Assembly (NCBI GenBank): GCA_021199375.1
Contig: JAJQIB010000020.1
Location: 28,931 to 92,930 of the forward strand
DNA: 64,000 bases
Reading direction: 5' to 3'
Source: Ruminococcus sp.
Lineage (GTDB): Bacteria > Bacillota > Clostridia > Oscillospirales > Ruminococcaceae
Made by a program: the position numbers and the translations under genes. Numbering within the stretch: the first letter of the stretch is position 1; each line of letters starts with the position of its first letter. The notes beneath the pieces are model-generated. The model had not been told where the DNA came from. It was given only the letters and a program-made list of their open reading frames with translations, and did no database searches. Shown here piece after piece: positions 1-64,000 of this stretch.

Positions 1-837
1 GAACAGATGAAGAGAACACTTGCAAACGGTGTAAAGGGCGAAGAGCTTAATTTACTTGTGGGATCCAGACCTTTTAAGGATGACAAGGTTTCAAAAAAGG
101 TTAAACTCAATATAATGAGAATACTCAATGAAAAGTATGGCATTACAGAGCACGACTTTGTTTCAGCAGAGCTTGAAATTGTTCCTGCATTTAAAGCACA
201 GGACTTAGGCTTTGACAGAAGCATGATAGGCGGTTACGGTCAAGACGATAGAGTTTGTGCATATCCTGCGCTAATGGCAATTTTGGGATGTGACAAGCCT
301 AAGCACACATGCATGACAATTCTAACCGACAAGGAGGAGACAGGCAGTGATGGAAATACAGGACTAAACAGCTCATATCTCCCCTACTTTATTGACGACC
401 TGGCACAAATGCAAGGACTCAAGGGACATAATGTTATGAGCAAGTCGCTATGCCTTTCGGCAGATGTTAATGCCGCAATAGATCCAACATTTTCAGACGT
501 TACTGAAGCGCGCAATGCTTCTAAGCTTAACTATGGCGTCGTGGTGACAAAATTCACCGGCTCAAGAGGAAAATCCGGAACCTCAGATGCATCGGCTGAG
601 TTTGTTGGTAAAATCAGAAAAATGATGGACGAAGGAGAGGTTATTTGGCAAACAGGTGAGCTAGGAAAGGTTGATGCAGGCGGCGGCGGAACTGTAGCGC
701 AGTATATTGCAAACCTTGATATGGATGTAATTGATGTTGGTGTGCCTGTGCTTTCAATGCACGCACCATTTGAGGTAACATCAAAGCTTGATACCTATAT
801 GGCTTTTAAAGCATTTTCTGTATTCTTTAAGGACTAA
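1..837 (+). CDS. M18 family aminopeptidase (aspartyl aminopeptidase-like), 5' truncated by window edge
   Basis: Motifs GYGQDDRVC, DKEETGS, SADV, GVPVLSMHAP; frame open from the window start. Confidence 0.9.
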   Translation, partial: EQMKRTLANGVKGEELNLLVGSRPFKDDKVSKKVKLNIMRILNEKYGITEHDFVSAELEIVPAFKAQDLGFDRSMIGGYGQDDRVCAYPALMAILGCDKPKHTCMTILTDKEETGSDGNTGLNSSYLPYFIDDLAQMQGLKGHNVMSKSLCLSADVNAAIDPTFSDVTEARNASKLNYGVVVTKFTGSRGKSGTSDASAEFVGKIRKMMDEGEVIWQTGELGKVDAGGGGTVAQYIANLDMDVIDVGVPVLSMHAPFEVTSKLDTYMAFKAFSVFFKD

Positions 838-850
838 ACAAAATATACAT

Positions 851-890
851 TTGCCGAGCAGCTGAAAATTTGCTGCTCGGCAATTTTTTT
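851..890 (+). terminator. Intrinsic terminator after the M18 peptidase
   Basis: ttgccgagcagc / gctgctcggcaa stem followed by a T7 run. Confidence 0.85.
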
Positions 891-921
891 ACAGATTTTC
901 TAACATTCTTTTCAAACGGAT

Positions 922-951
922 GTATAATTTATTATTTTACGTGTCATAATA
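922..951 (+). promoter_or_regulatory. Forespore sigmaG/sigmaF-type promoter candidate
   Basis: GTATA-N18-CATAATA matches the B. subtilis sigmaG consensus GHATA-N18-CATAHTA, upstream of a SpoIIQ-like gene. Confidence 0.4.
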
Positions 952-995
952 TTTCCAAAGAGCTTAGGCTCAAAGGAAAGGATCGGTGTAAATTT

Positions 996-1721
996 ATGAA
1001 ACCAATTAAGGACACAAGGCTTGCACGTTTAATAGGTGGCAAGGGCGCATACATTACGCTTGCGGCTGTTGTACTTGCAGCAGGAGGTGCAGGGGTTGCT
1101 GCTTATTCAAAAGCAGTAAGCACTGCTGAAAATAGCTTTGAGCTTAACCTCTCACAAAGCGACTACTCAAGTGCTCAGGCTGCTGACAAGACACAAGAGG
1201 ATGTAGCAAAGGATGAGGAGAGTGATGCCAATGAGAGCTCTGAAATCAGTGATCAAGAATCAAGCGATGAAGATGCTGAAAGCTCACTTGATACAAAAAC
1301 CTCACCCAATGTTATGCCGGTAAACGGAGAAATACTTTCGCCGTTTAGCAATGGTGAGCTTGTTAAAAGTGAAACACTTGGCGTTTGGAAAACGCATGAC
1401 GGCGTTGATATTGCTGCCGATGTGGGAACTCCAGTAAAGGCAATGAACAAAGGAGAGGTCACAAAGGTAGAAGAGGATCCTCTATGGGGATATACAGTCA
1501 TAATAGATCATGGCAGCGGAATTATGGGATATTACTACAATCTTTCATCATCTGTGGCTGTCGAAGAGGGCGATATTGTGGAGGCTGGTCAGACAATTGG
1601 CGCTGTAGGTGATACAGCAGAAATTGAAGCTGCTATGGCATCACATCTTCACTTTGGTCTTAAGGAAAACGGAGAATGGATAGATCCCGTTGCATATATA
1701 GATCCACTCTATGCTAAATAA
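996..1721 (+). CDS. Membrane-anchored M23 metallopeptidase (SpoIIQ-like)
   Basis: N-terminal TM segment, acidic linker, HDGVD and HLH M23 motifs; ATG 996 follows an aaggaaagga RBS, so the 870 start is unlikely. Confidence 0.8.
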   Translation: MKPIKDTRLARLIGGKGAYITLAAVVLAAGGAGVAAYSKAVSTAENSFELNLSQSDYSSAQAADKTQEDVAKDEESDANESSEISDQESSDEDAESSLDTKTSPNVMPVNGEILSPFSNGELVKSETLGVWKTHDGVDIAADVGTPVKAMNKGEVTKVEEDPLWGYTVIIDHGSGIMGYYYNLSSSVAVEEGDIVEAGQTIGAVGDTAEIEAAMASHLHFGLKENGEWIDPVAYIDPLYAK

Positions 1722-1722
1722 T

Positions 1723-1760
1723 AAAAGAAGGGCTTCCCTATCAAAAAGGAAAGCCCTTTA
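1723..1760. terminator. Bidirectional terminator between convergent M23 and GH13 genes
   Basis: aagggcttcc / ggaaagccctt stem flanked by A and T runs. Confidence 0.75.
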
Positions 1761-1774
1761 TAATATATAACTTA

Positions 1775-3100
1775 TTATTTACATCTCCAGATATGATAGG
1801 ACATCGGTTCTAGCTCACTTCCGCCACCAAAGTCGTGATCTTCGCCTGTAACAAAGTCATCAGCTAATCCGTAGCCTGCATCAAAATGTGCAGTATACGG
1901 TTTATCATCAGCATTTATAGCGATAAACACACGCTCTCCTTCGAAATCACGCTGAAGTATACACTGCTTATTTGTAAGTACAGGGATTTTTATATCTCCA
2001 TAGCAAAGAGCCTTACACTCACGGTGAGCCTTGGCAAGCTTAGATACAAGCTGAGAAATATCGTTTTCCTCGAAGCTGTCAAAGCAGGGACGAAGTGCTG
2101 GATCGCCATCCTTTTTCTCTCCCTTTGCTCCCCATTCGCTTCCGTAATATATGCAAGGAATTCCAGGCATACCAAACAGCATAGTATACACAAGCGGCAA
2201 ATGGTCAGGATTTGTAAGTATGCTTGCAATTCTTGTAACATCGTGATTATCAGCAAAGCATAGAAGATGCATTCCACGGTACTGACACCAGTTTTCAGGA
2301 CCAAAACGGTTCTTAAGTGAATGACAAATTTCAAACATATTCATCGAATTAAAGCTTGAATATAAGCCCTTATAGCACTCGTAATTTGTAGCTGAATGAA
2401 GCATTTCGTCATTAACCCATCTTGAATAATCACCATGGAGCAGTTCACCTACAAGGAAGAAATCATCGCTAAGCGAATCAGTGTAGGACCGCAAACGCTT
2501 TAAAAAGTCAAAATCAAGCGAGTAGGCAACATCAAGACGAATTCCATCAATACCAAAATACTCAATCCAGTACTTAACTGCATCTAAAATGTGTTCTACA
2601 ACAGCAGGATTTTTTAGATTTAACTTGACAAGATCAAAATGTCCCTCCCAGCCTTCATACCAAAGTCCATCGTTATAGTTGCTATTTCCATCAAAATTGA
2701 TAAAAAACCAATCCTTATAAGGACTATTCCACTTATTTTGACAAACATCCTGAAACTGCGGAAAGCCTCTTCCTACATGGTTAAACACACCATCTAAGAC
2801 CACACGAATTCCTTTATCGTGAAGCACATCGCAAACCTGCTTAAAATCCTCGTTGGTGCCAAGACGAGTATCGATTTTCTTAAAATCTCTTGTATTATAA
2901 CCATGTGTATCAGATTCAAATACAGGTGAAAAGTAAACTGCATTACAGCCAAGATCTGCTATATGATCTGCCCATTCAATAACCTTTAAGATACGGTGCT
3001 CAGGAACGCCGTCATTTTCAAATGGTGCTCCGCAAAAGCCAAGCGGGTAAATCTGATAAAAAACACTCTCGTATCCCCAGTTTTTAATATTATTGCTCAT
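1775..3100 (-). CDS. GH13 alpha-amylase family (cyclomaltodextrinase/maltodextrin glucosidase-like)
   Basis: DGVFNH, GIRLDVA, VGELLHG, DNHD conserved regions; ATG 3100 has an aaggaa RBS. Confidence 0.9.
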   Translation of the reverse strand: MSNNIKNWGYESVFYQIYPLGFCGAPFENDGVPEHRILKVIEWADHIADLGCNAVYFSPVFESDTHGYNTRDFKKIDTRLGTNEDFKQVCDVLHDKGIRVVLDGVFNHVGRGFPQFQDVCQNKWNSPYKDWFFINFDGNSNYNDGLWYEGWEGHFDLVKLNLKNPAVVEHILDAVKYWIEYFGIDGIRLDVAYSLDFDFLKRLRSYTDSLSDDFFLVGELLHGDYSRWVNDEMLHSATNYECYKGLYSSFNSMNMFEICHSLKNRFGPENWCQYRGMHLLCFADNHDVTRIASILTNPDHLPLVYTMLFGMPGIPCIYYGSEWGAKGEKKDGDPALRPCFDSFEENDISQLVSKLAKAHRECKALCYGDIKIPVLTNKQCILQRDFEGERVFIAINADDKPYTAHFDAGYGLADDFVTGEDHDFGGGSELEPMSYHIWRCK

Positions 3101-3473
3101 TATTATCAATTCCTTTCGTATGAGGGTTATACCCTGGTGATTAATATAATGATGTATCATTATATATATTATTATACCATACCAAGGGTTTAGATGCAAT
3201 GATAAAAAATGCACCTATATTTTCAACTTCTTTGGAGAAAATGCACAGTTTTTTCTTGCGATTTTCTAAAGCAATAAATTAAAAAGAAAGAAAATCACCA
3301 AATAACGTAATTCAGCCTTCCAGCTTATAAATTTACAAAAGTTCATAATATTATATTTTCGATTATTTTTCATGAAAAATTTAAAATTCCACTTGAAATT
3401 TGTGACTGTTTGTGTTATAATCATAATGGAATATTGTATGTAGAAATACTGTTACAAGGAGCGACATAGATAT

Positions 3474-5382
3474 ATGAATAATCGTAAGACAATCGGAATA
3501 TTGCTTGCTCAGCCTGAAGAAAATTACCAAAATCAATTTCTTCAGGGTGTTACTGAACAAGCCTTTGCACATGACTATGATTGTATGGTATTCGCGGTCG
3601 AGTATAAGGATGTAAAGGATAACACTTCAATTATAGGGTCTGATAATATCTTCGAGCTTGTAAACTTCGATTTACTTGATGCTGTTATAATAGTTCCAGA
3701 CACAATTAAAAATAAGCCCACACTCGAAAGACTTATAGAGAGAATAAAAAGTGAGTTTGATGGTGTTGTTGTATCAGCCGACACCAAAATTGAAGGCTTT
3801 GAAAATATTGACACCGATGATTCAGATGCTATTGAAAAGATTTGTGACCATCTTATTAATGATCATGGCGCAAAGGTTATCGATTTTATGGGAGGTATAC
3901 CGGGACATCCTCACTCGATAAGAAGACAGGAGGGTTATGTTCGTGCTCTCAAGAAGCATGGAATTGAAATTGAGTGCAAGCGAATACATGATGGTGATTT
4001 TTGGTATAACAAAGGCGAGCCCATTGCTGATGAAATCCTTAACTCATCACATCCCTTCCCTGATGCAGTTGTCTGTGCAAGTGATTCTATTTTGTGATGC
4101 TTTTTCGAAGCGCGGCATTAAAACACCAAACAATATTTTGATCACCGGATATGATTCTATAGAAGAAGGAAGGCTTCATAATCCTGCAATTACATCTTCG
4201 AGCTTACCTTCTAAAATTACAGGAATAAAGTGTGTAAATTATATTCTAAAAAAGCTCGAAGGAAAGCCGATAATCAGTGATTTTGATAAGGAAACAATAA
4301 TAAAAGCTCAAAGCTGTGGATGTGAACAGGATAACATAACATATCATAGCAACAATTCAGCATATACTGATTCAAACTATCGTACACCATTTCAAGGATA
4401 TTCAGACATAATGATGAGCAGCTTAATATCAGTAAATGATATGGACGATATGCTTGCAAATATTAACTGGTACACCTACATGATGCAGCCATTCTCTTCA
4501 TATATACTTTGCCTAACTGACGACTGGGTAGGGGCTGGAGATAACGAGGATGACTACCGCAGAAACGGATATTCTGACAAAATTCATTTGCGGCTTATTA
4601 GGCGAGATGAAAATAATGGCAATGTAGAGGATATTGTATTTGATAAGCATGAGCTTTTGCCGAGAAAATACTTTGAACGTCAGCTGCCGTCAATTTATTT
4701 TTTCTATCCTCTGCATTTTCTGGATAGATGCTTTGGATATACGGTAATGGTCTACGAGAATAAAACGACAACTCCAACGCCAGATTATCGTCCATGGACA
4801 CATTTTGTGTCAAATGGACTTGAATGTTTAAGACGCAGACTTCATATTAGAAAAATGTATGATAAACTTAAAAGCATCGCTGACTTAGATAGTCTTACAG
4901 GACTTTACAACAGAAACGCTTTTAATAGTAACGTAGAAGCTATTGCAAAACGCACCAAGAATGAATCCTTTAACGCTTTATTTCTTATGGCAGATCTTAA
5001 CTACCTAAAGACAATAAACGACACATTTGGACACCTAGCTGGAGATATAGCTCTAAGAGCAGTTGCAAAGGCAGTTCAAAGCGTATGTGACGAAAATGAT
5101 CGCAGCTACCGCTTTGGCGGAGATGAGTTTATGATTATTGCTGACGGCACACGCGGAGACGAACGAATTAAAGAAATGAAGGAAGGCATCGAGCATTATC
5201 TCGAAAAGTATAATGAAACCTCGAAGGATCCCTTTATTGTAACAGCGAGTGTGGGTGCAGTTTGCACTACTATAACAGATGCTGAAATGATAGATGATAT
5301 TATACGCACCGCTGATGAGATTATGTATTCGGATAAACAACACAAAAAGCGTAGACTAATAAATCCACTAAAAAAGGTATGA
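3474..5382 (+). pseudogene. LacI-type sugar-binding sensor-GGDEF diguanylate cyclase split by a frameshift near 4090
   Basis: ORF 3474-4097 ends ...VVCASDSIL*; the next frame resumes FCDAFSKRGIKTP...ITGYD (the rest of the PBP1 fold) and then DLNYLKTINDTFGHLAGD and RFGGDEF. Confidence 0.85.
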
Positions 5383-6383
5383 GCAAAAGAAAAATGAGAA
5401 TAAAAGTTATTTTTACAGGAGGCACGATAGGCAGCAAAATTAACGATGGATTTATTCGTCCTAATGGCGCTCCTATGACAATTATTGAAAACTACAAAAA
5501 ACAGTATGACAATGACTGCGAGTTTGAAACGCTTGAACCATTTGAAATATTAAGTGAGGAAATCACCGGAGATTATATGCTTCTACTTGGTCGTTGTGTA
5601 CGACAAGCACTTGACGATTCAGATGCTGTTATAATTACTCATGGCACCGATACCATAGCCTACACCTCAGCATTTTTAGGCTATACCTTTTCTGATGCAA
5701 AAAAGCCTATAATCCTAGTATCATCAGGATATCCGCTTGATGACAAACGATCTAACGGCAATAAAAACTTTACAGCTGCGGTAAGCCTTGCTTATGAACG
5801 AATTGGCGGAGTTTATGCTGTTTGGTGTGATGGAAAGCAAACGCAGGTACACCTTGGCACTAGACTCTTACAGCAAGCTCCTTACAGTGATAAACTAACA
5901 AGCGTTGACAACAGATATTTTGGCACTATTGAGCAAGGCAAATTCTATCCTAATGAATGTGGTCAGGCAGAAAATCATGGCGTTCGGCTGTTTTTAAGTA
6001 ATAATTTGCGAGAACTTAAAACACTTAGCGGATTTGGAAGTGTGCTAGATTTGCCATGTAGACCTAACATGTACTACCCTTCACTAACAAAAGAGGTTTC
6101 AGCAGTGTTACTCGAAAGCTACCATTCAGGTACTCTTTGTGCAGACGAGCGATTTATGTCTTTTATAAATGAAGCTAAACGACTTGACATACCTGTTTTT
6201 ATATCAGGAGCAAATGGACGTGATACAGACTACGAAACGGTAAAAAAATATCGTGAGGCGGGAGTATTTGCACTTCCTGTGGCATCACCTGCAGCCATGT
6301 ATGTAAAGCTTTCACTTATAGCATCAATAGGTGCAGACGCTATAGAGCTTATGAAGCTTTGCTGTGGTGGAGATTATATTTAA
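5379..6383 (+). CDS. ansA: L-asparaginase, type I-like
   Basis: TGGTI and HGTDT catalytic motifs. Confidence 0.85.
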   Translation: MSKRKMRIKVIFTGGTIGSKINDGFIRPNGAPMTIIENYKKQYDNDCEFETLEPFEILSEEITGDYMLLLGRCVRQALDDSDAVIITHGTDTIAYTSAFLGYTFSDAKKPIILVSSGYPLDDKRSNGNKNFTAAVSLAYERIGGVYAVWCDGKQTQVHLGTRLLQQAPYSDKLTSVDNRYFGTIEQGKFYPNECGQAENHGVRLFLSNNLRELKTLSGFGSVLDLPCRPNMYYPSLTKEVSAVLLESYHSGTLCADERFMSFINEAKRLDIPVFISGANGRDTDYETVKKYREAGVFALPVASPAAMYVKLSLIASIGADAIELMKLCCGGDYI

Positions 6384-6404
6384 GACTGGAAAGGGAAAGA
6401 ATAT

Positions 6405-7268
6405 TTGATGATAGAATTTATAAAGGTTATTATACTTGGAATTGTTGAAGGTATAACTGAATGGCTTCCCGTGAGCAGTACGGGACACCTTATACTTGTT
6501 GACGAATTTTTAACTCTTAATGCAAGTGACAGCTTTAAGGAAATGTTTGAGGTTGTGATACAGCTTGGCGCAATCCTTGCTGTAGTTGTTCTTTACTGGT
6601 CTCAAATTTTTCCTTTTGGCAAAAAGAATAATGAAGATCCATTAAGTGATAAAGGATTCGGAGCGTATATAAAAAAAGATATCTTTAGAATGTGGTTTAA
6701 GGTGCTTGTTGCATGCCTTCCGGCAGCAATAATTGGACTGCTATTTGATGACCTGTTTCACGAGCTTTTTTACAACTGGCAAACAGTTGCGGTGATGCTT
6801 ATTCTTTTTGGAATATTCTTTATTATAATCGAAAAATACAACAAAAAGAGAAAGCCTATATTTAACAGTATCGAACAAATGCCATACTGTGTTGCGCTTA
6901 TGATTGGAGCTTTTCAGTTAATAGCAGCTGTTTTTCCGGGAACATCACGTTCAGGTGCAACAATTGTTGGCGCTCTTATTATAGGAGTGTCGAGAGTGGT
7001 GGCAGCTGAGTTCACCTTTTACCTTGCAATACCCGTTATGTTTGGAGCAAGCCTGCTAAAGCTTGTAAAATTCTTTGCCGAAAGCGGCAGCATGACAGGT
7101 ACCGAAGCAGGAATGCTTCTCCTAGGAATGGCAGTTTCGTTTGTAGTATCAATCGTTGTGATTCGTTTCTTGATGAGCTACATAAAAAAGCATGACTTTA
7201 CTATATTCGGATGGTACCGAATTATTTTAGGTGCATTAGTGCTAATATATTTTGGCGTTGTCGCATAA
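6405..7268 (+). CDS. uppP: Undecaprenyl-diphosphate phosphatase
   Basis: GIVEGITEWLPVSSTGHL and PGTSRSG motifs; multi-TM. Confidence 0.95.
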   Translation: MMIEFIKVIILGIVEGITEWLPVSSTGHLILVDEFLTLNASDSFKEMFEVVIQLGAILAVVVLYWSQIFPFGKKNNEDPLSDKGFGAYIKKDIFRMWFKVLVACLPAAIIGLLFDDLFHELFYNWQTVAVMLILFGIFFIIIEKYNKKRKPIFNSIEQMPYCVALMIGAFQLIAAVFPGTSRSGATIVGALIIGVSRVVAAEFTFYLAIPVMFGASLLKLVKFFAESGSMTGTEAGMLLLGMAVSFVVSIVVIRFLMSYIKKHDFTIFGWYRIILGALVLIYFGVVA

Positions 7269-7282
7269 TAACTACATAAATC

Positions 7283-7313
7283 ATCGGTGAGCTAAATGGC
7301 TCACCGATTTTTT
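7283..7313 (+). terminator. Intrinsic terminator after uppP
   Basis: atcggtgagc / gctcaccgat stem plus T run. Confidence 0.85.
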
Positions 7314-7398
7314 ATTTTAAGGATTTGTTAATTTTCATTGTAGTTTACCGTAAGTTTATTATGTGGTGCTATAATTTGCGTTAAAGGAAAGGAGCGAT

Positions 7399-9174
7399 AT
7401 GCTTATGATAAGAATTTACAAAAACATTAAAGGCAGAGATTGGATTTTTGTTGCAATCTGTGTTGTATTCATCGTCTGTCAGGTACAGCTAAATCTAAAG
7501 CTACCTGACTATATGTCGGAAATTACAACACTTGTACAAACTGAGGGCAGCGAGATGAGCGATGTTCTATCGGCAGGTGGTAAAATGCTGCTTTGCGCAC
7601 TCGGATCATTCGCGTCATCTGTAATTGTTGGATTTTTTGCATCAAGAATAGCTGCAGGCTTTTCTATGAATGTTCGAGACAAGGTTTACACCAAAGTAAT
7701 GTCCTTCTCGGATGAGCAGATGAACAAGTTTTCAATCGCAAGCTTGATCACACGTTCAACAAACGACATAACACAGCTTCAGATGTTTACAGCTATGGGA
7801 CTCGAAGTGCTTATAAGTGCGCCAATTACAGCAGTACTTGCCATAATCAAAATCAGCAATAAAAGCTGGCAATGGACACTTCTAACAGGATGCGTAGTCG
7901 CATTTATAGTAATTATTCTTGTTTTTGTTATGGTGTTTGCAATTCCTAGGTTTAGAAAAATTCAGGGTTTAACTGATAGAATAAACCTGGTTACTCGTGA
8001 AAACTTAACTGGACTACTAGTTGTAAGAGCTTACAACGCAGAAGAATATCAGGAAAACAAATTTGATGAAGCAAATCAGAATTTGACAAAAACTCAATTG
8101 CAAGCAAATCTTGCCATGTCTGTGATGAGTCCTGGAATGAATTTGGCTATGAATGGTCTTTCATTAGGAATCTATTGGATAGGAGCTACACTTATAAGTA
8201 ATGTGGCTTTGACAAGTGCTGCGGCTGTTGCTGAAAGAATTGGAATTTTTTCGGACATGGTTGTTTTCGTATCCTATGCTATGCAGGTTGTTATGGCGTT
8301 TATGATGCTTATTATGATCTTTATAATGCTGCCAAGAGTTGCCGTATCAGCAAGACGTATAAATGAAGTTCTTGATACTGACCTTACAATAAAGGATGGA
8401 AAAGCTAGTGATGACAACAAAAATATGGTCGGTGAAATCGAGTTTAAGAATGTATCATTTAGATATACCGGTGAGAGCGGAGATGTAATTAAAAACATCA
8501 CCTTCTCTGCACACAAGGGTGAAACCGTTGCACTTATTGGAGCTACAGGTAGTGGTAAAAGTACAATAATTAGCTTGATTCCACGTACATATGATGCTAC
8601 TGGCGGTGAGGTGCTTGTAGATGGAATAAACGTAAAGGATTATACACAAAAGGCGTTAAGAAAGAAAATAGGCTATGTGCCACAAAAGGCATTTCTTTTC
8701 TCAGGTACCGTTGAAGAAAATATCGGATACGGAGAAGATGAGATTGATAAAGACAACATAAAGAAAGCAATCGAAATTGCACAAGCAAAGGAATTTGTTG
8801 AGACAGAAGATGTGGGATACAACGGATATGTATCACAATCAGGCAGTAACTTCTCTGGCGGACAAAAGCAACGTCTTTCAATCGCTAGAGCAATTGCTAA
8901 AAATCCTGAAATACTCATATTTGACGATTCGTTCTCTGCGCTTGACTATAAGACTGACAGAACCTTACGTACGGCTTTAAAGAACGAAACAAATGATATT
9001 ACCACAATTATAGTAGCACAAAGAATAGGTACTATTAAAGATGCAGACAGAATACTTGTTATAGATGAAGGCGAGATTGTAGGTAATGGTACACATGATG
9101 AGCTTATGCGTAATTGTGACGTCTACAAACAAATTGCGTACTCGCAGCTTTCAAAGGAGGAGTTAGGCATATGA
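7399..9174 (+). CDS. ABC exporter ATP-binding/permease subunit 1 (heterodimeric multidrug type)
   Basis: TMD plus GATGSGKS, FSGGQKQR and a degenerate Walker B (FDDSFS). Confidence 0.93.
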   Translation: MLMIRIYKNIKGRDWIFVAICVVFIVCQVQLNLKLPDYMSEITTLVQTEGSEMSDVLSAGGKMLLCALGSFASSVIVGFFASRIAAGFSMNVRDKVYTKVMSFSDEQMNKFSIASLITRSTNDITQLQMFTAMGLEVLISAPITAVLAIIKISNKSWQWTLLTGCVVAFIVIILVFVMVFAIPRFRKIQGLTDRINLVTRENLTGLLVVRAYNAEEYQENKFDEANQNLTKTQLQANLAMSVMSPGMNLAMNGLSLGIYWIGATLISNVALTSAAAVAERIGIFSDMVVFVSYAMQVVMAFMMLIMIFIMLPRVAVSARRINEVLDTDLTIKDGKASDDNKNMVGEIEFKNVSFRYTGESGDVIKNITFSAHKGETVALIGATGSGKSTIISLIPRTYDATGGEVLVDGINVKDYTQKALRKKIGYVPQKAFLFSGTVEENIGYGEDEIDKDNIKKAIEIAQAKEFVETEDVGYNGYVSQSGSNFSGGQKQRLSIARAIAKNPEILIFDDSFSALDYKTDRTLRTALKNETNDITTIIVAQRIGTIKDADRILVIDEGEIVGNGTHDELMRNCDVYKQIAYSQLSKEELGI

Positions 9175-11006
9175 GTGAAAATACAAATAATGTAAGAGCC
9201 ACAAATAGACCTCCTATGGGAGGAAGAGGTCCGGCAAGAGGTATGGGTGCTGGAGAAAAGCCTAAAAATTTTCGGACATCAATTTTAAAGCTTGTAAACT
9301 ACGCTAAACCATTTTGGACAGTTGTTATAATCGCGATAATAACAGAAATGTTAAGCGTTGTTACAAGACTTATAGGCCCAAACAGACTGAGCGATATTAC
9401 AGACCTTATTTCTGAGGGACTAACAGGAGAGATAGATCTAGATGAGATTGTCTCAATTTGTTGGTTCCTGGTAGTCCTCTATATTGCAGGAACACTACTT
9501 AACTACTGTACCGGACTCATAATGACAATTGTTACACAAAGAATGAACAAAAGCCTTAGAAGTGACATTAGTATAAAAATAAACAAGCTTCCGGTATCCT
9601 ACTATCAGACAACATCAACAGGCGATGTTCTTTCGAGAGTAACGAACGATGTTGATATGATAGGACAAACAATGCAAAACAGTGTTTCGTCACTTGTTTC
9701 AGCTGTTACAATGTTTATAGGCGCAGTTGTAATGATGTTCTATACAAACTGGATTATGGCACTTACAGCAGTAGCTGCTTCACTGATTGGATTTGTTTTT
9801 ATGATGCTAATTATGAGCAGATCTCAAAAATACTTTAGCGCTCGTCAAAAATGGTTGGGCGAAATGAACGGGCATATTGAAGAAATATACACAGGTCATA
9901 ACGTAGTTAAGCTATTTTGCAGTGAGGATAAGGAAAAGAAAACCTTTGATTATCTAAATCAAAAAATGTATGATAGCAACTGGAAATCACAGTTTTTATC
10001 AGGACTTATGAGACCGCTTATGAGCTTTGTCGGAAACTTTGGATATGTAGCTGTTTGCGTAGTAGGTGCAATGCTTGCAATAAATGGAAACATCACTTTC
10101 GGTGTAATTGTAGCATTTATGGTATATGTAAGACTCTTTACCACTCCCCTTTCGCAATTAGCACAGGCTGCAACAAACCTTCAATCTACAGCAGCTGCTG
10201 CGGAAAGAGTATTTGAATTCTTAGAGGCACAGGAAATGGAAGATGAAGCTTCAAAGAATGCACAGCCGAGTGAGGTCAAGGGCGAGATCGAATTTAAGAA
10301 CGTTAAGTTTGGATATACAAAGGATAAAATCATCATTCACGACTTTAGCAAGAAAATACTTCCCGGTCAAAGTGTTGCTATTGTAGGTCCTACAGGTGCA
10401 GGTAAAACTACTATGGTAAATCTGCTTATGAAGTTCTATGAACCTAACAGTGGTGAGATAATCATTGATGGAGTGCCTACATCACAGATGAAGCGTGAAA
10501 CAGTACATGATATGTTCGGTATGGTTTTACAAGACACATGGCTATTTGAGGGTACGGTACGTGAAAATCTAACCTACGGAAAAGAAAATGTAACAGATGC
10601 ACAGCTCGATGAAGCTTGCAAGGCTGTGGGACTATACCACTTCGTTAAGACACTGCCAAAAGGATATGACACGCTTATAGATGACAAGCTAAATCTTTCT
10701 ATTGGTCAAAAGCAGCTTATGACTATTGCAAGAGCTATGGTTGAAAATGCGCCAATGCTCATACTTGATGAAGCAACATCATCGGTTGATACACGTACAG
10801 AGGTATTGATTCAAAAAGCTATGGATAAGCTAACGGAAGGCAGAACCTCATTTGTTATCGCTCACAGACTTTCGACAATTAAGAATGCGGATGTTATTTT
10901 GGTTATGCAGCATGGCGATATTGTTGAAAGCGGAACACATGATGAGCTGCTGGAAAAGAACGGCTTTTATGCTCAGCTTTATAACAGTCAATTTGATGTA
11001 GCATAA
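9171..11006 (+). CDS. ABC exporter ATP-binding/permease subunit 2
   Basis: GPTGAGKT, LSIGQKQ, ILDEATSS; 4-nt overlap with subunit 1. Confidence 0.93.
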   Translation: MSENTNNVRATNRPPMGGRGPARGMGAGEKPKNFRTSILKLVNYAKPFWTVVIIAIITEMLSVVTRLIGPNRLSDITDLISEGLTGEIDLDEIVSICWFLVVLYIAGTLLNYCTGLIMTIVTQRMNKSLRSDISIKINKLPVSYYQTTSTGDVLSRVTNDVDMIGQTMQNSVSSLVSAVTMFIGAVVMMFYTNWIMALTAVAASLIGFVFMMLIMSRSQKYFSARQKWLGEMNGHIEEIYTGHNVVKLFCSEDKEKKTFDYLNQKMYDSNWKSQFLSGLMRPLMSFVGNFGYVAVCVVGAMLAINGNITFGVIVAFMVYVRLFTTPLSQLAQAATNLQSTAAAAERVFEFLEAQEMEDEASKNAQPSEVKGEIEFKNVKFGYTKDKIIIHDFSKKILPGQSVAIVGPTGAGKTTMVNLLMKFYEPNSGEIIIDGVPTSQMKRETVHDMFGMVLQDTWLFEGTVRENLTYGKENVTDAQLDEACKAVGLYHFVKTLPKGYDTLIDDKLNLSIGQKQLMTIARAMVENAPMLILDEATSSVDTRTEVLIQKAMDKLTEGRTSFVIAHRLSTIKNADVILVMQHGDIVESGTHDELLEKNGFYAQLYNSQFDVA

Positions 11007-11019
11007 ATATCAAAATAGC

Positions 11020-11053
11020 AAAATCCTCCTTGTGCTTACAGGGAGGATTTTTT
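11020..11053. terminator. Bidirectional terminator
   Basis: aaaatcctcc / ggaggatttt stem between convergent genes. Confidence 0.8.
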
Positions 11054-11077
11054 ATATGTAGTAAGATGTTTTTATTC

Positions 11078-12004
11078 TTAATAAGACGAATCATTAGCAG
11101 AATCAAGCTCAGTAACTGCGCTTACACTGTCAACTGAAGCAAAAGCTGCTAACGGATTATCAAAATCCTTAGCATCAACTATGTCGGCAGTAACACGCAC
11201 ACTAAAGCCATCATAAATAATATCTTCATTTAAAAAGAAGGTGTCAGTTTCGCTATAATTTCCTTCATCATCACTTAGATAATATGTAACCCGGGACATT
11301 TCACTAGACCAATCTGTTGGAATAATTATATTGGTAAAAAGTGTAATGCTATCCCCTGCTGTAAGCTTTTTAGCTCCGTAAAAGCTGCGTGTAAATGGAT
11401 ACTCAAAATCAAAAATCTGCGTAAAAATATCGTTTTCACCATCGCCATAATCTGATATAAAAGCTAAGTCACCGTTCTGTACGAGGCTATCAAGTTCACT
11501 TTGATTATAGCTTTTAGTGGTGTAGATTGTTGAGCTTCCTTGCACACAGCAGAACGTCTGAAGAGCCAGTTGGGCTTTTGAGTACAATAAATTGTACTCG
11601 TTCTGAAGCTTGTAGTAGGTATCAAGAAACGCCTGATAGCTTGGCGAGGCTTCATCTAATGCACCTTCATAATAATCAATATCGGTACGCAGCGCACTAA
11701 GCTTTGAATTGAAGGATTCTCCATCGCTATCTATTAGCTCAAGATTGAATCTTACATATCCCTCACCATCAGTGACCTTTACTGAACATTTATCCTTTAT
11801 AGTGGTACCGGCAGCAGTATCCTTGATTGTGTAGCTGCCATTTTCGTTATTTACCTCTGCAACAACCTGAGGGACTTGCTCGACATCCTCGTCCTCATCC
11901 TGTTTTTCAAGCATGTACCTTGCGCCTAGCATTACAGCTGATAGCAGTATCATTACTACTGCCGCCACGCTCATTTTTAAAGCAGAGCGGTTTACCTTTT
12001 TCAT
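11078..12004 (-). CDS. Secreted/membrane-anchored hypothetical protein, TasA/SipW-dependent-type fold suspected
   Basis: Signal-like N-terminus; motifs GxxIKDKCSVKV..GYVRF, LTAGDSITLFTNIIIPTDW, FSVRVTADIVD resemble SipW-class/TasA-like proteins. Confidence 0.45.
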   Translation of the reverse strand: MKKVNRSALKMSVAAVVMILLSAVMLGARYMLEKQDEDEDVEQVPQVVAEVNNENGSYTIKDTAAGTTIKDKCSVKVTDGEGYVRFNLELIDSDGESFNSKLSALRTDIDYYEGALDEASPSYQAFLDTYYKLQNEYNLLYSKAQLALQTFCCVQGSSTIYTTKSYNQSELDSLVQNGDLAFISDYGDGENDIFTQIFDFEYPFTRSFYGAKKLTAGDSITLFTNIIIPTDWSSEMSRVTYYLSDDEGNYSETDTFFLNEDIIYDGFSVRVTADIVDAKDFDNPLAAFASVDSVSAVTELDSANDSSY

Positions 12005-12228
12005 TTGTTTTTCCTTTCTGATTCTTTGCATTGTAGATGCATATGCTTCCTCTCATAAATTTTCCTTATTCCTTACATTTTAATTATATCACATATATTC
12101 TGTTTTGTCAACTGCTTATTCAGCTTGTTATTCAACAAAAAAAGACAAGTGATTCTATGTAAAACCACTTGTCAGCTTTATATTACACTATTTCTATCTT
12201 TAAAAAGCATTGAAACTAAAATAATAAA

Positions 12229-14016
12229 CTAATCGAGATAATTGATTTCGTTTATTACTTCTAGCTCCGGATATTCTTCTAAAACATCCTCTCTAACATA
12301 AACAGAAACTTCGGCACCATCATAAGAAAATTTCCAGATATGTGTTGTGGTCGTGGTATAAACCTCTCGATAAATTGGAAAATCATCTTCACCATATATA
12401 ATTGAGAGCTCATATAAAAATGGATATATTTTAGAATATGGAGTGCCAACTATAACCTCAGGATAACCCTGAGCTTCAATTAGATCACAAAATTCCTGCT
12501 GTTGCTCTTCGTCATATTTTTGAAAATTCACATATGTTTTACTGGGATCATCAGGATTTAAATTCATGATTATATTATCATCAAAATAGAAATCTAACGC
12601 AGTTCCAACAGCAGTATATGATATGTTATAATCATCACGCACTTCATTAAACTCTTCTACAGTAATTTCATTAAAATCTTTATTTATAGAGTCGTTATCA
12701 TCATCGTCAATACCTTTTTCCTCATAAATCTTTTCTAAAGCATCTTCATCAAATTGAAATGCCCATTCACTCATTATTAATCTATCGTCAAGATTATTCT
12801 CTTTTAAGAAAGCTGCCATATCTTTAGCAAATCCGTAGCTTATATTTACATCCATAATAGAAGCGTAAACGGAAGCTATTACAGGACTAGTCAAAACTAG
12901 TAAAATTCCGCATATAATTACCTTACGTATGTACTTTGATTTAAGTAGAGATGTAAATTTATTACATGTCAACTTAATAAATTCAAATTCATCACGTTCA
13001 CCGCTAACCCAAACTATAAATAATATAAGCGAGGTGCAGGTTCCAAGATGATAAATAGATGAATATTTGAATATCATAAAGGTGACTAATGCAAAATAAG
13101 TAATAAAGAAGTATGCACGCAGTTTTGTTCGCTTTGTTAATAGGTACAAATATACAAGCACAAGAATTCCACAAACGATCTCAAAAATGAAAATAACCAT
13201 TCCGGGTTTATAGGCATAGTAACCAACAAAAACACCTAATAAAGAATCAAAAGCGTAAATTACATAATTCGCTAAGCTATAAATAGTGACATCAAATTCA
13301 TCATAAGTTACATCACTTGCTGGGATGATCATAAGTATAAGAGATACAGCAAATATTGCAAGAACCAATAACGAATAGCAGCGTTTATCTTTAAATACAT
13401 TTGAAAGCTTATCATTCTTCTTGTGAGATGAAAAAATCTCTACAACCCAGACTATACAAATCATTCCTGAAATAATAATTCCATATGCGTGTGAACCGCA
13501 AAGAAGCATCATCGAAAGAACAAATGGAATAGGCTTTTGATCACGCTTTGAGAAGGTGAGGGCAACTAACACCATACCAAGAGTAAAAAGGCTATAGCAT
13601 CTAGATACAACACCAAACTGATAGAAATAAAAAAACGAAAAAGGAATCAGTCGTCTTACAACATTAGGAAAAGGCGATTTAAAAATGATAATACCCATTG
13701 CTATTGTCATAATAATTATATTAACAGATTTTAAACCAAGCTCAGGATTCACACCAAGACGTGCAGGAATTGCAAGCAATAATGACCATAGCGGCGGATG
13801 CCCCTCATAATGTGGTCGAACAAACAGTATATCATGTAAGCTAGCAGTTTTAGCAATGCTCCATGCTTGAATCTCATCAAACCACGGCTCATGAAAAGCA
13901 GAAACAATCGACACCAGTACTACATAAAGCAGCAAACAGACAACATCTACCCTAGTACGTTCAAATCCAAACAAATTCAAACGCTCACGCCATGACTTTT
14001 TAACATTACTTTCCAT
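12229..14016 (-). CDS. Polytopic membrane protein, GT-C glycosyltransferase-like
   Basis: HEPWFDEIQAW and HYEGHPPLW loop motifs, many TM segments; ATG 14016 has a ggagg RBS. Confidence 0.6.
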   Translation of the reverse strand: MESNVKKSWRERLNLFGFERTRVDVVCLLLYVVLVSIVSAFHEPWFDEIQAWSIAKTASLHDILFVRPHYEGHPPLWSLLLAIPARLGVNPELGLKSVNIIIMTIAMGIIIFKSPFPNVVRRLIPFSFFYFYQFGVVSRCYSLFTLGMVLVALTFSKRDQKPIPFVLSMMLLCGSHAYGIIISGMICIVWVVEIFSSHKKNDKLSNVFKDKRCYSLLVLAIFAVSLILMIIPASDVTYDEFDVTIYSLANYVIYAFDSLLGVFVGYYAYKPGMVIFIFEIVCGILVLVYLYLLTKRTKLRAYFFITYFALVTFMIFKYSSIYHLGTCTSLILFIVWVSGERDEFEFIKLTCNKFTSLLKSKYIRKVIICGILLVLTSPVIASVYASIMDVNISYGFAKDMAAFLKENNLDDRLIMSEWAFQFDEDALEKIYEEKGIDDDDNDSINKDFNEITVEEFNEVRDDYNISYTAVGTALDFYFDDNIIMNLNPDDPSKTYVNFQKYDEEQQQEFCDLIEAQGYPEVIVGTPYSKIYPFLYELSIIYGEDDFPIYREVYTTTTTHIWKFSYDGAEVSVYVREDVLEEYPELEVINEINYLD

Positions 14017-14170
14017 CAAATATCCTCCAATAAATGCACCATGTTCCAGCAATTTATCATCATCCACTTTATTATATCATATTTCTATCTTTTTGTCAAT
14101 AGTATTTCATATGCATAAATAATAACTAATATCACTACGAATTCACAAAACTCATATCTAAATATATGAT

Positions 14171-14213
14171 AAAAAAACTCCGACTGCGAATTACAGTCGG
14201 AGAAATTCTTTTT
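14171..14213. terminator. Hairpin terminator
   Basis: ctccgactg / cagtcggag stem with flanking A and T tracts. Confidence 0.7.
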
Positions 14214-14216
14214 GAT

Positions 14217-14391
14217 TTACTCAACGGTTATTGTTACTGTAGCTGTAAGCGTAAAACTATCCGTCTCCCAAAGTACTTTGCTCATCAATCGTAAACTCTG
14301 CGACATTCTCATCCGTTTCATCATCTGCTTCGATTGACTATTCTTTGTCATCAGCACCTTCAAATTCGCTTCCGCAATTTGGACAAAACAT
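14217..14391 (-). pseudogene. Collapsed relic of a zinc-ribbon/Ig-like surface protein gene
   Basis: ggagg RBS then MFCPNCGSEFEGADDKE*; a different frame ends KVLWETDSFTLTATVTITVE*. Confidence 0.55.
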
Positions 14392-14545
14392 AAATCATTC
14401 CTCCATTTAAAAATTTTACATTTTTGCCTTTATCACTAAATCCGAAACCGTTTTCCCCCGTTGGTACCTGCTTGTACCAATAATTTTATTTTATCACAAA
14501 AAAGACTTCCCCACCTTAAAGGTAAGGAAGCCTTATATATTCATT

Positions 14546-16888
14546 TTACAGTTCGATTATAACCTTGCCGCTGTAGGAAGGACTAACAGTTATCGACTTG
14601 TCTGTATTTGCAACGCTAACTGTAAAGGTCTTATCAGTTTGCGTGTAGCTGCACTCAATCACATTGCCGCTTCTAGCTGCAGTTAGTTCAAATAACTTAT
14701 TGCTCTCAGTATCATAAATCGGAGCAGTTGCGCTCTTGCCATCCTCAAGCTCATAGATTGTAAATGTAGCGTTATCAAGATAATCATACTCGACATCACG
14801 TTCAAAATTGCCGTAGGTAACAATTGAATTAGGCTTAGCAAGTGCGGGAATCTCAAAATAACTGCACTTGTGTGTATACCACTTGCCACCCTCAAGCACC
14901 TTACCAGTGATGATATCAGTCCACTTGCCCTCAGGTAGATAGTACTGTGCAATACCATCCTCATTTAGAATAGGAGCAACTAGCAGATTATCTCCGAACA
15001 TATACTGTCTGTCAAGTGTCAAGCAGGCGGGATCATCAGCGTAATCTATAACCATCGCTCTCATCATAGGCACACCTACCGTGTGAGTTTTTATAGCCTG
15101 TGCCCAGATGTAAGGCATAAGCTTACCCTTTAGCTTAGCAAAGAAGCGAAGCACATCACACGACTCTTCGTCAAACAGCCACGGCACTCTATAGCTCTGG
15201 TTTCCGTGTAGACGTGAGTGAGATGAGAACATTCCGAAGGCTGCCCATCTCTTGTAAATGTCAGGTGTAGCAGTTGCCTCAAAGCCAGCCATATCGTGAG
15301 ATGTGTAGCCAAAGCCCGAAATGCAAAGAGACAAGCATCCTCTTACAACCTCTGCCATTGAGTTGTAGTTGCCCGAACAGTCGCCGCCCCAGTGTACAGG
15401 GAATTTCTGTCCGCCAGCTGTAGCACTTCTTGCAAATAGGCAAGCCTTGTTTTCACCAAAGTAGTCTTTAAGTACATTAAATACGCACTCGTTATATAAA
15501 TATGTATAGAAGTTGTGCATTTTAATCGGGTCGCTGCCATCAAAATACTTAACTCCTCTTGTCGGTATTCTCTCGCCAAAGTCTGTTTTAAATGTGTCAA
15601 CGCCCATTTCACATAGCGCACGCAGCTTGGAGGAATACCACTTGCATGCTTCAGGATTAGTAAAGTCAACGATTGCCATACCAGGCTGCCACTCATCACA
15701 CTGGAATACGCTTCCGTCGTCCTTCTTGATGAAGTATCCGTTTTCCATACCCTCGTCAAACAGCTTTGAGCGCTGTCCGATATACGGATTAATCCATACG
15801 CAGGTGTGAAGACCCTTATCCTTGTGCAGACGCTCAAGCATTGCAGGCGGATCTGGGAACTGACTCTTATCCCACTCAAAGTTACACCACTCAAAGCCCT
15901 TCATCCAGAAGCAGTCGAAGTGGAACACCTGAAGAGGAATATCACGCTCAGCCATCCCATCAATAAACGATGTGATAGTTTCTTCATCATAATTTGTAGT
16001 AAATGATGTGGTGAGCCATAGTCCGAACGAAAATGCAGGCGGAAGTGAAGGCTTACCTGTAAGCGTGGTGTAGCCGTTAAGTGCATCAGCAATTGTATCT
16101 CCGCCAAATACAAAGTACTCAAGATTTTCGCCTGGTACAGTCATAGAAACCTTTGATACAGTATCAGAGCAAACCTCATATGAAACCTTATCAGTGCTGT
16201 TTACAAATACACCATAGCCTCTTGATGAAACATAAAAAGGTATAGACTTGTAGGATTGATCCGAGCAGGTTCCGCCATCGGCGTTCCAGATCTCAACTGT
16301 TGCGCCATTCTTTACAAATGGTGTAAACTTCTCGCCAAAGCCATAGAAATACTCGCCGACGGTTGTGTCAAGCTGTTCTCTTATATATGTTCTTGCGGGA
16401 TTAGCAGGATAGCTCCAGAAGGAGTCGTCAAGCTGAGTTTCCAGTCTAGCCTGTTGCTTGTATGCACTCTCAAAAATAACACCTGAAGATCTCCAAGCAC
16501 CACCGGTCAGATGCTTATCGCCATAATAGAACTGAAAGCTCCATGTTTCCTTGGATACAACAAGCTTTGTTTTACCGGAAATAATTACAGCCTCTTTGTC
16601 GTTAATTGTCACTTCAGGCTTGTAGCTACCCTCATTTAGAACGAAATGCGGTCCATTATCGGTGTAGCCCTTGTGGTGAGTAATGCTCACCTTAATGCAG
16701 TTTTCTTGTGTAGATGTGTAGGAAATCTCGAGATTAGTACTTCCGAGCATCATAGCACGATTATATACTACAAAAGGAGTAGCAACAACGGTGAAACCGT
16801 TTTCACACGGAACAATCTCAAAAGCCTGATTGGCGTAGTTTACCTCATAACCACGCTGATTAAGCCAAAATCCATCGGCAAATTTCAT
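14546..16888 (-). CDS. yicI: GH31 alpha-xylosidase
   Basis: FHFDCFWM, FKTDFGER, HWGGDC, SHDMAGF, HSRLHG motifs. Confidence 0.93.
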   Translation of the reverse strand: MKFADGFWLNQRGYEVNYANQAFEIVPCENGFTVVATPFVVYNRAMMLGSTNLEISYTSTQENCIKVSITHHKGYTDNGPHFVLNEGSYKPEVTINDKEAVIISGKTKLVVSKETWSFQFYYGDKHLTGGAWRSSGVIFESAYKQQARLETQLDDSFWSYPANPARTYIREQLDTTVGEYFYGFGEKFTPFVKNGATVEIWNADGGTCSDQSYKSIPFYVSSRGYGVFVNSTDKVSYEVCSDTVSKVSMTVPGENLEYFVFGGDTIADALNGYTTLTGKPSLPPAFSFGLWLTTSFTTNYDEETITSFIDGMAERDIPLQVFHFDCFWMKGFEWCNFEWDKSQFPDPPAMLERLHKDKGLHTCVWINPYIGQRSKLFDEGMENGYFIKKDDGSVFQCDEWQPGMAIVDFTNPEACKWYSSKLRALCEMGVDTFKTDFGERIPTRGVKYFDGSDPIKMHNFYTYLYNECVFNVLKDYFGENKACLFARSATAGGQKFPVHWGGDCSGNYNSMAEVVRGCLSLCISGFGYTSHDMAGFEATATPDIYKRWAAFGMFSSHSRLHGNQSYRVPWLFDEESCDVLRFFAKLKGKLMPYIWAQAIKTHTVGVPMMRAMVIDYADDPACLTLDRQYMFGDNLLVAPILNEDGIAQYYLPEGKWTDIITGKVLEGGKWYTHKCSYFEIPALAKPNSIVTYGNFERDVEYDYLDNATFTIYELEDGKSATAPIYDTESNKLFELTAARSGNVIECSYTQTDKTFTVSVANTDKSITVSPSYSGKVIIEL

Positions 16889-17078
16889 AATTTATGACCT
16901 CCATTATTATATTTATATTCTGTCACCAATGCAAAAATTTTAGCGACAGATTGTTTTCCTGTTAAGAGAAAGCTTTTTATCTTTCTATGTATATTCTACA
17001 CTAAAAAAGAAAGAAAATCAATAGAAAGATAATAATGTTTAGAACAATTTTAATACAAAAATTTGAACCAACGCTTTG

Positions 17079-18374
17079 TTACTCAATTGATAAAAATTCA
17101 CTTGGTATATAGCTTAAGCATTCCTCGACAACACTGCGAGTAACTCCTGCATTATAGTTTAATGAGAAAAGCTCATCAGTATAGTCAGCATAAGGATATA
17201 TCTTGCAATTATACCATGCTGAGCTGTATGAATCACCTTCAAAATGAGAAATTATTGGTATAGCCTTAACATTTTCAAATGAAACCTCTCCTGTTTCGTA
17301 GTCGAGGGTTACATCTAAATCTCCCATAATTCCGACTGCTGTGTGCTGATCATACATTGTGTGGAAGAAATTACCAAGTCCGTAATATACGAACGCTTGA
17401 CCTCCATCGGGCTTATCAAGATATTCACAGGTGCTTACACAGTGCGATTGTGTACCTATAATAAGATCTGCTCCCCATTCTACAAGCTTAGGTGTTAGTG
17501 TCTGCTGCTGAGTATTAAGCTCATGCTCAACCTCAGTACCGTAATGACACGACACTACCACAACATCAGCTATTTCATCTGCCGCTTTAATCTGACGCTC
17601 AATGGTTTCCTCATCCGCAAGATAGATAACCTTTCCATCCTCATAATTTGATAATGTAATACCATTAGTATGCTCGGTGTAGCCTAAAAAAGCAAATGTA
17701 ATATCATTTATTTCAAGCGTACGAATATCCTCGCTATCAGCCTCATCACGGTATGCTCCGTAGTGTACAACGTCCTTAGAATCCCAATAATCAAGTGACG
17801 ATATAAGTCCGGTTGAGCCCTTATCAAGCACATGATTGTTTGCCATAGATATAACGTTAAATCCAAGCTCTACAAGCGCATCTCCACACTCGGTAGGTGT
17901 TGAGAAAACGGGATAGCTCTGAGCCTCGTAAGCATCGTTGACAAGTGATTCTTGATTGACAATAGCTACATCAGCCTTTTCAATATAAGGTGCAACTAGC
18001 TCGTACATGCTGCTAAAGTCATACTCGCCATTGCCAAGCGTGTAAGCTTCATTAAATATATTATCGTGTATGAGATTATCACCAACGCAAATAAGATGTG
18101 CAGTAGTTGTGCCCTCAGAAGGCGCATCCTGCTCAGAGGCTTTGCTAACCTCAGCATTTGCAGGCACTGCTTCAGAGTCCAAAGAGTCTGATTCTGACTC
18201 CTGTACGCTCGAAGAGCTTGAAAAGCTCTCAGTAACACCATCATTATCAGGTGAAGATAAAAGCGTACTGTTATCAGAGGTTCCAATGCTCTGACCGCAT
18301 CCCGTCATAAGCAATGCTGCTGAAAGAGTAACTGCTCTTTTACATAAATATGTCATACTATTCATAGCTACCAT
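17079..18374 (-). CDS. CapA-family metallophosphoesterase lipoprotein
   Basis: Lipobox LMTGC; VGDNLIH, NQES, MANNHVLD, HYGTE motifs. Confidence 0.88.
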   Translation of the reverse strand: MVAMNSMTYLCKRAVTLSAALLMTGCGQSIGTSDNSTLLSSPDNDGVTESFSSSSSVQESESDSLDSEAVPANAEVSKASEQDAPSEGTTTAHLICVGDNLIHDNIFNEAYTLGNGEYDFSSMYELVAPYIEKADVAIVNQESLVNDAYEAQSYPVFSTPTECGDALVELGFNVISMANNHVLDKGSTGLISSLDYWDSKDVVHYGAYRDEADSEDIRTLEINDITFAFLGYTEHTNGITLSNYEDGKVIYLADEETIERQIKAADEIADVVVVSCHYGTEVEHELNTQQQTLTPKLVEWGADLIIGTQSHCVSTCEYLDKPDGGQAFVYYGLGNFFHTMYDQHTAVGIMGDLDVTLDYETGEVSFENVKAIPIISHFEGDSYSSAWYNCKIYPYADYTDELFSLNYNAGVTRSVVEECLSYIPSEFLSIE

Positions 18375-18514
18375 CCAAAAATTTGATTATATTCATGTTG
18401 ATTATACCACATATTTTTATAAATTTCAATAGTTTTTTAAGAGTTTTCAGTAATTTTTCGGTTAAAATCGACTAAAAAATAAACCGAATAAATTTTATTG
18501 ATACTTGTAAAGGG

Positions 18515-18543
18515 TTGACAAAGTAAAGTCAAAGTGATAAAAT
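18515..18543 (+). promoter_or_regulatory. sigma70 promoter embedded in a MuF-linker-like coding relic
   Basis: TTGACA-N17-TAAAAT with TGn; the same bases read LTK*SQSDKIEE. Confidence 0.7.
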
Positions 18544-18559
18544 AGAAGAAACTAAGAAG

Positions 18560-18754
18560 ATGTCATATAGTCAAAGTACATATGAGAAAACGTGTAAATA
18601 TATTTTTGAGTACTTTGCCGACTGTCTTGCAATGAGCAGAATGGGAATATACTTTAATTCTAATGCTATTGATTATTTGGAATGGAAAGGAGTTACAATA
18701 ACATACAATGAATTTATGAGGAGAACGATATATGGACTTAAATTACACTACTAA
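18560..18754 (+). pseudogene. Probable remnant of a phage MuF toxin C-terminal (zincin-like) domain
   Basis: Follows the linker-promoter; EYFADCLA resembles the third-ligand helix of zincins; no HExxH left. Confidence 0.4.
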
Positions 18755-18936
18755 GACCACGCTTGAAGAGCATAAGTACTTATGCAAGGCAGAAGAAGAA
18801 ATTTTAGATAAAGGTGCAACCGAAAAGAGATGCCCTAGATGTGGGGACGAAATCATTATTGAGTTTTTTCGGTTCTTCTTATTCAGTCAGGTGTAAAACT
18901 TCTAATTGCATACATGCGGATTTTAGAGGGATATAA
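18732..18936 (+). pseudogene. Small Cys-rich (CPRC...C..NC) immunity-like gene with a +1 T frameshift
   Basis: Removing one T from T6 at 18864-18869 gives MDLNY...KRCPRCGDEIIIEFFGSSYSVRCKTSNCIHADFRGI*. Confidence 0.65.
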
Positions 18937-18958
18937 ACTTAATCAGGAGGATACACAA

Positions 18959-19126
18959 ATGAAAATAGATATGTATAAAAGATACAAGTTAAAAGATGGG
19001 CGTACAGGATACACTATTGAATCTTTTGATAGTGGCAAGGCTTACATGATAGAACTTGACGATAAATCAGAAGAAGATTGGATGCCAATAGTAAAAAAAG
19101 AGGATATAGTTGAACAATTAAATTGA
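18959..19126 (+). CDS. Small phage-type protein (immunity-like), 55 aa
   Basis: aggagg RBS; MKIDMYKRYKLKDGRTGYTIESFDSGKAYMIE resembles small genes found after phage MuF genes. Confidence 0.7.
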   Translation: MKIDMYKRYKLKDGRTGYTIESFDSGKAYMIELDDKSEEDWMPIVKKEDIVEQLN

Positions 19127-19141
19127 TATTTAATATTTCTC

Positions 19142-19175
19142 AGCACTCACACATATGTTGTGGGTGCTTGCTTTT
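19142..19175 (+). repeat. 34-bp terminator-like repeat, copy A
   Basis: agcactcacacatatgttgtgggtgcttgctttt; identical to the reverse complement of 46642-46675 and similar to 44037-44069. Confidence 0.9.
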
Positions 19176-19200
19176 GCATAAACTAAACGAACAAAAGCTA

Positions 19201-19229
19201 TTGACAATCACCAAAAAAAGGCGTATAAT
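19201..19229 (+). promoter_or_regulatory. Consensus sigma70 promoter, homologous to 44317-44345
   Basis: TTGACA-N17-TATAAT; shares 25 identical nt (aaaaaaggcgtataataaaagcagt) with the minus-strand copy. Confidence 0.8.
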
Positions 19230-19391
19230 AAAAGCAGTTAAAGTAAAGTGTTCTGATGAAAATCAGGGATGAGCAGTAAAAAATCGACAGAATAGATTGT
19301 CGATTAAGCTACTTATGCATCAACAATATTACACAATAATTATTTGGAAAGGAGAATAAGATTATAGTAGCTTTACTATAATCATGTAAGA

Positions 19392-20429
19392 ATGACTATG
19401 ACTAAATACAAAGAAGGAAGCTTTGATAGCTCTGATGGCATACATAGCTGTCATTATATAGTAGCAAAGCCTGATGGCGAGCCGCGTGGAATAGTACAGA
19501 TATCACACGGTATGTGCGAGTACATCGAGCGATATTTAGACTTTATGAGCTTTCTCACAGACAATGGATATGTTGTGTGTGGCAATGATCATCTCGGACA
19601 CGGTCACACCGTTGACGATTCAAGCGAGCTTGGCTACTTCAGTGAACAAAACGGTTGGCAAAACACGGTTGAAGATCTTTATACACTTACTAAAATTATG
19701 AAGCTTAAATATCCGAAGCAGCCATATTTTTTACTTGGACATAGCATGGGAAGCTTTCTTGCTAGGGCTTATGCGATTAAGCATGCTCACGAGTGCGATG
19801 GATATATTTTTATGGGTACTGCAGACGGTTTTGGTGGCACTGTAAAAGATTATGCTAAACCGAAATTAGATAAGCTTTCACCAAAGCTATATTCATGCAT
19901 AAATATTAAGGATAGCACCTTATCAAGCCTCGCCTCATCTGTTTTAATAAGCCAAGCTGAGACAATAGGCAAAATTAAAGGAGACACATATAGAAGTGCT
20001 AAGCTAAACGATTTAGCATTTGGCAAATATAATGAAAGAATTGACAATCCTAAGACAGAGTATGATTGGATTTCAAAGGATGAAAAAATAGTAGATAAAT
20101 ATGCACACGATCCTCTATGTACTTTTATGTTCACAGTAAATGGCTATATAAACCTTTGTTCGGCTCTCGCCTATGTGTCAAACGACAGATGGTTTTCTGC
20201 CTTTCCTAAAGATATACCTGCACTTTTGCTTGCAGGTGATGCTGACCCTGTTGGCAATTATGGTAAGGGTGTTAAGAACGTTTATAACAAGATGTGTGAA
20301 TACAGATGTCAGGTTTCTATGAAGCTTTATGAAGGCGATAGACATGAGCTTTTAAACGAAACAAATCGGACAGAGGTTTATGCCGATATTCTCGAATACA
20401 TTGACAGTATAACTGGAACTGTACAATAA
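19392..20429 (+). CDS. Alpha/beta hydrolase (lysophospholipase-like, Hydrolase_4)
   Basis: HGMCE, DHLGHG, GHSMG, GDADPV, RHELLNE motifs. Confidence 0.9.
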   Translation: MTMTKYKEGSFDSSDGIHSCHYIVAKPDGEPRGIVQISHGMCEYIERYLDFMSFLTDNGYVVCGNDHLGHGHTVDDSSELGYFSEQNGWQNTVEDLYTLTKIMKLKYPKQPYFLLGHSMGSFLARAYAIKHAHECDGYIFMGTADGFGGTVKDYAKPKLDKLSPKLYSCINIKDSTLSSLASSVLISQAETIGKIKGDTYRSAKLNDLAFGKYNERIDNPKTEYDWISKDEKIVDKYAHDPLCTFMFTVNGYINLCSALAYVSNDRWFSAFPKDIPALLLAGDADPVGNYGKGVKNVYNKMCEYRCQVSMKLYEGDRHELLNETNRTEVYADILEYIDSITGTVQ

Positions 20430-20453
20430 AACGGACACTAAGGAGAAAAATGA

Positions 20454-21992
20454 ATGTATTATAAAGTGAAAAGCTTCGGGCTCACCGGACTTAACGCATT
20501 TCCTGTTACAGCAGAAATTGAGGCAAGCTCAGATTTAGCTGACTTTCAAATAATAGGTCTTCCTGATGCTGCGGTAAAAGAGTGTCGAGAGCGTATGAAA
20601 AGCGCCTTTAGAAGCACTTCTTTATCATTTCCAGATATGCGAGTAATGATTAATCTTGCGCCCGCAGATGTTAAAAAGAGCGGTACAGTACATGATCTCT
20701 CAATTGCGGCGGCGCTGTGCATACTTCAAGGCTGGATCAAACCAAGACAAGCTGAAAATGCTGCTTTTATCGGAGAGGTTTCTTTAGGCGGCGAGGTGCG
20801 TGGCATAAGAGGTGTGCTGCCAATGACAATACTTGCTAAGGAGCAGGGCTGCAAGCAGATATTTGTCCCCGCTGAAAACGCATTTGAAGCATCAGTGGTT
20901 GAGGGTATAGATGTCTATCCCGTAGCAAGCTTAAAGGAACTGGTAACACACTTCTTGGGCAAGACTCCAATTTCTCCTGCGGAGGTATACAAGCCTGTTC
21001 AGCATGAAATAGTTGAAAAAAATGACTTTGCTGATATCAAGGGTCAGGAGTTTTCAAAGCGTGCAATGGAAGTAGCTGCCGCAGGCGGTCACAATATACT
21101 TCTTATAGGTCCTCCCGGATCGGGCAAGTCGATGCTGGCAAAGGCTTTGCCATCTATACTTCCAACGCTCACATTTGATGAGGCAATAGAGGTTTCAAAG
21201 GTATACTCAGTAGCAGGAGAGCTAGATCCTAAGCACCCGCTTATGACCGAACGTCCCTTTCGCTGTCCACATCATACCGTATCAAATGCAGGTCTAGCAG
21301 GCGGCGGAACAGTACCACATCCAGGCGAAATTTCACTTGCACATAATGGAGTATTATTCTTAGACGAGCTTCCAGAGTTTAATCGAGGCGCTCTTGAAAT
21401 TTTACGTCAGCCTATTGAGGATGGTAAGGTTACTATTTCACGTGCTTGGGGAAGTGTAACATACCCAAGCTCATTTATGCTTGTAGCGGCAATGAACCCT
21501 TGCCCGTGTGGCTATTATGGTCATCCCACAAGAAAATGCACCTGTGACTCACGTAAGGTGGCGAATTATCTCTCGAAAATCTCAGGCCCAATGCTAGACA
21601 GAATAGACATAAATGTTGAAGCGGCATCAGTTGAATTTGCAGATCTTTCTTCTAATCAAAAGGCTGAACCAAGCTGTGATATTCGCAAGCGTGTTCAGGC
21701 CGCAAGAGATATTCAAACTGAGCGTTATAAGGGTACACCTATCAACTGCAATGCAAAGCTCACTCCTGATATGATGGGAGAGGTGTGCATAATGACAGAC
21801 GATGCAAGAGACGCACTTAAAATGGTGTTCGAAGCGTTTAATATGTCGGCACGCTCTTATGACAAGGTACTAAAGGTTGCTCGCACTATTGCAGATCTTG
21901 ACAACAGTGATGTAATAAAGCACAATCACATCCTTGAAGCGTCAAACTACCGTACATTAGATAAAAAATATTGGACCAACAGCAAAAAATAA
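20454..21992 (+). CDS. comM: YifB/ComM Mg-chelatase-like AAA+ ATPase
   Basis: INLAPADVKK, GPPGSGKSM, HNGVLFLDELPEF, NPCPCG motifs. Confidence 0.92.
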   Translation: MYYKVKSFGLTGLNAFPVTAEIEASSDLADFQIIGLPDAAVKECRERMKSAFRSTSLSFPDMRVMINLAPADVKKSGTVHDLSIAAALCILQGWIKPRQAENAAFIGEVSLGGEVRGIRGVLPMTILAKEQGCKQIFVPAENAFEASVVEGIDVYPVASLKELVTHFLGKTPISPAEVYKPVQHEIVEKNDFADIKGQEFSKRAMEVAAAGGHNILLIGPPGSGKSMLAKALPSILPTLTFDEAIEVSKVYSVAGELDPKHPLMTERPFRCPHHTVSNAGLAGGGTVPHPGEISLAHNGVLFLDELPEFNRGALEILRQPIEDGKVTISRAWGSVTYPSSFMLVAAMNPCPCGYYGHPTRKCTCDSRKVANYLSKISGPMLDRIDINVEAASVEFADLSSNQKAEPSCDIRKRVQAARDIQTERYKGTPINCNAKLTPDMMGEVCIMTDDARDALKMVFEAFNMSARSYDKVLKVARTIADLDNSDVIKHNHILEASNYRTLDKKYWTNSKK

Positions 21993-22136
21993 TAAAAAAG
22001 CTTTTTATACAATGGTATTCAGTATACTTTTATCTGAAATAATGAACAAAAAATTAAAACTACAAAAAGTGCTGGAATTATTTCTGCATTTGTGCTATAA
22101 TTTAAATAGCATAATATTATTATGAGGTGGTAAACT

Positions 22137-23861
22137 ATGACAAATGAAATTATGGAAGCATACAAGCTTTGGAAGGAAAAAGCAGTTGACGATGAGGATT
22201 TGCAGACAGAGCTAAATAAAATTGAGGGTGACGATGAGGCAATAAGCGACAGATTTTACCGTGACCTTGAATTTGGAACCGGTGGACTTCGTGGAGTAAT
22301 CGGTGCTGGAAGCTACAGAATGAACATCTACACTGTCAGACGTGCAACTCAAGGATTAGCTGACTACGTAAACGGAGACTTTGAGAATGGCTCAGTTGCT
22401 ATTTCATATGACTCACGTATTAAATCAGACGTATTTGCAAAGGAATCTGCAAGAGTGCTTGTGGCAAATGGCATCAAAGTATATTTATATAGTGAGCTTA
22501 TGCCTACACCTATGCTTTCTTATGCTGTTCGTTACTTTGGCGCAAGTGCTGGTATTATGGTAACAGCATCACACAATCCTGCTAAGTACAATGGCTATAA
22601 GGTTTATGGAAGTGACGGATGCCAAATTACACTTGATGTGGCTAACACGGTTATTGGAAAGATAAACGCTGTTGATATGTTTGGCGGTGCAAAGGTAGCT
22701 GACTTTGACAAGGCTGTAGATGAAGGAATGATAGAATATATCGGTCAGGATTGTATTGACTCATATTTAAATGAGGTTAGTCGCCAGGGTGTACACACCG
22801 ATTTAGTTGCGCAAAGCGGGCTTAAGGTAGTATATACTCCTTTAAATGGCACAGGAAACAAGCCGGTACGTGCTATACTTAAAAAAATAGGTATTAAAGA
22901 CGTAACTGTAGTTCCTGAGCAGGAAAATCCTGATGGAAATTTTCCTACCTGTCCATTTCCTAATCCTGAAATCAAAGAAGCTCTTGCGTATGGTCTTAAG
23001 CTTTGCGAGAGTGTAAAGCCGGATCTTCTTCTTGCGACAGACCCTGACTGCGATCGTGTTGGAATCGCTGTTCCCTCGCCGAGTGGTGAGTATGTGCTAT
23101 TTTCCGGCAATGAAGTAGGCGCACTCCTTATGGAATACATTTGCAGTGAAAGAAGAGCTCTTGGCACTATGCCTGAGAATCCTGTTGCTGTAAAAACCAT
23201 TGTAACTACAGATATAGTTACTAAGATGGCTAAGGAGTATGGAGTAGAGCTAAGAGAGGTCTTGACAGGATTTAAATTTATAGGTGAACAGATAGGATTT
23301 CTCGAAGCAGACGGCGAAGATGACAGGTATGTATTTGGCTTTGAAGAAAGCTATGGTTATCTTGCCGGTTCGTATGTAAGAGATAAGGATGCTGTAGTAG
23401 CATCAATGCTGATTTGCGAGATGGCAGCCTTCTATCGAACCAAGGGAATATCTTTGCTTGATGCAAGGGATAAAATGTACGCTAAGTACGGTAACTATCT
23501 TCATTCGCAGGAATCATTTGTATGCGAGGGAGAAAGCGGTATGCAGCGCATGAAGGAAATCATGTCTGACCTAAGAACAAATACTCCTCAGGAAATCGGT
23601 GGACTTAAGGTTCTTAGATTTGGTGATTATATGGCATCTTGTGAAGCTGAGCTTGCTACCGGTGAAAAGACTGAGATTAAGCTTCCTAAATCAGATGTAC
23701 TGGCATTTAGACTCGAAAAGGATGCGTCTGTAATCATCCGTCCTTCAGGTACCGAGCCTAAAATTAAGGCTTATTACACCACAATAGCAGATACTAGAGA
23801 TGAAGCTTGCGAAATGCAAAGTAAAATAGCAGCTGATTTTAAGAGCATTCTTGGTTTTTAA
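22137..23861 (+). CDS. pgm: Phosphoglucomutase/phosphomannomutase
   Basis: FGTGG, TASHNP, DPDCDR, FEESYG, RPSGTEPK motifs. Confidence 0.93.
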   Translation: MTNEIMEAYKLWKEKAVDDEDLQTELNKIEGDDEAISDRFYRDLEFGTGGLRGVIGAGSYRMNIYTVRRATQGLADYVNGDFENGSVAISYDSRIKSDVFAKESARVLVANGIKVYLYSELMPTPMLSYAVRYFGASAGIMVTASHNPAKYNGYKVYGSDGCQITLDVANTVIGKINAVDMFGGAKVADFDKAVDEGMIEYIGQDCIDSYLNEVSRQGVHTDLVAQSGLKVVYTPLNGTGNKPVRAILKKIGIKDVTVVPEQENPDGNFPTCPFPNPEIKEALAYGLKLCESVKPDLLLATDPDCDRVGIAVPSPSGEYVLFSGNEVGALLMEYICSERRALGTMPENPVAVKTIVTTDIVTKMAKEYGVELREVLTGFKFIGEQIGFLEADGEDDRYVFGFEESYGYLAGSYVRDKDAVVASMLICEMAAFYRTKGISLLDARDKMYAKYGNYLHSQESFVCEGESGMQRMKEIMSDLRTNTPQEIGGLKVLRFGDYMASCEAELATGEKTEIKLPKSDVLAFRLEKDASVIIRPSGTEPKIKAYYTTIADTRDEACEMQSKIAADFKSILGF

Positions 23862-23879
23862 ATAATGTAGAAAAATACT

Positions 23880-23920
23880 ACAGGCAATACCGCAGCAAAA
23901 ACGGTATTGTCTGTTATTTT
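23880..23920 (+). terminator. Terminator after pgm
   Basis: acaggcaataccg / cggtattgtctgt stem plus T tract. Confidence 0.75.
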
Positions 23921-23939
23921 AGATTGGAGCTTACATTAG

Positions 23940-25483
23940 ATGGATAAATTAAAAAAGATTGCCGAGCTTTTATTTCCACCTGTAGCAGTTGCGATTTTGA
24001 TTATGGTTATCTTTTATACTCAGGATTTTTATCCCTTTGGAGATGGAACTGTTACCTGGTGCGATATGACTCAGCAAACAATTCCTTTACTGCTTGATTT
24101 TAAAGACATACTTGATGGCAAAAGTAGCTTGTTTTTTAACATTAATAATGCAGGATGAATGAACTTTTACGGTGTGTTCTTCTTCTATCTGTCAAGTCCG
24201 TTTAGCTTTTTGGTAAAATTTGTAGACAAAGAAAACCTAGTGCTTTTTGTAAACATCCTTGTTGTTCTTAAGCTTAGCGTATGTGCTCTGACGGCATACA
24301 TTTTCTTTAAATTCTCAAATAGGGAGCTTTCCTTCGGGATTTGTGCATTACTCTCGATTGCATATGCGCTATGCGGTTATGGATTGCTCTTTTATCAAAA
24401 TCTCATGTGGCTTGATGTAATGTATATGTTTCCAATATTTATGTTAGCTCTAGAAAGACTCATAAATAAAAAAGGTATTATATTATACATTTTAAGTCTG
24501 AGTATAATAATATATCTAAATTTCTATTTAACCTATATGGTGGCGGTATTTGCAATTCTTTTTGCCGGAGCGTTTATTCTTACTGATAAAAACAAAGAGA
24601 ATGCACGAGAAGCGAGTACGAGCTTAATACTTGGCACTATAATCTCACTTCTTTTGACTGCATTTGTTTGGCTTCCAAGCCTATTTGAGTATCTTTCATC
24701 TGGACGTTCAAAATCTATTATCGAAACACTTGAAGCTTCAAATACACTTTCAAGCTATAAAACAGTGCTGCCACTTTTGTTTTGCAGCGGACTTATTTTC
24801 GCTATAATCCTTGTTAATGGACTATCAGGAAGAAAAAGAAGTCCAAGATTAAATCGATATATGCTGTTATTTTTCTTAACACTCGTTCCATTCTTTGTAG
24901 AGCCAATCAACGAAATGTGGCATACTGGAAATTATATGTCCTTCCCGGCAAGATACGGATTTATAACAATATTTATAGGTCTAATTTGCTGTGCCGATGT
25001 TTTTGAGGAGGATATTAAATTACTAAATAGTAAAAGGGCTAAATACAATATTCCTTTTACAGCTCTTGGTGCAGTATTAGTTATAGTATATTTTTCGTGG
25101 TCGCTTAAATATATCGAGCAAAAGGGACTTGATTTGTGCACCTATACAAAAAGTCTTTGGGGCGACGACACTTCATTTGAGAATCTTTCCATTATGTTTT
25201 TTGTTGCTTTAGCCTGCTATGCTGTCCTGTACCTTATTTATCGTTATGCAAGAATAAATGTATCTAGCTTTGCTTTTCTAATGGTTGTAGTTTTGATGGT
25301 GGAATCTTCGGGAAATGTTCGTGTTTATCTGACAAGTGCATATAGTCATAATGACACACGAACAGAAACCTTTCAGGATGTCGTTTCTATGGCTGATAAA
25401 ATTGATGATGACAGCTTTTACCGTATTATTACCGATAGTAAAATAACAGATTACAACACAGTTGGCGGACTTGGTTATCCCTC
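23940..25483 (+). pseudogene. yfhO: YfhO-family membrane protein, 5' part (in-frame TGA at 24156-24158; interrupted by the IME)
   Basis: WCDMTQQ, NNAG*MNF, YQNLMWLD, SFPARYGF; frame continues GYP|SLGHYTSLT once the element is removed. Confidence 0.85.
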
Positions 25484-25608
25484 CGTGAAGCACTTATAAG
25501 TACACCCACTGTTAAATCAGGCAATAAACCATATTCGATGAATATAAAATAACGCAACATGAGGCTATGTCTCCGAAACTATTAATGGAGGCATAGCTAA
25601 TTTTTCTC

Positions 25609-25637
25609 TTGAAATAATTGCTCCGATGTGGTATAAT
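25609..25637 (+). promoter_or_regulatory. sigma70 promoter of agrAC
   Basis: TTGAAA-N17-TATAAT with TGn; preceded by a hairpin (gctatgtctcc / ggaggcatagc). Confidence 0.7.
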
Positions 25638-25680
25638 GATAACTGATACATAAAGCGTGACCAATCGTGAGGTGATTGCT

Positions 25681-26376
25681 ATGAATATTGCTATCGTTGA
25701 TGATGAACCTGTATTCTTAAAACAACTTCATAACAGATTAAGAGAAATGAAACTACCCGACTGCGAAATACACGAATTTACAAGTGGGAAAGACTTATTG
25801 AGTTTCTATGTCAAGGGAATGTATGAGGTTATCATACTTGATGTAGAGATGCCTGATCTGAACGGGTTGCAGACTGCTGAAAGAATCAGACAGATAGATA
25901 ACTCTGTTATTATTTCTTTCCTGACGAATTATGCCGAATTTGCCGTTCAGGGCTATGATGTAGGCGCGTTTCGCTATATATTGAAAAATCAACCTGACTA
26001 TGTATATACCAAACAGCTAAATTCTATCATTGCTGAATGCCAGCAACGATTTAGGACTTTCACTTTCAACAATAAAAATCTGTCATTTAAGTTCAGGTTG
26101 ACAGACATTCTTTACTTTGAAGGACATAGAAGAAAGGTATCGCTATTCACGCTTAATGGTGAATTGGAGTACGGCGGTGATTTTTCAAGTGTGTGTGGTG
26201 AGTTGTTAAAATACAATTTCGCAATGATAAACCGTGGAATACTTGTAAATCTTGACCACATACAGAATATTACTAAATATGATGTGATTCTCAGTAATGG
26301 AAAGAAAGTCCCAATAGGCAAAACATATAAAGATGAGATAGTTGCTCGCTATCTTAACTACGCAACAGGGAGATGA
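25681..26376 (+). CDS. agrA: LytTR-family response regulator (AgrA-like)
   Basis: IVDDE, ILDVEMP receiver motifs; LytTR tail (YFEG...INRGILVNL..I). Confidence 0.9.
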   Translation: MNIAIVDDEPVFLKQLHNRLREMKLPDCEIHEFTSGKDLLSFYVKGMYEVIILDVEMPDLNGLQTAERIRQIDNSVIISFLTNYAEFAVQGYDVGAFRYILKNQPDYVYTKQLNSIIAECQQRFRTFTFNNKNLSFKFRLTDILYFEGHRRKVSLFTLNGELEYGGDFSSVCGELLKYNFAMINRGILVNLDHIQNITKYDVILSNGKKVPIGKTYKDEIVARYLNYATGR

Positions 26377-27671
26377 TCAGATTGCCTATATGGATTGAAA
26401 GTGGTATAGAAATTGCAAATGTGGCTATCGAAATTGCATTGATATTTCTTTACTTCTCACTATTGAGCAGGCGGAAGAGCAACCCTATTATAATGGTGGC
26501 TACATTTTTGTCAGCAACGATTATTCTTTCTTTTGTTGTTCTGTATTTTGAGAATATATTCTTTTATATGATAACAACAACTTTTCTCATAGCTGCAATT
26601 TCATTTGCCTGTTTTGAAGATAGCATAAAACATAGGATATTCTGGACAGTAATGTATTTGATGATAATATCGGTGTCTGAGCCGATTGTTATCGGAATAC
26701 TATGTATTGCAAATTTGGGTACTCCTGAAGATTTCTTACAATCTGGTTTAGGACGCTATCTCGGTATGGTGGGGACTGATCTGATTTATTTGTGGCTTAT
26801 AGGTATGATGCACCGAATCATAAATAAAAGGATAAGAAATCTTCCTGTGAAATATTGGATTTTGATAGTCTTAATCCCGATAATAAGCATTTTTCTGCTA
26901 CAAACCATACTCGACATCTTTACAGCGTACAGCACGATAAACTATTGGTCATTAGGTATATCACTTTTAGGCATTATATACATCAATATTGCGATGTTCA
27001 ATTTTTTTGAAAGTTATGAAGATAAAATAAAGTTGAGATACCTTGAAACTATGAAACATCAAGAACAAGAAAATTACAAAATGCTTACTCTTTCATACAA
27101 GCAAGTACGAGAATTTAAACACGATATTGAAAATCAATTCTTAGTTTTGAATGATATGTTAGAGAACAACGATACCGATTCTGCCAAAGAGTATCTTGTC
27201 AAACTAAGCTCATTTGTAAGGCTTGCTAACAGGCTTTGCTATACTGGAAATAACGCCGTAGATTCTATCGTGAACATCAAAGGTTCTCTTGCTCAGACCT
27301 ATGGTATAGATTTTATTTGCAAGGTCAATATCATAACAAGTATCAAGGCTGATGAATTGGAACTTTGCCGTATCATAGGAAACGCTCTTGATAACGCAAT
27401 AGAGGGCTGTCAGAGGGCTGATGTTCCACATAAGCATATTTGGATAAGCCTAACGGAAGAACGAGAGAAGCTATTTATTGTCATTACAAACACATCAGAT
27501 AAGGTAGATACATCTGCTTTAACATCAACAAAGAAAGAACAAGGGCTTCACGGCATAGGGATAAACAGTATCAAATCTTCCGTAGATAGATTGGGAGGGT
27601 TGGTAAGTTTCGATTATGAGGACGGAATTTTTAAGCTGAATATTATGGTTCGTAATTGTTTGCTGATTTAA
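26373..27671 (+). CDS. agrC: GHKL sensor histidine kinase (AgrC-like)
   Basis: Multi-TM N-terminus, FKHDIEN H-box, GNALDNAIEG, HGIGINSI. Confidence 0.9.
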   Translation: MIRLPIWIESGIEIANVAIEIALIFLYFSLLSRRKSNPIIMVATFLSATIILSFVVLYFENIFFYMITTTFLIAAISFACFEDSIKHRIFWTVMYLMIISVSEPIVIGILCIANLGTPEDFLQSGLGRYLGMVGTDLIYLWLIGMMHRIINKRIRNLPVKYWILIVLIPIISIFLLQTILDIFTAYSTINYWSLGISLLGIIYINIAMFNFFESYEDKIKLRYLETMKHQEQENYKMLTLSYKQVREFKHDIENQFLVLNDMLENNDTDSAKEYLVKLSSFVRLANRLCYTGNNAVDSIVNIKGSLAQTYGIDFICKVNIITSIKADELELCRIIGNALDNAIEGCQRADVPHKHIWISLTEEREKLFIVITNTSDKVDTSALTSTKKEQGLHGIGINSIKSSVDRLGGLVSFDYEDGIFKLNIMVRNCLLI

Positions 27672-27680
27672 TCATCTGAC

Positions 27681-27767
27681 TTTCGGTACAAGAAAGCGAC
27701 ATTTCAGTACACTTTGCGGCACTTTTGTGTAAAATCTATTGAAAAAATCGCCAGCGTGTGCTATGAT
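27681..27767 (+). promoter_or_regulatory. LytTR (AgrA)-box direct repeats and agrB promoter
   Basis: TTTCGGTACA (27681) and TTTCAGTACA (27702) 21 bp apart, upstream of TTGAAA-N17-TATGAT (27739-27767). Confidence 0.7.
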
Positions 27768-27850
27768 TTTTGCAGGAAGTGATTCAGAAATGATTTTTGC
27801 AGGAAGTGATTCAGAAATGATTTTTGCAGGAAGTGATTCAGAAATGATTT
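27763..27850 (+). repeat. 27-bp perfect tandem repeat x3 (plus a partial) spanning the agrB RBS and start
   Basis: Unit atgatttttgcaggaagtgattcagaa at 27763, 27790, 27817; encodes MIFAGSDSE. Confidence 0.95.
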
Positions 27851-28434
27851 CAAAACTTGCAAAAAACATAGCACACTTTTTTGTGATTCAGAACATAACG
27901 GAAGAATCCAAAGAGGTAATCTATGCATATGGAATGGAGCTGCTGATCTCCGATGTGCTGAATACCATCATCGTCCTGCTGATTGCTCTGATCTCCCATA
28001 CACTGCCTGCGGTTGTTGTATTCATAGCCGTATTTATGGGGTTGAGAAAGTTTGTGGGTGGGTATCATGCTAACAGTCATCTGAGCTGTATGTTCACGCT
28101 TGTCATGGTGATGCTGGCTTTCTCTTATGGCATTTGCAATATAAGCGGACAAATTGCTCAGATATTCAGCATTGGCTTCATAACGATAGCATTGCCCATC
28201 ATTTTCTGTATCGCTCCCGTTCCGCATCCGAATAAACCGATGTCAGAGGAAAAGGGTATCAAGTTGAGGAAACGGAGTATTATACTTGCCGTTGCCCTTT
28301 CTGCTGCTGTGATCGCACTGCTTGTATTCCAATACCAGAAAATAAGCCTTTATGTATCAAGCGGAATACTGCTGTCAGCAATCATGGCACTGCTCGGTCA
28401 CTTTTTGAATCGGGGTGATAACAGTAAACGATGA
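27844..28434 (+). CDS. agrB: Accessory gene regulator B (AIP-processing peptidase)
   Basis: YAYGME, LRKFVGGYHANSHLSC (catalytic H/C), APVPHPNKP motifs. Confidence 0.92.
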   Translation: MISKLAKNIAHFFVIQNITEESKEVIYAYGMELLISDVLNTIIVLLIALISHTLPAVVVFIAVFMGLRKFVGGYHANSHLSCMFTLVMVMLAFSYGICNISGQIAQIFSIGFITIALPIIFCIAPVPHPNKPMSEEKGIKLRKRSIILAVALSAAVIALLVFQYQKISLYVSSGILLSAIMALLGHFLNRGDNSKR

Positions 28435-28588
28435 CAAGGAAAGAGAAAAACGAAGTATTTGGGCGATTATAATTCTTGCTCTGGTTAGGGTAGCATTGTA
28501 TCTTGCAAACGGCAGTGCTTGCGGTATTACGTTCTATCAGCCCCCAGAGCCTGACTTATCTGAGCTGTTTGAAAGGAGGGATTTGTAA
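28415..28588 (+). CDS. agrD: AgrD cyclic-peptide precursor 1 (ring CGITF); GTG start or frameshifted ATG 28431
   Basis: ...IWAIIILALVRVALYLANGSA-CGITF-YQPPEPDLSELFERRDL*; absent from the ORF track. Confidence 0.8.
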   Translation: MITVNDDKEREKRSIWAIIILALVRVALYLANGSACGITFYQPPEPDLSELFERRDL

Positions 28589-28743
28589 TGAAAAAGCTGA
28601 TGAGTATCGCAAAGAAGGCTTCCACGGCACTGGCGGCTCTCGCACTGGTGGTAGCTACCACATCTGTTCCAAGTGCTTGCTATCACTGGTTCGCACAGCC
28701 TGTTGAGCCGGAGGAGCTTAGAAAATATGTGAACAAAAAATAA
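28588..28743 (+). CDS. agrD: AgrD cyclic-peptide precursor 2 (ring CYHWF), 51 aa
   Basis: aggaggg RBS; MKKLMSIAKKASTALAALALVVATTSVPSA-CYHWF-AQPVEPEELRKYVNKK*; absent from the ORF track. Confidence 0.9.
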   Translation: MKKLMSIAKKASTALAALALVVATTSVPSACYHWFAQPVEPEELRKYVNKK

Positions 28744-28777
28744 TTAGCAACTATGTGTTGTAGAAAGGTGGTATGAA

Positions 28778-31700
28778 ATGGTTAAGAATAAGATTTTGAA
28801 ACGTATCGTGGCAGGTCTTAGCTGTATTGCGTTATCTACAACTATGCTTACGAGTTTACCTGCTTTTGCCGATGATTATGTTGACGAATATCAATATTAC
28901 TCAACGTTAGATCCTAATGGTGAAGAGTACCAAGAATGGAAATCAAATCTGGCAAGTTCTGCTGTAAGTGTTCCCCAAAATAGAATGCTTAAAAGTATTC
29001 TCAAAAATAATACTTTAATAGCAAATGACTACATTGAGTTCAACACTGCAAGTAATGGGCACTATACTATTGGTACAACAGGAGGAAACCCTAATAGTTC
29101 AACTGATGATAATAAAAAGATGCTTTTCGGTCATCCGGGTGGAGGAACATCAAAAACAACAATTGTTGTCGGCGAGAACAAAAATGAATTTACATCATCA
29201 AATGTAACTTATGATGCTGATGGATCTAAAAGTGTCTCCAAAGCCACTTACGATGGTGTTGATGTCACACAAGAATTATCTATTATAGAGAATTCTGCGA
29301 CAGGACGAGATGATGTTGTTCAGATTAAGTATATCGTTAAAAATGATACAGAGTACGAGAAGCAAGTGGGCATAAGAATTATGATGGACACTATGCTCGG
29401 AGGTAATGATGCTGCACCATTCAGAGTTAATGGCTCTGATGTAACAACTGAAACTGAATATACGGGTTCTAGTATTCCACAAATATGGCAAGCCTTTGAT
29501 TCTGCAACTAATCCCGGTGTAGTAGCACAAGGAACATTCTACAAATCGGGTGACAGAAAGCCCGATAAAGTACAATTTACTAATTGGGGAAATGTATCAC
29601 ACACACTTTGGGATTACGTGACTCATCCAGCAGTTTCCAATGGAGATAGTGCGGTATCCATAACATGGAACAAAGATACTTTCTCCAGTGGTGAAACAAG
29701 AGAATTTGTTACCTATTACGGATTGAGTGAGTTAGAACAAGATTTAGTTCCTCCTATTGCTCTTAGTGTTTATGCTGATAATACATTAGAATACGGAAAT
29801 GGACAATATGGAAATGCAAATCTTTCGATTTATTTAGACAACATAAGCGACGTAAATGTTAACAATGTAGTGCTTTCCATATCTACTCCAACTTATCTTG
29901 AAAAGGTAACGGGTTTAAATTCACCAGTAACATATTCAGTGATGTCATCGGGAAGTCATAAAGCTCTTAATTTATCATACAAGCTTAAGCAAAGCATTAA
30001 TGTGGCAGAAGATTTAGAAGATGAAATCAAGATAACGCTTACTTATCCTCTCGATGCGGAGAACAATGAGGTAAAGGAAATAACCAAGAAGATAAAAATT
30101 CCTAAAATTGATAAAGCAATAGTAATTGTTCCAGGTATAATGGGTTCCCAGTTGTTTAGGGAAAATGGGGATAGGTGTTGGGAACCTTTTTGGCTTAATG
30201 AAGATATGAGTGTTGATTGGGATGATGATTTTATTATAAACGGCTTAATGATTAGAAGTATGGTAGCTGATTTGATGCACATCAGTTGCGATAACAATGG
30301 AGAATCAGATGATCCTATTAATCTTGGCACACAGTTTTATGGAACCATGGATGTTTATGAAAAACTACATAATAAATTAAATCAAGCAAATTTTAATGAA
30401 AACACTGATGTAATCTTCTATGCTTATGATTGGAGATTAGATATTAATTCGCAGCTCTCTGACTTGTACAATAAAGTGAAAGATTATGATGATATTAACT
30501 TTGTTGCTCATAGTATGGGTGGATTATTGGTTGATGGATATGTCAACAACTATGATACAAGTAAGATATCTAAAGTAGTAACTCTTGGTACACCATTTGG
30601 GGGCGCTCCTCTTGCTGGTAAAGTATTATTAAGTGGTGATTTATCAGATGTTTTGGGATACGATGAGTTAGGGTATGCAGGACCGTTTGTACAAAGCCTT
30701 GCCAATAATTTCACAAGCATTTATGAATTGTTGCCAAATGAGGATTATATCTATACAAGCAGTTGGTTAAATCGACGCACCATTGCTTATACTGGTGAAT
30801 GGTGGGAATTCTGGAAAACAGAAAGCGTCGATGAACCTTTGAATTACTCAGAAACAAATTCTATTATTGGGGATGTTTGTAACAATAAGTTATTAAACAA
30901 GGCAATTGACTTCCAAAATTCACTTGATGATAACGCATATAATGGTATAGAAACTATTGCATTCATTGGTAATAGTAACACAGATACTTTTGCTTCTATG
31001 TCATGTGCCTATACAAGTGAGGGCTTTTTTACAATGCCATCGTACGCAAATAGTACGGCAACTGGTGATTCTATAGTTCCGCTGATAAGTGCAAAGCAGC
31101 GATTTAAGGATTACAAGGTCTATGGAAAAAATCATATGGGTCTTGCAACCGATGATCAGGTACTTGAAGATGTTGTAACATTTCTGAAAAATGGCAAAAG
31201 CTCTCTTCAGGGTGGCTACATTACTCAGGCAAAAGCAAGGAAGCTTCTCGCATCATCAACTCCATCCTATAATTATCAACTCGCTTTTAAGGGAAACATG
31301 AATATGTCCGCTGTCAGTGATGATAGTGAGTATAATTTAATTCTTAGTAAAGCAAATGATAGTTGGTTTGGTATCTACGACAATAGTGAAGAATTCCGAA
31401 TCGACAGAATGGGCAATCTTAATAATCAGGAAATGTATATATGTACTTATTCTGATAACAAGTATACTTATACTTTTGAGTCCTTAGAAGACCAAACTGT
31501 CGACTTTGTATTCTCAAATGGTGAAGATTCGTTTGTTGCTGCTGGAATAGTGGTTTCAGAAGGAACAACAGTGTTGGTTAATACGCAAAATAAAACAGTA
31601 ACTGTTAATGATGCGACTTATAGATTTAGAAATATTAATCCCATCACACTTAATGAGAATGATATTTCTTTGAAATCTAAAAATGTGTACAATGACATAA

Positions 31701-32110
31701 TTACTAATACTATAGCAGCGCGAATTAAACTGTCAAATCTTTCAGGTAAGGAAATTGATATCAACAACCTTGAAATAGTTTACCTTTATGATAATGATAA
31801 TAATATAAACGAGATATTTGAATGCGACTGGGCTGGACTTGATAACGTAACAATTAATAGTTCTGTTATTGGTAATATTTCGTATGATGAGGAGCTTGAA
31901 TGCTCAAAGATAACATTGAGCTTTAATCAGGTTGAAAACAGCATTTTACCTGAGAATACTGATTTAGATGTTCATTTCCGAGTACACACAATGAGTTGGG
32001 ATAATTATGATATTTCCAACGATTACTCATTGAATGGTGGAGACTACTCAGAAAATGACAGGATTTTAGTTTATTATAATGGGGTTTTGGTGAGTGGAAA
32101 TGCCGAATAA
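28778..32110 (+). CDS. Secreted multidomain protein: unknown N-domain, LCAT/PGAP1-like lipase-acyltransferase, C-terminal CBM3
   Basis: Signal peptide ...LPAFA; IVPGIMGS, YDWRL, AHSMGG, TLGTPFGGAP, GDSIVP, NHMGL; CBM3-like ECDWAG...FRVHTMSWDNYDISNDYS...ILVYYNGVLVSG. Confidence 0.8.
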   Translation: MVKNKILKRIVAGLSCIALSTTMLTSLPAFADDYVDEYQYYSTLDPNGEEYQEWKSNLASSAVSVPQNRMLKSILKNNTLIANDYIEFNTASNGHYTIGTTGGNPNSSTDDNKKMLFGHPGGGTSKTTIVVGENKNEFTSSNVTYDADGSKSVSKATYDGVDVTQELSIIENSATGRDDVVQIKYIVKNDTEYEKQVGIRIMMDTMLGGNDAAPFRVNGSDVTTETEYTGSSIPQIWQAFDSATNPGVVAQGTFYKSGDRKPDKVQFTNWGNVSHTLWDYVTHPAVSNGDSAVSITWNKDTFSSGETREFVTYYGLSELEQDLVPPIALSVYADNTLEYGNGQYGNANLSIYLDNISDVNVNNVVLSISTPTYLEKVTGLNSPVTYSVMSSGSHKALNLSYKLKQSINVAEDLEDEIKITLTYPLDAENNEVKEITKKIKIPKIDKAIVIVPGIMGSQLFRENGDRCWEPFWLNEDMSVDWDDDFIINGLMIRSMVADLMHISCDNNGESDDPINLGTQFYGTMDVYEKLHNKLNQANFNENTDVIFYAYDWRLDINSQLSDLYNKVKDYDDINFVAHSMGGLLVDGYVNNYDTSKISKVVTLGTPFGGAPLAGKVLLSGDLSDVLGYDELGYAGPFVQSLANNFTSIYELLPNEDYIYTSSWLNRRTIAYTGEWWEFWKTESVDEPLNYSETNSIIGDVCNNKLLNKAIDFQNSLDDNAYNGIETIAFIGNSNTDTFASMSCAYTSEGFFTMPSYANSTATGDSIVPLISAKQRFKDYKVYGKNHMGLATDDQVLEDVVTFLKNGKSSLQGGYITQAKARKLLASSTPSYNYQLAFKGNMNMSAVSDDSEYNLILSKANDSWFGIYDNSEEFRIDRMGNLNNQEMYICTYSDNKYTYTFESLEDQTVDFVFSNGEDSFVAAGIVVSEGTTVLVNTQNKTVTVNDATYRFRNINPITLNENDISLKSKNVYNDIITNTIAARIKLSNLSGKEIDINNLEIVYLYDNDNNINEIFECDWAGLDNVTINSSVIGNISYDEELECSKITLSFNQVENSILPENTDLDVHFRVHTMSWDNYDISNDYSLNGGDYSENDRILVYYNGVLVSGNAE

Positions 32111-33050
32111 ACTACTCTCGAGTCAGAAACCCTTAATAATAACTTCTCTTATAATAGCTTTGCTATCAATCGTTATCATTCCCGTTGTTATGAAACAACT
32201 AAGAAATATCAAAGCAGATATTAACCAGTATGATTCATATGCCAATGTAATTAAAGACTATTCCTTTGTTCTTGGGTGTCAAAATACAGTAAAATGCCAA
32301 GTTACAAAGTCCAGCGACTATAGCAGAAAATATGTATATAACACTTATTATGACAGTGATGATAAGGTAATATTCCAATACGGATTGTTTCAAAACAGCT
32401 ACAAGTACGAAAAGCAGGAATTGTTCAAAGGAATTAACCTTGTAAAGCCATTCCCCGAAGCAGCACTTCCAAATCATGCTGACACCCACATGGAGTTCAG
32501 GCATTATCAAAGTAAATGTGAACCTGATATTGTATTTGACCCCGACAATCCTCATGATCAATTAGCTTTATCTTTTGGCAGTTCGATGAGCTATAAAGAA
32601 GTAATGGAGTACAACACAAGACTTAATGATTTAGGGTATGCCGTTAAGTTTTGTTGGGTAGATACCTATCTTCCTGATGATGTTACAGCTTCTTCTAAGT
32701 ATGCAGCTGGTCATCACATTCCGCAAACAGTTAGTGGATATGAGTTATATTCTGATTATGATACTGCTTATGGATTCTTACTCTATGATCATGACTATCT
32801 TAACAAGACTGAGTTCGATGCCCCTGCTCAAAGATTTATTGATATTATTTCAACTCAGTATGAAGATAACTTTATGTCAGAAAAATTGAACAACATTAGA
32901 GAAAAGCTGAAACAAAAAGATGCGCTAAGTGTGGATAAGTTGGAAATTATAGGTGTCGTTCTGGAAAAGGAAGACGGCAAGCAGTTTACCGCCGATGAGA
33001 TTTATAATATCACTAATAATGACGAATTGGTTGTATTTGCTTATTCCTAA
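32094..33050 (+). CDS. Single-TM extracytoplasmic protein with a Sigma_reg_C-like domain
   Basis: Overlaps the upstream gene by 17 nt; ALSFGSSMSYKEV, FCWVDTY, AYGF, LEIIGVV motifs. Confidence 0.55.
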   Translation: MEMPNKLLSSQKPLIITSLIIALLSIVIIPVVMKQLRNIKADINQYDSYANVIKDYSFVLGCQNTVKCQVTKSSDYSRKYVYNTYYDSDDKVIFQYGLFQNSYKYEKQELFKGINLVKPFPEAALPNHADTHMEFRHYQSKCEPDIVFDPDNPHDQLALSFGSSMSYKEVMEYNTRLNDLGYAVKFCWVDTYLPDDVTASSKYAAGHHIPQTVSGYELYSDYDTAYGFLLYDHDYLNKTEFDAPAQRFIDIISTQYEDNFMSEKLNNIREKLKQKDALSVDKLEIIGVVLEKEDGKQFTADEIYNITNNDELVVFAYS

Positions 33051-33298
33051 AATTACGGAAATTGAATAACTTTGCTTTTACCCATAGCCTATTGGCGCAC
33101 CTGTTTTTCGTTCCACACAAGTCTGAATAGTCATTGTGGCGCACACCACAACAGGCACAAACTCTATTGGAACTGAATAACCGCAAGCCCTCGGAAATGC
33201 TCTTGTAAGCGTTTCTGAGGGTTTTTCTTTTTCAGCGGTTAAGTTTTCCGCTCCGCAGGCTCGGACGGCACTGTAGGGCTTTTCCGTTTGCCCGACGG

Positions 33299-33892
33299 TC
33301 AAGCAGAGGTCTGCTCGGTGATGCCGTGACGGAGTTCATACTCACGCACACGGCGATAGAAAGTGTTAGCTGACAATCCCATTCTCCGCATAAAGTCCCT
33401 GCCCGTAATGTTCTTCGACTTCCATTCCCCATAGAGCTGCCCGAACCTCGTCCAGTCGGTGGGGATAGGCTTTCGCCCGGTGTACTTGCCCTGTGCCTTA
33501 GCGATCTCGATGCCCTCACGCTGTCGCTGTTTGAGCTGTTCACGCTCCAATTGTGAGAGGGCTGCGAACACGGTCAACATGAATTTTCCTGACGGTGTAT
33601 CGGTGTCGATTTTCTCCTTGTGGCTGACGATGATTACTCCCTTTTCGGTGAGCGTGTCGATGATGTTCAGCAAGTCCTTCGTGGAGCGCCCCAGACGGCT
33701 GATACTCTCGATGTAGAGCGTATCGCCCTCACGCACATAGTCCAGCATTGCCCTGAGCTGAGGACGGTCTGTGTCCGCTCCTGACAGCTTCTCGGAGAAG
33801 ATGCGGTCAACCTGATAGTCGCACATGATCTCATGCTGTCTCGCTGTTTCCTGATGTTCCGTTGAAACTCTGATGTATCCTATTTTGCTCAT
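33299..33892 (-). CDS. Small serine recombinase (resolvase/invertase) with C-terminal HTH
   Basis: GYIRVST, SGADTDRPQL, SISRLGRS motifs. Confidence 0.92.
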   Translation of the reverse strand: MSKIGYIRVSTEHQETARQHEIMCDYQVDRIFSEKLSGADTDRPQLRAMLDYVREGDTLYIESISRLGRSTKDLLNIIDTLTEKGVIIVSHKEKIDTDTPSGKFMLTVFAALSQLEREQLKQRQREGIEIAKAQGKYTGRKPIPTDWTRFGQLYGEWKSKNITGRDFMRRMGLSANTFYRRVREYELRHGITEQTSA

Positions 33893-33943
33893 AGCTTTTG
33901 TTTCCTTTCTGATGTAAAATTTTTTCTTTTTGTTGATTGACGG

Positions 33944-34019
33944 TTGACTTATTGGTGGTGATGATGTATAATTACTGATAAGGGTAGGCACTTAGCTTGC
34001 TCGTGAAAATCGGAATTTA
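33944..34019 (+). repeat. Cassette 5' site 1: promoter, TAAGGGTAGGCA box, 16 nt, AAATCGGAATTT
   Basis: TTGACT-N17-TATAAT (33944-33972), box 33979-33990, IR 34007-34018; homologous to 37082-37157. Confidence 0.75.
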
Positions 34020-34033
34020 GAGGAGTAGCACTT

Positions 34034-34495
34034 ATGGATTTTTTAGATTTAGATGATGAAGTATTGAATGATGTCCAGAAAGTAATGAGCTATGATTCCT
34101 CTATTCCGCTTCATTATAGGATTTTAGGAAAACTGAACTATAATGATGATCTTCGCAATTGTATCAGATTTATTGAAGCAAATAGAAGTCTATTTATGGA
34201 TGAATACGCTTATCTGATGCTTGAATCAGCAGTTGAGATGTGCCTTAATTCTGTTGTCAATGAGGATGGAGAGATATTTAATCTTTCAGATATCCCCAAA
34301 AATCATACTTATAAACCCGCTCCAATGGAACTGGAATACATCGAGTATCTTCTCAAAAATGGAGCAAGTCCGCTTCTTCCAAAACATTTTAATCAGTATG
34401 AACATATTGAAGATATGGAGGAAGATTGTTCTAATCAGATGGGTGTTCAATTTATATTGTCAGAGGTGAAAATGCTATTTGACAAATACTGCTAA
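34034..34495 (+). CDS. Hypothetical acidic cargo protein, 153 aa
   Basis: gaggag RBS; AT-rich; opposite strand to the flanking backbone genes. Confidence 0.75.
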   Translation: MDFLDLDDEVLNDVQKVMSYDSSIPLHYRILGKLNYNDDLRNCIRFIEANRSLFMDEYAYLMLESAVEMCLNSVVNEDGEIFNLSDIPKNHTYKPAPMELEYIEYLLKNGASPLLPKHFNQYEHIEDMEEDCSNQMGVQFILSEVKMLFDKYC

Positions 34496-34516
34496 ATTCT
34501 GATTTTTCTAAGTAAC
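34493..34516 (+). repeat. Cassette 3' site 1
   Basis: TAAATTCTGATTTTTCTAAGTAAC; 20/24 identical to 37660-37683; first 13 nt are a 12/13 inverted repeat of 34007-34019. Confidence 0.75.
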
Positions 34517-34529
34517 TATACATATCCTC

Positions 34530-34567
34530 AATGGCAAGGAGAAACCACTCTCCTTGCCGTTATTTTT
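34530..34567. terminator. Terminator between the cargo gene and the relaxase
   Basis: atggcaaggaga / tctccttgccgt stem plus T tract. Confidence 0.75.
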
Positions 34568-35978
34568 ATTCAAGCTGACTTTTCTTTCTCTTGGCAGATT
34601 GTTCGTTTTCCATATATCGGGAAAGTGTTCTCTGACTGTCACGCTTCTGCTGTGCAAGCCTTGAAAGCCTGTCCGCTTCTTTCTTTAGGGCTTTACGCTC
34701 CGCACTCATCTTGGCATAATCCTCACGGGCTTTCTTCAGCTCGTCCTGCAAGTCCTTGATCTTGGGAATAACGCCATTCGGAAACAGTTCTTTCAGCTTT
34801 TTACGACACTCATGATACTGGTCGAGTTCGTAACGGCAGTTCTCCCCATATTTCTTTTTAGCCTTTCCCTCCAAAGAAGAATAGTTCTTGTAATAGACCT
34901 TATACTTGCGGTATTCCTCGATAGCCGGAATTTGCTCCTCCAAAGCGTGGATACGGTCGCTCAATTCAAACTGCGGTGTTGACATGACCATAAATTCGGC
35001 AAGTGCCCTGTGAGCTGCGCTCTCCAATTCTTCAAGGGTGGAATTGCTTGCGTTCATCTCGTTGAGTGCCTTGCTTACCACCTTCATATTCTCACGGTCT
35101 GCCCAATTCGTCAAACCCTGAGACAGCTGAAATTTCTCGGTTGTGGTGCGAATAATTCTCGCTGTCGGGCGGTGCGACATTTGGTACTTGTAACTCTCGA
35201 TACGCTTTCTGATCTGCTGGCTCTCATAGAAGTAGCCCAGCGTTTTTGCTCTTGTAAACTTCGCCCTCGGATTGCGTTCCTTTTGCTCCGCAAGCATAAA
35301 TTTCAGGTCTATTTTGTGGTCGGGATTGTAGTCAACCAATATGCCGAAATCAGCACACTTTGCAAGGAAATCCTCAAAATCCTCGCTGACCTTGATAACC
35401 TCGTCAATGGCTCGTTTAAGCTGTTCTTTCCACGAAAGATTTTGCTTGTCAAGCTCCCACTCCCAATGGCTCTTACCCTTTGAAAGATGCGGATTTTCAA
35501 TGATAGAAAGTCCGTGTTTCCTGCAAAGTTCGTCCGAAATCGTGCGGAGTTTGCTCCACGCTCGGTCGGGAATTTTGCCCTGATTATGCTCGGTTTCAAA
35601 GGTCTTGCCCGTGTAGAAATTTACATTGTTCACGATGATGTGATTATGGATATGCTCATGGTCGCAATGCACAGCTAAAACATACTGATACTCGTCATTG
35701 AAAAATGCCTTGCAAAGCTCCTGCCCGATAAGCAAAGCCCGTTCGGGAGTGACCTCTCCGGGGGCAAAGCTCTGAATTATGTGCTGGCACTCGCTTCGGC
35801 TTCGTCCTGTGCCGACTGACTGCCTGATGTTCCTAAACTGTTCTGATGCTCCACATGGAGTAGATACGCACAAGTTGCTAACAACATATTTGCCGTCTGC
35901 GGTTTTGTCTGGGTTGCAGATATAAGCAATTGCGCCGTATGTTCCCGTGTGGATCGTATGGATACGAGTAACTGCCAA
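34566..35978 (-). CDS. Relaxase/mobilisation nuclease (MOBP-like)
   Basis: AIAYICNP (catalytic Y), HIIQSFAPGE, HCDHEHIHNH 3H motif. Confidence 0.9.
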   Translation of the reverse strand: MAVTRIHTIHTGTYGAIAYICNPDKTADGKYVVSNLCVSTPCGASEQFRNIRQSVGTGRSRSECQHIIQSFAPGEVTPERALLIGQELCKAFFNDEYQYVLAVHCDHEHIHNHIIVNNVNFYTGKTFETEHNQGKIPDRAWSKLRTISDELCRKHGLSIIENPHLSKGKSHWEWELDKQNLSWKEQLKRAIDEVIKVSEDFEDFLAKCADFGILVDYNPDHKIDLKFMLAEQKERNPRAKFTRAKTLGYFYESQQIRKRIESYKYQMSHRPTARIIRTTTEKFQLSQGLTNWADRENMKVVSKALNEMNASNSTLEELESAAHRALAEFMVMSTPQFELSDRIHALEEQIPAIEEYRKYKVYYKNYSSLEGKAKKKYGENCRYELDQYHECRKKLKELFPNGVIPKIKDLQDELKKAREDYAKMSAERKALKKEADRLSRLAQQKRDSQRTLSRYMENEQSAKRKKSQLE

Positions 35979-36529
35979 ACTTCCTCTAACCTCGCTTTCA
36001 TATCGGCAATATCCTCATCGTAGAGTTTGCCGCCTTTATTCACTCTATGGGCTACCTGATTGAACGAATTGGAGATAGATGAGATGTATCGTGCTATCTG
36101 TTTTATGTCCTCGGTATCTTCCTCAACATTCATCACGGTGAGTGCAGAATATCTGCAAAAATCACCCCTGCTTCTGAAACTTGTTTCAGTATATCGGCGG
36201 TTGATTGCTTCAAGCTCCATATCGTTCACTCTGAATGTGATAAGGTGCTTGCGTACCTCGCTCGGCTCGGTGTCCTGCGGTGGGGATTCGCCCTCGGTGG
36301 TTTCGGGCGGTTCTGTGAAATCCACCTCGCCCGATTCCGTGACTTCCAACATTGGAACAGGCTCGGCAGTGGTGTCCTCGGCGGTATCTGTTTCGGGATT
36401 ATCGGACAGCGTATCCGCCTGCATTTCGTCCGCATAGGTGTGGGCAAGTTTCTCCGCAAGCTCCTCGACTTGCTTATGCTTGAACAGCTTTGCAAGGAAG
36501 CCTTTTTCTGGCTTTTTGAATATTGACAT
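35777..36529 (-). CDS. mobC: MobC relaxosome accessory protein with acidic N-terminal extension
   Basis: ITFRVNDMELEAI RHH and ISSISNSFNQVAHRVN MobC motif; overlaps the relaxase start. Confidence 0.8.
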   Translation of the reverse strand: MSIFKKPEKGFLAKLFKHKQVEELAEKLAHTYADEMQADTLSDNPETDTAEDTTAEPVPMLEVTESGEVDFTEPPETTEGESPPQDTEPSEVRKHLITFRVNDMELEAINRRYTETSFRSRGDFCRYSALTVMNVEEDTEDIKQIARYISSISNSFNQVAHRVNKGGKLYDEDIADMKARLEEVWQLLVSIRSTREHTAQLLISATQTKPQTANMLLATCAYLLHVEHQNSLGTSGSQSAQDEAEASAST

Positions 36530-36602
36530 TGTGTTGTCCTCACTTTCTCGGCGGTTCTGCCGCCGTTCTTCGATTGCTCCTGCAATCGCTCTCAGGGGTC
36601 TT

Positions 36603-36667
36603 AGGGGAATTTTCCCCTGACAAGCCGTATAAAGTTTACGATTTTCCATAATCGTAATACTTTATAC
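36603..36667. promoter_or_regulatory. Candidate oriT (paired inverted repeats upstream of mobC)
   Basis: aggggaa / ttcccct and a 41-bp imperfect palindrome gtataaagtttacgatt...aatcgtaatactttatac. Confidence 0.35.
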
Positions 36668-37081
36668 CGTGCTTGTGAAAATTGATCGGGCGTTTCACGC
36701 CCTCACTTGTTTTTCGCTGTTTCACGGCGTTTTTTCACGCTCCTGCGTGATTTGGAGCTATGCGACTTTCTCTCTGTTCCGCACGGCTCTGAGAGTATTT
36801 TACCGGGGTTCGGCGCAGTTATGATGCTGGGTGGGCGGCAGTCTGGTGAAACCTTCCGTTCGGCTCTCCCTGAGCCGATTTTGAATGTCGATATGTTTAT
36901 CGTTACATTCAAATTTCTGCCCTGCCTGACCGCCCATGAAAATACCCTTCTACTTTACTACCGACGTTTTTGAGAAAATGCTCATGATTTTCCGAAAAGT
37001 TTACAGTTTGTTCATGACGATTCTCCCTCTTGCATAGTTTCAACATGGAATTTCTGTGTATGATGACGGTGATTTCAGAGG

Positions 37082-37157
37082 TTGCTTTTTCGGGGACGGT
37101 ATGATATAATTTAGGGGTAAGAGTAGGCATATGGCTTTCTTACGCAAATCGGAATTT
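37082..37157 (+). repeat. Cassette 5' site 2: promoter, TAAGAGTAGGCA box, 16 nt, AAATCGGAATTT
   Basis: TTGCTT-N17-TATAAT (37082-37110), box 37118-37129, IR 37146-37157. Confidence 0.75.
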
Positions 37158-37170
37158 GAGGAGATATTAT

Positions 37171-37662
37171 ATGGCTGAGATATGGGATGCATATGATAAT
37201 GAATTTAATAAAATAAAGAATATTACATTATTGAGAGGAGAACCAATTCCTGATGGCATATATCATTTGGTGGGTGAAGTTATTGTTAAACATATAGATG
37301 GCACTTACTTGATTATGCAAAGAGATTTTGAAAAAAAATTCGGTGGAATGTGGGAGTTGACAGCAGGTGGTTCTGCATTGCAAGGTGAAACGCCTTTAGA
37401 GTGTGCAGTAAGGGAATTGAAAGAAGAAACAGGTATTGAAGCATTACAAATTATGGAAATTGGGAGATTTGTGCAAGATGTTAACCACTCTCTTTATGCT
37501 GAATATCTATGTGTTACTGATTGGAAGAAAAATGCAGTTTCTCTTCAAGAAGGAGAAACTGTCAATTATAGGTGGGTAGATAAAAAGAGCCTTTTGGAAA
37601 TGAGCCAAGACGAGTTAGTATCATCAAGGGCAATCAAACTTATTAAATCATTAGATATATAA
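37171..37662 (+). CDS. NUDIX hydrolase (cargo)
   Basis: Nudix box GGSALQGETPLECAVRELKEETG. Confidence 0.92.
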   Translation: MAEIWDAYDNEFNKIKNITLLRGEPIPDGIYHLVGEVIVKHIDGTYLIMQRDFEKKFGGMWELTAGGSALQGETPLECAVRELKEETGIEALQIMEIGRFVQDVNHSLYAEYLCVTDWKKNAVSLQEGETVNYRWVDKKSLLEMSQDELVSSRAIKLIKSLDI

Positions 37663-37683
37663 ATTATGATTTATCTTAGCAAC
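37660..37683 (+). repeat. Cassette 3' site 2
   Basis: TAAATTATGATTTATCTTAGCAAC, starting at the NUDIX stop codon. Confidence 0.75.
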
Positions 37684-37902
37684 AAAAAACTGAATATCAA
37701 TATCATATGCAGAGCAACACCAGCTCTGCATTTTTTATACCCGATTCAAAATTCCCCATAACATTTTCACGATAAGAAAAGTTTTATGGCGCACTCAACT
37801 TCATGCGCACTGCGAATAGACTTTCACCTCGAAAGTGCGCTATAATTTTAGTATGGGGCTTAAGTATAGGCTCGACTAAAATTTCAGAATGGTGGTGATG
37901 AT

Positions 37903-38241
37903 ATGGCTACGACTTCTATCGCTGACAAGCTGGCGAAACTCGAAAAGAAGATCGCCAAGCGACAGGCTACGATCGCTGAGGAGCAGAAGCAGCTCGACAA
38001 GGAAATGGAGGAGTACAACAAGCTCTATCTGACGGCACTTGCCAACAAGTACAAGCTGAGTGGAAAAGACCTTTTCTCTGCTATCGAGCGTGAGCATGAA
38101 CAGCTTGAAAAGCTCCGTGAGGGTGAGCAGTCCGATGATGATGCGGACAGTAATTCCTCGGTCACGGACGATGAGGAAAAGCAGGACGATACTGCGGTCA
38201 AGCACAGCAGTTTTCCCCATAGCTACTCAGGCGGTAATTGA
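37903..38241 (+). CDS. Coiled-coil hypothetical protein (element backbone)
   Basis: tggtggtg RBS; heptad-rich sequence. Confidence 0.75.
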   Translation: MATTSIADKLAKLEKKIAKRQATIAEEQKQLDKEMEEYNKLYLTALANKYKLSGKDLFSAIEREHEQLEKLREGEQSDDDADSNSSVTDDEEKQDDTAVKHSSFPHSYSGGN

Positions 38242-38258
38242 CGGAAAGGGGGCTTTGA

Positions 38259-38708
38259 ATGAGTGACTATGTTTTCCTCGTTGGTGACGATTATGAGAGC
38301 AGCAACAAGGAATATGTTTCAATAAATTCTGACAAGGGAAAGCTGATAAGCATTGCCCTCGCCGCAAGCGGAATTCCGTTCAAAGGGCGGTTTGACAAAG
38401 AGCGTATGCTGTTCAATTATGACGGTGTTTACAAGGAGTCCGTTGATGAAATTATTGCAAAATTCACCTCGGACGAGTATGCCGAACAGCGTAATGAGTT
38501 AGCGGAGCATAAGGGCGATGACTGTCTTTATTTCCTGCCTGCTGTCGCAAAGCTCCTGCGTATGACAGAGGGTACGCTCCGCCGCAGACCTCTTGACATT
38601 CAGCTTGCCGTCTGCAAGCTGAATGTGGATAACTGGTACTGCGACACTTACACAATTCAGCATGAGCTGAAAGATGCGATGATGCTGATAACTAAACCCG
38701 AAACTTAA
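38259..38708 (+). CDS. Hypothetical protein (element backbone)
   Basis: aaggggg RBS; co-oriented with the recombinase operon. Confidence 0.7.
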   Translation: MSDYVFLVGDDYESSNKEYVSINSDKGKLISIALAASGIPFKGRFDKERMLFNYDGVYKESVDEIIAKFTSDEYAEQRNELAEHKGDDCLYFLPAVAKLLRMTEGTLRRRPLDIQLAVCKLNVDNWYCDTYTIQHELKDAMMLITKPET

Positions 38709-38836
38709 CATAAAATGATAGCTGTGTATGGGACGGCACTTGCCGTTCCGCACGGCTACCCTGTGCAGGCGTAACGCCCCTGCAACAAAAAGCCTATGCG
38801 TGTAGAGATAGATAATCGCAGGCGGAAAGGAGAAAC

Positions 38837-39034
38837 TTGGCAAGAAAGGATACAGGATATACTTTGGCTGAGCTGAATGAGCGATATAAAGACAAGCCTA
38901 CCAGCAAAGCCGTGTACGAAGTGGACGGTCAGCGTTATGCTGTGACAAGCCATTTCGTTGGTAATAAAGACCTTGACAAGGTGCTTTATGACCTCGCTTT
39001 CAAAAGAGCGTTTCAGGAAACCGAAAACAAGTAA
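38837..39034 (+). CDS. tnpW: TnpW-family transposon-encoded protein
   Basis: YEVDGQRYAVTSHFVG..LDKVLYDLA motif directly upstream of the large serine recombinase; aaaggag RBS. Confidence 0.65.
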   Translation: MARKDTGYTLAELNERYKDKPTSKAVYEVDGQRYAVTSHFVGNKDLDKVLYDLAFKRAFQETENK

Positions 39035-39126
39035 AAGTTTTGAAAAAAGACTTGCCATATTCGGTTTTCTGCGCTATAATAGTTGTATCATCGAATATGG
39101 TTTGCTTTGATTGGAAAGGAGTTATT

Positions 39127-40791
39127 ATGGCAAAGCAAACTACTTACAATGTCGGGATCTATGTGCGTTTGTCGCAGGAGGACGAGCGTGCAGGCGAATC
39201 CCTTTCGATTGAAAATCAGAAGAAGATGCTGACGGAATATGTCAGCAGACAGGAGGGCTGGAATCTCATCGAGATCTGCGAGGACGACGGCTATTCGGGA
39301 ACAAGTTTCGACAGACCCGGTGTCAGACAGCTTCTTGAAGATGCAAAGTCGGGAAAGATAAATTTGATCCTCTGTAAAGATTTATCCAGATTTGGTCGTA
39401 ATTACATCGAAGTCGGTCAGTATATCGACTATATTTTCCCTTCGTTCAATATTCGCTTCATCGCCCTGAGCGACAACGTGGATACCCTCGATAGAAACAG
39501 CTCGGCAATGGATCTTATGCCTGTGATGAATTTGTTCAACGAATGGCACGCCGCCAATACTTCAAAAAAAGTACGAAGTGTTATGGCGGCAAATTCAAGG
39601 CAGGGCAAGTATCTGGCGGCTTCCGCTGCTTACGGTTACATCAAGGCTGATGATGAAAAGCATACGCCTATCATTGATGAAGAAGCCGCCGTTATCGTAA
39701 GACGTATATTTGAGCAGAGGGCAAGAGGGTTAAGTCCGAAGCAGATCGCTATACAGCTTAACAAGGACGGCATCGCAACTCCCTCAGATCATCGCTATCA
39801 GCTTAAAGGCAAAGAAAATCCCCTTGTGACTTCACATCTGTGGAATGACTGTATGGTGCGTGGCATTCTTAACAATGAGATTTATATCGGAAATCTCGCA
39901 CAGCAGAGAGTAACAACAGTATCCTACAAAAACCACAAGCAGATACGCAAGGACAGGTCGGAGTGGGTCATCGTAGAAAATACCCATGAGCCAATCATTT
40001 CAAGGAAACTGTGGGATAAGGTTAGAGAGGTCGAAGCATCGGTGAGTATTGGTAAAATTACAAAGGAGGGTGTGATTCGCCCTTTGTCGGGCTTCATGTA
40101 CTGCCCTGAATGCGGATATAAGATGAAAATGAACAGAACTATGCACACCACAAAGAAGCGAGGTACTTACGAGACGGTCAGCTATCGCTGTGGTACTTAT
40201 GTGAGAAGTGGAATGGACGGCTGCACTCCTCATTCTATTTTGGAAAGAGTTATTTCAAAGGTCATTGTTGATGATATTAGAGCAAAGGCAAGGCTTGCCG
40301 TTGAGGACGAGGACACACTCCGTGAAGCCGTCCGCAAGCGCAGACAGGCTACTGCCGATGCGGAGAGCCAGCGCAACATGAGAGAACTTCGTGAGGGTGA
40401 GAAACGGCTTGCACAGCTTGAAACGCTTATCAGCAAGACCTATGAAGAAAAGCTCCTCGGTACTGTACCCGAAGAACTCTGCGTGAAAATGCTGAATCAG
40501 TATCTTGATGAACAGAAGATGCTGAGAGAGAAAGTTGCTGTGCTGAAAGAAAAGTGTGAAAGTGCTGAACAGGCTGAAAAAGATGTTGACAGGTTCGTTG
40601 AAAACATCAAAAAGTATGTCGATATTCAGGAGCTTACCCGTGAAACTTGTCTGGAACTTATTGAGTACATCGTGGTCGGAGACCGTCCCGAAATCAAGGG
40701 TGAGGACAGGCAGATACACATATTCTACAAGTTCCTTGATAAGGGGCTTACGGAAAAAAGAAACATTCTGCTGCCGCAGAATGTGGAGTAA
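39127..40791 (+). CDS. Large serine recombinase (TnpX/TndX-like integrase)
   Basis: IYVRLSQED, DDGYSGT, KDLSRFGRN, recombinase domain, CPECG...C zinc ribbon, coiled coil. Confidence 0.95.
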   Translation: MAKQTTYNVGIYVRLSQEDERAGESLSIENQKKMLTEYVSRQEGWNLIEICEDDGYSGTSFDRPGVRQLLEDAKSGKINLILCKDLSRFGRNYIEVGQYIDYIFPSFNIRFIALSDNVDTLDRNSSAMDLMPVMNLFNEWHAANTSKKVRSVMAANSRQGKYLAASAAYGYIKADDEKHTPIIDEEAAVIVRRIFEQRARGLSPKQIAIQLNKDGIATPSDHRYQLKGKENPLVTSHLWNDCMVRGILNNEIYIGNLAQQRVTTVSYKNHKQIRKDRSEWVIVENTHEPIISRKLWDKVREVEASVSIGKITKEGVIRPLSGFMYCPECGYKMKMNRTMHTTKKRGTYETVSYRCGTYVRSGMDGCTPHSILERVISKVIVDDIRAKARLAVEDEDTLREAVRKRRQATADAESQRNMRELREGEKRLAQLETLISKTYEEKLLGTVPEELCVKMLNQYLDEQKMLREKVAVLKEKCESAEQAEKDVDRFVENIKKYVDIQELTRETCLELIEYIVVGDRPEIKGEDRQIHIFYKFLDKGLTEKRNILLPQNVE

Positions 40792-40826
40792 AATATTTTT
40801 GGGTGTGCTTTTATGGGGTTCTCCTC

Positions 40827-41955
40827 TTTAGGTCACTATACCTCGCTTACAGATAACGACAATATGACCTTGCAAAAGAAGCTTGGATATACATCTGTTT
40901 GGATGGAGGTTGGAACAGCAGGAGGAACACGGTTTACAAATGCGTTGTATTCTGCAAAATACAAGCTAGTGAAATCAAACAGCAGTGAGGATTCGATATA
41001 TTCGTCTAATGGATATAGTATTGTAGAAATGCCATATAGCTACGGACTGGGAATAATCACTGACAGCGACCTGAGTGATTGTGAAGAAATACCCGATGAG
41101 CTTACTCGTGCACAAATTCAACAGTATATCTTTTCATCTCTTTATAATGACAAAACGCTTATAACTGAATATGATTATAACGCTGAAACATCATCAGGTA
41201 TTAGCTATAACAGCAACAATGGTAAATATGCAATTTCAAATGGTGCTTGCATTTATTACACGATAGACGTTTCTGACAGACAGGTGCTGTATGCAGACTG
41301 CTTTGATGATATTTCTAATAATCTGTCAGAGGACTATTATGATAGTCTTGAGGTATCTGTAAACGGAATTACAATATCAAATAGTTATCCTTCAAGCACT
41401 AAGAACTGTTTACTTGAGCTTGGGGAGTTTGAAGATGAAACGGTTACCGTTACAATAAAATGTAAAAGTCAAATTAAATGCTACTCGTTTGGAGTGTTTA
41501 GCCTTGACAGCGAAGTATTAGAGGAGGCTATAGAAGCAACCGACTGTGCAAATTTAACCTATGATGGAAGCAAGCTCATTGGAAATACTACAGTTAGTGG
41601 AGAAAAGACCTGCGTTTTGAGTGTTCCTTATAATGATGGATTCACTGTAAGGGTAAATGGTGAGAAGGTTGAGTATAGTCGTGTTTTCTCTGATTTTATA
41701 TCATTTGAGCTTGACAATGGCGAAAATGAAATTGAAATAAGCTTTATCCCAAAAGGCTTTGTGCCTGGTCTTGTTATCACAATAGTAGGTGCGGCAGTAT
41801 TTGTTTTGTATATCCTATTTAAAGATAGGATTGAATTTAAAGACATAGTAGGTAAAATATCTATTATTGCTGTTGGAGCTGTCGTAGTAATAGGATTCAT
41901 TTTAGTATACGTTTTTCCTATGGTGGTAAAAATGTTTACAGCTTTTAAAGAATAA
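40827..41955 (+). pseudogene. yfhO: YfhO-family membrane protein, 3' part
   Basis: GHYTSLT..., LSVPYNDGFTVRVNG, EISFIPKGF C-terminal YfhO motifs; continuous with 25483. Confidence 0.85.
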
Positions 41956-42018
41956 CACTTGACTTGTTAACTTAAAAGTGTTATAATTGATGTATATCTA
42001 TGAAAGAAAGTGAACTAA

Positions 42019-43212
42019 ATGCAGGATTATAAAAATTTGATTAGGAGATGCGAAACCCCCGTAATATTCAAAGAGCTAATGCATGACAATGTTGTATCTG
42101 GACTTGTGCGTGTGCTTAGTAAAATAGATGCAGGAGATAAGGACGAGGCTGTAAAGAGCTATTGTGATTTTGTTTCCTATCTTTATATATATGGAGATAA
42201 TCTCACTGAGTACATTTTAAAGCTTGTGCTTGAAAATGAAAATCTATATATGCTAAAAAAGGCTGAAGGCAAGCAAACAGGTCAGATGCTGGATGAGTGT
42301 TTAGCAAGTGAGCTATATCTGCTCGAAGAGCTTGCGCAGGTGCCGTGTGAGGACATTCTTGATGCACTTAAATTTGACGGATTTCTCCCTCACTATAGGA
42401 CTAAAAAAATTGATTTTTCGCAAATATATGCCGAGCGTATACATGAAATTTCTAAATTCGGATATGGTATCTATTCGCAATATCATGTATTCATGCTTAA
42501 GGATGGCAAAATTGTCCCTGTTAAATATCCGGATGATATAACGCTGGATAAGCTATCGGGTTATAAGCGTGAGCGTGGAGAGGTAATAGACAATACTCTT
42601 GCACTGCTTAAGGGGAAGCCAGCTAATAACGTGCTGCTTTATGGAGATTGTGGCACGGGTAAATCATCTACAGTAAAAGCGATTGCAAACGAATATGCTA
42701 AGGATGGTCTGCGGCTTATTGAGCTTAAAAAAAGTCAGCTGCATGAAATTCCTGAGATAGTAAATCAAATTAGTCGTAATCCGCTTAAGTTCATAATCTT
42801 TATAGATGATTTGAGCTTTACAGAGGATGATGAGGATTTTGCTGCATTAAAAGCAATACTAGAGGGTAGTGTTTCATCTACTGCGGACAATCTTTGCATT
42901 TACGCAACATCAAACAGACGTCATCTTGTACGTGAAACCTTCACAGCACGAGAGGGAGATGAAATTCATTTTAACGATACGATGCAGGAGCTGCTCTCGC
43001 TATCAGATAGATTTGGTCTTACAGTTACATATATTAAACCTGATAAGAAGCTATATCTATCAGTAGTTGAAGATCTTGCTAAGCAGTATGAAATTAAGAC
43101 ACCTATAGAAGAGGTGAAAAAGCAAGCCGAGGCTTTTGCTCTTTCACGAGCAGGACGCTCACCACGTGTGGCAAAGCAGTTTATTGAATATCTAAAGGGT
43201 ACGGAGGATTAG
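42019..43212 (+). CDS. AAA+ ATPase, DUF815 family
   Basis: ANNVLLYGDCGTGKSS, FIDDLSF, YATSNRRHL, SLSDRFG, RSPRVA motifs. Confidence 0.9.
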   Translation: MQDYKNLIRRCETPVIFKELMHDNVVSGLVRVLSKIDAGDKDEAVKSYCDFVSYLYIYGDNLTEYILKLVLENENLYMLKKAEGKQTGQMLDECLASELYLLEELAQVPCEDILDALKFDGFLPHYRTKKIDFSQIYAERIHEISKFGYGIYSQYHVFMLKDGKIVPVKYPDDITLDKLSGYKRERGEVIDNTLALLKGKPANNVLLYGDCGTGKSSTVKAIANEYAKDGLRLIELKKSQLHEIPEIVNQISRNPLKFIIFIDDLSFTEDDEDFAALKAILEGSVSSTADNLCIYATSNRRHLVRETFTAREGDEIHFNDTMQELLSLSDRFGLTVTYIKPDKKLYLSVVEDLAKQYEIKTPIEEVKKQAEAFALSRAGRSPRVAKQFIEYLKGTED

Positions 43213-43213
43213 C

Positions 43214-43714
43214 ATGACAACGCTTGAATATAGAGAGTGTAAAACCGAGCATGATATAAATCTAGTTTCAGAGTTAGCAGATGAAATTTGGCACGAGTAT
43301 TTTCCTGCTATAATTACAAACGAGCAGATCGACTATATGCTTCAAAGGTTTCAAAGCAAGGATGCCATTACCTCACAAATTGAAAAGGAAGGCTACAAAT
43401 ACTTTGCACTATTATTTGACGAAAATATAATAGGCTATTACGCTGTACACAAAGAAAATGGCAATATGTTTTTATCAAAGCTTTACTTAAGAAAAGACAT
43501 GAGACATAAGGGCTTTGCAAGCAAAATGTTTAAAGAGGTAAAGAGACTTGCAAGGCGTGAGGGCTGTGAGCTTATTTGGCTTACAGTGAATAAGGATAAT
43601 TCACATGCAATAAGCGTCTACAAGCATTTGGGAATGACGCTAATGCGTGAGCAACAGGCAGATATTGGTGAAGGCTTTGTCATGGATGACTATGTTTTTG
43701 GAATTATGATTTGA
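43214..43714 (+). CDS. GNAT acetyltransferase
   Basis: LSKLYL...RHKGFA, LTVNKDN..AISVYKHLG, GEGFVMDDY motifs. Confidence 0.9.
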   Translation: MTTLEYRECKTEHDINLVSELADEIWHEYFPAIITNEQIDYMLQRFQSKDAITSQIEKEGYKYFALLFDENIIGYYAVHKENGNMFLSKLYLRKDMRHKGFASKMFKEVKRLARREGCELIWLTVNKDNSHAISVYKHLGMTLMREQQADIGEGFVMDDYVFGIMI

Positions 43715-43847
43715 TGATCACATATAATTTCCCAGAAAATAAGAACAATATTTGTGCAAACTGATAATTTTTTTCTTATCCCTTGACAAACACACGATAT
43801 TTTGATATAATTATTTAGCACGTTGACGAGATGTCAATTTTAGATAT

Positions 43848-43920
43848 GAGTTATTAGCTCAGTTGGCAGAGCATTTGACTTTTAATCAAAGGGTCCGGGG
43901 TTCAAATCCCCGATAGCTCA
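43848..43920 (+). tRNA. tRNA-Lys (anticodon TTT), CCA not encoded
   Basis: Acceptor GAGTTAT/ATAGCTC, D-arm TAGCTCAGTTGGCAGAGC, anticodon stem TTTGA/TCAAA with loop CTTTTAA, T-arm CGGGG-TTCAAAT-CCCCG. Confidence 0.97.
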
Positions 43921-43922
43921 TT

Positions 43923-43977
43923 AAAAAACACCCGTAAATCGTTGATTTTACACGATTTGCGGGTGTTTTAATTTTTT
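43923..43977 (+). terminator. Long hairpin after tRNA-Lys
   Basis: aaaacacccgtaaatcgt / acgatttgcgggtgtttt. Confidence 0.75.
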
Positions 43978-44036
43978 ACTCATTATAGGCTTATCACGTC
44001 ATATTCTGCGGCAGCTGGAGAATCTTATTGTAACAT

Positions 44037-44069
44037 AAAAAGCACCCACACCGTATGTGTGGAGCACTT
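44037..44069 (-). repeat. Terminator-like repeat, divergent copy C
   Basis: Reverse complement aagtgctccacacatacggtgtgggtgcttttt resembles copies A and B. Confidence 0.75.
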
Positions 44070-44084
44070 AAAAAAACTTGTTTA

Positions 44085-44260
44085 TTATTCGATATCAATT
44101 ATTCTCTCTTCGTTAGCAACCCCCTGCAATTTGGATCTGAACAGTGGAACCACGTGGCTGTAGAATTGTTTTCACCGCTCACGTCAAAATAGCTTTTTTT
44201 ACAAACTGGGCAAAGGACTTTCTCGCCTCTTCTTAGCTTATCGAATATGTTTTCTTCCAT
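44085..44260 (-). pseudogene. Small zinc-ribbon immunity-like gene with a 1-nt deletion near the 3' end
   Basis: MEENIFDKLRRGEKVLCPVC...FHCSDPNCRG; a shifted frame ends ANEERIIDIE*, matching the paralog end IIEIE* of 44981-45166. Confidence 0.65.
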
Positions 44261-44316
44261 AAATAGTGCATCCCTTCCGCCAATCGATATCATTGTAGGC
44301 TTCTTTTACTGCTTTT

Positions 44317-44345
44317 ATTATACGCCTTTTTTCTGCAATTGTCAA
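44317..44345 (-). promoter_or_regulatory. sigma70 promoter embedded in a MuF-linker relic
   Basis: TTGACA-N17-TATAAT; reads QLTIAEKRRIIKAVKE. Confidence 0.8.
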
Positions 44346-44408
44346 TTGCATTTGCTCTTTTTGTCAACTGCTTTAGCAGTAATATTTATTGACTTATGTG
44401 TTTTTTGC

Positions 44409-44437
44409 TTGACTTCCACACACTGATGTGATATAAT
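44409..44437 (+). promoter_or_regulatory. sigma70 promoter of the hydrophobic-peptide pair
   Basis: TTGACT-N17-TATAAT with TGn. Confidence 0.7.
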
Positions 44438-44463
44438 AATAACATAGAAAATAAGTGAATACG

Positions 44464-44570
44464 ATGAGTAAGCATATAAAAGAAAAGCAAAGAGCTTTCT
44501 TAAAATTGCAACAGGCGCTAGCTTAATACTCGCCAGTATTGCGAACCTGATAACAGTAATTAAACATTAA
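44464..44570 (+). pseudogene. Short hydrophobic peptide (type I toxin-like), 1 nt short in an A-run
   Basis: Adding one A at 44478-44481 gives MSKHIKRKAKSFLKIATGASLILASIANLITVIKH*. Confidence 0.5.
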
Positions 44571-44624
44571 GAAGCTCTGAGAAGCTTTAAACTCCTCCCA
44601 CATAAGGGGGATTGCTTTCAAATT

Positions 44625-44654
44625 TATTATATCACTAATATTGGAGGTTGTCAA
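44625..44654 (-). promoter_or_regulatory. Antisense promoter candidate facing the upstream peptide gene
   Basis: TTGACA-N18-TATAAT with TGn on the minus strand, overlapping the RBS of 44656. Confidence 0.55.
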
Positions 44655-44655
44655 G

Positions 44656-44823
44656 ATGAAAAAAACTGATATTTGCTTATTAGCGCTAGCTTCTTCGCTG
44701 CTTTTAGCCATTAACACTGATTGGAGCTTGTATTCCAAAATATCCGTAATAACATCGTCAATCTGTTGCATGGCTTGTGGGGTATTGACTATTAAGGATG
44801 CTTTGGACGGTGATGAGGATTAA
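44656..44823 (+). CDS. Small two-TM hydrophobic protein, 55 aa
   Basis: ggagg RBS; MKKTDICLLALASSLLLAIN...SIC. Confidence 0.65.
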   Translation: MKKTDICLLALASSLLLAINTDWSLYSKISVITSSICCMACGVLTIKDALDGDED

Positions 44824-44980
44824 ATAAATCATGCTAAATCAATTGGCATTTTATGGCTATAAAAATAAGGCAATGTAGTTAATTCGACCATTTCAGAAGC
44901 TAGAAATATGAGATAAGAAATAATCAAATGACCAAAGGAACCAAGCCTTGAATTTAATTAGAGAAAAGGCGGTTATGTAT

Positions 44981-45166
44981 ATGTCAGAAGGAAATAATGA
45001 TCTGTTAACCAAATTAAGGAATGAAGAGAAAATTAAATATCCAAAATGCCATAGTGGAAATGTCATTCCATATAATGCCGTTGCAGAAAAGGCTCATTAT
45101 TTTTACTGCTCTAATGAAATCTGTGATTGGTATTTGCAAATAGACCCAATAATTGAAATCGAATAA
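44981..45166 (+). CDS. Small zinc-ribbon immunity-like protein (paralog of 44085-44260; first Cys replaced by Tyr)
   Basis: LTKLRNEEKIKYPKCHSG...AHYFYCSNEICDW...IIEIE. Confidence 0.65.
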   Translation: MSEGNNDLLTKLRNEEKIKYPKCHSGNVIPYNAVAEKAHYFYCSNEICDWYLQIDPIIEIE

Positions 45167-45258
45167 TTAGTTGAGGTTATGTTCGAATCTGAAGCGAAAT
45201 AAGTTTATTAAAGAGTAAAATCTTTAGTGTATACATATGTAGAGAGGTGGCACAAATA

Positions 45259-45435
45259 ATGTCAGTTGTTATCCCAGACTGTACTTCTTGCAAGCATATT
45301 TTTAAAGAAAACGACAGCACTACTTTTTATTGTAGCGCTTTCCCTAATGGAATACCAAAAGATTATTTTTGGGGGAATGTAGATGTACGTAAAATTTTTG
45401 AGTGTGCTAACGGAATCAAATTTGAAGAAGATTAA
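45259..45435 (+). CDS. Small Cys-rich immunity-like protein (CxxC...C.AFP.GIP...C)
   Basis: gagaggtgg RBS; DCTSCKH...CSAFPNGIPKD...ECANGIKFEED; same pattern as 46973-47155. Confidence 0.7.
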   Translation: MSVVIPDCTSCKHIFKENDSTTFYCSAFPNGIPKDYFWGNVDVRKIFECANGIKFEED

Positions 45436-45674
45436 GCAGCATAAAAAGCATATATAAAAAAACACCTACCATCCCTTCATGGCTCAACGTTCTTGCGGGT
45501 TAGCAGCATATTGACTTCTTGAAAGCGTTGTGATCCTCTCTCAAGAAGCAATTGGGAGTAGATTAGTAATGCTTGACTTTTTTTAGAGTGTATGATATAA
45601 TAAGGATATAATAAGGATATAAAAATGAAATTTTACGTTAAATAAGACGACAGGTGTCAGTAAGGAGGATAACT

Positions 45675-45797
45675 ATGGATGAGATGACTGATATGCAATT
45701 CGAAGCTATAATAAATGCGATAATTCAAATAATCAAAGATAATAATAGCAAAGAAGAAACAATTAAAAAAATCGAAGCCTTAATTCATACGAATTAA
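45675..45797 (+). CDS. 40-aa helical peptide (MTDxQF family)
   Basis: aaggagg RBS; upstream TTGACT-N17-TATAAT; MDEMTDMQFEAIINAIIQIIKDNNSKEETIKKIEALIHTN*; absent from the ORF track. Confidence 0.75.
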   Translation: MDEMTDMQFEAIINAIIQIIKDNNSKEETIKKIEALIHTN

Positions 45798-45895
45798 GAC
45801 TTTAGAAAGTCCAAAGAGAGAGGGCGACAAGCTTGCCACCGTCCTCCGCCCCCTATTTTAATACATGGCAAGCAAAATTTAAAGAGGTGATTAAA

Positions 45896-46081
45896 ATGGC
45901 ATATGATGAGAAGGCAAAGCAACGCACAATGAAGTACATGAAAGAAAAACGAGATAAGCTTACTCTCAATTTTCCACTTGGTGATAAAGACCGTTACAAA
46001 GCGTATGCAGAAAGTCAAGGCATGAGTTTAACAGCACTGATTGTTAAGCTTTTGGAAGAGGATATAAAGAGACATGAGTAG
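45896..46081 (+). CDS. Ribbon-helix-helix DNA-binding protein (antitoxin/Arc-like)
   Basis: gaggtga RBS; KLTLNFPLGDKDRYKAYAESQGMSLTALIVKLLEE. Confidence 0.75.
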   Translation: MAYDEKAKQRTMKYMKEKRDKLTLNFPLGDKDRYKAYAESQGMSLTALIVKLLEEDIKRHE

Positions 46082-46093
46082 GGAGATGATTAT

Positions 46094-46396
46094 ATGAGTG
46101 AAAATCATTCAATGACCCCGCAAGAGAAGTATGATAAGGAAAATACTCAATTTGTAGGCATGAAGCTTAGCAAGAAAAACGATGCTGATATTTTAGAAGC
46201 AATTAACGGCAAAGCAAAGCAAACAGAATTGAAAAGACTTATCAGGCTTGGCTTGGGAGAAAGTGCTGAAAGCAGTGTAGGAATGACAGATTATCAGTTT
46301 AAATTCATCTTATCATTAATTAAAGTGTGCGTTGAAACAATGGACAAAAGCGAAGTTATAGATTTGCTTGACAGCTTCATAAATGAGGCTAAATGA
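46094..46396 (+). CDS. RHH-like domain fused to an MTDxQF helical domain
   Basis: TPQEKYDKENTQFVGMKL..KNDADIL...KQTELKRLIR followed by MTDYQFKFIL. Confidence 0.65.
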   Translation: MSENHSMTPQEKYDKENTQFVGMKLSKKNDADILEAINGKAKQTELKRLIRLGLGESAESSVGMTDYQFKFILSLIKVCVETMDKSEVIDLLDSFINEAK

Positions 46397-46519
46397 TTAA
46401 CTTACCAATTACATACAATATTTGTGATTATTTGAGTGAGATATATATTTTGTCATTTCCTTTCGAAAATAAGGGCTATTGCCGGTTAGGCGATGGTCCT
46501 TTTAACTTTCATCAGCATT

Positions 46520-46586
46520 CCTTTCGTTACGCTTTTACGGGGTCGTGTCCCTTTACGAGTTTAGTTTTACGTCATTTCGGACAATA
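46520..46586 (-). ncRNA. Phage scaffold (GP20)-leader-like structured RNA remnant
   Basis: TTGTCCGAAATGACGTAAAACT...GGGACACGACCCCGTAAAAGCGTAACGAAAGGA precedes a truncated ORF (MLMKVKGPSPNRQ*); position after MuF-immunity-terminator matches the scaffold gene slot. Confidence 0.4.
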
Positions 46587-46641
46587 TTAAAAACGCCTGC
46601 AATTGTTTACAAGCGTTGTTTACAGATTTGGTTTTTGGTAT

Positions 46642-46675
46642 AAAAGCAAGCACCCACAACATATGTGTGAGTGCT
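46642..46675 (-). repeat. 34-bp terminator-like repeat, copy B
   Basis: Reverse complement identical to 19142-19175. Confidence 0.9.
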
Positions 46676-46791
46676 TGAAGCGCTTAATCAGAAAGCGCCT
46701 TACCAACTGCAAGACACCTTCAGGAACCCTTTCTGCTCATGGCAGATGGGTGATTGTCTTCCTTATGTATGAGCACTGAAAAAAAGTATTT

Positions 46792-46953
46792 TTAGTTCAC
46801 TGTGTGTTCCGCTGCGTATTCCACTGTGTGTTCCGATAGGCCGATCATATCAAATGGGATCATAGTTTCTTTTTGAAGCTTTAGGAGACCTCGAATTTCT
46901 TTGTCAGAATATCCATATTCCTTTGCCTGCTTTATGAATTCCATTTCCGTCAT
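46792..46953 (-). CDS. 53-aa phage-type small protein
   Basis: MTEMEFIKQAKEYGYSDKEIRGLLKLQKETMIPFDMIGLSEHTVEYAAEHTVN*; absent from the ORF track. Confidence 0.6.
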   Translation of the reverse strand: MTEMEFIKQAKEYGYSDKEIRGLLKLQKETMIPFDMIGLSEHTVEYAAEHTVN

Positions 46954-46972
46954 TTACCATTCACCTTCCTTT

Positions 46973-47155
46973 CTACTCATGGTAGATGGACGGCTTTGGC
47001 AAATTTTCATCCACTTCTATTTCCTTGTCCTCATACCACTCGCATTCTACATCTTCTACGAAAATTTCAGAAGGTATCTCCTCGGGATATTTTTCACACT
47101 TTTTGTGTGGAAACATAAAAAACTTGCATCCAGTGCAATTGGGCATTCTTGCCAT
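46973..47155 (-). CDS. Small Cys-rich immunity-like protein
   Basis: ggagg RBS; NCTGCKFF...KCEKYPEEIPSEIF...CEWYE. Confidence 0.7.
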   Translation of the reverse strand: MARMPNCTGCKFFMFPHKKCEKYPEEIPSEIFVEDVECEWYEDKEIEVDENLPKPSIYHE

Positions 47156-47159
47156 AGCT

Positions 47160-47700
47160 CTAACCTCCAAAGTAATCTTTTATATATTCGTTATAAACGT
47201 CTAGATATTTTGTGGGGACTTTTTCCCATTTATTTAATGCAACGTGCACTTCGTTTAAGAATTCGCCGCCATCTGAATCAACTAATCTACAAAAGCCTTT
47301 CATACAGTGCTTCAGCTTTTTCAATTGAATTTCCATAATTGATTTTTGAATGCATAATCTCATGGTTGACTAAATCGCTAACGTTCTTGCTTTTCCACCA
47401 GTTATCATTAAAGCATTTTTCACATGCGCCGTTCAAGTCATTCAAGCTTTTGCCCCAAAAGTAATCTTTGTTCAAATATAATTGCGTTTTTAGAATGTCT
47501 TGCGATATGTCTTTGCCTTCAAAATTGGTGCTAGCATTTAACAAATAAGTACAATCATCGGGAATTTGACCGATTTCTTTAAACTTATTATACCACCTTC
47601 ACGCCCGATCGTCAACTCCTTATTGCTTTTCCACTTCCCAATCCCGACATTTCCAACTCCGTCAACAGTAACTCTTTTCCTTTGACAATGTAACAATCCA
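47160..47700 (-). pseudogene. Phage minor capsid (MuF-type) C-terminal relic with HExxH metallopeptidase-like toxin domain, two internal deletions
   Basis: RVTVDGVGNVGIGKWK, linker ELTIGREGGII, then in shifted frames ...LVNHEIMHSKINY... and ...GFCRLVDSDGGEFLNEV...DYFGG*. Confidence 0.65.
47587..47615 (-). promoter_or_regulatory. sigma70 promoter embedded in MuF linker codons
   Basis: TTGACG-N17-TATAAT with TGn; encodes LTIGREGGII. Confidence 0.75.
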
Positions 47701-47791
47701 AAAATTTGTAATAAATATTCTTGAAATACTTGACATGAAATCAATTTTATGTTATAATCAAAATATTAAAATTATAAAAGGAGACAATATA

Positions 47792-47977
47792 ATGTTAGAA
47801 AACATAAATAATGACTATTCTATATCGCTTGATGAAGAAATCGAAAATCGTATAAAAACAATGGAGCAACAAGATTATAAATTTGCGCAAAAATTCGCTA
47901 AAAATGACTACATTCTTCTAATCATAGTAGTTATAGTTTGTCTTGTAGGTGTTATCGGCGGAGCATTTATTAAGTAA
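47792..47977 (+). CDS. Small membrane protein, 61 aa
   Basis: aaggag RBS; C-terminal TM segment. Confidence 0.7.
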   Translation: MLENINNDYSISLDEEIENRIKTMEQQDYKFAQKFAKNDYILLIIVVIVCLVGVIGGAFIK

Positions 47978-47993
47978 GGTGGAGTTCTGATAT

Positions 47994-49433
47994 ATGGAGA
48001 AAATGGAGAAAATGGACGTTGATTCGCAAATTCAAAGGGAGGCTTTGTTTGGCTGTGCACCTGTGCTGCAAAGCGAAAGGGTGTATGGATTGTTGGATGC
48101 AATGCTCATCCTGTCTGGCTACTGTATAGCAACATGGAGCTACACTCAAGGCTCTTATTTAGCTACGCTTGTTGGTTTTAAACAGCTGCTTATAGGCGCT
48201 TTTTTAGGAGCAATACTTATGCTTGCTATATATCAGCTGCCGGTCATTCTTTCTGTTCGATACGGAATAGATATATGGATTTGGTTAAAATCCGTGTTTG
48301 GGCACAAAGGCGTTACTCTCATGACAGTCATAATAATTTTGATAAATTATCCATGGTATGCAGTTTGTGCAGATTTATTTGCATCTTCAATGTCAAGCCT
48401 CGCTCAATTAGCCGGAATAGCACTTCCTCAATCAATAGTGCTCTTATTGCGTCTGCTTTGCGTTGCAATAGGCACTTTTATTGCTTATCAAGGATTAGAT
48501 GCTATTACAAAATCCACAAGAATACTAGTTCCTTTACTGCTGGCACTTGGTGTAATGGTGGTCATTGTCGGCTTTTCCTCTGTTCCGTTTAGTGCTATTT
48601 GGAATTATAAGCCTCAGGAAACAGGCTACAACAACAGCATAATTCCATACATAATTTCAATAGAGGCAAATTTTGCTTTTGTCATTACATTAGTAGGAGG
48701 AATGGCTGAGGTTCCGAGGCTTGCTAAAAAAGAAAACTCAGGCTTTTGGGCAGGAGTTATCGGTCAGGGTGTATCAGGCTCTTTTTTTGTTGTAGTGGGA
48801 TCAGTTATGGCGATTGCAATGCAATACGTCACAGGCGAGATGATCGACGATCCAACAGTGATGCTTGCAACATTATCTGTACCTGCGCTTGCATGTAGCT
48901 CGCTTCTGCTTGTAGCATTTGCAAATATAGGTACTCAGGCGGTAGGAGCTTATATTTATGGTGTAATGCTAAAAACTTCATTTAAAAGGCTAAGCTACAG
49001 AATGCTTATAATGATTCTTGCTATATACGCCGCGCTGCTTTGCGTTTGGGGAAAGATAATTGATTATTTCGGATCGTTTTTAACAATAAGTGCTTGTATA
49101 TATGCTCCACTTGCAGCACTTTTATTTGTAGATTTCTTCTTTGTTAGAAAACAGAAGCTTTCACTTCGTTCGGCTTATAAACTAAAGGGCTATAATGCTT
49201 ATGAATATACTAAGGGATTTAACATTGTAGGACTTGCATGTGTTGCAGCCGGCGTTGCAATGTCGCTATTAATCTACAACCCTGTAACCGGAGAGATACA
49301 TAACATGCTGCTTTTCCACTTAACTCCAACAGGGTTTTCCTTTTTGGGAACGGGAGCCTTGTACTATCTATTAAGTCTCATTCCTGCTGTAAGAAAATAT
49401 ATTCTCAGAGATCGAGATGAAATCACTGTATAA
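47994..49433 (+). CDS. Purine-cytosine permease (NCS1) family transporter
   Basis: About 12 TM; SVRYGID, FLTISACIYAPLAALLFVDFF, GFNIVGL motifs. Confidence 0.85.
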   Translation: MEKMEKMDVDSQIQREALFGCAPVLQSERVYGLLDAMLILSGYCIATWSYTQGSYLATLVGFKQLLIGAFLGAILMLAIYQLPVILSVRYGIDIWIWLKSVFGHKGVTLMTVIIILINYPWYAVCADLFASSMSSLAQLAGIALPQSIVLLLRLLCVAIGTFIAYQGLDAITKSTRILVPLLLALGVMVVIVGFSSVPFSAIWNYKPQETGYNNSIIPYIISIEANFAFVITLVGGMAEVPRLAKKENSGFWAGVIGQGVSGSFFVVVGSVMAIAMQYVTGEMIDDPTVMLATLSVPALACSSLLLVAFANIGTQAVGAYIYGVMLKTSFKRLSYRMLIMILAIYAALLCVWGKIIDYFGSFLTISACIYAPLAALLFVDFFFVRKQKLSLRSAYKLKGYNAYEYTKGFNIVGLACVAAGVAMSLLIYNPVTGEIHNMLLFHLTPTGFSFLGTGALYYLLSLIPAVRKYILRDRDEITV

Positions 49434-49448
49434 AGGGGTATATACAAA

Positions 49449-50741
49449 ATGGGTAAGAAAAAGAAAAAAATAGACACCAAGCCATTTGACAGGAAACGTA
49501 TTCCGCCTAAACAAAATCTTTTCTTTATGCCGCTAATTTGGCTTATATGCAAGGTGATTACAGCTCCTGCAAAGCTTAAAATCACGAAAGTGAATATGAA
49601 GGGCTTAAAACCACCATATCTTGTTCTTGGTACGCATCAGTCATTTAACGACTTTCTTGTATCACCACTCGCTGTATTTCCTCACAGAGCAAATTATGTT
49701 TCAGAGCTTGAAGGCTTTGAAAACTATGGGGAATGGCTTTACAGACAAGTCGGCTGCTTGGGAACAAGAAAGTTTGTAAACGATATATCACTTATCAAGA
49801 ACATAAAGCTGATCATGAAGCGAAATGGCATTTTAATAATGTATCCTGAAGCACGTTATGCAAATGTAGGTACAAGCTCAAGGCTTCCGGAATCAGTTGG
49901 AAAGCTTGCAAAATATTTAGATGTGCCGCTTGTAACACTTAATATGCGGGGAAATTATTTGCAGTCGCCTATTTGGAATTTAACAATAAGAAAACAAGCA
50001 AGAATCGATGCCACCATAACGCAAATTTACACACGTGAACAGCTAAGAAAGGCATCTGTAGACGAAATAAACGAAAAGCTTGCACAATATCTTTCATATG
50101 ACGAATATAAATATCAATATGACACAAAAATGTCCATTACATATGACAAACGTGCAGAGGGTATTGAAATGCCACTTTATCGATGTCCGAAATGTGAAAC
50201 AGAATTTATGATGAAGACTAAGGGAGCAGAAATTTTCTGCGAGAAATGCGGACATAGAAGGCTAATGACAGAGCTTGGCAGGATGGTAAGCCTTGATGAT
50301 GGCAAAGAAACTGATGACTGCTTTTCTCATATTCCCGACTGGTATGAGTGGGAAAGAAAATGTGTTATTGCAGAAATTGAGCTCGGCAAATATATGCTTG
50401 ATACACGAGTGCATATCGAATCGCTGCCGAATGCGGTGAACTTTATTGATTTAGGTGAAGGCAGGCTGATTCACAACAATAACGGCTTTACGCTAACCTT
50501 TACAGATTATGGTCAATCAACTCCAACTACGCTTGAATTTTCACCGCTATCGATGACCTCAGTGCACACCGAATATAGTTACAGAGGGAAAGGGCAATGT
50601 ATAACACTTTCTACACTTGACAACACCTATTTTCTCTTCCCTCTTGAAAAAGGCTTTAACGCTACAAAAATTCAATTTGCAGCTGAGTATTTATATGAAA
50701 GAGAGAAGGAAAAGTCGCATAATTATTGCAAAAAAATATAA
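49449..50741 (+). CDS. Lysophospholipid acyltransferase (PlsC domain)
   Basis: THQSFND (HxxxxD), YPEARY motifs; CPKC...CEKC zinc finger. Confidence 0.8.
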   Translation: MGKKKKKIDTKPFDRKRIPPKQNLFFMPLIWLICKVITAPAKLKITKVNMKGLKPPYLVLGTHQSFNDFLVSPLAVFPHRANYVSELEGFENYGEWLYRQVGCLGTRKFVNDISLIKNIKLIMKRNGILIMYPEARYANVGTSSRLPESVGKLAKYLDVPLVTLNMRGNYLQSPIWNLTIRKQARIDATITQIYTREQLRKASVDEINEKLAQYLSYDEYKYQYDTKMSITYDKRAEGIEMPLYRCPKCETEFMMKTKGAEIFCEKCGHRRLMTELGRMVSLDDGKETDDCFSHIPDWYEWERKCVIAEIELGKYMLDTRVHIESLPNAVNFIDLGEGRLIHNNNGFTLTFTDYGQSTPTTLEFSPLSMTSVHTEYSYRGKGQCITLSTLDNTYFLFPLEKGFNATKIQFAAEYLYEREKEKSHNYCKKI

Positions 50742-50752
50742 TCCACCATAGG

Positions 50753-50781
50753 TTGACAAAACGGAAAAAGTGGAGTATAAT
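50753..50781 (+). promoter_or_regulatory. Perfect sigma70 promoter of the ncRNA
   Basis: TTGACA-N17-TATAAT. Confidence 0.85.
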
Positions 50782-50787
50782 ATAATT

Positions 50788-50998
50788 GAGGAAAGGGATC
50801 CGTCGCTTTTCTTAGTGTGGCTGACACTTTAGGGGCACATTCTTTATGAATGGGGCGTATCCGAAACTTAGAATTCCCGCCCGTTTGTTGTTTGTAATAA
50901 ATTGGCAGCTTTGAGGAGTTGGTCGACTAAGCGACTATAAAAATCAGCTTTTAATAAAGCGGAGTCAACAGTGAAAAACTGTTGACTCCATTATTTTT
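50788..50998 (+). ncRNA. Structured ncRNA, 6S RNA-like
   Basis: Own promoter and terminator, no ORF; rod fold gtcgc/gcgac, ttagt/actaa, ggctgac/gttggtc, AU-rich central bubble, gggcg/cgccc apical stem. Confidence 0.5.
50961..50998. terminator. Terminator (bidirectional)
   Basis: ggagtcaacag / ctgttgactcc stem plus T tract. Confidence 0.85.
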
Positions 50999-51035
50999 TA
51001 TGAGAAAATATCAAATTGTGCTTTATTACCATTAT

Positions 51036-51521
51036 TTAGTCACTTGAATCAAGATTAAGTAAAAATAAATATGAATCTCTGTCCGGATATTCATAGTGAA
51101 AGGGTAAATCACAAGCTGTAATTCTTTTAAAACCAGCCTTTTGATAAAAATGATGAGAATCCTTTGCGATCGAAGGTGTATCAAGCAAAATTTTATGATA
51201 ATTATGCTCAACTAAATAATTGTATGCATTCAAATACAAAGCCAGACCTATGCCTTTACCCCGATAGTCAGACCGAACAAAAAATTTTTTTAGAACGGCG
51301 TTTGAATCACCATAATTCATAAATGCAATTGTACCAATAATTTCTCCATCATTGATTGCTACCCAAAATTCGCCTCCACCCTTTTGATAAAAGGATACAA
51401 TATCCATTAAATCCGGCTGTTCATCCAGCGTGAGATCAATTTTGTATTCTTCGTTTTGGATATGTAATATTAAATCTATTACAGCATTTTTATATTTTTC
51501 TTGATAGCAAAAAATTTCCAC
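51036..51521 (-). CDS. GNAT acetyltransferase
   Basis: LKKFFVRSDYRGKGIG, HHFYQKAGF motifs. Confidence 0.9.
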   Translation of the reverse strand: MEIFCYQEKYKNAVIDLILHIQNEEYKIDLTLDEQPDLMDIVSFYQKGGGEFWVAINDGEIIGTIAFMNYGDSNAVLKKFFVRSDYRGKGIGLALYLNAYNYLVEHNYHKILLDTPSIAKDSHHFYQKAGFKRITACDLPFHYEYPDRDSYLFLLNLDSSD

Positions 51522-51621
51522 CTACAATCACCTCTATATTCACTCAAATTATACTACTATTATTTTTATTTGTCAAGAGCTTCCCAATTATTATTTACAA
51601 ATTGAAATGACAAATCACAGG

Positions 51622-51650
51622 TAATATTATCGCCAAGCTTCGCATATACT
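51622..51650 (+). promoter_or_regulatory. sigmaE-type sporulation promoter
   Basis: TAATATT-N14-CATATACT matches the sigmaE consensus and spacing; spoIIID is sigmaE-dependent in model organisms. Confidence 0.55.
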
Positions 51651-51686
51651 TTAATTACGCAAAAATATATGTTTTGGGGTGAGATT

Positions 51687-51962
51687 ATGAGCCTTACTGA
51701 CAAAAGTCGACCTGTAATGCTCGGCGAGTACATGGTAAGCAACAGCGCAACTGTTAGATCTGCGGCAAAGCAGTTTGGAATCTCAAAATCCACGGTACAT
51801 AAAGATATACGCGAGAAGCTGCCAAAAATTTCTCCGCAGCTTTACAAAGAGGTCGAAAAGCTTCTGGAAATAAACAAGCAGGAACGGCATATACGAGGCG
51901 GTATGGCAACAAAACGAAAGTACGAGCTGCAAAATAAAGCAAAAAATGCAGAGAAAAGATAA
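51687..51962 (+). CDS. spoIIID: Sporulation transcriptional regulator SpoIIID
   Basis: ATVRSAAKQFGISKSTVHKD...ERHIRGGMATKRKY. Confidence 0.93.
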   Translation: MSLTDKSRPVMLGEYMVSNSATVRSAAKQFGISKSTVHKDIREKLPKISPQLYKEVEKLLEINKQERHIRGGMATKRKYELQNKAKNAEKR

Positions 51963-52054
51963 AAAATGTGTAAAACCACTTGATTTTGATGAGAAATAGT
52001 AGTAAAATAGTATATGGATATCAAAAATCTAATCCTGAAAGGAAGTTTATTCAA

Positions 52055-52633
52055 ATGTCAAAAGAATTTATAGTTGAAACATCCGCAAGACATGTTCATG
52101 TAACAGAGGAAACACTCGCTGTTTTATTCGGTGAGGGTCATGAGCTAACAAAGAAAAAGGATCTTTCTCAGCCTGGTCAGTTTGCTTGTGAAGAAAGAGT
52201 CACCGTAGTAGGACCCAAGAAGGAGCTGCCAAACGTTTCAATTTTAGGACCATGTCGCAAGGCTGATCAAATCGAGCTTTCTGCAACAGATGCACGTTCA
52301 ATTGGAATTGCTGCTCCCGTAAGAGAATCAGGCGATGTTGCAGGCTCAGGTGCCTGCAAGCTTGTAGGACCATGTGGAGAGGTTGATGTTAAAGAGGGTG
52401 TCATCGTCGCTAAAAGACACATTCACCTGACACCTGCCGATGCTCAGGAGCTAGGTGTTACTAATGGCGAGGTTGTTTCAGTAAAAATCGACTCTGCTGA
52501 TAGAAGTGCTATCCTATGCGATACAGTATGTCGAGTAAGCGACAGCTACGCTAGAGCAATGCACATTGACACAGATGAATCAAACGCTGTAGGCGCCGGC
52601 AGAGATCAGGTAGGAACTATTGTTAAACTGTAA
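52055..52633 (+). CDS. pduL: PduL-type phosphate acyltransferase
   Basis: SARHVH, LSQPGQFA, AKRHIHLTP, MHIDTDESNA motifs. Confidence 0.92.
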   Translation: MSKEFIVETSARHVHVTEETLAVLFGEGHELTKKKDLSQPGQFACEERVTVVGPKKELPNVSILGPCRKADQIELSATDARSIGIAAPVRESGDVAGSGACKLVGPCGEVDVKEGVIVAKRHIHLTPADAQELGVTNGEVVSVKIDSADRSAILCDTVCRVSDSYARAMHIDTDESNAVGAGRDQVGTIVKL

Positions 52634-52655
52634 AGCAATAAACATAACTAAGCTT

Positions 52656-52689
52656 AAACACCGTGCTAAAAGATAGGCACGGTGTTTTT
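52656..52689 (+). terminator. Terminator after pduL
   Basis: aaacaccgtgc / gcacggtgttt plus T tract. Confidence 0.8.
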
Positions 52690-52823
52690 ATGTTGGTGCT
52701 ATAAAATTGTAATGGAAAATTTAGACCATTGACAACAATCAAAAAATATGATATAATAGATTAAATTGCCGAGTCTTTTAAGGTGTTTGGCAAACTCATA
52801 AATACACATAGGAGATTTTTGTT

Positions 52824-53978
52824 ATGAATCAACTAATTACACTACTTGGTGTGCTTGGATTGACAGCATATGCTCTTAAGCCTATAAAAGCCTATGCATG
52901 GTCAACCGATACTCATGGAGATATTACCTCATCAGCACTGGATTTACTTCAAAAGGAAAATAAGCTTAAGCTTGTTGCTTTTTATAAGGACTATACTGAT
53001 GAGCTTTTAAAGGGCTCAAAAGATCCAGACGAGTCAGGAGATAGAGATAAGGGCACAGGCACCCACTACTACTCTTGTGCAAACGCTAAAGGAAAAAGCT
53101 TACCATCAAAAGAGGGGTACTATCAAAATCGTTTGGGCGACTACTCTAAAAGCGCACGTACTATGCTTGAAGAAAATTACACAAGTGCATTATGTCTATA
53201 CAAAAATAACCGAATTAGCGAAGCTATGTATACACTTGGACGTGCCATTCACTTTGTTGAGGATATAGCCTGTCCTGTTCACACAGCTAACATGAGATAT
53301 CTTCCCAAACCTGGAAATCCACATAGTGCATTTGAAAAGCATGCTAATACCATATCAAAAAAATATGCACCCGTACGTTTTGACAAACGTCTGCTGAAGG
53401 TGTATTCTGGTGACAGCTTTGAAACAGCAGCTAACAAGCTTTCAGAGCTGTCAAATAAGCATGCAGAGCCTATATCTAAGCTGGATCCTATAGCTTTTGA
53501 TAATGCAGTTAAGGCAATGGTTCCGCTGGCAGCGCAAAATGTCATGGCGCTACTAACTAAATTTTATGACGATTGCAAAGCAGACAATGGCAATTATTTG
53601 CTTGATGGAAAGGCTTATACGTTTAAAAATCAAGCGTCGGGACTAGTTATGACTGTCACAGAAAAAGGAATTTCGCTTGAAAAGCCTGACAGCAAAAAGG
53701 AGCAGCGTCTTACGCTAATTATGTCCAACGAAGGCACCTTTGCACTTAAGGCAAATGATGGAGGCACACTTTCGGGTAATCTCAAGGGATATGACTATGC
53801 AAAAAATGATACAGCCGGAGCACAATTCCGCTTTGCATCACTAGGTAAAAATCGTTATCGTATTACACTTGAATCAAGTAAATTTGAGAAGGTAGTTGCC
53901 TGCACCAGAATGGGTGGAATAGCAGCAGCTGATTTCGAGCCTGCTGATATAACACAGATTTGGATACTTAACAAATAA
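52824..53978 (+). CDS. Secreted zinc-dependent phospholipase C family protein with C-terminal beta-trefoil-like domain
   Basis: Signal peptide ...AYA then mature WSTDTH; PD, THYY, HFVEDIACPVH, HSAFE zinc ligands. Confidence 0.8.
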   Translation: MNQLITLLGVLGLTAYALKPIKAYAWSTDTHGDITSSALDLLQKENKLKLVAFYKDYTDELLKGSKDPDESGDRDKGTGTHYYSCANAKGKSLPSKEGYYQNRLGDYSKSARTMLEENYTSALCLYKNNRISEAMYTLGRAIHFVEDIACPVHTANMRYLPKPGNPHSAFEKHANTISKKYAPVRFDKRLLKVYSGDSFETAANKLSELSNKHAEPISKLDPIAFDNAVKAMVPLAAQNVMALLTKFYDDCKADNGNYLLDGKAYTFKNQASGLVMTVTEKGISLEKPDSKKEQRLTLIMSNEGTFALKANDGGTLSGNLKGYDYAKNDTAGAQFRFASLGKNRYRITLESSKFEKVVACTRMGGIAAADFEPADITQIWILNK

Positions 53979-53992
53979 GGAGATGACTAGCC

Positions 53993-55102
53993 TTGAAAAA
54001 ATTGGGATTCGGATTTATGAGGCTGCCTCTGCTTGATGGCAGTGATCAGAAAAGCTTTGACAAAGAACAGCTTTGCAAAATGGTTGATACATTTCTTGAA
54101 CGTGGCTTTACATACTTTGACACAGCTTATATGTATCATGAGGGGTACAGTGAACGAGTTATAAAAGAAGTGCTTGTTGAGCGTCACAAAAGGGATGAAT
54201 ATACTCTTGCAACTAAGCTTCCGACTATGATGCTAAAGGAAGCTAATGACATGGAGCGCATCTTTAATGAGCAGCTTGATAGGACAGGAGTCGACTACTT
54301 TGATTATTATTTGCTGCACTGCTTAAACAAGGATAATTATGCTACATCTGAGCGGCTAGGTGCTTTTGAATTTGTTAGTGATAAGAAAGCACAGGGCAAG
54401 GTTAAGTGCATGGGATTTTCATTCCATGACACACCCGAGCTATTAGATCAGATTCTTACTGAGCATCCTGAAACAGAGTTTGTACAATTACAAATAAACT
54501 ACCTCGATTGGGAAAGTGAAAGCGTACAATCACGCAGATGCTATGAGATTGCAAGAAAGCATGGAAAGAAAATTGTTATTATGGAGCCTGTAAAGGGCGG
54601 AGCACTTGCAAATGTACCACCTAAGGCTGAAAAGCTGCTAAAGGATAGTCTGCCTAACATGAGCGTTTCCTCATGGGCAATTAGATTTGCTGCAGGACTT
54701 GATGATGTTATGACAGTACTTAGCGGAATGAGCAATAAGCAGCAGCTGCTTGACAACACTGACTATATGCAGGATTTCAAACCTCTTAGTGAGAGCGAAA
54801 TTCAAAAATGCATGATGGTAGCGGATATAATTAATGATATGAACAATGTTCCCTGCACAGCATGTCGCTACTGTGTGGAAGGATGTCCAATGAACATAGC
54901 AATTCCCGAATACTTTGCGATGTATAATTCCGCTAAAAAGGAATCATGGGGTATTGACAAGCAAAAGAAGGATTACAGCGAGCTTAACAATACGCGTGGC
55001 AAAGCAAGCGATTGTGTGGAATGTGGTCAATGTGAGGAGCATTGTCCGCAGCATATAAATATTATTGAACGATTAAAGGTGGTAGCAGAAACCCTAGAGT
55101 AA
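53993..55102 (+). CDS. Aldo/keto reductase with 4Fe-4S dicluster
   Basis: LGFGFMRLP, YFDTAYMY, YYLLH, CTACRYC, CVECGQCEEHCPQ. Confidence 0.92.
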   Translation: MKKLGFGFMRLPLLDGSDQKSFDKEQLCKMVDTFLERGFTYFDTAYMYHEGYSERVIKEVLVERHKRDEYTLATKLPTMMLKEANDMERIFNEQLDRTGVDYFDYYLLHCLNKDNYATSERLGAFEFVSDKKAQGKVKCMGFSFHDTPELLDQILTEHPETEFVQLQINYLDWESESVQSRRCYEIARKHGKKIVIMEPVKGGALANVPPKAEKLLKDSLPNMSVSSWAIRFAAGLDDVMTVLSGMSNKQQLLDNTDYMQDFKPLSESEIQKCMMVADIINDMNNVPCTACRYCVEGCPMNIAIPEYFAMYNSAKKESWGIDKQKKDYSELNNTRGKASDCVECGQCEEHCPQHINIIERLKVVAETLE

Positions 55103-55281
55103 ATAAGACTTAAATAAAAGTAAAAGGCATAATTTTAAAGGACAAACAGTATTTTAGATATTATAAAGACTGCTTGTCCTCTTTTTATTAGCGAATGTCA
55201 CAAAAATCACTTGAATTTTTTGTGTAAAACGCCGTAATTAAAATAATTCGTAAATCTTGCACAAAAATTTTTAAAAATCAC

Positions 55282-55310
55282 TTGAAATTTGTCGAAAAAT
55301 ACTGTATAAT
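55282..55310 (+). promoter_or_regulatory. sigma70 promoter of hydCBA
   Basis: TTGAAA-N17-TATAAT with TGn. Confidence 0.65.
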
Positions 55311-55387
55311 TAAATACATAGCGTATGTGAAATATTGTATAGCTTACAATTTCAATATCTATATTATTCCAACAGGAGGTTAGTGTT

Positions 55388-55906
55388 ATGAATGAAAAAT
55401 CCCTAAACACATTTAAGGGAACAATCGTTCAGGAACGGCAATTGAAGGAAGTAATCGCAAATCACCATGACCAGCAGGGTGGGTTGATGCCTATACTGCA
55501 GGAGGCACAGGAGATTTACGGATATCTTCCCATTGAGGTTCAAACAATGATTGCCGATGGACTGGGCATCTCGCTTTCAGAGGTTTACGGAGTTGCGACT
55601 TTCTATTCGCAGTTTTCTCTTACACCAAAGGGCGAACACCAAATCAGCGTCTGTCTAGGAACAGCTTGCTATGTTAAAGGCTCAGACAAGATTCTTGAGG
55701 CTGTTGAAAAACGCCTTGGCATCAAGTCGGGAGAATGCACGCCTGACGGACTTTTCTCAATCGATTCCTGCCGCTGTGTAGGAGCTTGCGGACTTGCTCC
55801 CGTAATGATGGTTGATGATGACGTTTACGGAAAGGTAACTCCCGAACAGGTGGATTCGATCATCGATTCCTACCTTGCTAAAAAAGGAGGTAAGCGTAAG
55901 AAATGA
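55388..55906 (+). CDS. hydC: Bifurcating [FeFe]-hydrogenase gamma subunit (NuoE-like)
   Basis: VCLGTACYVKG and CRCVGACGLAP 2Fe-2S motifs. Confidence 0.92.
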   Translation: MNEKSLNTFKGTIVQERQLKEVIANHHDQQGGLMPILQEAQEIYGYLPIEVQTMIADGLGISLSEVYGVATFYSQFSLTPKGEHQISVCLGTACYVKGSDKILEAVEKRLGIKSGECTPDGLFSIDSCRCVGACGLAPVMMVDDDVYGKVTPEQVDSIIDSYLAKKGGKRKK

Positions 55907-57795
55907 CAATTGAAGAGCTAAATAAAATAAAAGCCGAGTATTCAGACCTTGTAAAGGTTAGAAAGCTCGTTGCATCCGAAGGCGAAAAGCTTGCAAAGAA
56001 AACAGGCTATCGCAAGCAGATTTTGGTCTGTGGAGGTACAGGCTGTACATCATCGGGTAGTAAAAAGGTAATTGAAGCATTAGAAAGTGAGCTTAAAAAG
56101 CAAGGACTCGAAAAGGATGTCCTCGTTGTAAAAACAGGTTGCTTCGGACTTTGCGCTTTAGGCCCTATTATGATCGTTTACCCTGAGGGTGCATTTTATG
56201 CACAGGCTACCCCTGAAGGAGTAATAAGAGTAGTAGATGAGCACATAAAGAAGGGCAACATCGTTAAGGACCTGCTCTATAAAGAAACTGTTCATGCAGA
56301 TGGTTCAATCATCTCACTAGCCGAAACAAACTTCTACAAAAAGCAGCTCAGAATTGCACTGAGAAACTGCGGTGTTATCAATCCTGAGGATATCAGAGAG
56401 TACATAGCGACAAGCGGTTATCAGGCACTTGCTAAGGCACTTACCAAGATGACACCAGATGATGTTATCAACGAGCTTCTTGAATCCGGACTTCGCGGAC
56501 GTGGTGGCGCAGGCTTCCCAACAGGAAGAAAATGGGCATTTGCTAAGGCTTCTAAGGGCGATATTAAATATGTCTGTTGTAACGCCGATGAGGGCGACCC
56601 CGGAGCTTTCATGGATAGATCTATCCTAGAAGGCGACCCTCATGCGGTAATCGAGGCTATGGCTATTGCTGGCTACACAATCGGTGCAAGCCAGGGTTAT
56701 ATTTATGTTCGTGCTGAGTACCCAGTTGCAGTTTCAAGACTTGAGATTGCTATAAATCAAGCTAGAGAATATGGTCTGCTTGGTCAAAACATTCTTGGCA
56801 CAAACTTCAATTTTGACATAGAAATTCGTCTTGGCGCAGGTGCATTCGTATGCGGTGAGGAAACTGCACTTACGACATCAATTGAAGGACACAGAGGTGA
56901 GCCTCGTCCTCGTCCTCCCTTCCCTGCTGTAAAGGGTCTATTTGGTAAGCCTACAGTTTTAAATAACGTTGAAACCTATGCAAATATTCCTCAGATTATT
57001 GGTAAGGGTGCTAAGTGGTATTCATCAATTGGAACCGAAACCTCTAAGGGAACCAAGGTTTTCGCTCTTGGCGGAAAAATTACAAATGTAGGACTTGTTG
57101 AAATTCCTATGGGTACTACACTTCGTGAAATCGTTGAGGAAATCGGTGGCGGTATCCCCAATGGCAAGAAGTTTAAGGCTGCACAAACAGGTGGCCCTTC
57201 AGGCGGATGTATTCCTGCATGTCACATCGACACACCTATCGACTATGAGCATCTGACAGCGCTCGGCTCTATGATGGGTTCAGGCGGACTTATCATTATG
57301 GATGAGGACACATGTATGGTCGACATCTCAAAGTTCTATCTAAACTTTACAGTTGATGAGTCGTGCGGAAAATGTACACCTTGTCGAATTGGTACAAGAA
57401 GACTGCTACAGTTCCTAGAGAAGATAACATCAGGTGAGGGCGAGCCTGAAGATCTTGATAAGATTGAAGAGCTTGCAAATCACATGAAGTCATCATCCCT
57501 TTGCGCTCTCGGACAGTCAGCACCTAACCCCGTCCTTTCTACAATCAAATATTTTAAGGATGAATATATCGAGCATATTGTTGATAAGCATTGCCCAGCA
57601 GGTGTATGTAAGAATCTGCTTCACTATGAAATTGACCCGGGTCTTTGCAAGGGATGTACTCTTTGTGCAAGAAACTGCCCTGTGGATGCTATTTCGGGTA
57701 CGGTAAAGCAGCCGCATAAGATTGATAAAACTAAGTGCATTAAGTGCGGACTTTGCATGAAGAACTGCAAGTTCGGTGCTGTTATGCGTAAGTAA
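55903..57795 (+). CDS. hydB: Bifurcating [FeFe]-hydrogenase beta subunit (NuoF-like)
   Basis: GRGGAGFPTG, EGDPGAFMDR, GAGAFVCGEET, ESCGKCTPCR, two C-terminal 4Fe-4S motifs. Confidence 0.93.
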   Translation: MTIEELNKIKAEYSDLVKVRKLVASEGEKLAKKTGYRKQILVCGGTGCTSSGSKKVIEALESELKKQGLEKDVLVVKTGCFGLCALGPIMIVYPEGAFYAQATPEGVIRVVDEHIKKGNIVKDLLYKETVHADGSIISLAETNFYKKQLRIALRNCGVINPEDIREYIATSGYQALAKALTKMTPDDVINELLESGLRGRGGAGFPTGRKWAFAKASKGDIKYVCCNADEGDPGAFMDRSILEGDPHAVIEAMAIAGYTIGASQGYIYVRAEYPVAVSRLEIAINQAREYGLLGQNILGTNFNFDIEIRLGAGAFVCGEETALTTSIEGHRGEPRPRPPFPAVKGLFGKPTVLNNVETYANIPQIIGKGAKWYSSIGTETSKGTKVFALGGKITNVGLVEIPMGTTLREIVEEIGGGIPNGKKFKAAQTGGPSGGCIPACHIDTPIDYEHLTALGSMMGSGGLIIMDEDTCMVDISKFYLNFTVDESCGKCTPCRIGTRRLLQFLEKITSGEGEPEDLDKIEELANHMKSSSLCALGQSAPNPVLSTIKYFKDEYIEHIVDKHCPAGVCKNLLHYEIDPGLCKGCTLCARNCPVDAISGTVKQPHKIDKTKCIKCGLCMKNCKFGAVMRK

Positions 57796-57810
57796 GGGAG
57801 GGCAGACAAA

Positions 57811-59562
57811 ATGGCAGCAGAAAAAAAGAAAATGATTCACCTTAAGGTGAACAATATACCCGTTGAGGTGCCGGAAGGTACAACGGTTTTGCAGGCAGCA
57901 AAGGCTGTGAACATTGAAATTCCCTCACTTTGTTACCTAAAGGATGTAAACTGCATAGGTGCATGCCGTGTCTGTGTAGTTGAGATAGTTGGAAGAAGAG
58001 GTCTTGTTGCATCCTGCGTTTATCCTGTTGAGGAGGGTATGGAAGTGCTTACCAACACTCCACAGGTTAGAGCATCAAGAAAGACAACAATCGAGCTTAT
58101 TCTTTCGAGTCACCACAAGAAATGTCTATCATGCGTTCGTGGAAACAATTGTGAGCTGCAGAAGCTTGCCTTTGACTATGGCGTAGATGAGGACAGATTT
58201 AAGGGCGATGACATAGTTTATCCGATTGATGATGCGTCACCTTATATTGTACGTGATAACAATAAATGTATACAGTGCATGAGATGTGTTGCAGCTTGTA
58301 AAAACGTTCAGAGCGTTTCATGTATTGGACCTATCAGACGTGGATTTAACGTACATGTTGGATGTGCATTTGAAAAGAGCTTACACGACTCGCCTTGTGT
58401 AGGATGTGGACAGTGTATCGTAGCATGTCCTGTAGGAGCGCTTAATGAAAAGAGCCAGATTGACCAGGTATGGGATGCAATTTCAGATCCTAAGAAAAAG
58501 GTTGTATTCTTCACCGCTCCTTCAATTCGTGCAACCCTTGGTGAAAGCTTTGGAATGCCGATAGGAACAAACGTTGAGGGTAAGATGGTTTCGTCTATCC
58601 GCAGACTTGGTGTAGATAAGGTATTTAATATGGATGTGACGGCTGACCTTACCATTATGGAAGAGGCACATGAGCTTATCGAGCGTATAACAAAGAAGAA
58701 AACTCTTCCGATGTTTACCTCGTGCTGTCCCGGATGGGTTAAGTTCTGCGAGCATTATTATCCTGAAATGCTTCCTCATCTTTCTACATGTAAGTCACCT
58801 CAGCAGATGTTTGGTGCAGTGCTAAAGAGCTACTATTGCCAGAAGTTTAATATCAACCCCAGAGATCTATTTGTAGTTTCCATAATCCCCTGCACTGCTA
58901 AGAAGTTTGAGGTTACAAGAGAGGAGCTCAGAACCTTCGATTATGACGATGTTGATGTAGCACTTACAACGCGTGAGCTTGCTAAGATGATTAAGGGTGC
59001 TGGTATTAACTTTGCTGATATGGATGACGAGCAATTTGACAATCCGTTTGAAACAGCTTCAGGTGGCGGCGCAATCTTCGGAGCAACAGGCGGCGTTATG
59101 GAAGCTGCATTAAGAACCGCTTCATATATGCTTGATGGAAACGCTAAGAAGATTGAGTTTAAGGAAGTTCGTGGCACTCAAGGAATTAAAGAGGCTACCT
59201 ACAAGATTGCCGGAGTCGACGTAAATGTCGCTGTAGCATCGGGTCTTTCAAATGCGAGAAAGATTATCGAACAGGTTAAGTCGGGCGAGAAAAACTATCA
59301 GATGGTAGAGATTATGGCTTGTCCCGGCGGATGCATCAATGGCGGAGGACAGCCTGTTCAGAGCGACTCGGTAAGAAATTATCAGGATCTAAAGACGCTC
59401 AGAGCAAAGGCACTTTACGATGCAGATAGCTCGATGAAGCTAAGAAAATCTCACGAGAGCCCTGTTATGAAGCTACTTTATGACGAGTACTTCGATGCTC
59501 CCGGAAAGCCTAGAGCGCACAAGCTTTTACATACAACATATGTCAAGAGAAGTGCACACTAA
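57811..59562 (+). CDS. hydA: [FeFe]-hydrogenase catalytic subunit (group A3)
   Basis: H-cluster motifs FTSCCPGW, PCTAKKFE, MACPGGCINGGGQP; N-terminal 2Fe-2S and 4Fe-4S clusters. Confidence 0.95.
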   Translation: MAAEKKKMIHLKVNNIPVEVPEGTTVLQAAKAVNIEIPSLCYLKDVNCIGACRVCVVEIVGRRGLVASCVYPVEEGMEVLTNTPQVRASRKTTIELILSSHHKKCLSCVRGNNCELQKLAFDYGVDEDRFKGDDIVYPIDDASPYIVRDNNKCIQCMRCVAACKNVQSVSCIGPIRRGFNVHVGCAFEKSLHDSPCVGCGQCIVACPVGALNEKSQIDQVWDAISDPKKKVVFFTAPSIRATLGESFGMPIGTNVEGKMVSSIRRLGVDKVFNMDVTADLTIMEEAHELIERITKKKTLPMFTSCCPGWVKFCEHYYPEMLPHLSTCKSPQQMFGAVLKSYYCQKFNINPRDLFVVSIIPCTAKKFEVTREELRTFDYDDVDVALTTRELAKMIKGAGINFADMDDEQFDNPFETASGGGAIFGATGGVMEAALRTASYMLDGNAKKIEFKEVRGTQGIKEATYKIAGVDVNVAVASGLSNARKIIEQVKSGEKNYQMVEIMACPGGCINGGGQPVQSDSVRNYQDLKTLRAKALYDADSSMKLRKSHESPVMKLLYDEYFDAPGKPRAHKLLHTTYVKRSAH

Positions 59563-59577
59563 TCTAAAATAAAATAT

Positions 59578-59612
59578 GTCCCATAACCTTAGAATGGGTT
59601 GCGGGACTTTTT
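59578..59612 (+). terminator. Terminator after hydA
   Basis: gtcccataacc / ggttgcgggac plus T tract. Confidence 0.75.
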
Positions 59613-59716
59613 GTTTGCAAAAGTTTAAGAAAATATAACTTGATTTTTTGTCGAATCTATAGTAAAATGATTTTAATTAGATTTAGAAGTATATTGTAAT
59701 ATGAAAGGAAAATACT

Positions 59717-60481
59717 ATGAGCTTTATACTTATCCTTGCATTTTTATTCGCAATTGGCAGCCTTATTGGCTGGGTACTGGAGCTTTTCTTTAGACGCTTT
59801 TTTGACAAGGCAAACAAGGAACGCAAATGGATTAATCCCGGCTTTTTAAATGGTCCTTACCTACCGATCTACGGAATCAGCTTGATTATGCTTTACCTGC
59901 TAGCACAGCTTGAACAGTATGTACACATCGATAACGATGTGATCCGGAAGCTTATTTTGTTTTTTATCATGGCAGCATGTATAACGATATTTGAGTTTTT
60001 TACAGGAATGATATTCATTGTAAAGCTAAAAATCGAGCTATGGGACTACACCGAACAACCCGGAAACATCAAGGGCGTTATTTGTCCGCTATTCAGCTTC
60101 TTTTGGATGGTGTTAAGCGCTATATACTATTTTTTGATAGACCCATATATACAAGAAGCACTCTTATGGCTTTCGCAAAACCTCGCATTTTCCTTCTTTA
60201 TCGGTGCATTCTTCGGAGTATTTGCAGTTGATTTAACTGTTACAATACGTGATATGATAAAAATTTATATCTTTGCAAATGAAAATGAAATTATAGTAAG
60301 GCTTGAGGAGTTAAAATATGAAATATCAGAATTTAAAGCACAGCGCAAGGAGAAATACGGATTTTTCATGCAGCTTAGATCTTCTGACACCATTCAACAT
60401 CATCTTGAGCGTTACAAATCAATTCAAGAGGGCTTTGATAAGTATAAAGATAAGCTAAAAGAGATTACTGAAAAAAGATAA
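59717..60481 (+). CDS. Putative ABC transporter permease (CmpB-like) membrane protein
   Basis: GFLNGPYLPIYG, LWDY...NIKGVICPLFS motifs. Confidence 0.85.
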   Translation: MSFILILAFLFAIGSLIGWVLELFFRRFFDKANKERKWINPGFLNGPYLPIYGISLIMLYLLAQLEQYVHIDNDVIRKLILFFIMAACITIFEFFTGMIFIVKLKIELWDYTEQPGNIKGVICPLFSFFWMVLSAIYYFLIDPYIQEALLWLSQNLAFSFFIGAFFGVFAVDLTVTIRDMIKIYIFANENEIIVRLEELKYEISEFKAQRKEKYGFFMQLRSSDTIQHHLERYKSIQEGFDKYKDKLKEITEKR

Positions 60482-60524
60482 AAAAATTTCCGTGGGATTA
60501 TGATATCCTGCGGAAATTTTTATA

Positions 60525-60737
60525 CTACTCTTCTATGTCTTTTGAATCGTCACATTCCTCTGGCTTTTCTTCAAGCTGCTCATTTAGCTGCTCTTCCTTT
60601 TTTAGCTTGCGATTTTTTCTTACATCCATAATAACAGATATAAGCACTGCAACGGCTATAGTAGCTGCAACTAAAGGCGGCGAATATAGGCTACTGCTCT
60701 CTGCTGTGGAATCACTTAGATATTCAAATCCTAACAC
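60525..60737 (-). CDS. Small single-TM protein
   Basis: GTG start overlaps the upstream stop; one TM then a charged tail. Confidence 0.6.
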   Translation of the reverse strand: MLGFEYLSDSTAESSSLYSPPLVAATIAVAVLISVIMDVRKNRKLKKEEQLNEQLEEKPEECDDSKDIEE

Positions 60738-62548
60738 TATTCATCGCCTTCTTCTGAGCTTTGTTCCTCACTCTTGATGCTTTCAGCAACATCATCGAGA
60801 TTTGGAAGCTCATCAAGCGTTAAAGTGTAATTGTTGTTGTAATACTCTATAAATCTGCTGCAAAGCGAGCTCTGTGTGTCCTCATCCTCATCAAGTCCTA
60901 GCTGTGCGCTTAAATATGGCTCGCTGTAAAGAGCCGTATACGACCACAGCGCATTTGATTGAAGTATACTTTCCATAGCAGGCAGACTAGAGCATTCGCT
61001 CATTGCAAGGGGCTTGGTTTTACAAATGTTGTTGAGAAATAGCAGAGTGTTAATCTGTGCACTCATGGTTTCTCCTTCAGTGTACACATCAACCGAAAGC
61101 ACATCACAGTATTCATCACCTACATACCAATCAGCATTTTGTGCACTCCATACCCATATAAGATTGCTAAGATCATGGTATTCGGTCATTCTTGTATATA
61201 CAAGCTTCCAAAGCCATTGATACGCTTCCTCATCGGTTCCCCACCAATATAGACCATTGCTGGCTACAGGAAGTGGTCTGAAAATAACCGCCGTACCATC
61301 CTTTTTTAGCACATTAAGCTTTGCGGATATTGTATCTATATCATTTAAAATAAGATAGCATTCCTCAGAGATAGCACCAATGCTGTATTCGTACTCAATA
61401 TCCTCAGTCGACCACATAGCCATTTCTTCAATGGATATCTCATACTCTTCTTCGGTGGTTGTAAGAGATGCCGACTGCGAGCCTGCGCTTTGCTGATCTT
61501 CATCAAGGTCATCAGGGTAGCTGTCGTCACTTTCAGCTTCAACCTCTATCTTTTCCGGAACTGCTTTTGTAATATCAAAATCGGTATTTGTTATTTCAAT
61601 GTCAGTGCAGCTTTCATCTCCACTGGGATCTATCCAATACCAATCATATGCTATAATTCCACCTTTTTCAGCATATTTTTCTGCCTTTGATATATCCTTG
61701 ATATTACCTTTAGTATAACCACCGATATCAGAAACTCTTATAGCAGCCGACTTCCCTGTTACCTGCTCTACTGTATTTGTTTCCGAAAGGCTTCCCGCTG
61801 TATCATGCTGTGCAGTCAAGACCTGATTACCGTAATCCGAGCATAAAAGCGAGTAGAGAGCCTTAGCATTATAGTCAGCATTTTCATTTGATAGCTCAGC
61901 ATTAGAAAGGTCGGGATTTAGAGTACTTATCTCTGAATTAGCTTCTATCTTTATATAGTCGATATCTACTGCATCATCAGTAGATTCAATAGTTATTTCA
62001 TTAATCCCTTCTTCAAGCCATATATTTTCTAGATTTTTTGTAGAAAAAACTCCATCACCGCTGGTTCTGAAAATCCAAACCTGCTGACCATTTACATACA
62101 ATGATGCATTAAGAGATCTATCAGCAGCTGTCTGAACAGTGATATTATAAAACTGAGATTCAGGCAGATCGAAGCTTATGCTCCAGTTTTCTAAATTAGC
62201 TCCCTCAACATACCCATCACCTTTAAATGAGGCTCTATCCTTTTTTACTGTAGCTCCTTCACCCGTAAAAGTACCGAACTCTGCTTGATAGGTTTCTGAA
62301 TACTCAGTATAGGGAATTTCTATTGTATCGAAGTTAGTTTCTGTTGTAGCAGCTGACACTGCAACACTTTCCTCATCATAATTTGAATCAGATCCAGAAG
62401 AGAGATCTGTAACTGCTGATTCACCTTCAGATGATGAATCATCCCCGCTTATTTTTTCGTTCTTAATTATTGATGTTCCGCATGATGTAAATGCACTAAG
62501 TGCCATAACCGCAGCAGCTGATGCTGCTACAAGTCTTTTTAATTTCAT
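60737..62548 (-). CDS. GH26-like lipoprotein with CBM35/CBM6-like module; acid/base Glu absent
   Basis: Lipobox FTSC; CBM-like ASFKGDGYV...IDYI; IFRPLPVASNGLYWWG replaces RPLHE; LAMSEC retained. Confidence 0.8.
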   Translation of the reverse strand: MKLKRLVAASAAAVMALSAFTSCGTSIIKNEKISGDDSSSEGESAVTDLSSGSDSNYDEESVAVSAATTETNFDTIEIPYTEYSETYQAEFGTFTGEGATVKKDRASFKGDGYVEGANLENWSISFDLPESQFYNITVQTAADRSLNASLYVNGQQVWIFRTSGDGVFSTKNLENIWLEEGINEITIESTDDAVDIDYIKIEANSEISTLNPDLSNAELSNENADYNAKALYSLLCSDYGNQVLTAQHDTAGSLSETNTVEQVTGKSAAIRVSDIGGYTKGNIKDISKAEKYAEKGGIIAYDWYWIDPSGDESCTDIEITNTDFDITKAVPEKIEVEAESDDSYPDDLDEDQQSAGSQSASLTTTEEEYEISIEEMAMWSTEDIEYEYSIGAISEECYLILNDIDTISAKLNVLKKDGTAVIFRPLPVASNGLYWWGTDEEAYQWLWKLVYTRMTEYHDLSNLIWVWSAQNADWYVGDEYCDVLSVDVYTEGETMSAQINTLLFLNNICKTKPLAMSECSSLPAMESILQSNALWSYTALYSEPYLSAQLGLDEDEDTQSSLCSRFIEYYNNNYTLTLDELPNLDDVAESIKSEEQSSEEGDE

Positions 62549-62572
62549 ACAAACTTCCTCTTTCCTTTGTTA

Positions 62573-64000
62573 TCACATAAGTGTGTAGGTCTTACCTGCT
62601 TTCATGGCTATTGTAATGGTGTCACCATGTAAATCTGTTACATCAGATCTGTCGCTTAGATTCAAGTCATGGTTCATGACAAGATTAACCGTAGTATCCT
62701 TATCAGGAGTTATTGATGCATATTCAAGCTTGCAATTGCTCCATCTGCAATCTATAGTTAAGCCACCTCTTGCTCTGAGACCTTTAAAGCTGCCATTACT
62801 CCACTGTCTAGGAATAGCCGGCAAAAGAATCAACTCATTATTTTCACTTTGTAAAAGCGCCTCGGTTATGCCTGCAGTGCCTCCGAAGTTGCCGTCAATC
62901 TGAAATGGAGGATGCATATCAAATAGATTCTTGCTGGTAGAATATGACAGCAAAGCCCGTACATTTTCCTCAACCTTATCTGAATCAAAAAGTCTTGCCC
63001 AGAAGTTAATAATCCATGCTCTTGACCATCCGGTGTGACCTCCACCATGTGCAAGTCTGCGTTCAAGAGTTGCCCTTGCAGCCTGAGCAAGCTCAGGTGT
63101 TTTGCGCATGGAAATCTGATCAGCAGGATAAAGTGCAAATAGCTGTGATACATGTCTGTGACCCGGCTCAACCTCATCGTAGTCAATAGCCCATTCTTTT
63201 ATCTGACCATACTTGCCGATTTCAGGCTTGGGTAGTCTATCTCGCATTGATTCTAGCTTTCTACTATGTTCTGAATCTACTTGTAAAATATCGGCTGCCT
63301 CAATTACAGCAGTAAAAAGCTCATAGATAATCTCGCTGTCCATAGATGGACCAATACAAAGAGCGCCCTTTGTTCCACTTTCTGTAATATAAGAATTCTC
63401 TGGAGAAACCGAAGGGCAGGTGACAAGTCTTCCGTACTTATCTTCAATAAGAAAGTCCTCAAAAAACTCAGCAGCCTCCTTTAGAGTAGGATATTTTTCT
63501 CTTAAAAAGTCCTTATCAAGTGTAAATTTATAGTGCTCCCAAATGTGTAAGCACAGCCAAGCTGCACCCATAGGCCATTGAGTGCCTGGCATCCATAAAT
63601 CCTGTGGAGCAGTATCTCCCCAAATATCAGTATTATGATGACATACAAAGCCACCGCAATCATACATTTCACGAGCAGTAACACGTCCGTTAGGTCTCAT
63701 TCGTTCAATATGGTCGAAAAGCGGATTCGCAAGCTCTGAAAGGTTGCTGGTTTCAACACCCCAATAGTTCATCTCAGTATTTATATTTACAGTAAATCTG
63801 CATCCCCATGCAGGCCACATATCCTTATTCCAAATTCCCTGAAGATTCATAGGAAGTGTTCCCTCACGACTTGCAGAAATCATGAGATATCTTGAATAAT
63901 TCCAATAAAGAGCTACAAGCTTATTATCCTCGCCACCATTTTTATAAGCTTCAAGTCGTTTATCGGTAGGAGCGTTAATTTCCTTACCACCCAGGTCAAT
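62573..64000 (-). CDS. GH95 alpha-L-fucosidase, 5' truncated by window edge
   Basis: [41 protein letters not shown]; frame open to 64000. Confidence 0.92.

What the first reader, a model, noticed from the sequence alone, without database searches (positions are those of the whole stretch)
47587..47615. Consensus sigma70 promoter written into the codons of the MuF toxin linker, recurring in every cassette
Seen: TTGACG-N17-TATAAT here encodes LTIGREGGII. The same dual coding occurs at 44317-44345 (TTGACA-17-TATAAT, LTIAEKRRII), 19201-19229 (LTITKKRRII) and 18515-18543 (TTGACA-17-TAAAAT, LTK*SQSDKI). In each the LT..(G/D/R)II linker equals the -35/-10 boxes. Inference: MuF genes carry an internal promoter that expresses the toxin tip and immunity gene in the lysogen independently of late transcription. 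This would explain why deletions keep exactly this linker and the last toxin codons holding the immunity RBS. I know of no description of this but cannot check the literature.
Basis: partly seen in the sequence, partly recalled or inferred. Interest (0 to 1): 0.72.

Follow-up and report, generated by a model that had tools for sequence, protein, structure and literature searches.

The report
Promoter hidden inside phage toxin codons
A near-perfect bacterial promoter is written into the codons just before the toxic tip of a family of phage "MuF" toxins, is kept at silent codon positions in dozens of diverged phages, and most likely keeps the neighbouring antidote (immunity) gene switched on; this window holds a decayed copy with the toxin dead and the promoter and antidote intact.

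Summary
All four motifs exist at the stated coordinates. The organism uses near-consensus promoters widely: 23 in the window against 0.88 expected.

The 47587-47615 site lies in real former coding sequence. It is a decayed MuF-toxin C-terminal cassette with an HExxH toxin domain, followed by an intact cognate immunity gene and a terminator.

The same promoter sits at the same place in intact MuF1 and MuF2 toxin genes of (pro)phages.
- 26 of 28 linker clusters below 85% identity score at least 10/12, and 20 of 28 have the TGn extension.
- Silent positions inside the hexamers never vary: 28/28 and 28/28 against about 12 expected. Flanking silent sites vary freely.
- The -35 box is encoded in two reading frames, with the spacer changing between 17 and 16.
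- The -10 box survives amino-acid changes.

1. No conserved start codon lies before the immunity ATG about 540 nt downstream, so the promoter probably serves immunity, not the toxin tip.
2. It belongs to certain cassettes, not to all MuF toxins.
3. Sites 44317 and 19201 are two copies of one repeat with no coding evidence, and 18515 is an ordinary promoter.
4. No transcription start data could be obtained.

The closest precedents are the internal promoters of Rhs toxins and the colicin immunity promoters.

The parts
47587..47615 (-). Sigma-A/sigma-70-type promoter: -35 TTGACG at 47615-47610, 17-nt spacer ending in TGG, -10 TATAAT at 47592-47587. It is written in the codons E-L-T-I-G-R-E-G-G-I-I of the toxin linker.
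   Evidence: Identical in strain L002. Same position and architecture in intact MuF toxin genes.
47563..47693 (-). Relic of the last codons of a MuF2-type N-terminal region (LHCQRKRVTVDGVGNVGIGKWK) plus the linker (SNKELTIGREGGIISLKKSVK). About 400 N-terminal codons are missing. The relic abuts the divergent promoter at 47730-47758 (+).
   Evidence: Compare 'LPQQRERVTVDGLGNIG.GKY' in the intact L051 protein, P0004 and P0008.
47160..47562 (-). Decayed HExxH (NHEIMH) toxin domain, now a pseudogene. Lesions: a 1-nt deletion in an A-run at about 47564, a 135-nt internal deletion, a 26-nt deletion, and reading in three frames. The last codons (DYFGG*, GGAGGT) form the Shine-Dalgarno sequence of the immunity gene.
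   Evidence: Homologous intact domains. Model and weak zinc-metallopeptidase fold match.
46973..47155 (-). Intact cognate immunity gene (MARMPNCTGCKFFMFPHKKCEKYPEEIPSEIF..., 60 aa). It belongs to the Cys-rich 'CxxC...P.GIP' family that directly follows these toxins in phages.
   Evidence: tblastn hits to the genes just downstream of the toxins in L010-L013. Intact in L002 and L003.
46792..46953 (-). Second small gene of the cassette (53 aa, MTEMEFIKQAKEYGY...). Function unknown. Conserved in L001-L003.
   Evidence: No match in the phage loci.
46647..46677 (-). Intrinsic-terminator-like hairpin that closes the cassette. Its core (46642-46675) is a perfect 34-nt inverted copy of 19142-19175.
   Evidence: (I2).
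44317..44345 (-). Consensus promoter (12/12) upstream of a 53-aa zinc-ribbon gene (44099-44260, -). It is one copy of a 62-nt repeat shared with 19182-19243. No evidence that it is coding or derived from MuF.
   Evidence: (I1). Only a weak similarity (E 0.39) to the linkers of L186-188 and L057.
19201..19229 (+). Consensus promoter (12/12), the second copy of the 62-nt repeat. It lies 26 nt after a terminator hairpin and 163 nt before the hydrolase gene (19392). In strains L002 and L003 it directly follows the 47-kb cassette's terminator.
18515..18543 (+). Ordinary intergenic promoter (11/12, TGn) for the small-gene cluster 18560-19126. It has an in-frame stop and is not a linker.
45259..45435 (+). 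Second orphan immunity gene (MSVVIPDCTSCKHIF...AFPNGIP...), of the type that follows 'IDIDD'-subfamily toxins. It is preceded by about 10 relic toxin codons (VYTYVERWHK*) that hold its ribosome-binding site. No linker promoter is kept here.
   Evidence: tblastn hits to 106 phage and metagenome loci at the immunity position.

Best explanation
The motif at 47587-47615 is a real sigma-A-type promoter that was already built into the coding sequence of a phage MuF polymorphic toxin. It sits in the disordered linker just upstream of the variable C-terminal toxin domain.

In intact prophages the layout is: MuF head-protein domain, then linker with promoter, then toxin domain, then an abutting small immunity gene, then terminator hairpins. 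This forms a self-contained transcription unit nested in the late operon, like a phage 'moron'.

Inferred mechanism: in a lysogen the late operon is silent. The internal promoter still fires about 7 nt after the -10 box and transcribes the toxin-domain codons as a roughly 540-nt untranslated leader. The first translatable gene on that RNA is the immunity gene. The lysogen therefore stays immune to the toxin carried by sibling phage particles.

The promoter also marks the crossover point where toxin-immunity cassettes are exchanged between unrelated MuF backbones.

In this window the unit survives as a chromosomal relic. The MuF part is deleted and the toxin is destroyed by independent lesions in each strain. 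The promoter, immunity gene and terminator are kept, so it is an orphan immunity module.

Shown: the motif, its homology, its conservation at silent sites, and the layout. Inferred: promoter activity, expression in the lysogen, and that only immunity is translated.
For: 1. Identity. The profile search finds 428-614 aa proteins that end in this domain, with PF04233 (MuF1) or PF06152 (MuF2) N-terminal domains.

2. Position. In every intact gene where the linker could be located (41 loci), the best sigma-70 match lies at the same offset. In 22 of the 23 genes tested it is essentially the only strong match in the open reading frame: about 0.7% of background windows reach it in most genes and up to about 2% in a few, which is mostly the site itself. 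The exception is L012 (see evidence against).

3. Silent-site test on 28 clusters below 85% identity.
- Third base of codon -2 is T in 28/28 (expected 12.7).
- Third base of codon -1 is A in 28/28 (expected 11.5).
- Valine at the -35 box is GTT in 13/13 (background 0.41).
- Third base of codon -3 is T in 24/28 (expected 12.2), which creates the TGn extension in 20/28.
- Neighbouring conserved Lys, Asp and Ile codons vary at background rates.
- If the clusters were independent, the two -10 columns alone would have probabilities of about 2e-10 and 1e-11. This is not corrected for phylogeny.

4. Frame independence. The -35 box is encoded as TTG-ACN (Leu-Thr, spacer 17) or as xTT-GAC/GAA/GCA-A (Val/Leu-Asp/Glu/Ala, spacer 16). 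The -10 box persists as TAcAAT or TAaAAT when Ile becomes Thr or Lys, and as GGG-TAC-AAT (Gly-Tyr-Asn, another frame) in L022.

5. The linker is predicted to be disordered (pLDDT below 50), so the protein constraint there should be weak.

6. Recoding each linker with random synonymous codons gives P = 0.0005-0.31 per gene.

7. The immunity gene abuts or overlaps the toxin stop codon, leaving no room for an intergenic promoter. Terminator-like hairpins follow it.

8. L076 and L075 are 100% identical for 300 nt up to 5 nt past the -10 box, and unrelated after it.

9. The window organism uses such promoters widely: 23 against 0.88 expected.

10. In the window, L002 and L003 the toxin carries different inactivating lesions. 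The promoter is intact in the window and L002, and the immunity gene in all three.
Against: - There are no transcription start or expression data. The only RNA runs found were sparse wastewater contigs.
- The linker is also a conserved peptide motif, (S/G/D)-I-I-K-S-I-D, so some protein-level constraint exists.
- The sequences are related, so the counts are not independent events.
- Many members have a weak -35 box (TTGCAA or TTGTAA, 4/6).
- Silent-site conservation extends a few codons past the -10 box (for example ATA at codon +3 in 19/21). A promoter model explains this only loosely.
- Other toxin-tip types on the same backbone lack a junction promoter.
- Strain L003 has lost the promoter yet keeps the immunity gene.
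- Three other orphan fragments have no such promoter.
- A 540-nt untranslated leader is unusual.
- The one Bacteroidaceae homologue (L012) lacks the motif. That fits a host-specific promoter, but it is a single case.
Confidence: 0.7

Rival explanations
1. Look-alike without function. The (S/G)-I-I-K peptide is conserved for protein reasons, such as the first strand of the toxin domain or a processing site. A/T-rich codon usage then happens to spell a promoter.
For: The peptide motif is conserved beyond the hexamers (K, S/N, I, D at +1 to +4). ATA, AAA and GAT are common codons in these genes. For several genes, synonymous recoding reaches the observed score in 15-30% of trials.
Against: Silent sites in the hexamers are invariant (56/56 against about 24 expected) while flanking silent sites vary. 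The -35 box is kept in two different frames with different amino acids and a compensating spacer. The -10 box is kept when the amino acid changes or the frame differs, as in L022. The region is predicted to be disordered.
Confidence: 0.1
2. Recombination patch. The nucleotides are conserved because the linker is the homology arm used to swap toxin-immunity cassettes, like VENN in CdiA or PxxxxDPxGL in Rhs. The promoter resemblance would be secondary.
For: L076 and L075 are identical up to 5 nt past the -10 box and unrelated after it. The same linker joins three different toxin-tip types and both MuF1 and MuF2 backbones.
Against: Conservation is confined to two hexamers, while the spacer is variable in both sequence and length. 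Patches of 6 nt are far too short for homologous recombination. A homology arm would not tolerate the 1-nt shift of the -35 box. This rival can hold together with the promoter model.
Confidence: 0.12
3. Secondary promoter. The promoter arose, or was selected, only after the toxin gene was truncated in this chromosome, in order to rescue expression of the orphan immunity gene.
For: The window copy is closer to consensus (11/12 plus TGn) than many intact phage copies (10/12).
Against: The motif is present at the same codons in intact full-length genes, including 12/12 versions (L013, L051, L053, L056, L057).
Confidence: 0.03
4. The internal promoter drives a free-standing toxin tip as well as immunity, acting as an addiction (toxin-antitoxin-like) module. 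This is what is reported for Rhs and is what the first reader proposed.
For: There is a precedent in Salmonella Rhs, where internal promoters plus a weak CTG start give a toxic product (PMC7043789). Scattered in-frame starts exist in a few genes (L027, L051, L175, L177).
Against: No Shine-Dalgarno sequence plus start codon is conserved between the promoter and the immunity ATG in the 28 lineages. In the window and its relatives the toxin is dead while the unit is kept.
Confidence: 0.15

Closest known systems
Internal promoters of Rhs polymorphic toxins (P2A/P2B in Salmonella Typhimurium; PMC7043789)
   Same: The promoter lies inside the toxin reading frame, in the conserved region just upstream of the demarcation between the delivery part and the variable toxin tip. 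It transcribes the tip plus the immunity gene independently of the full-length gene, and it is also present in orphan cassettes.
   Different: Rhs is a T6SS-linked toxin of Gram-negative bacteria. Its promoter lies 89 nt before the PxxxxDPxGL motif, and a CTG start gives a toxic product. Here the host genes are phage head genes of Firmicutes, the promoter is a near-consensus TGn-extended sigma-A site exactly at the junction, no internal start codon is conserved, and activity is not yet shown.
Constitutive immunity promoters of nuclease colicin operons
   Same: The immunity gene has its own constitutive promoter in addition to the inducible toxin promoter, so cells stay protected when the toxin is off (PMC9742991). 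That this promoter lies within the colicin structural gene is from my own knowledge of colicin biology.
   Different: Colicin operons are plasmid-borne and SOS-regulated, not phage structural operons. There is no cassette exchange at the promoter.
MuF polymorphic toxins of temperate phages (Jamet et al. 2017, PMC5576092)
   Same: Intact relatives have a MuF1 or MuF2 N-terminal domain, a variable C-terminal toxin and a small downstream immunity gene. The paper reports metallopeptidase tips in 20% of MuF toxins.
   Different: That paper and later MuF papers do not mention a linker motif or an internal promoter. The window copy has lost the MuF domain and is not in a prophage.
Phage morons (lysogen-expressed genes with their own promoter and terminator inside late operons)
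   Same: There is a promoter-like site upstream and terminator-like hairpins downstream of the toxin-tip and immunity unit, inside the head-gene block. The definition of a moron is from my own knowledge.
   Different: The promoter is inside a structural gene's codons rather than between genes, and half of the unit is the 3' part of that structural gene.

Membership tests
MuF polymorphic toxin (Jamet et al. 2017) | N-terminal MuF domain (PF04233 MuF1, PF06152 MuF2, or MuF3/4) | tested here: not met
   The window copy keeps only about 20 codons of the MuF2 tail (LHCQRKRVTVDGVGNVG...) and has no Pfam hit. Intact homologues do carry PF04233 or PF06152. The window therefore holds a relic of a member, not a member.
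MuF polymorphic toxin (Jamet et al. 2017) | Variable C-terminal toxin domain | tested here: inconclusive
   A homologous HExxH domain is present but broken by a frameshift and two deletions. Toxicity has not been tested. The fold match to a putative zinc metallopeptidase is weak (E 0.0099) and there is no Pfam family.
MuF polymorphic toxin (Jamet et al. 2017) | Small immunity gene immediately downstream | tested here: met
   The gene at 46973-47155 (-) starts 4 nt after the toxin stop codon, with its Shine-Dalgarno sequence in the last toxin codons. It is homologous to the genes that follow the toxins in L010-L013.
MuF polymorphic toxin (Jamet et al. 2017) | Located in a temperate phage or prophage head-gene block, downstream of the portal gene | tested here: not met
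   The window neighbours are a transporter operon on one side and, in related strains, the hydrolase, ComM and phosphoglucomutase genes on the other. The intact relatives come from IMG/VR viral contigs.
Sigma-70/sigma-A promoter | -35 TTGACA-like and -10 TATAAT-like hexamers 16-18 nt apart, optionally with a TGn extension | tested here: met
   11/12 with a 17-nt spacer and TGn in the window. 26 of 28 diverged lineages score at least 10/12, and 20 of 28 have TGn.
Sigma-70/sigma-A promoter | Selective constraint on the DNA motif itself | tested here: met
   Silent-site invariance and frame-independent encoding. Not corrected for phylogeny.
Sigma-70/sigma-A promoter | Transcription start 5-9 nt downstream of the -10 box; activity in vivo | not testable with these tools
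   No usable RNA data. Searches found only sparse wastewater contigs.
Rhs-type internal toxin-tip/immunity expression unit | Internal translation start that yields a free toxin tip | tested here: not met
   No conserved Shine-Dalgarno sequence plus start codon lies between the promoter and the immunity ATG at +531 to +555 nt in the 28 lineages.
Phage moron | Own promoter and own terminator flanking a unit inside a late operon | tested here: met
   A promoter-like site lies at the linker and two terminator-like hairpins follow the immunity gene in L014 and L004. A terminator hairpin is at 46647-46677 in the window. These are pattern matches only.
Phage moron | Expressed from the repressed prophage | not testable with these tools
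   No lysogen transcriptome is available.

The most novel reading that the evidence does not exclude
A dual-coding consensus promoter defines the 5' edge of mobile toxin-immunity cassettes in phage MuF toxins. Under this reading, each cassette brings its own lysogen-active promoter and terminator, the promoter doubles as the crossover point for cassette swapping between unrelated head-protein backbones, and it explains how chromosomes collect working orphan immunity genes after the phage and the toxin have decayed. The conserved '(S/G)GII' peptide motif of these toxins would then be shaped mainly by selection on DNA rather than on protein.
Probability: 0.5. Interest if true: 0.72.

Novelty: new member of a known kind. 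Interest (0 to 1): 0.6.

Why it matters
MuF toxins are common in prophages of gut Firmicutes, but it is not known how and when they and their antidotes are expressed. The published model requires lysogens to be immune while the head genes are silent, and gives no mechanism for this.

A conserved promoter inside the toxin gene would supply that mechanism. It makes the question directly testable, because it names the exact 29 nt to mutate at silent positions.

It is also an unusually clean natural case of overlapping protein and regulatory codes. It gives a practical marker for the start of toxin-immunity cassettes, and it offers an explanation for orphan immunity islands such as the one next to tRNA-Lys in this window.

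Tried and rejected
- Pfam, PDB sequence search and phage tblastn on the toxin fragment gave nothing. Identity came only from the exhaustive profile search.
- The profile built from two sequences dropped the 51 linker columns. The linker was therefore studied on fetched DNA instead.
- An exact-pattern search for the 44317/19201-type promoter in viral contigs found 0 matches.
- A protein search with the supposed 44317 peptide found no homologue. The zinc-ribbon gene downstream of it matched only itself. A MuF origin for these two sites could therefore not be shown.
- A short blastn put their best hits on the linkers of L186-188 and L057, but at E 0.39. I treat this as a lead only.
- RNA evidence: two run searches and one read-laying gave only sparse wastewater contigs with no usable 5' ends.
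- The idea that all MuF toxins carry the junction promoter is rejected.
- The idea that deletions always preserve the linker is rejected.
- The idea that the promoter evolved after truncation is rejected.
- Only 3 relatives were found in the species-representative genomes, so host range could not be analysed. It has 39% G+C, and a neighbouring SpoIIID gene in L001 points to an endospore-forming Firmicute.

Full report
**1. Checking the observation**

- 47615..47587 (-): TTGACG-17-TATAAT, with TGG just before the -10 box.
- 44345..44317 (-): TTGACA-17-TATAAT.
- 19201..19229 (+): TTGACA-17-TATAAT.
- 18515..18543 (+): TTGACA-17-TAAAAT.

The window holds 23 matches to TTGACA-N17-TATAAT with at most one mismatch. 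Dinucleotide-preserving shuffles give 0.88, with a maximum of 3. This organism therefore uses near-consensus promoters routinely, many with the TGn extension. A match of this quality is very likely a working promoter here. By the same token, three of the four sites may simply be ordinary promoters.

**2. What surrounds the 47587 site**

On the minus strand the frame through the motif reads ...LHCQRKRVTVDGVGNVGIGKWKSNKELTIGREGGIISLKKSVK. It then runs into a stop, and the sequence continues in another frame as IPDDCTYLLNASTNFEGKD...NHEIMHSKINYGNS....

A word-based protein search found only three relatives.
- P0003 reads straight through the junction (...GIISLKKSVKIPDDCTYLLNAS...). The window therefore has a 1-nt deletion in an A-run near 47564.
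- P0002 shows that the window also lacks an internal stretch.

A three-way DNA alignment shows independent lesions in each strain.
- Window: the frameshift, a 135-nt deletion and a 26-nt deletion.
- L002: two premature stop codons, an extra T, the same 26-nt deletion, and a further TGA from a GGA-to-TGA change two codons before the normal stop.
- L003: a 1-nt deletion, and replacement of everything upstream of a point 4 nt after the -10 box.

The downstream 60-aa gene (46973-47155, -) is intact in all three. Its Shine-Dalgarno sequence, GGAGGT, is formed by the last toxin codons. A 53-aa gene follows (46792-46953), then a terminator hairpin (46647-46677).

**3. Is it a MuF toxin?**

Pfam, PDB and phage tblastn gave nothing for the fragment. 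The exhaustive profile search found 43 relatives, including full-length proteins of 428-614 aa that end in this domain.

Their N-terminal parts are PF04233 (Phage_Mu_F) or PF06152 (Phage_min_cap2). These are the MuF1 and MuF2 domains of the MuF toxin superfamily defined by Jamet et al. (PMC5576092).

The window's 'QRKRVTVDGVGNVG' is the tail of the MuF2 region. Compare 'LPQQRERVTVDGLGNIG' in the L051 protein, P0004 and P0008.

The C-terminal domain models well (pLDDT 82.7). Its best solved-structure match is a putative zinc metallopeptidase, but weakly (E 0.0099). The same paper says 20% of MuF toxins have metallopeptidase tips.

The window copy is a relic, not a gene, and it is not in a prophage: its neighbours are a transporter operon and housekeeping genes.

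**4. The decisive test: do intact genes keep the promoter?**

I fetched DNA for relatives from three collections.
- IMG/VR viral contigs: L004-L010 and L014-L059.
- Species-representative genomes: L011-L013.
- Metagenomes: L139-L192.

In every intact gene where the linker could be located, the best sigma-70 match lies at the same offset just before the toxin domain. Scores range from 9 to 12 of 12, including perfect 12/12 sites in L013, L051, L053, L056 and L057.

In 22 of the 23 genes tested, that site is essentially the only strong match in the reading frame. About 0.7% of codon-aligned windows reach its score in most genes, and up to about 2% in a few. That is mostly the few windows overlapping the site itself. 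The exception is L012.

After clustering 81 genes into 28 linker clusters below 85% identity:
- 26 score at least 10/12;
- 20 carry TGn;
- the spacer is 16 nt in 19 clusters and 17 nt in 9.

**5. Is the conservation in the DNA or in the protein?**

Four observations point to the DNA.

(a) Silent sites.
- The codon before the first Ile (Gly, Asp or Ser) ends in T in 28/28, against 12.7 expected from these genes' own codon usage.
- The next codon (Ile, Lys or Thr) ends in A in 28/28, against 11.5 expected.
- The codon before those ends in T in 24/28, against 12.2 expected. This creates TGn.
- At the -35 box, Val is GTT in 13/13 (background 0.41), and the next codon ends in A in 23/28 (11.6 expected).
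- The neighbouring conserved Lys (+1), Asp (+6) and second Ile vary at background frequencies.

(b) The -35 hexamer is encoded in two frames. One is TTG-ACN (Leu-Thr or Phe-Thr) with a 17-nt spacer, as in the window. The other is xTT-GAC/GAA/GCA/GTA-A (Val/Leu/Ile followed by Asp/Glu/Ala/Val) with a 16-nt spacer. The 1-nt shift is absorbed by the spacer.

(c) The -10 box survives amino-acid replacement. Thr gives TACAAT and Lys gives TAAAAT. In L022 the box sits in a different frame as GGG-TAC-AAT (Gly-Tyr-Asn), with no 'GII' at all.

(d) The linker is predicted to be disordered (pLDDT 29-35).

Recoding each linker with random synonymous codons reaches the observed score with P = 0.0005-0.31 per gene. 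That test is conservative, because it takes the amino acids as given.

Two caveats apply. The lineages are related, so the counts are not independent events. Some silent-site conservation also continues a few codons beyond the -10 box.

**6. What the promoter probably drives**

In intact phages the immunity gene abuts or overlaps the toxin stop codon, with its Shine-Dalgarno sequence in the last toxin codons. It encodes a 57-72 aa Cys-rich protein with the pattern 'CxxCKH...C(D/K)AFPNGIP'. There is no room for an intergenic promoter.

Between the linker promoter and that ATG (+531 to +555 nt), no Shine-Dalgarno sequence plus start codon is conserved in the 28 lineages. The simplest reading is that the toxin-domain codons serve as an untranslated leader and that only immunity is translated.

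Two terminator-like hairpins follow the immunity gene in L014 and L004, before the next head gene. The unit therefore looks like a self-contained, moron-like transcription unit.

This fits the published model in which lysogens are protected by prophage-encoded immunity (PMC5576092). That model needs immunity to be expressed while the late genes are off.

**7. The promoter marks the cassette boundary**

L076 and L075 are 100% identical for at least 300 nt up to 5 nt past the -10 box. Beyond that they are unrelated, with two different toxin subfamilies.

The same 'KAVAK....SIIK' linker precedes three toxin-tip types. The linker plus tip occurs on both MuF1 and MuF2 backbones.

Other tip types on the very same backbone diverge earlier, right after 'GFGRSTAQKAV', and have no junction promoter. 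The promoter therefore belongs to a subset of cassettes, not to MuF genes as such.

**8. The other three sites in the window**

Sites 44317 and 19201 lie in two copies of a 62-nt repeat that is 84% identical.
- Their 'LTIAEKRRII' and 'LTITKKRRII' frames are short and closed upstream by stop codons, or run through a terminator hairpin.
- The peptide has no homologue.
- The gene downstream of 44317 matches nothing but itself.
- None of the neighbouring small genes occurs next to MuF toxins in my loci.
- A short blastn places their best hits on real linkers (L186-188, L057), but at E 0.39. This is a lead, not evidence.

Site 18515 is an ordinary promoter 17 nt before a small gene.

The window does hold a second true relic. 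The gene at 45259-45435 (+) is an orphan immunity gene of the 'IDIDD' subfamily type. It is preceded by about 10 relic toxin codons that carry its ribosome-binding site, but it has no linker promoter. Three orphan toxin fragments from metagenomes also lack one.

**9. Comparison with what is known**

The MuF papers held in the library do not mention a linker motif or an internal promoter.

The principle itself is known elsewhere.
- Salmonella Rhs genes have internal promoters in the conserved region 89 nt before the demarcation motif. They transcribe the toxin tip and the immunity gene (PMC7043789). The authors explicitly ask whether other toxin families do the same.
- Nuclease colicin immunity genes have their own constitutive promoter (PMC9742991).

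I therefore rate this as a new member of a known kind. It has an unusually clear comparative signature of dual coding, and the experiment to test it is directly available.

**10. Verdict**

- Confidence that the linker motif is a functional internal promoter conserved in this group of MuF toxin cassettes is about 0.7.
- Confidence that it serves immunity alone is about 0.55.
- Interest is 0.6.

Noticed in passing
window 19142-19175 and 46642-46675: These are perfect 34-nt inverted copies of a terminator hairpin. In related assemblies (L002, L003) the sequence left of 46642 (minus strand) continues directly into 19176 onward (plus strand). The window therefore carries a ~27.5-kb inversion relative to them, with breakpoints in the hairpins. 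An assembly artefact in one or the other is not excluded.
   Followed up: partly
window 25484-40822: A 15.3-kb segment splits a yfhO-type membrane protein gene. The piece at 24159-25499 matches Pfam profile positions 62-489 and the piece at 40813-41955 matches positions 500-835. The segment ends with a large serine recombinase (39040-40791) and is absent from strain L002. It is an integrated mobile element.
   Followed up: partly
window 43850-47700: Next to tRNA-Lys (43847-43921) lies a 4-kb stretch of small genes, several of them Cys-rich zinc-ribbon-like proteins. Each has a consensus promoter and hairpin terminator, on both strands. Two are MuF-toxin immunity homologues (45259-45435 +, 46973-47155 -). 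It looks like an island of orphan immunity genes.
   Followed up: partly
L074, L078, L091, L108 (about 56 codons before the toxin stop): MuF toxins with a deaminase-like tip (SERGMCDSCK) share a different promoter-like site, TTGAAA/T-17-TATAAT. Its -10 box is written as TGG-TAT-AAT (Trp-Tyr-Asn), which gives TGnTATAAT. Other cassette types may carry their own internal promoter nearer the immunity gene. Four sequences are too few to test this.
   Followed up: no
L003 245 / window 47583: In strain L003 a deletion joins the transporter gene (window ~48495) to a point 4 nt downstream of the -10 box. This removes the promoter but keeps everything from the predicted transcription start onward.
   Followed up: no
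L012 (Bacteroidaceae MAG), linker at about 3030: The only homologue from a Bacteroidaceae genome lacks the sigma-70-like motif (best 8/12). This would fit the different promoter consensus of that phylum, but it is a single case.
   Followed up: no
window 27763-27850: Three perfect head-to-tail copies of a 27-nt unit lie inside the ORF at 27739-28434.
   Followed up: no
window 14070-14103 and 52725-52758: A 34-nt inverted repeat, 82% complementary, covers two consensus promoters (TTGACA...TGATATAAT). Like the 19201/44317 pair, this suggests that promoter modules recur as short repeats in this genome.
   Followed up: no
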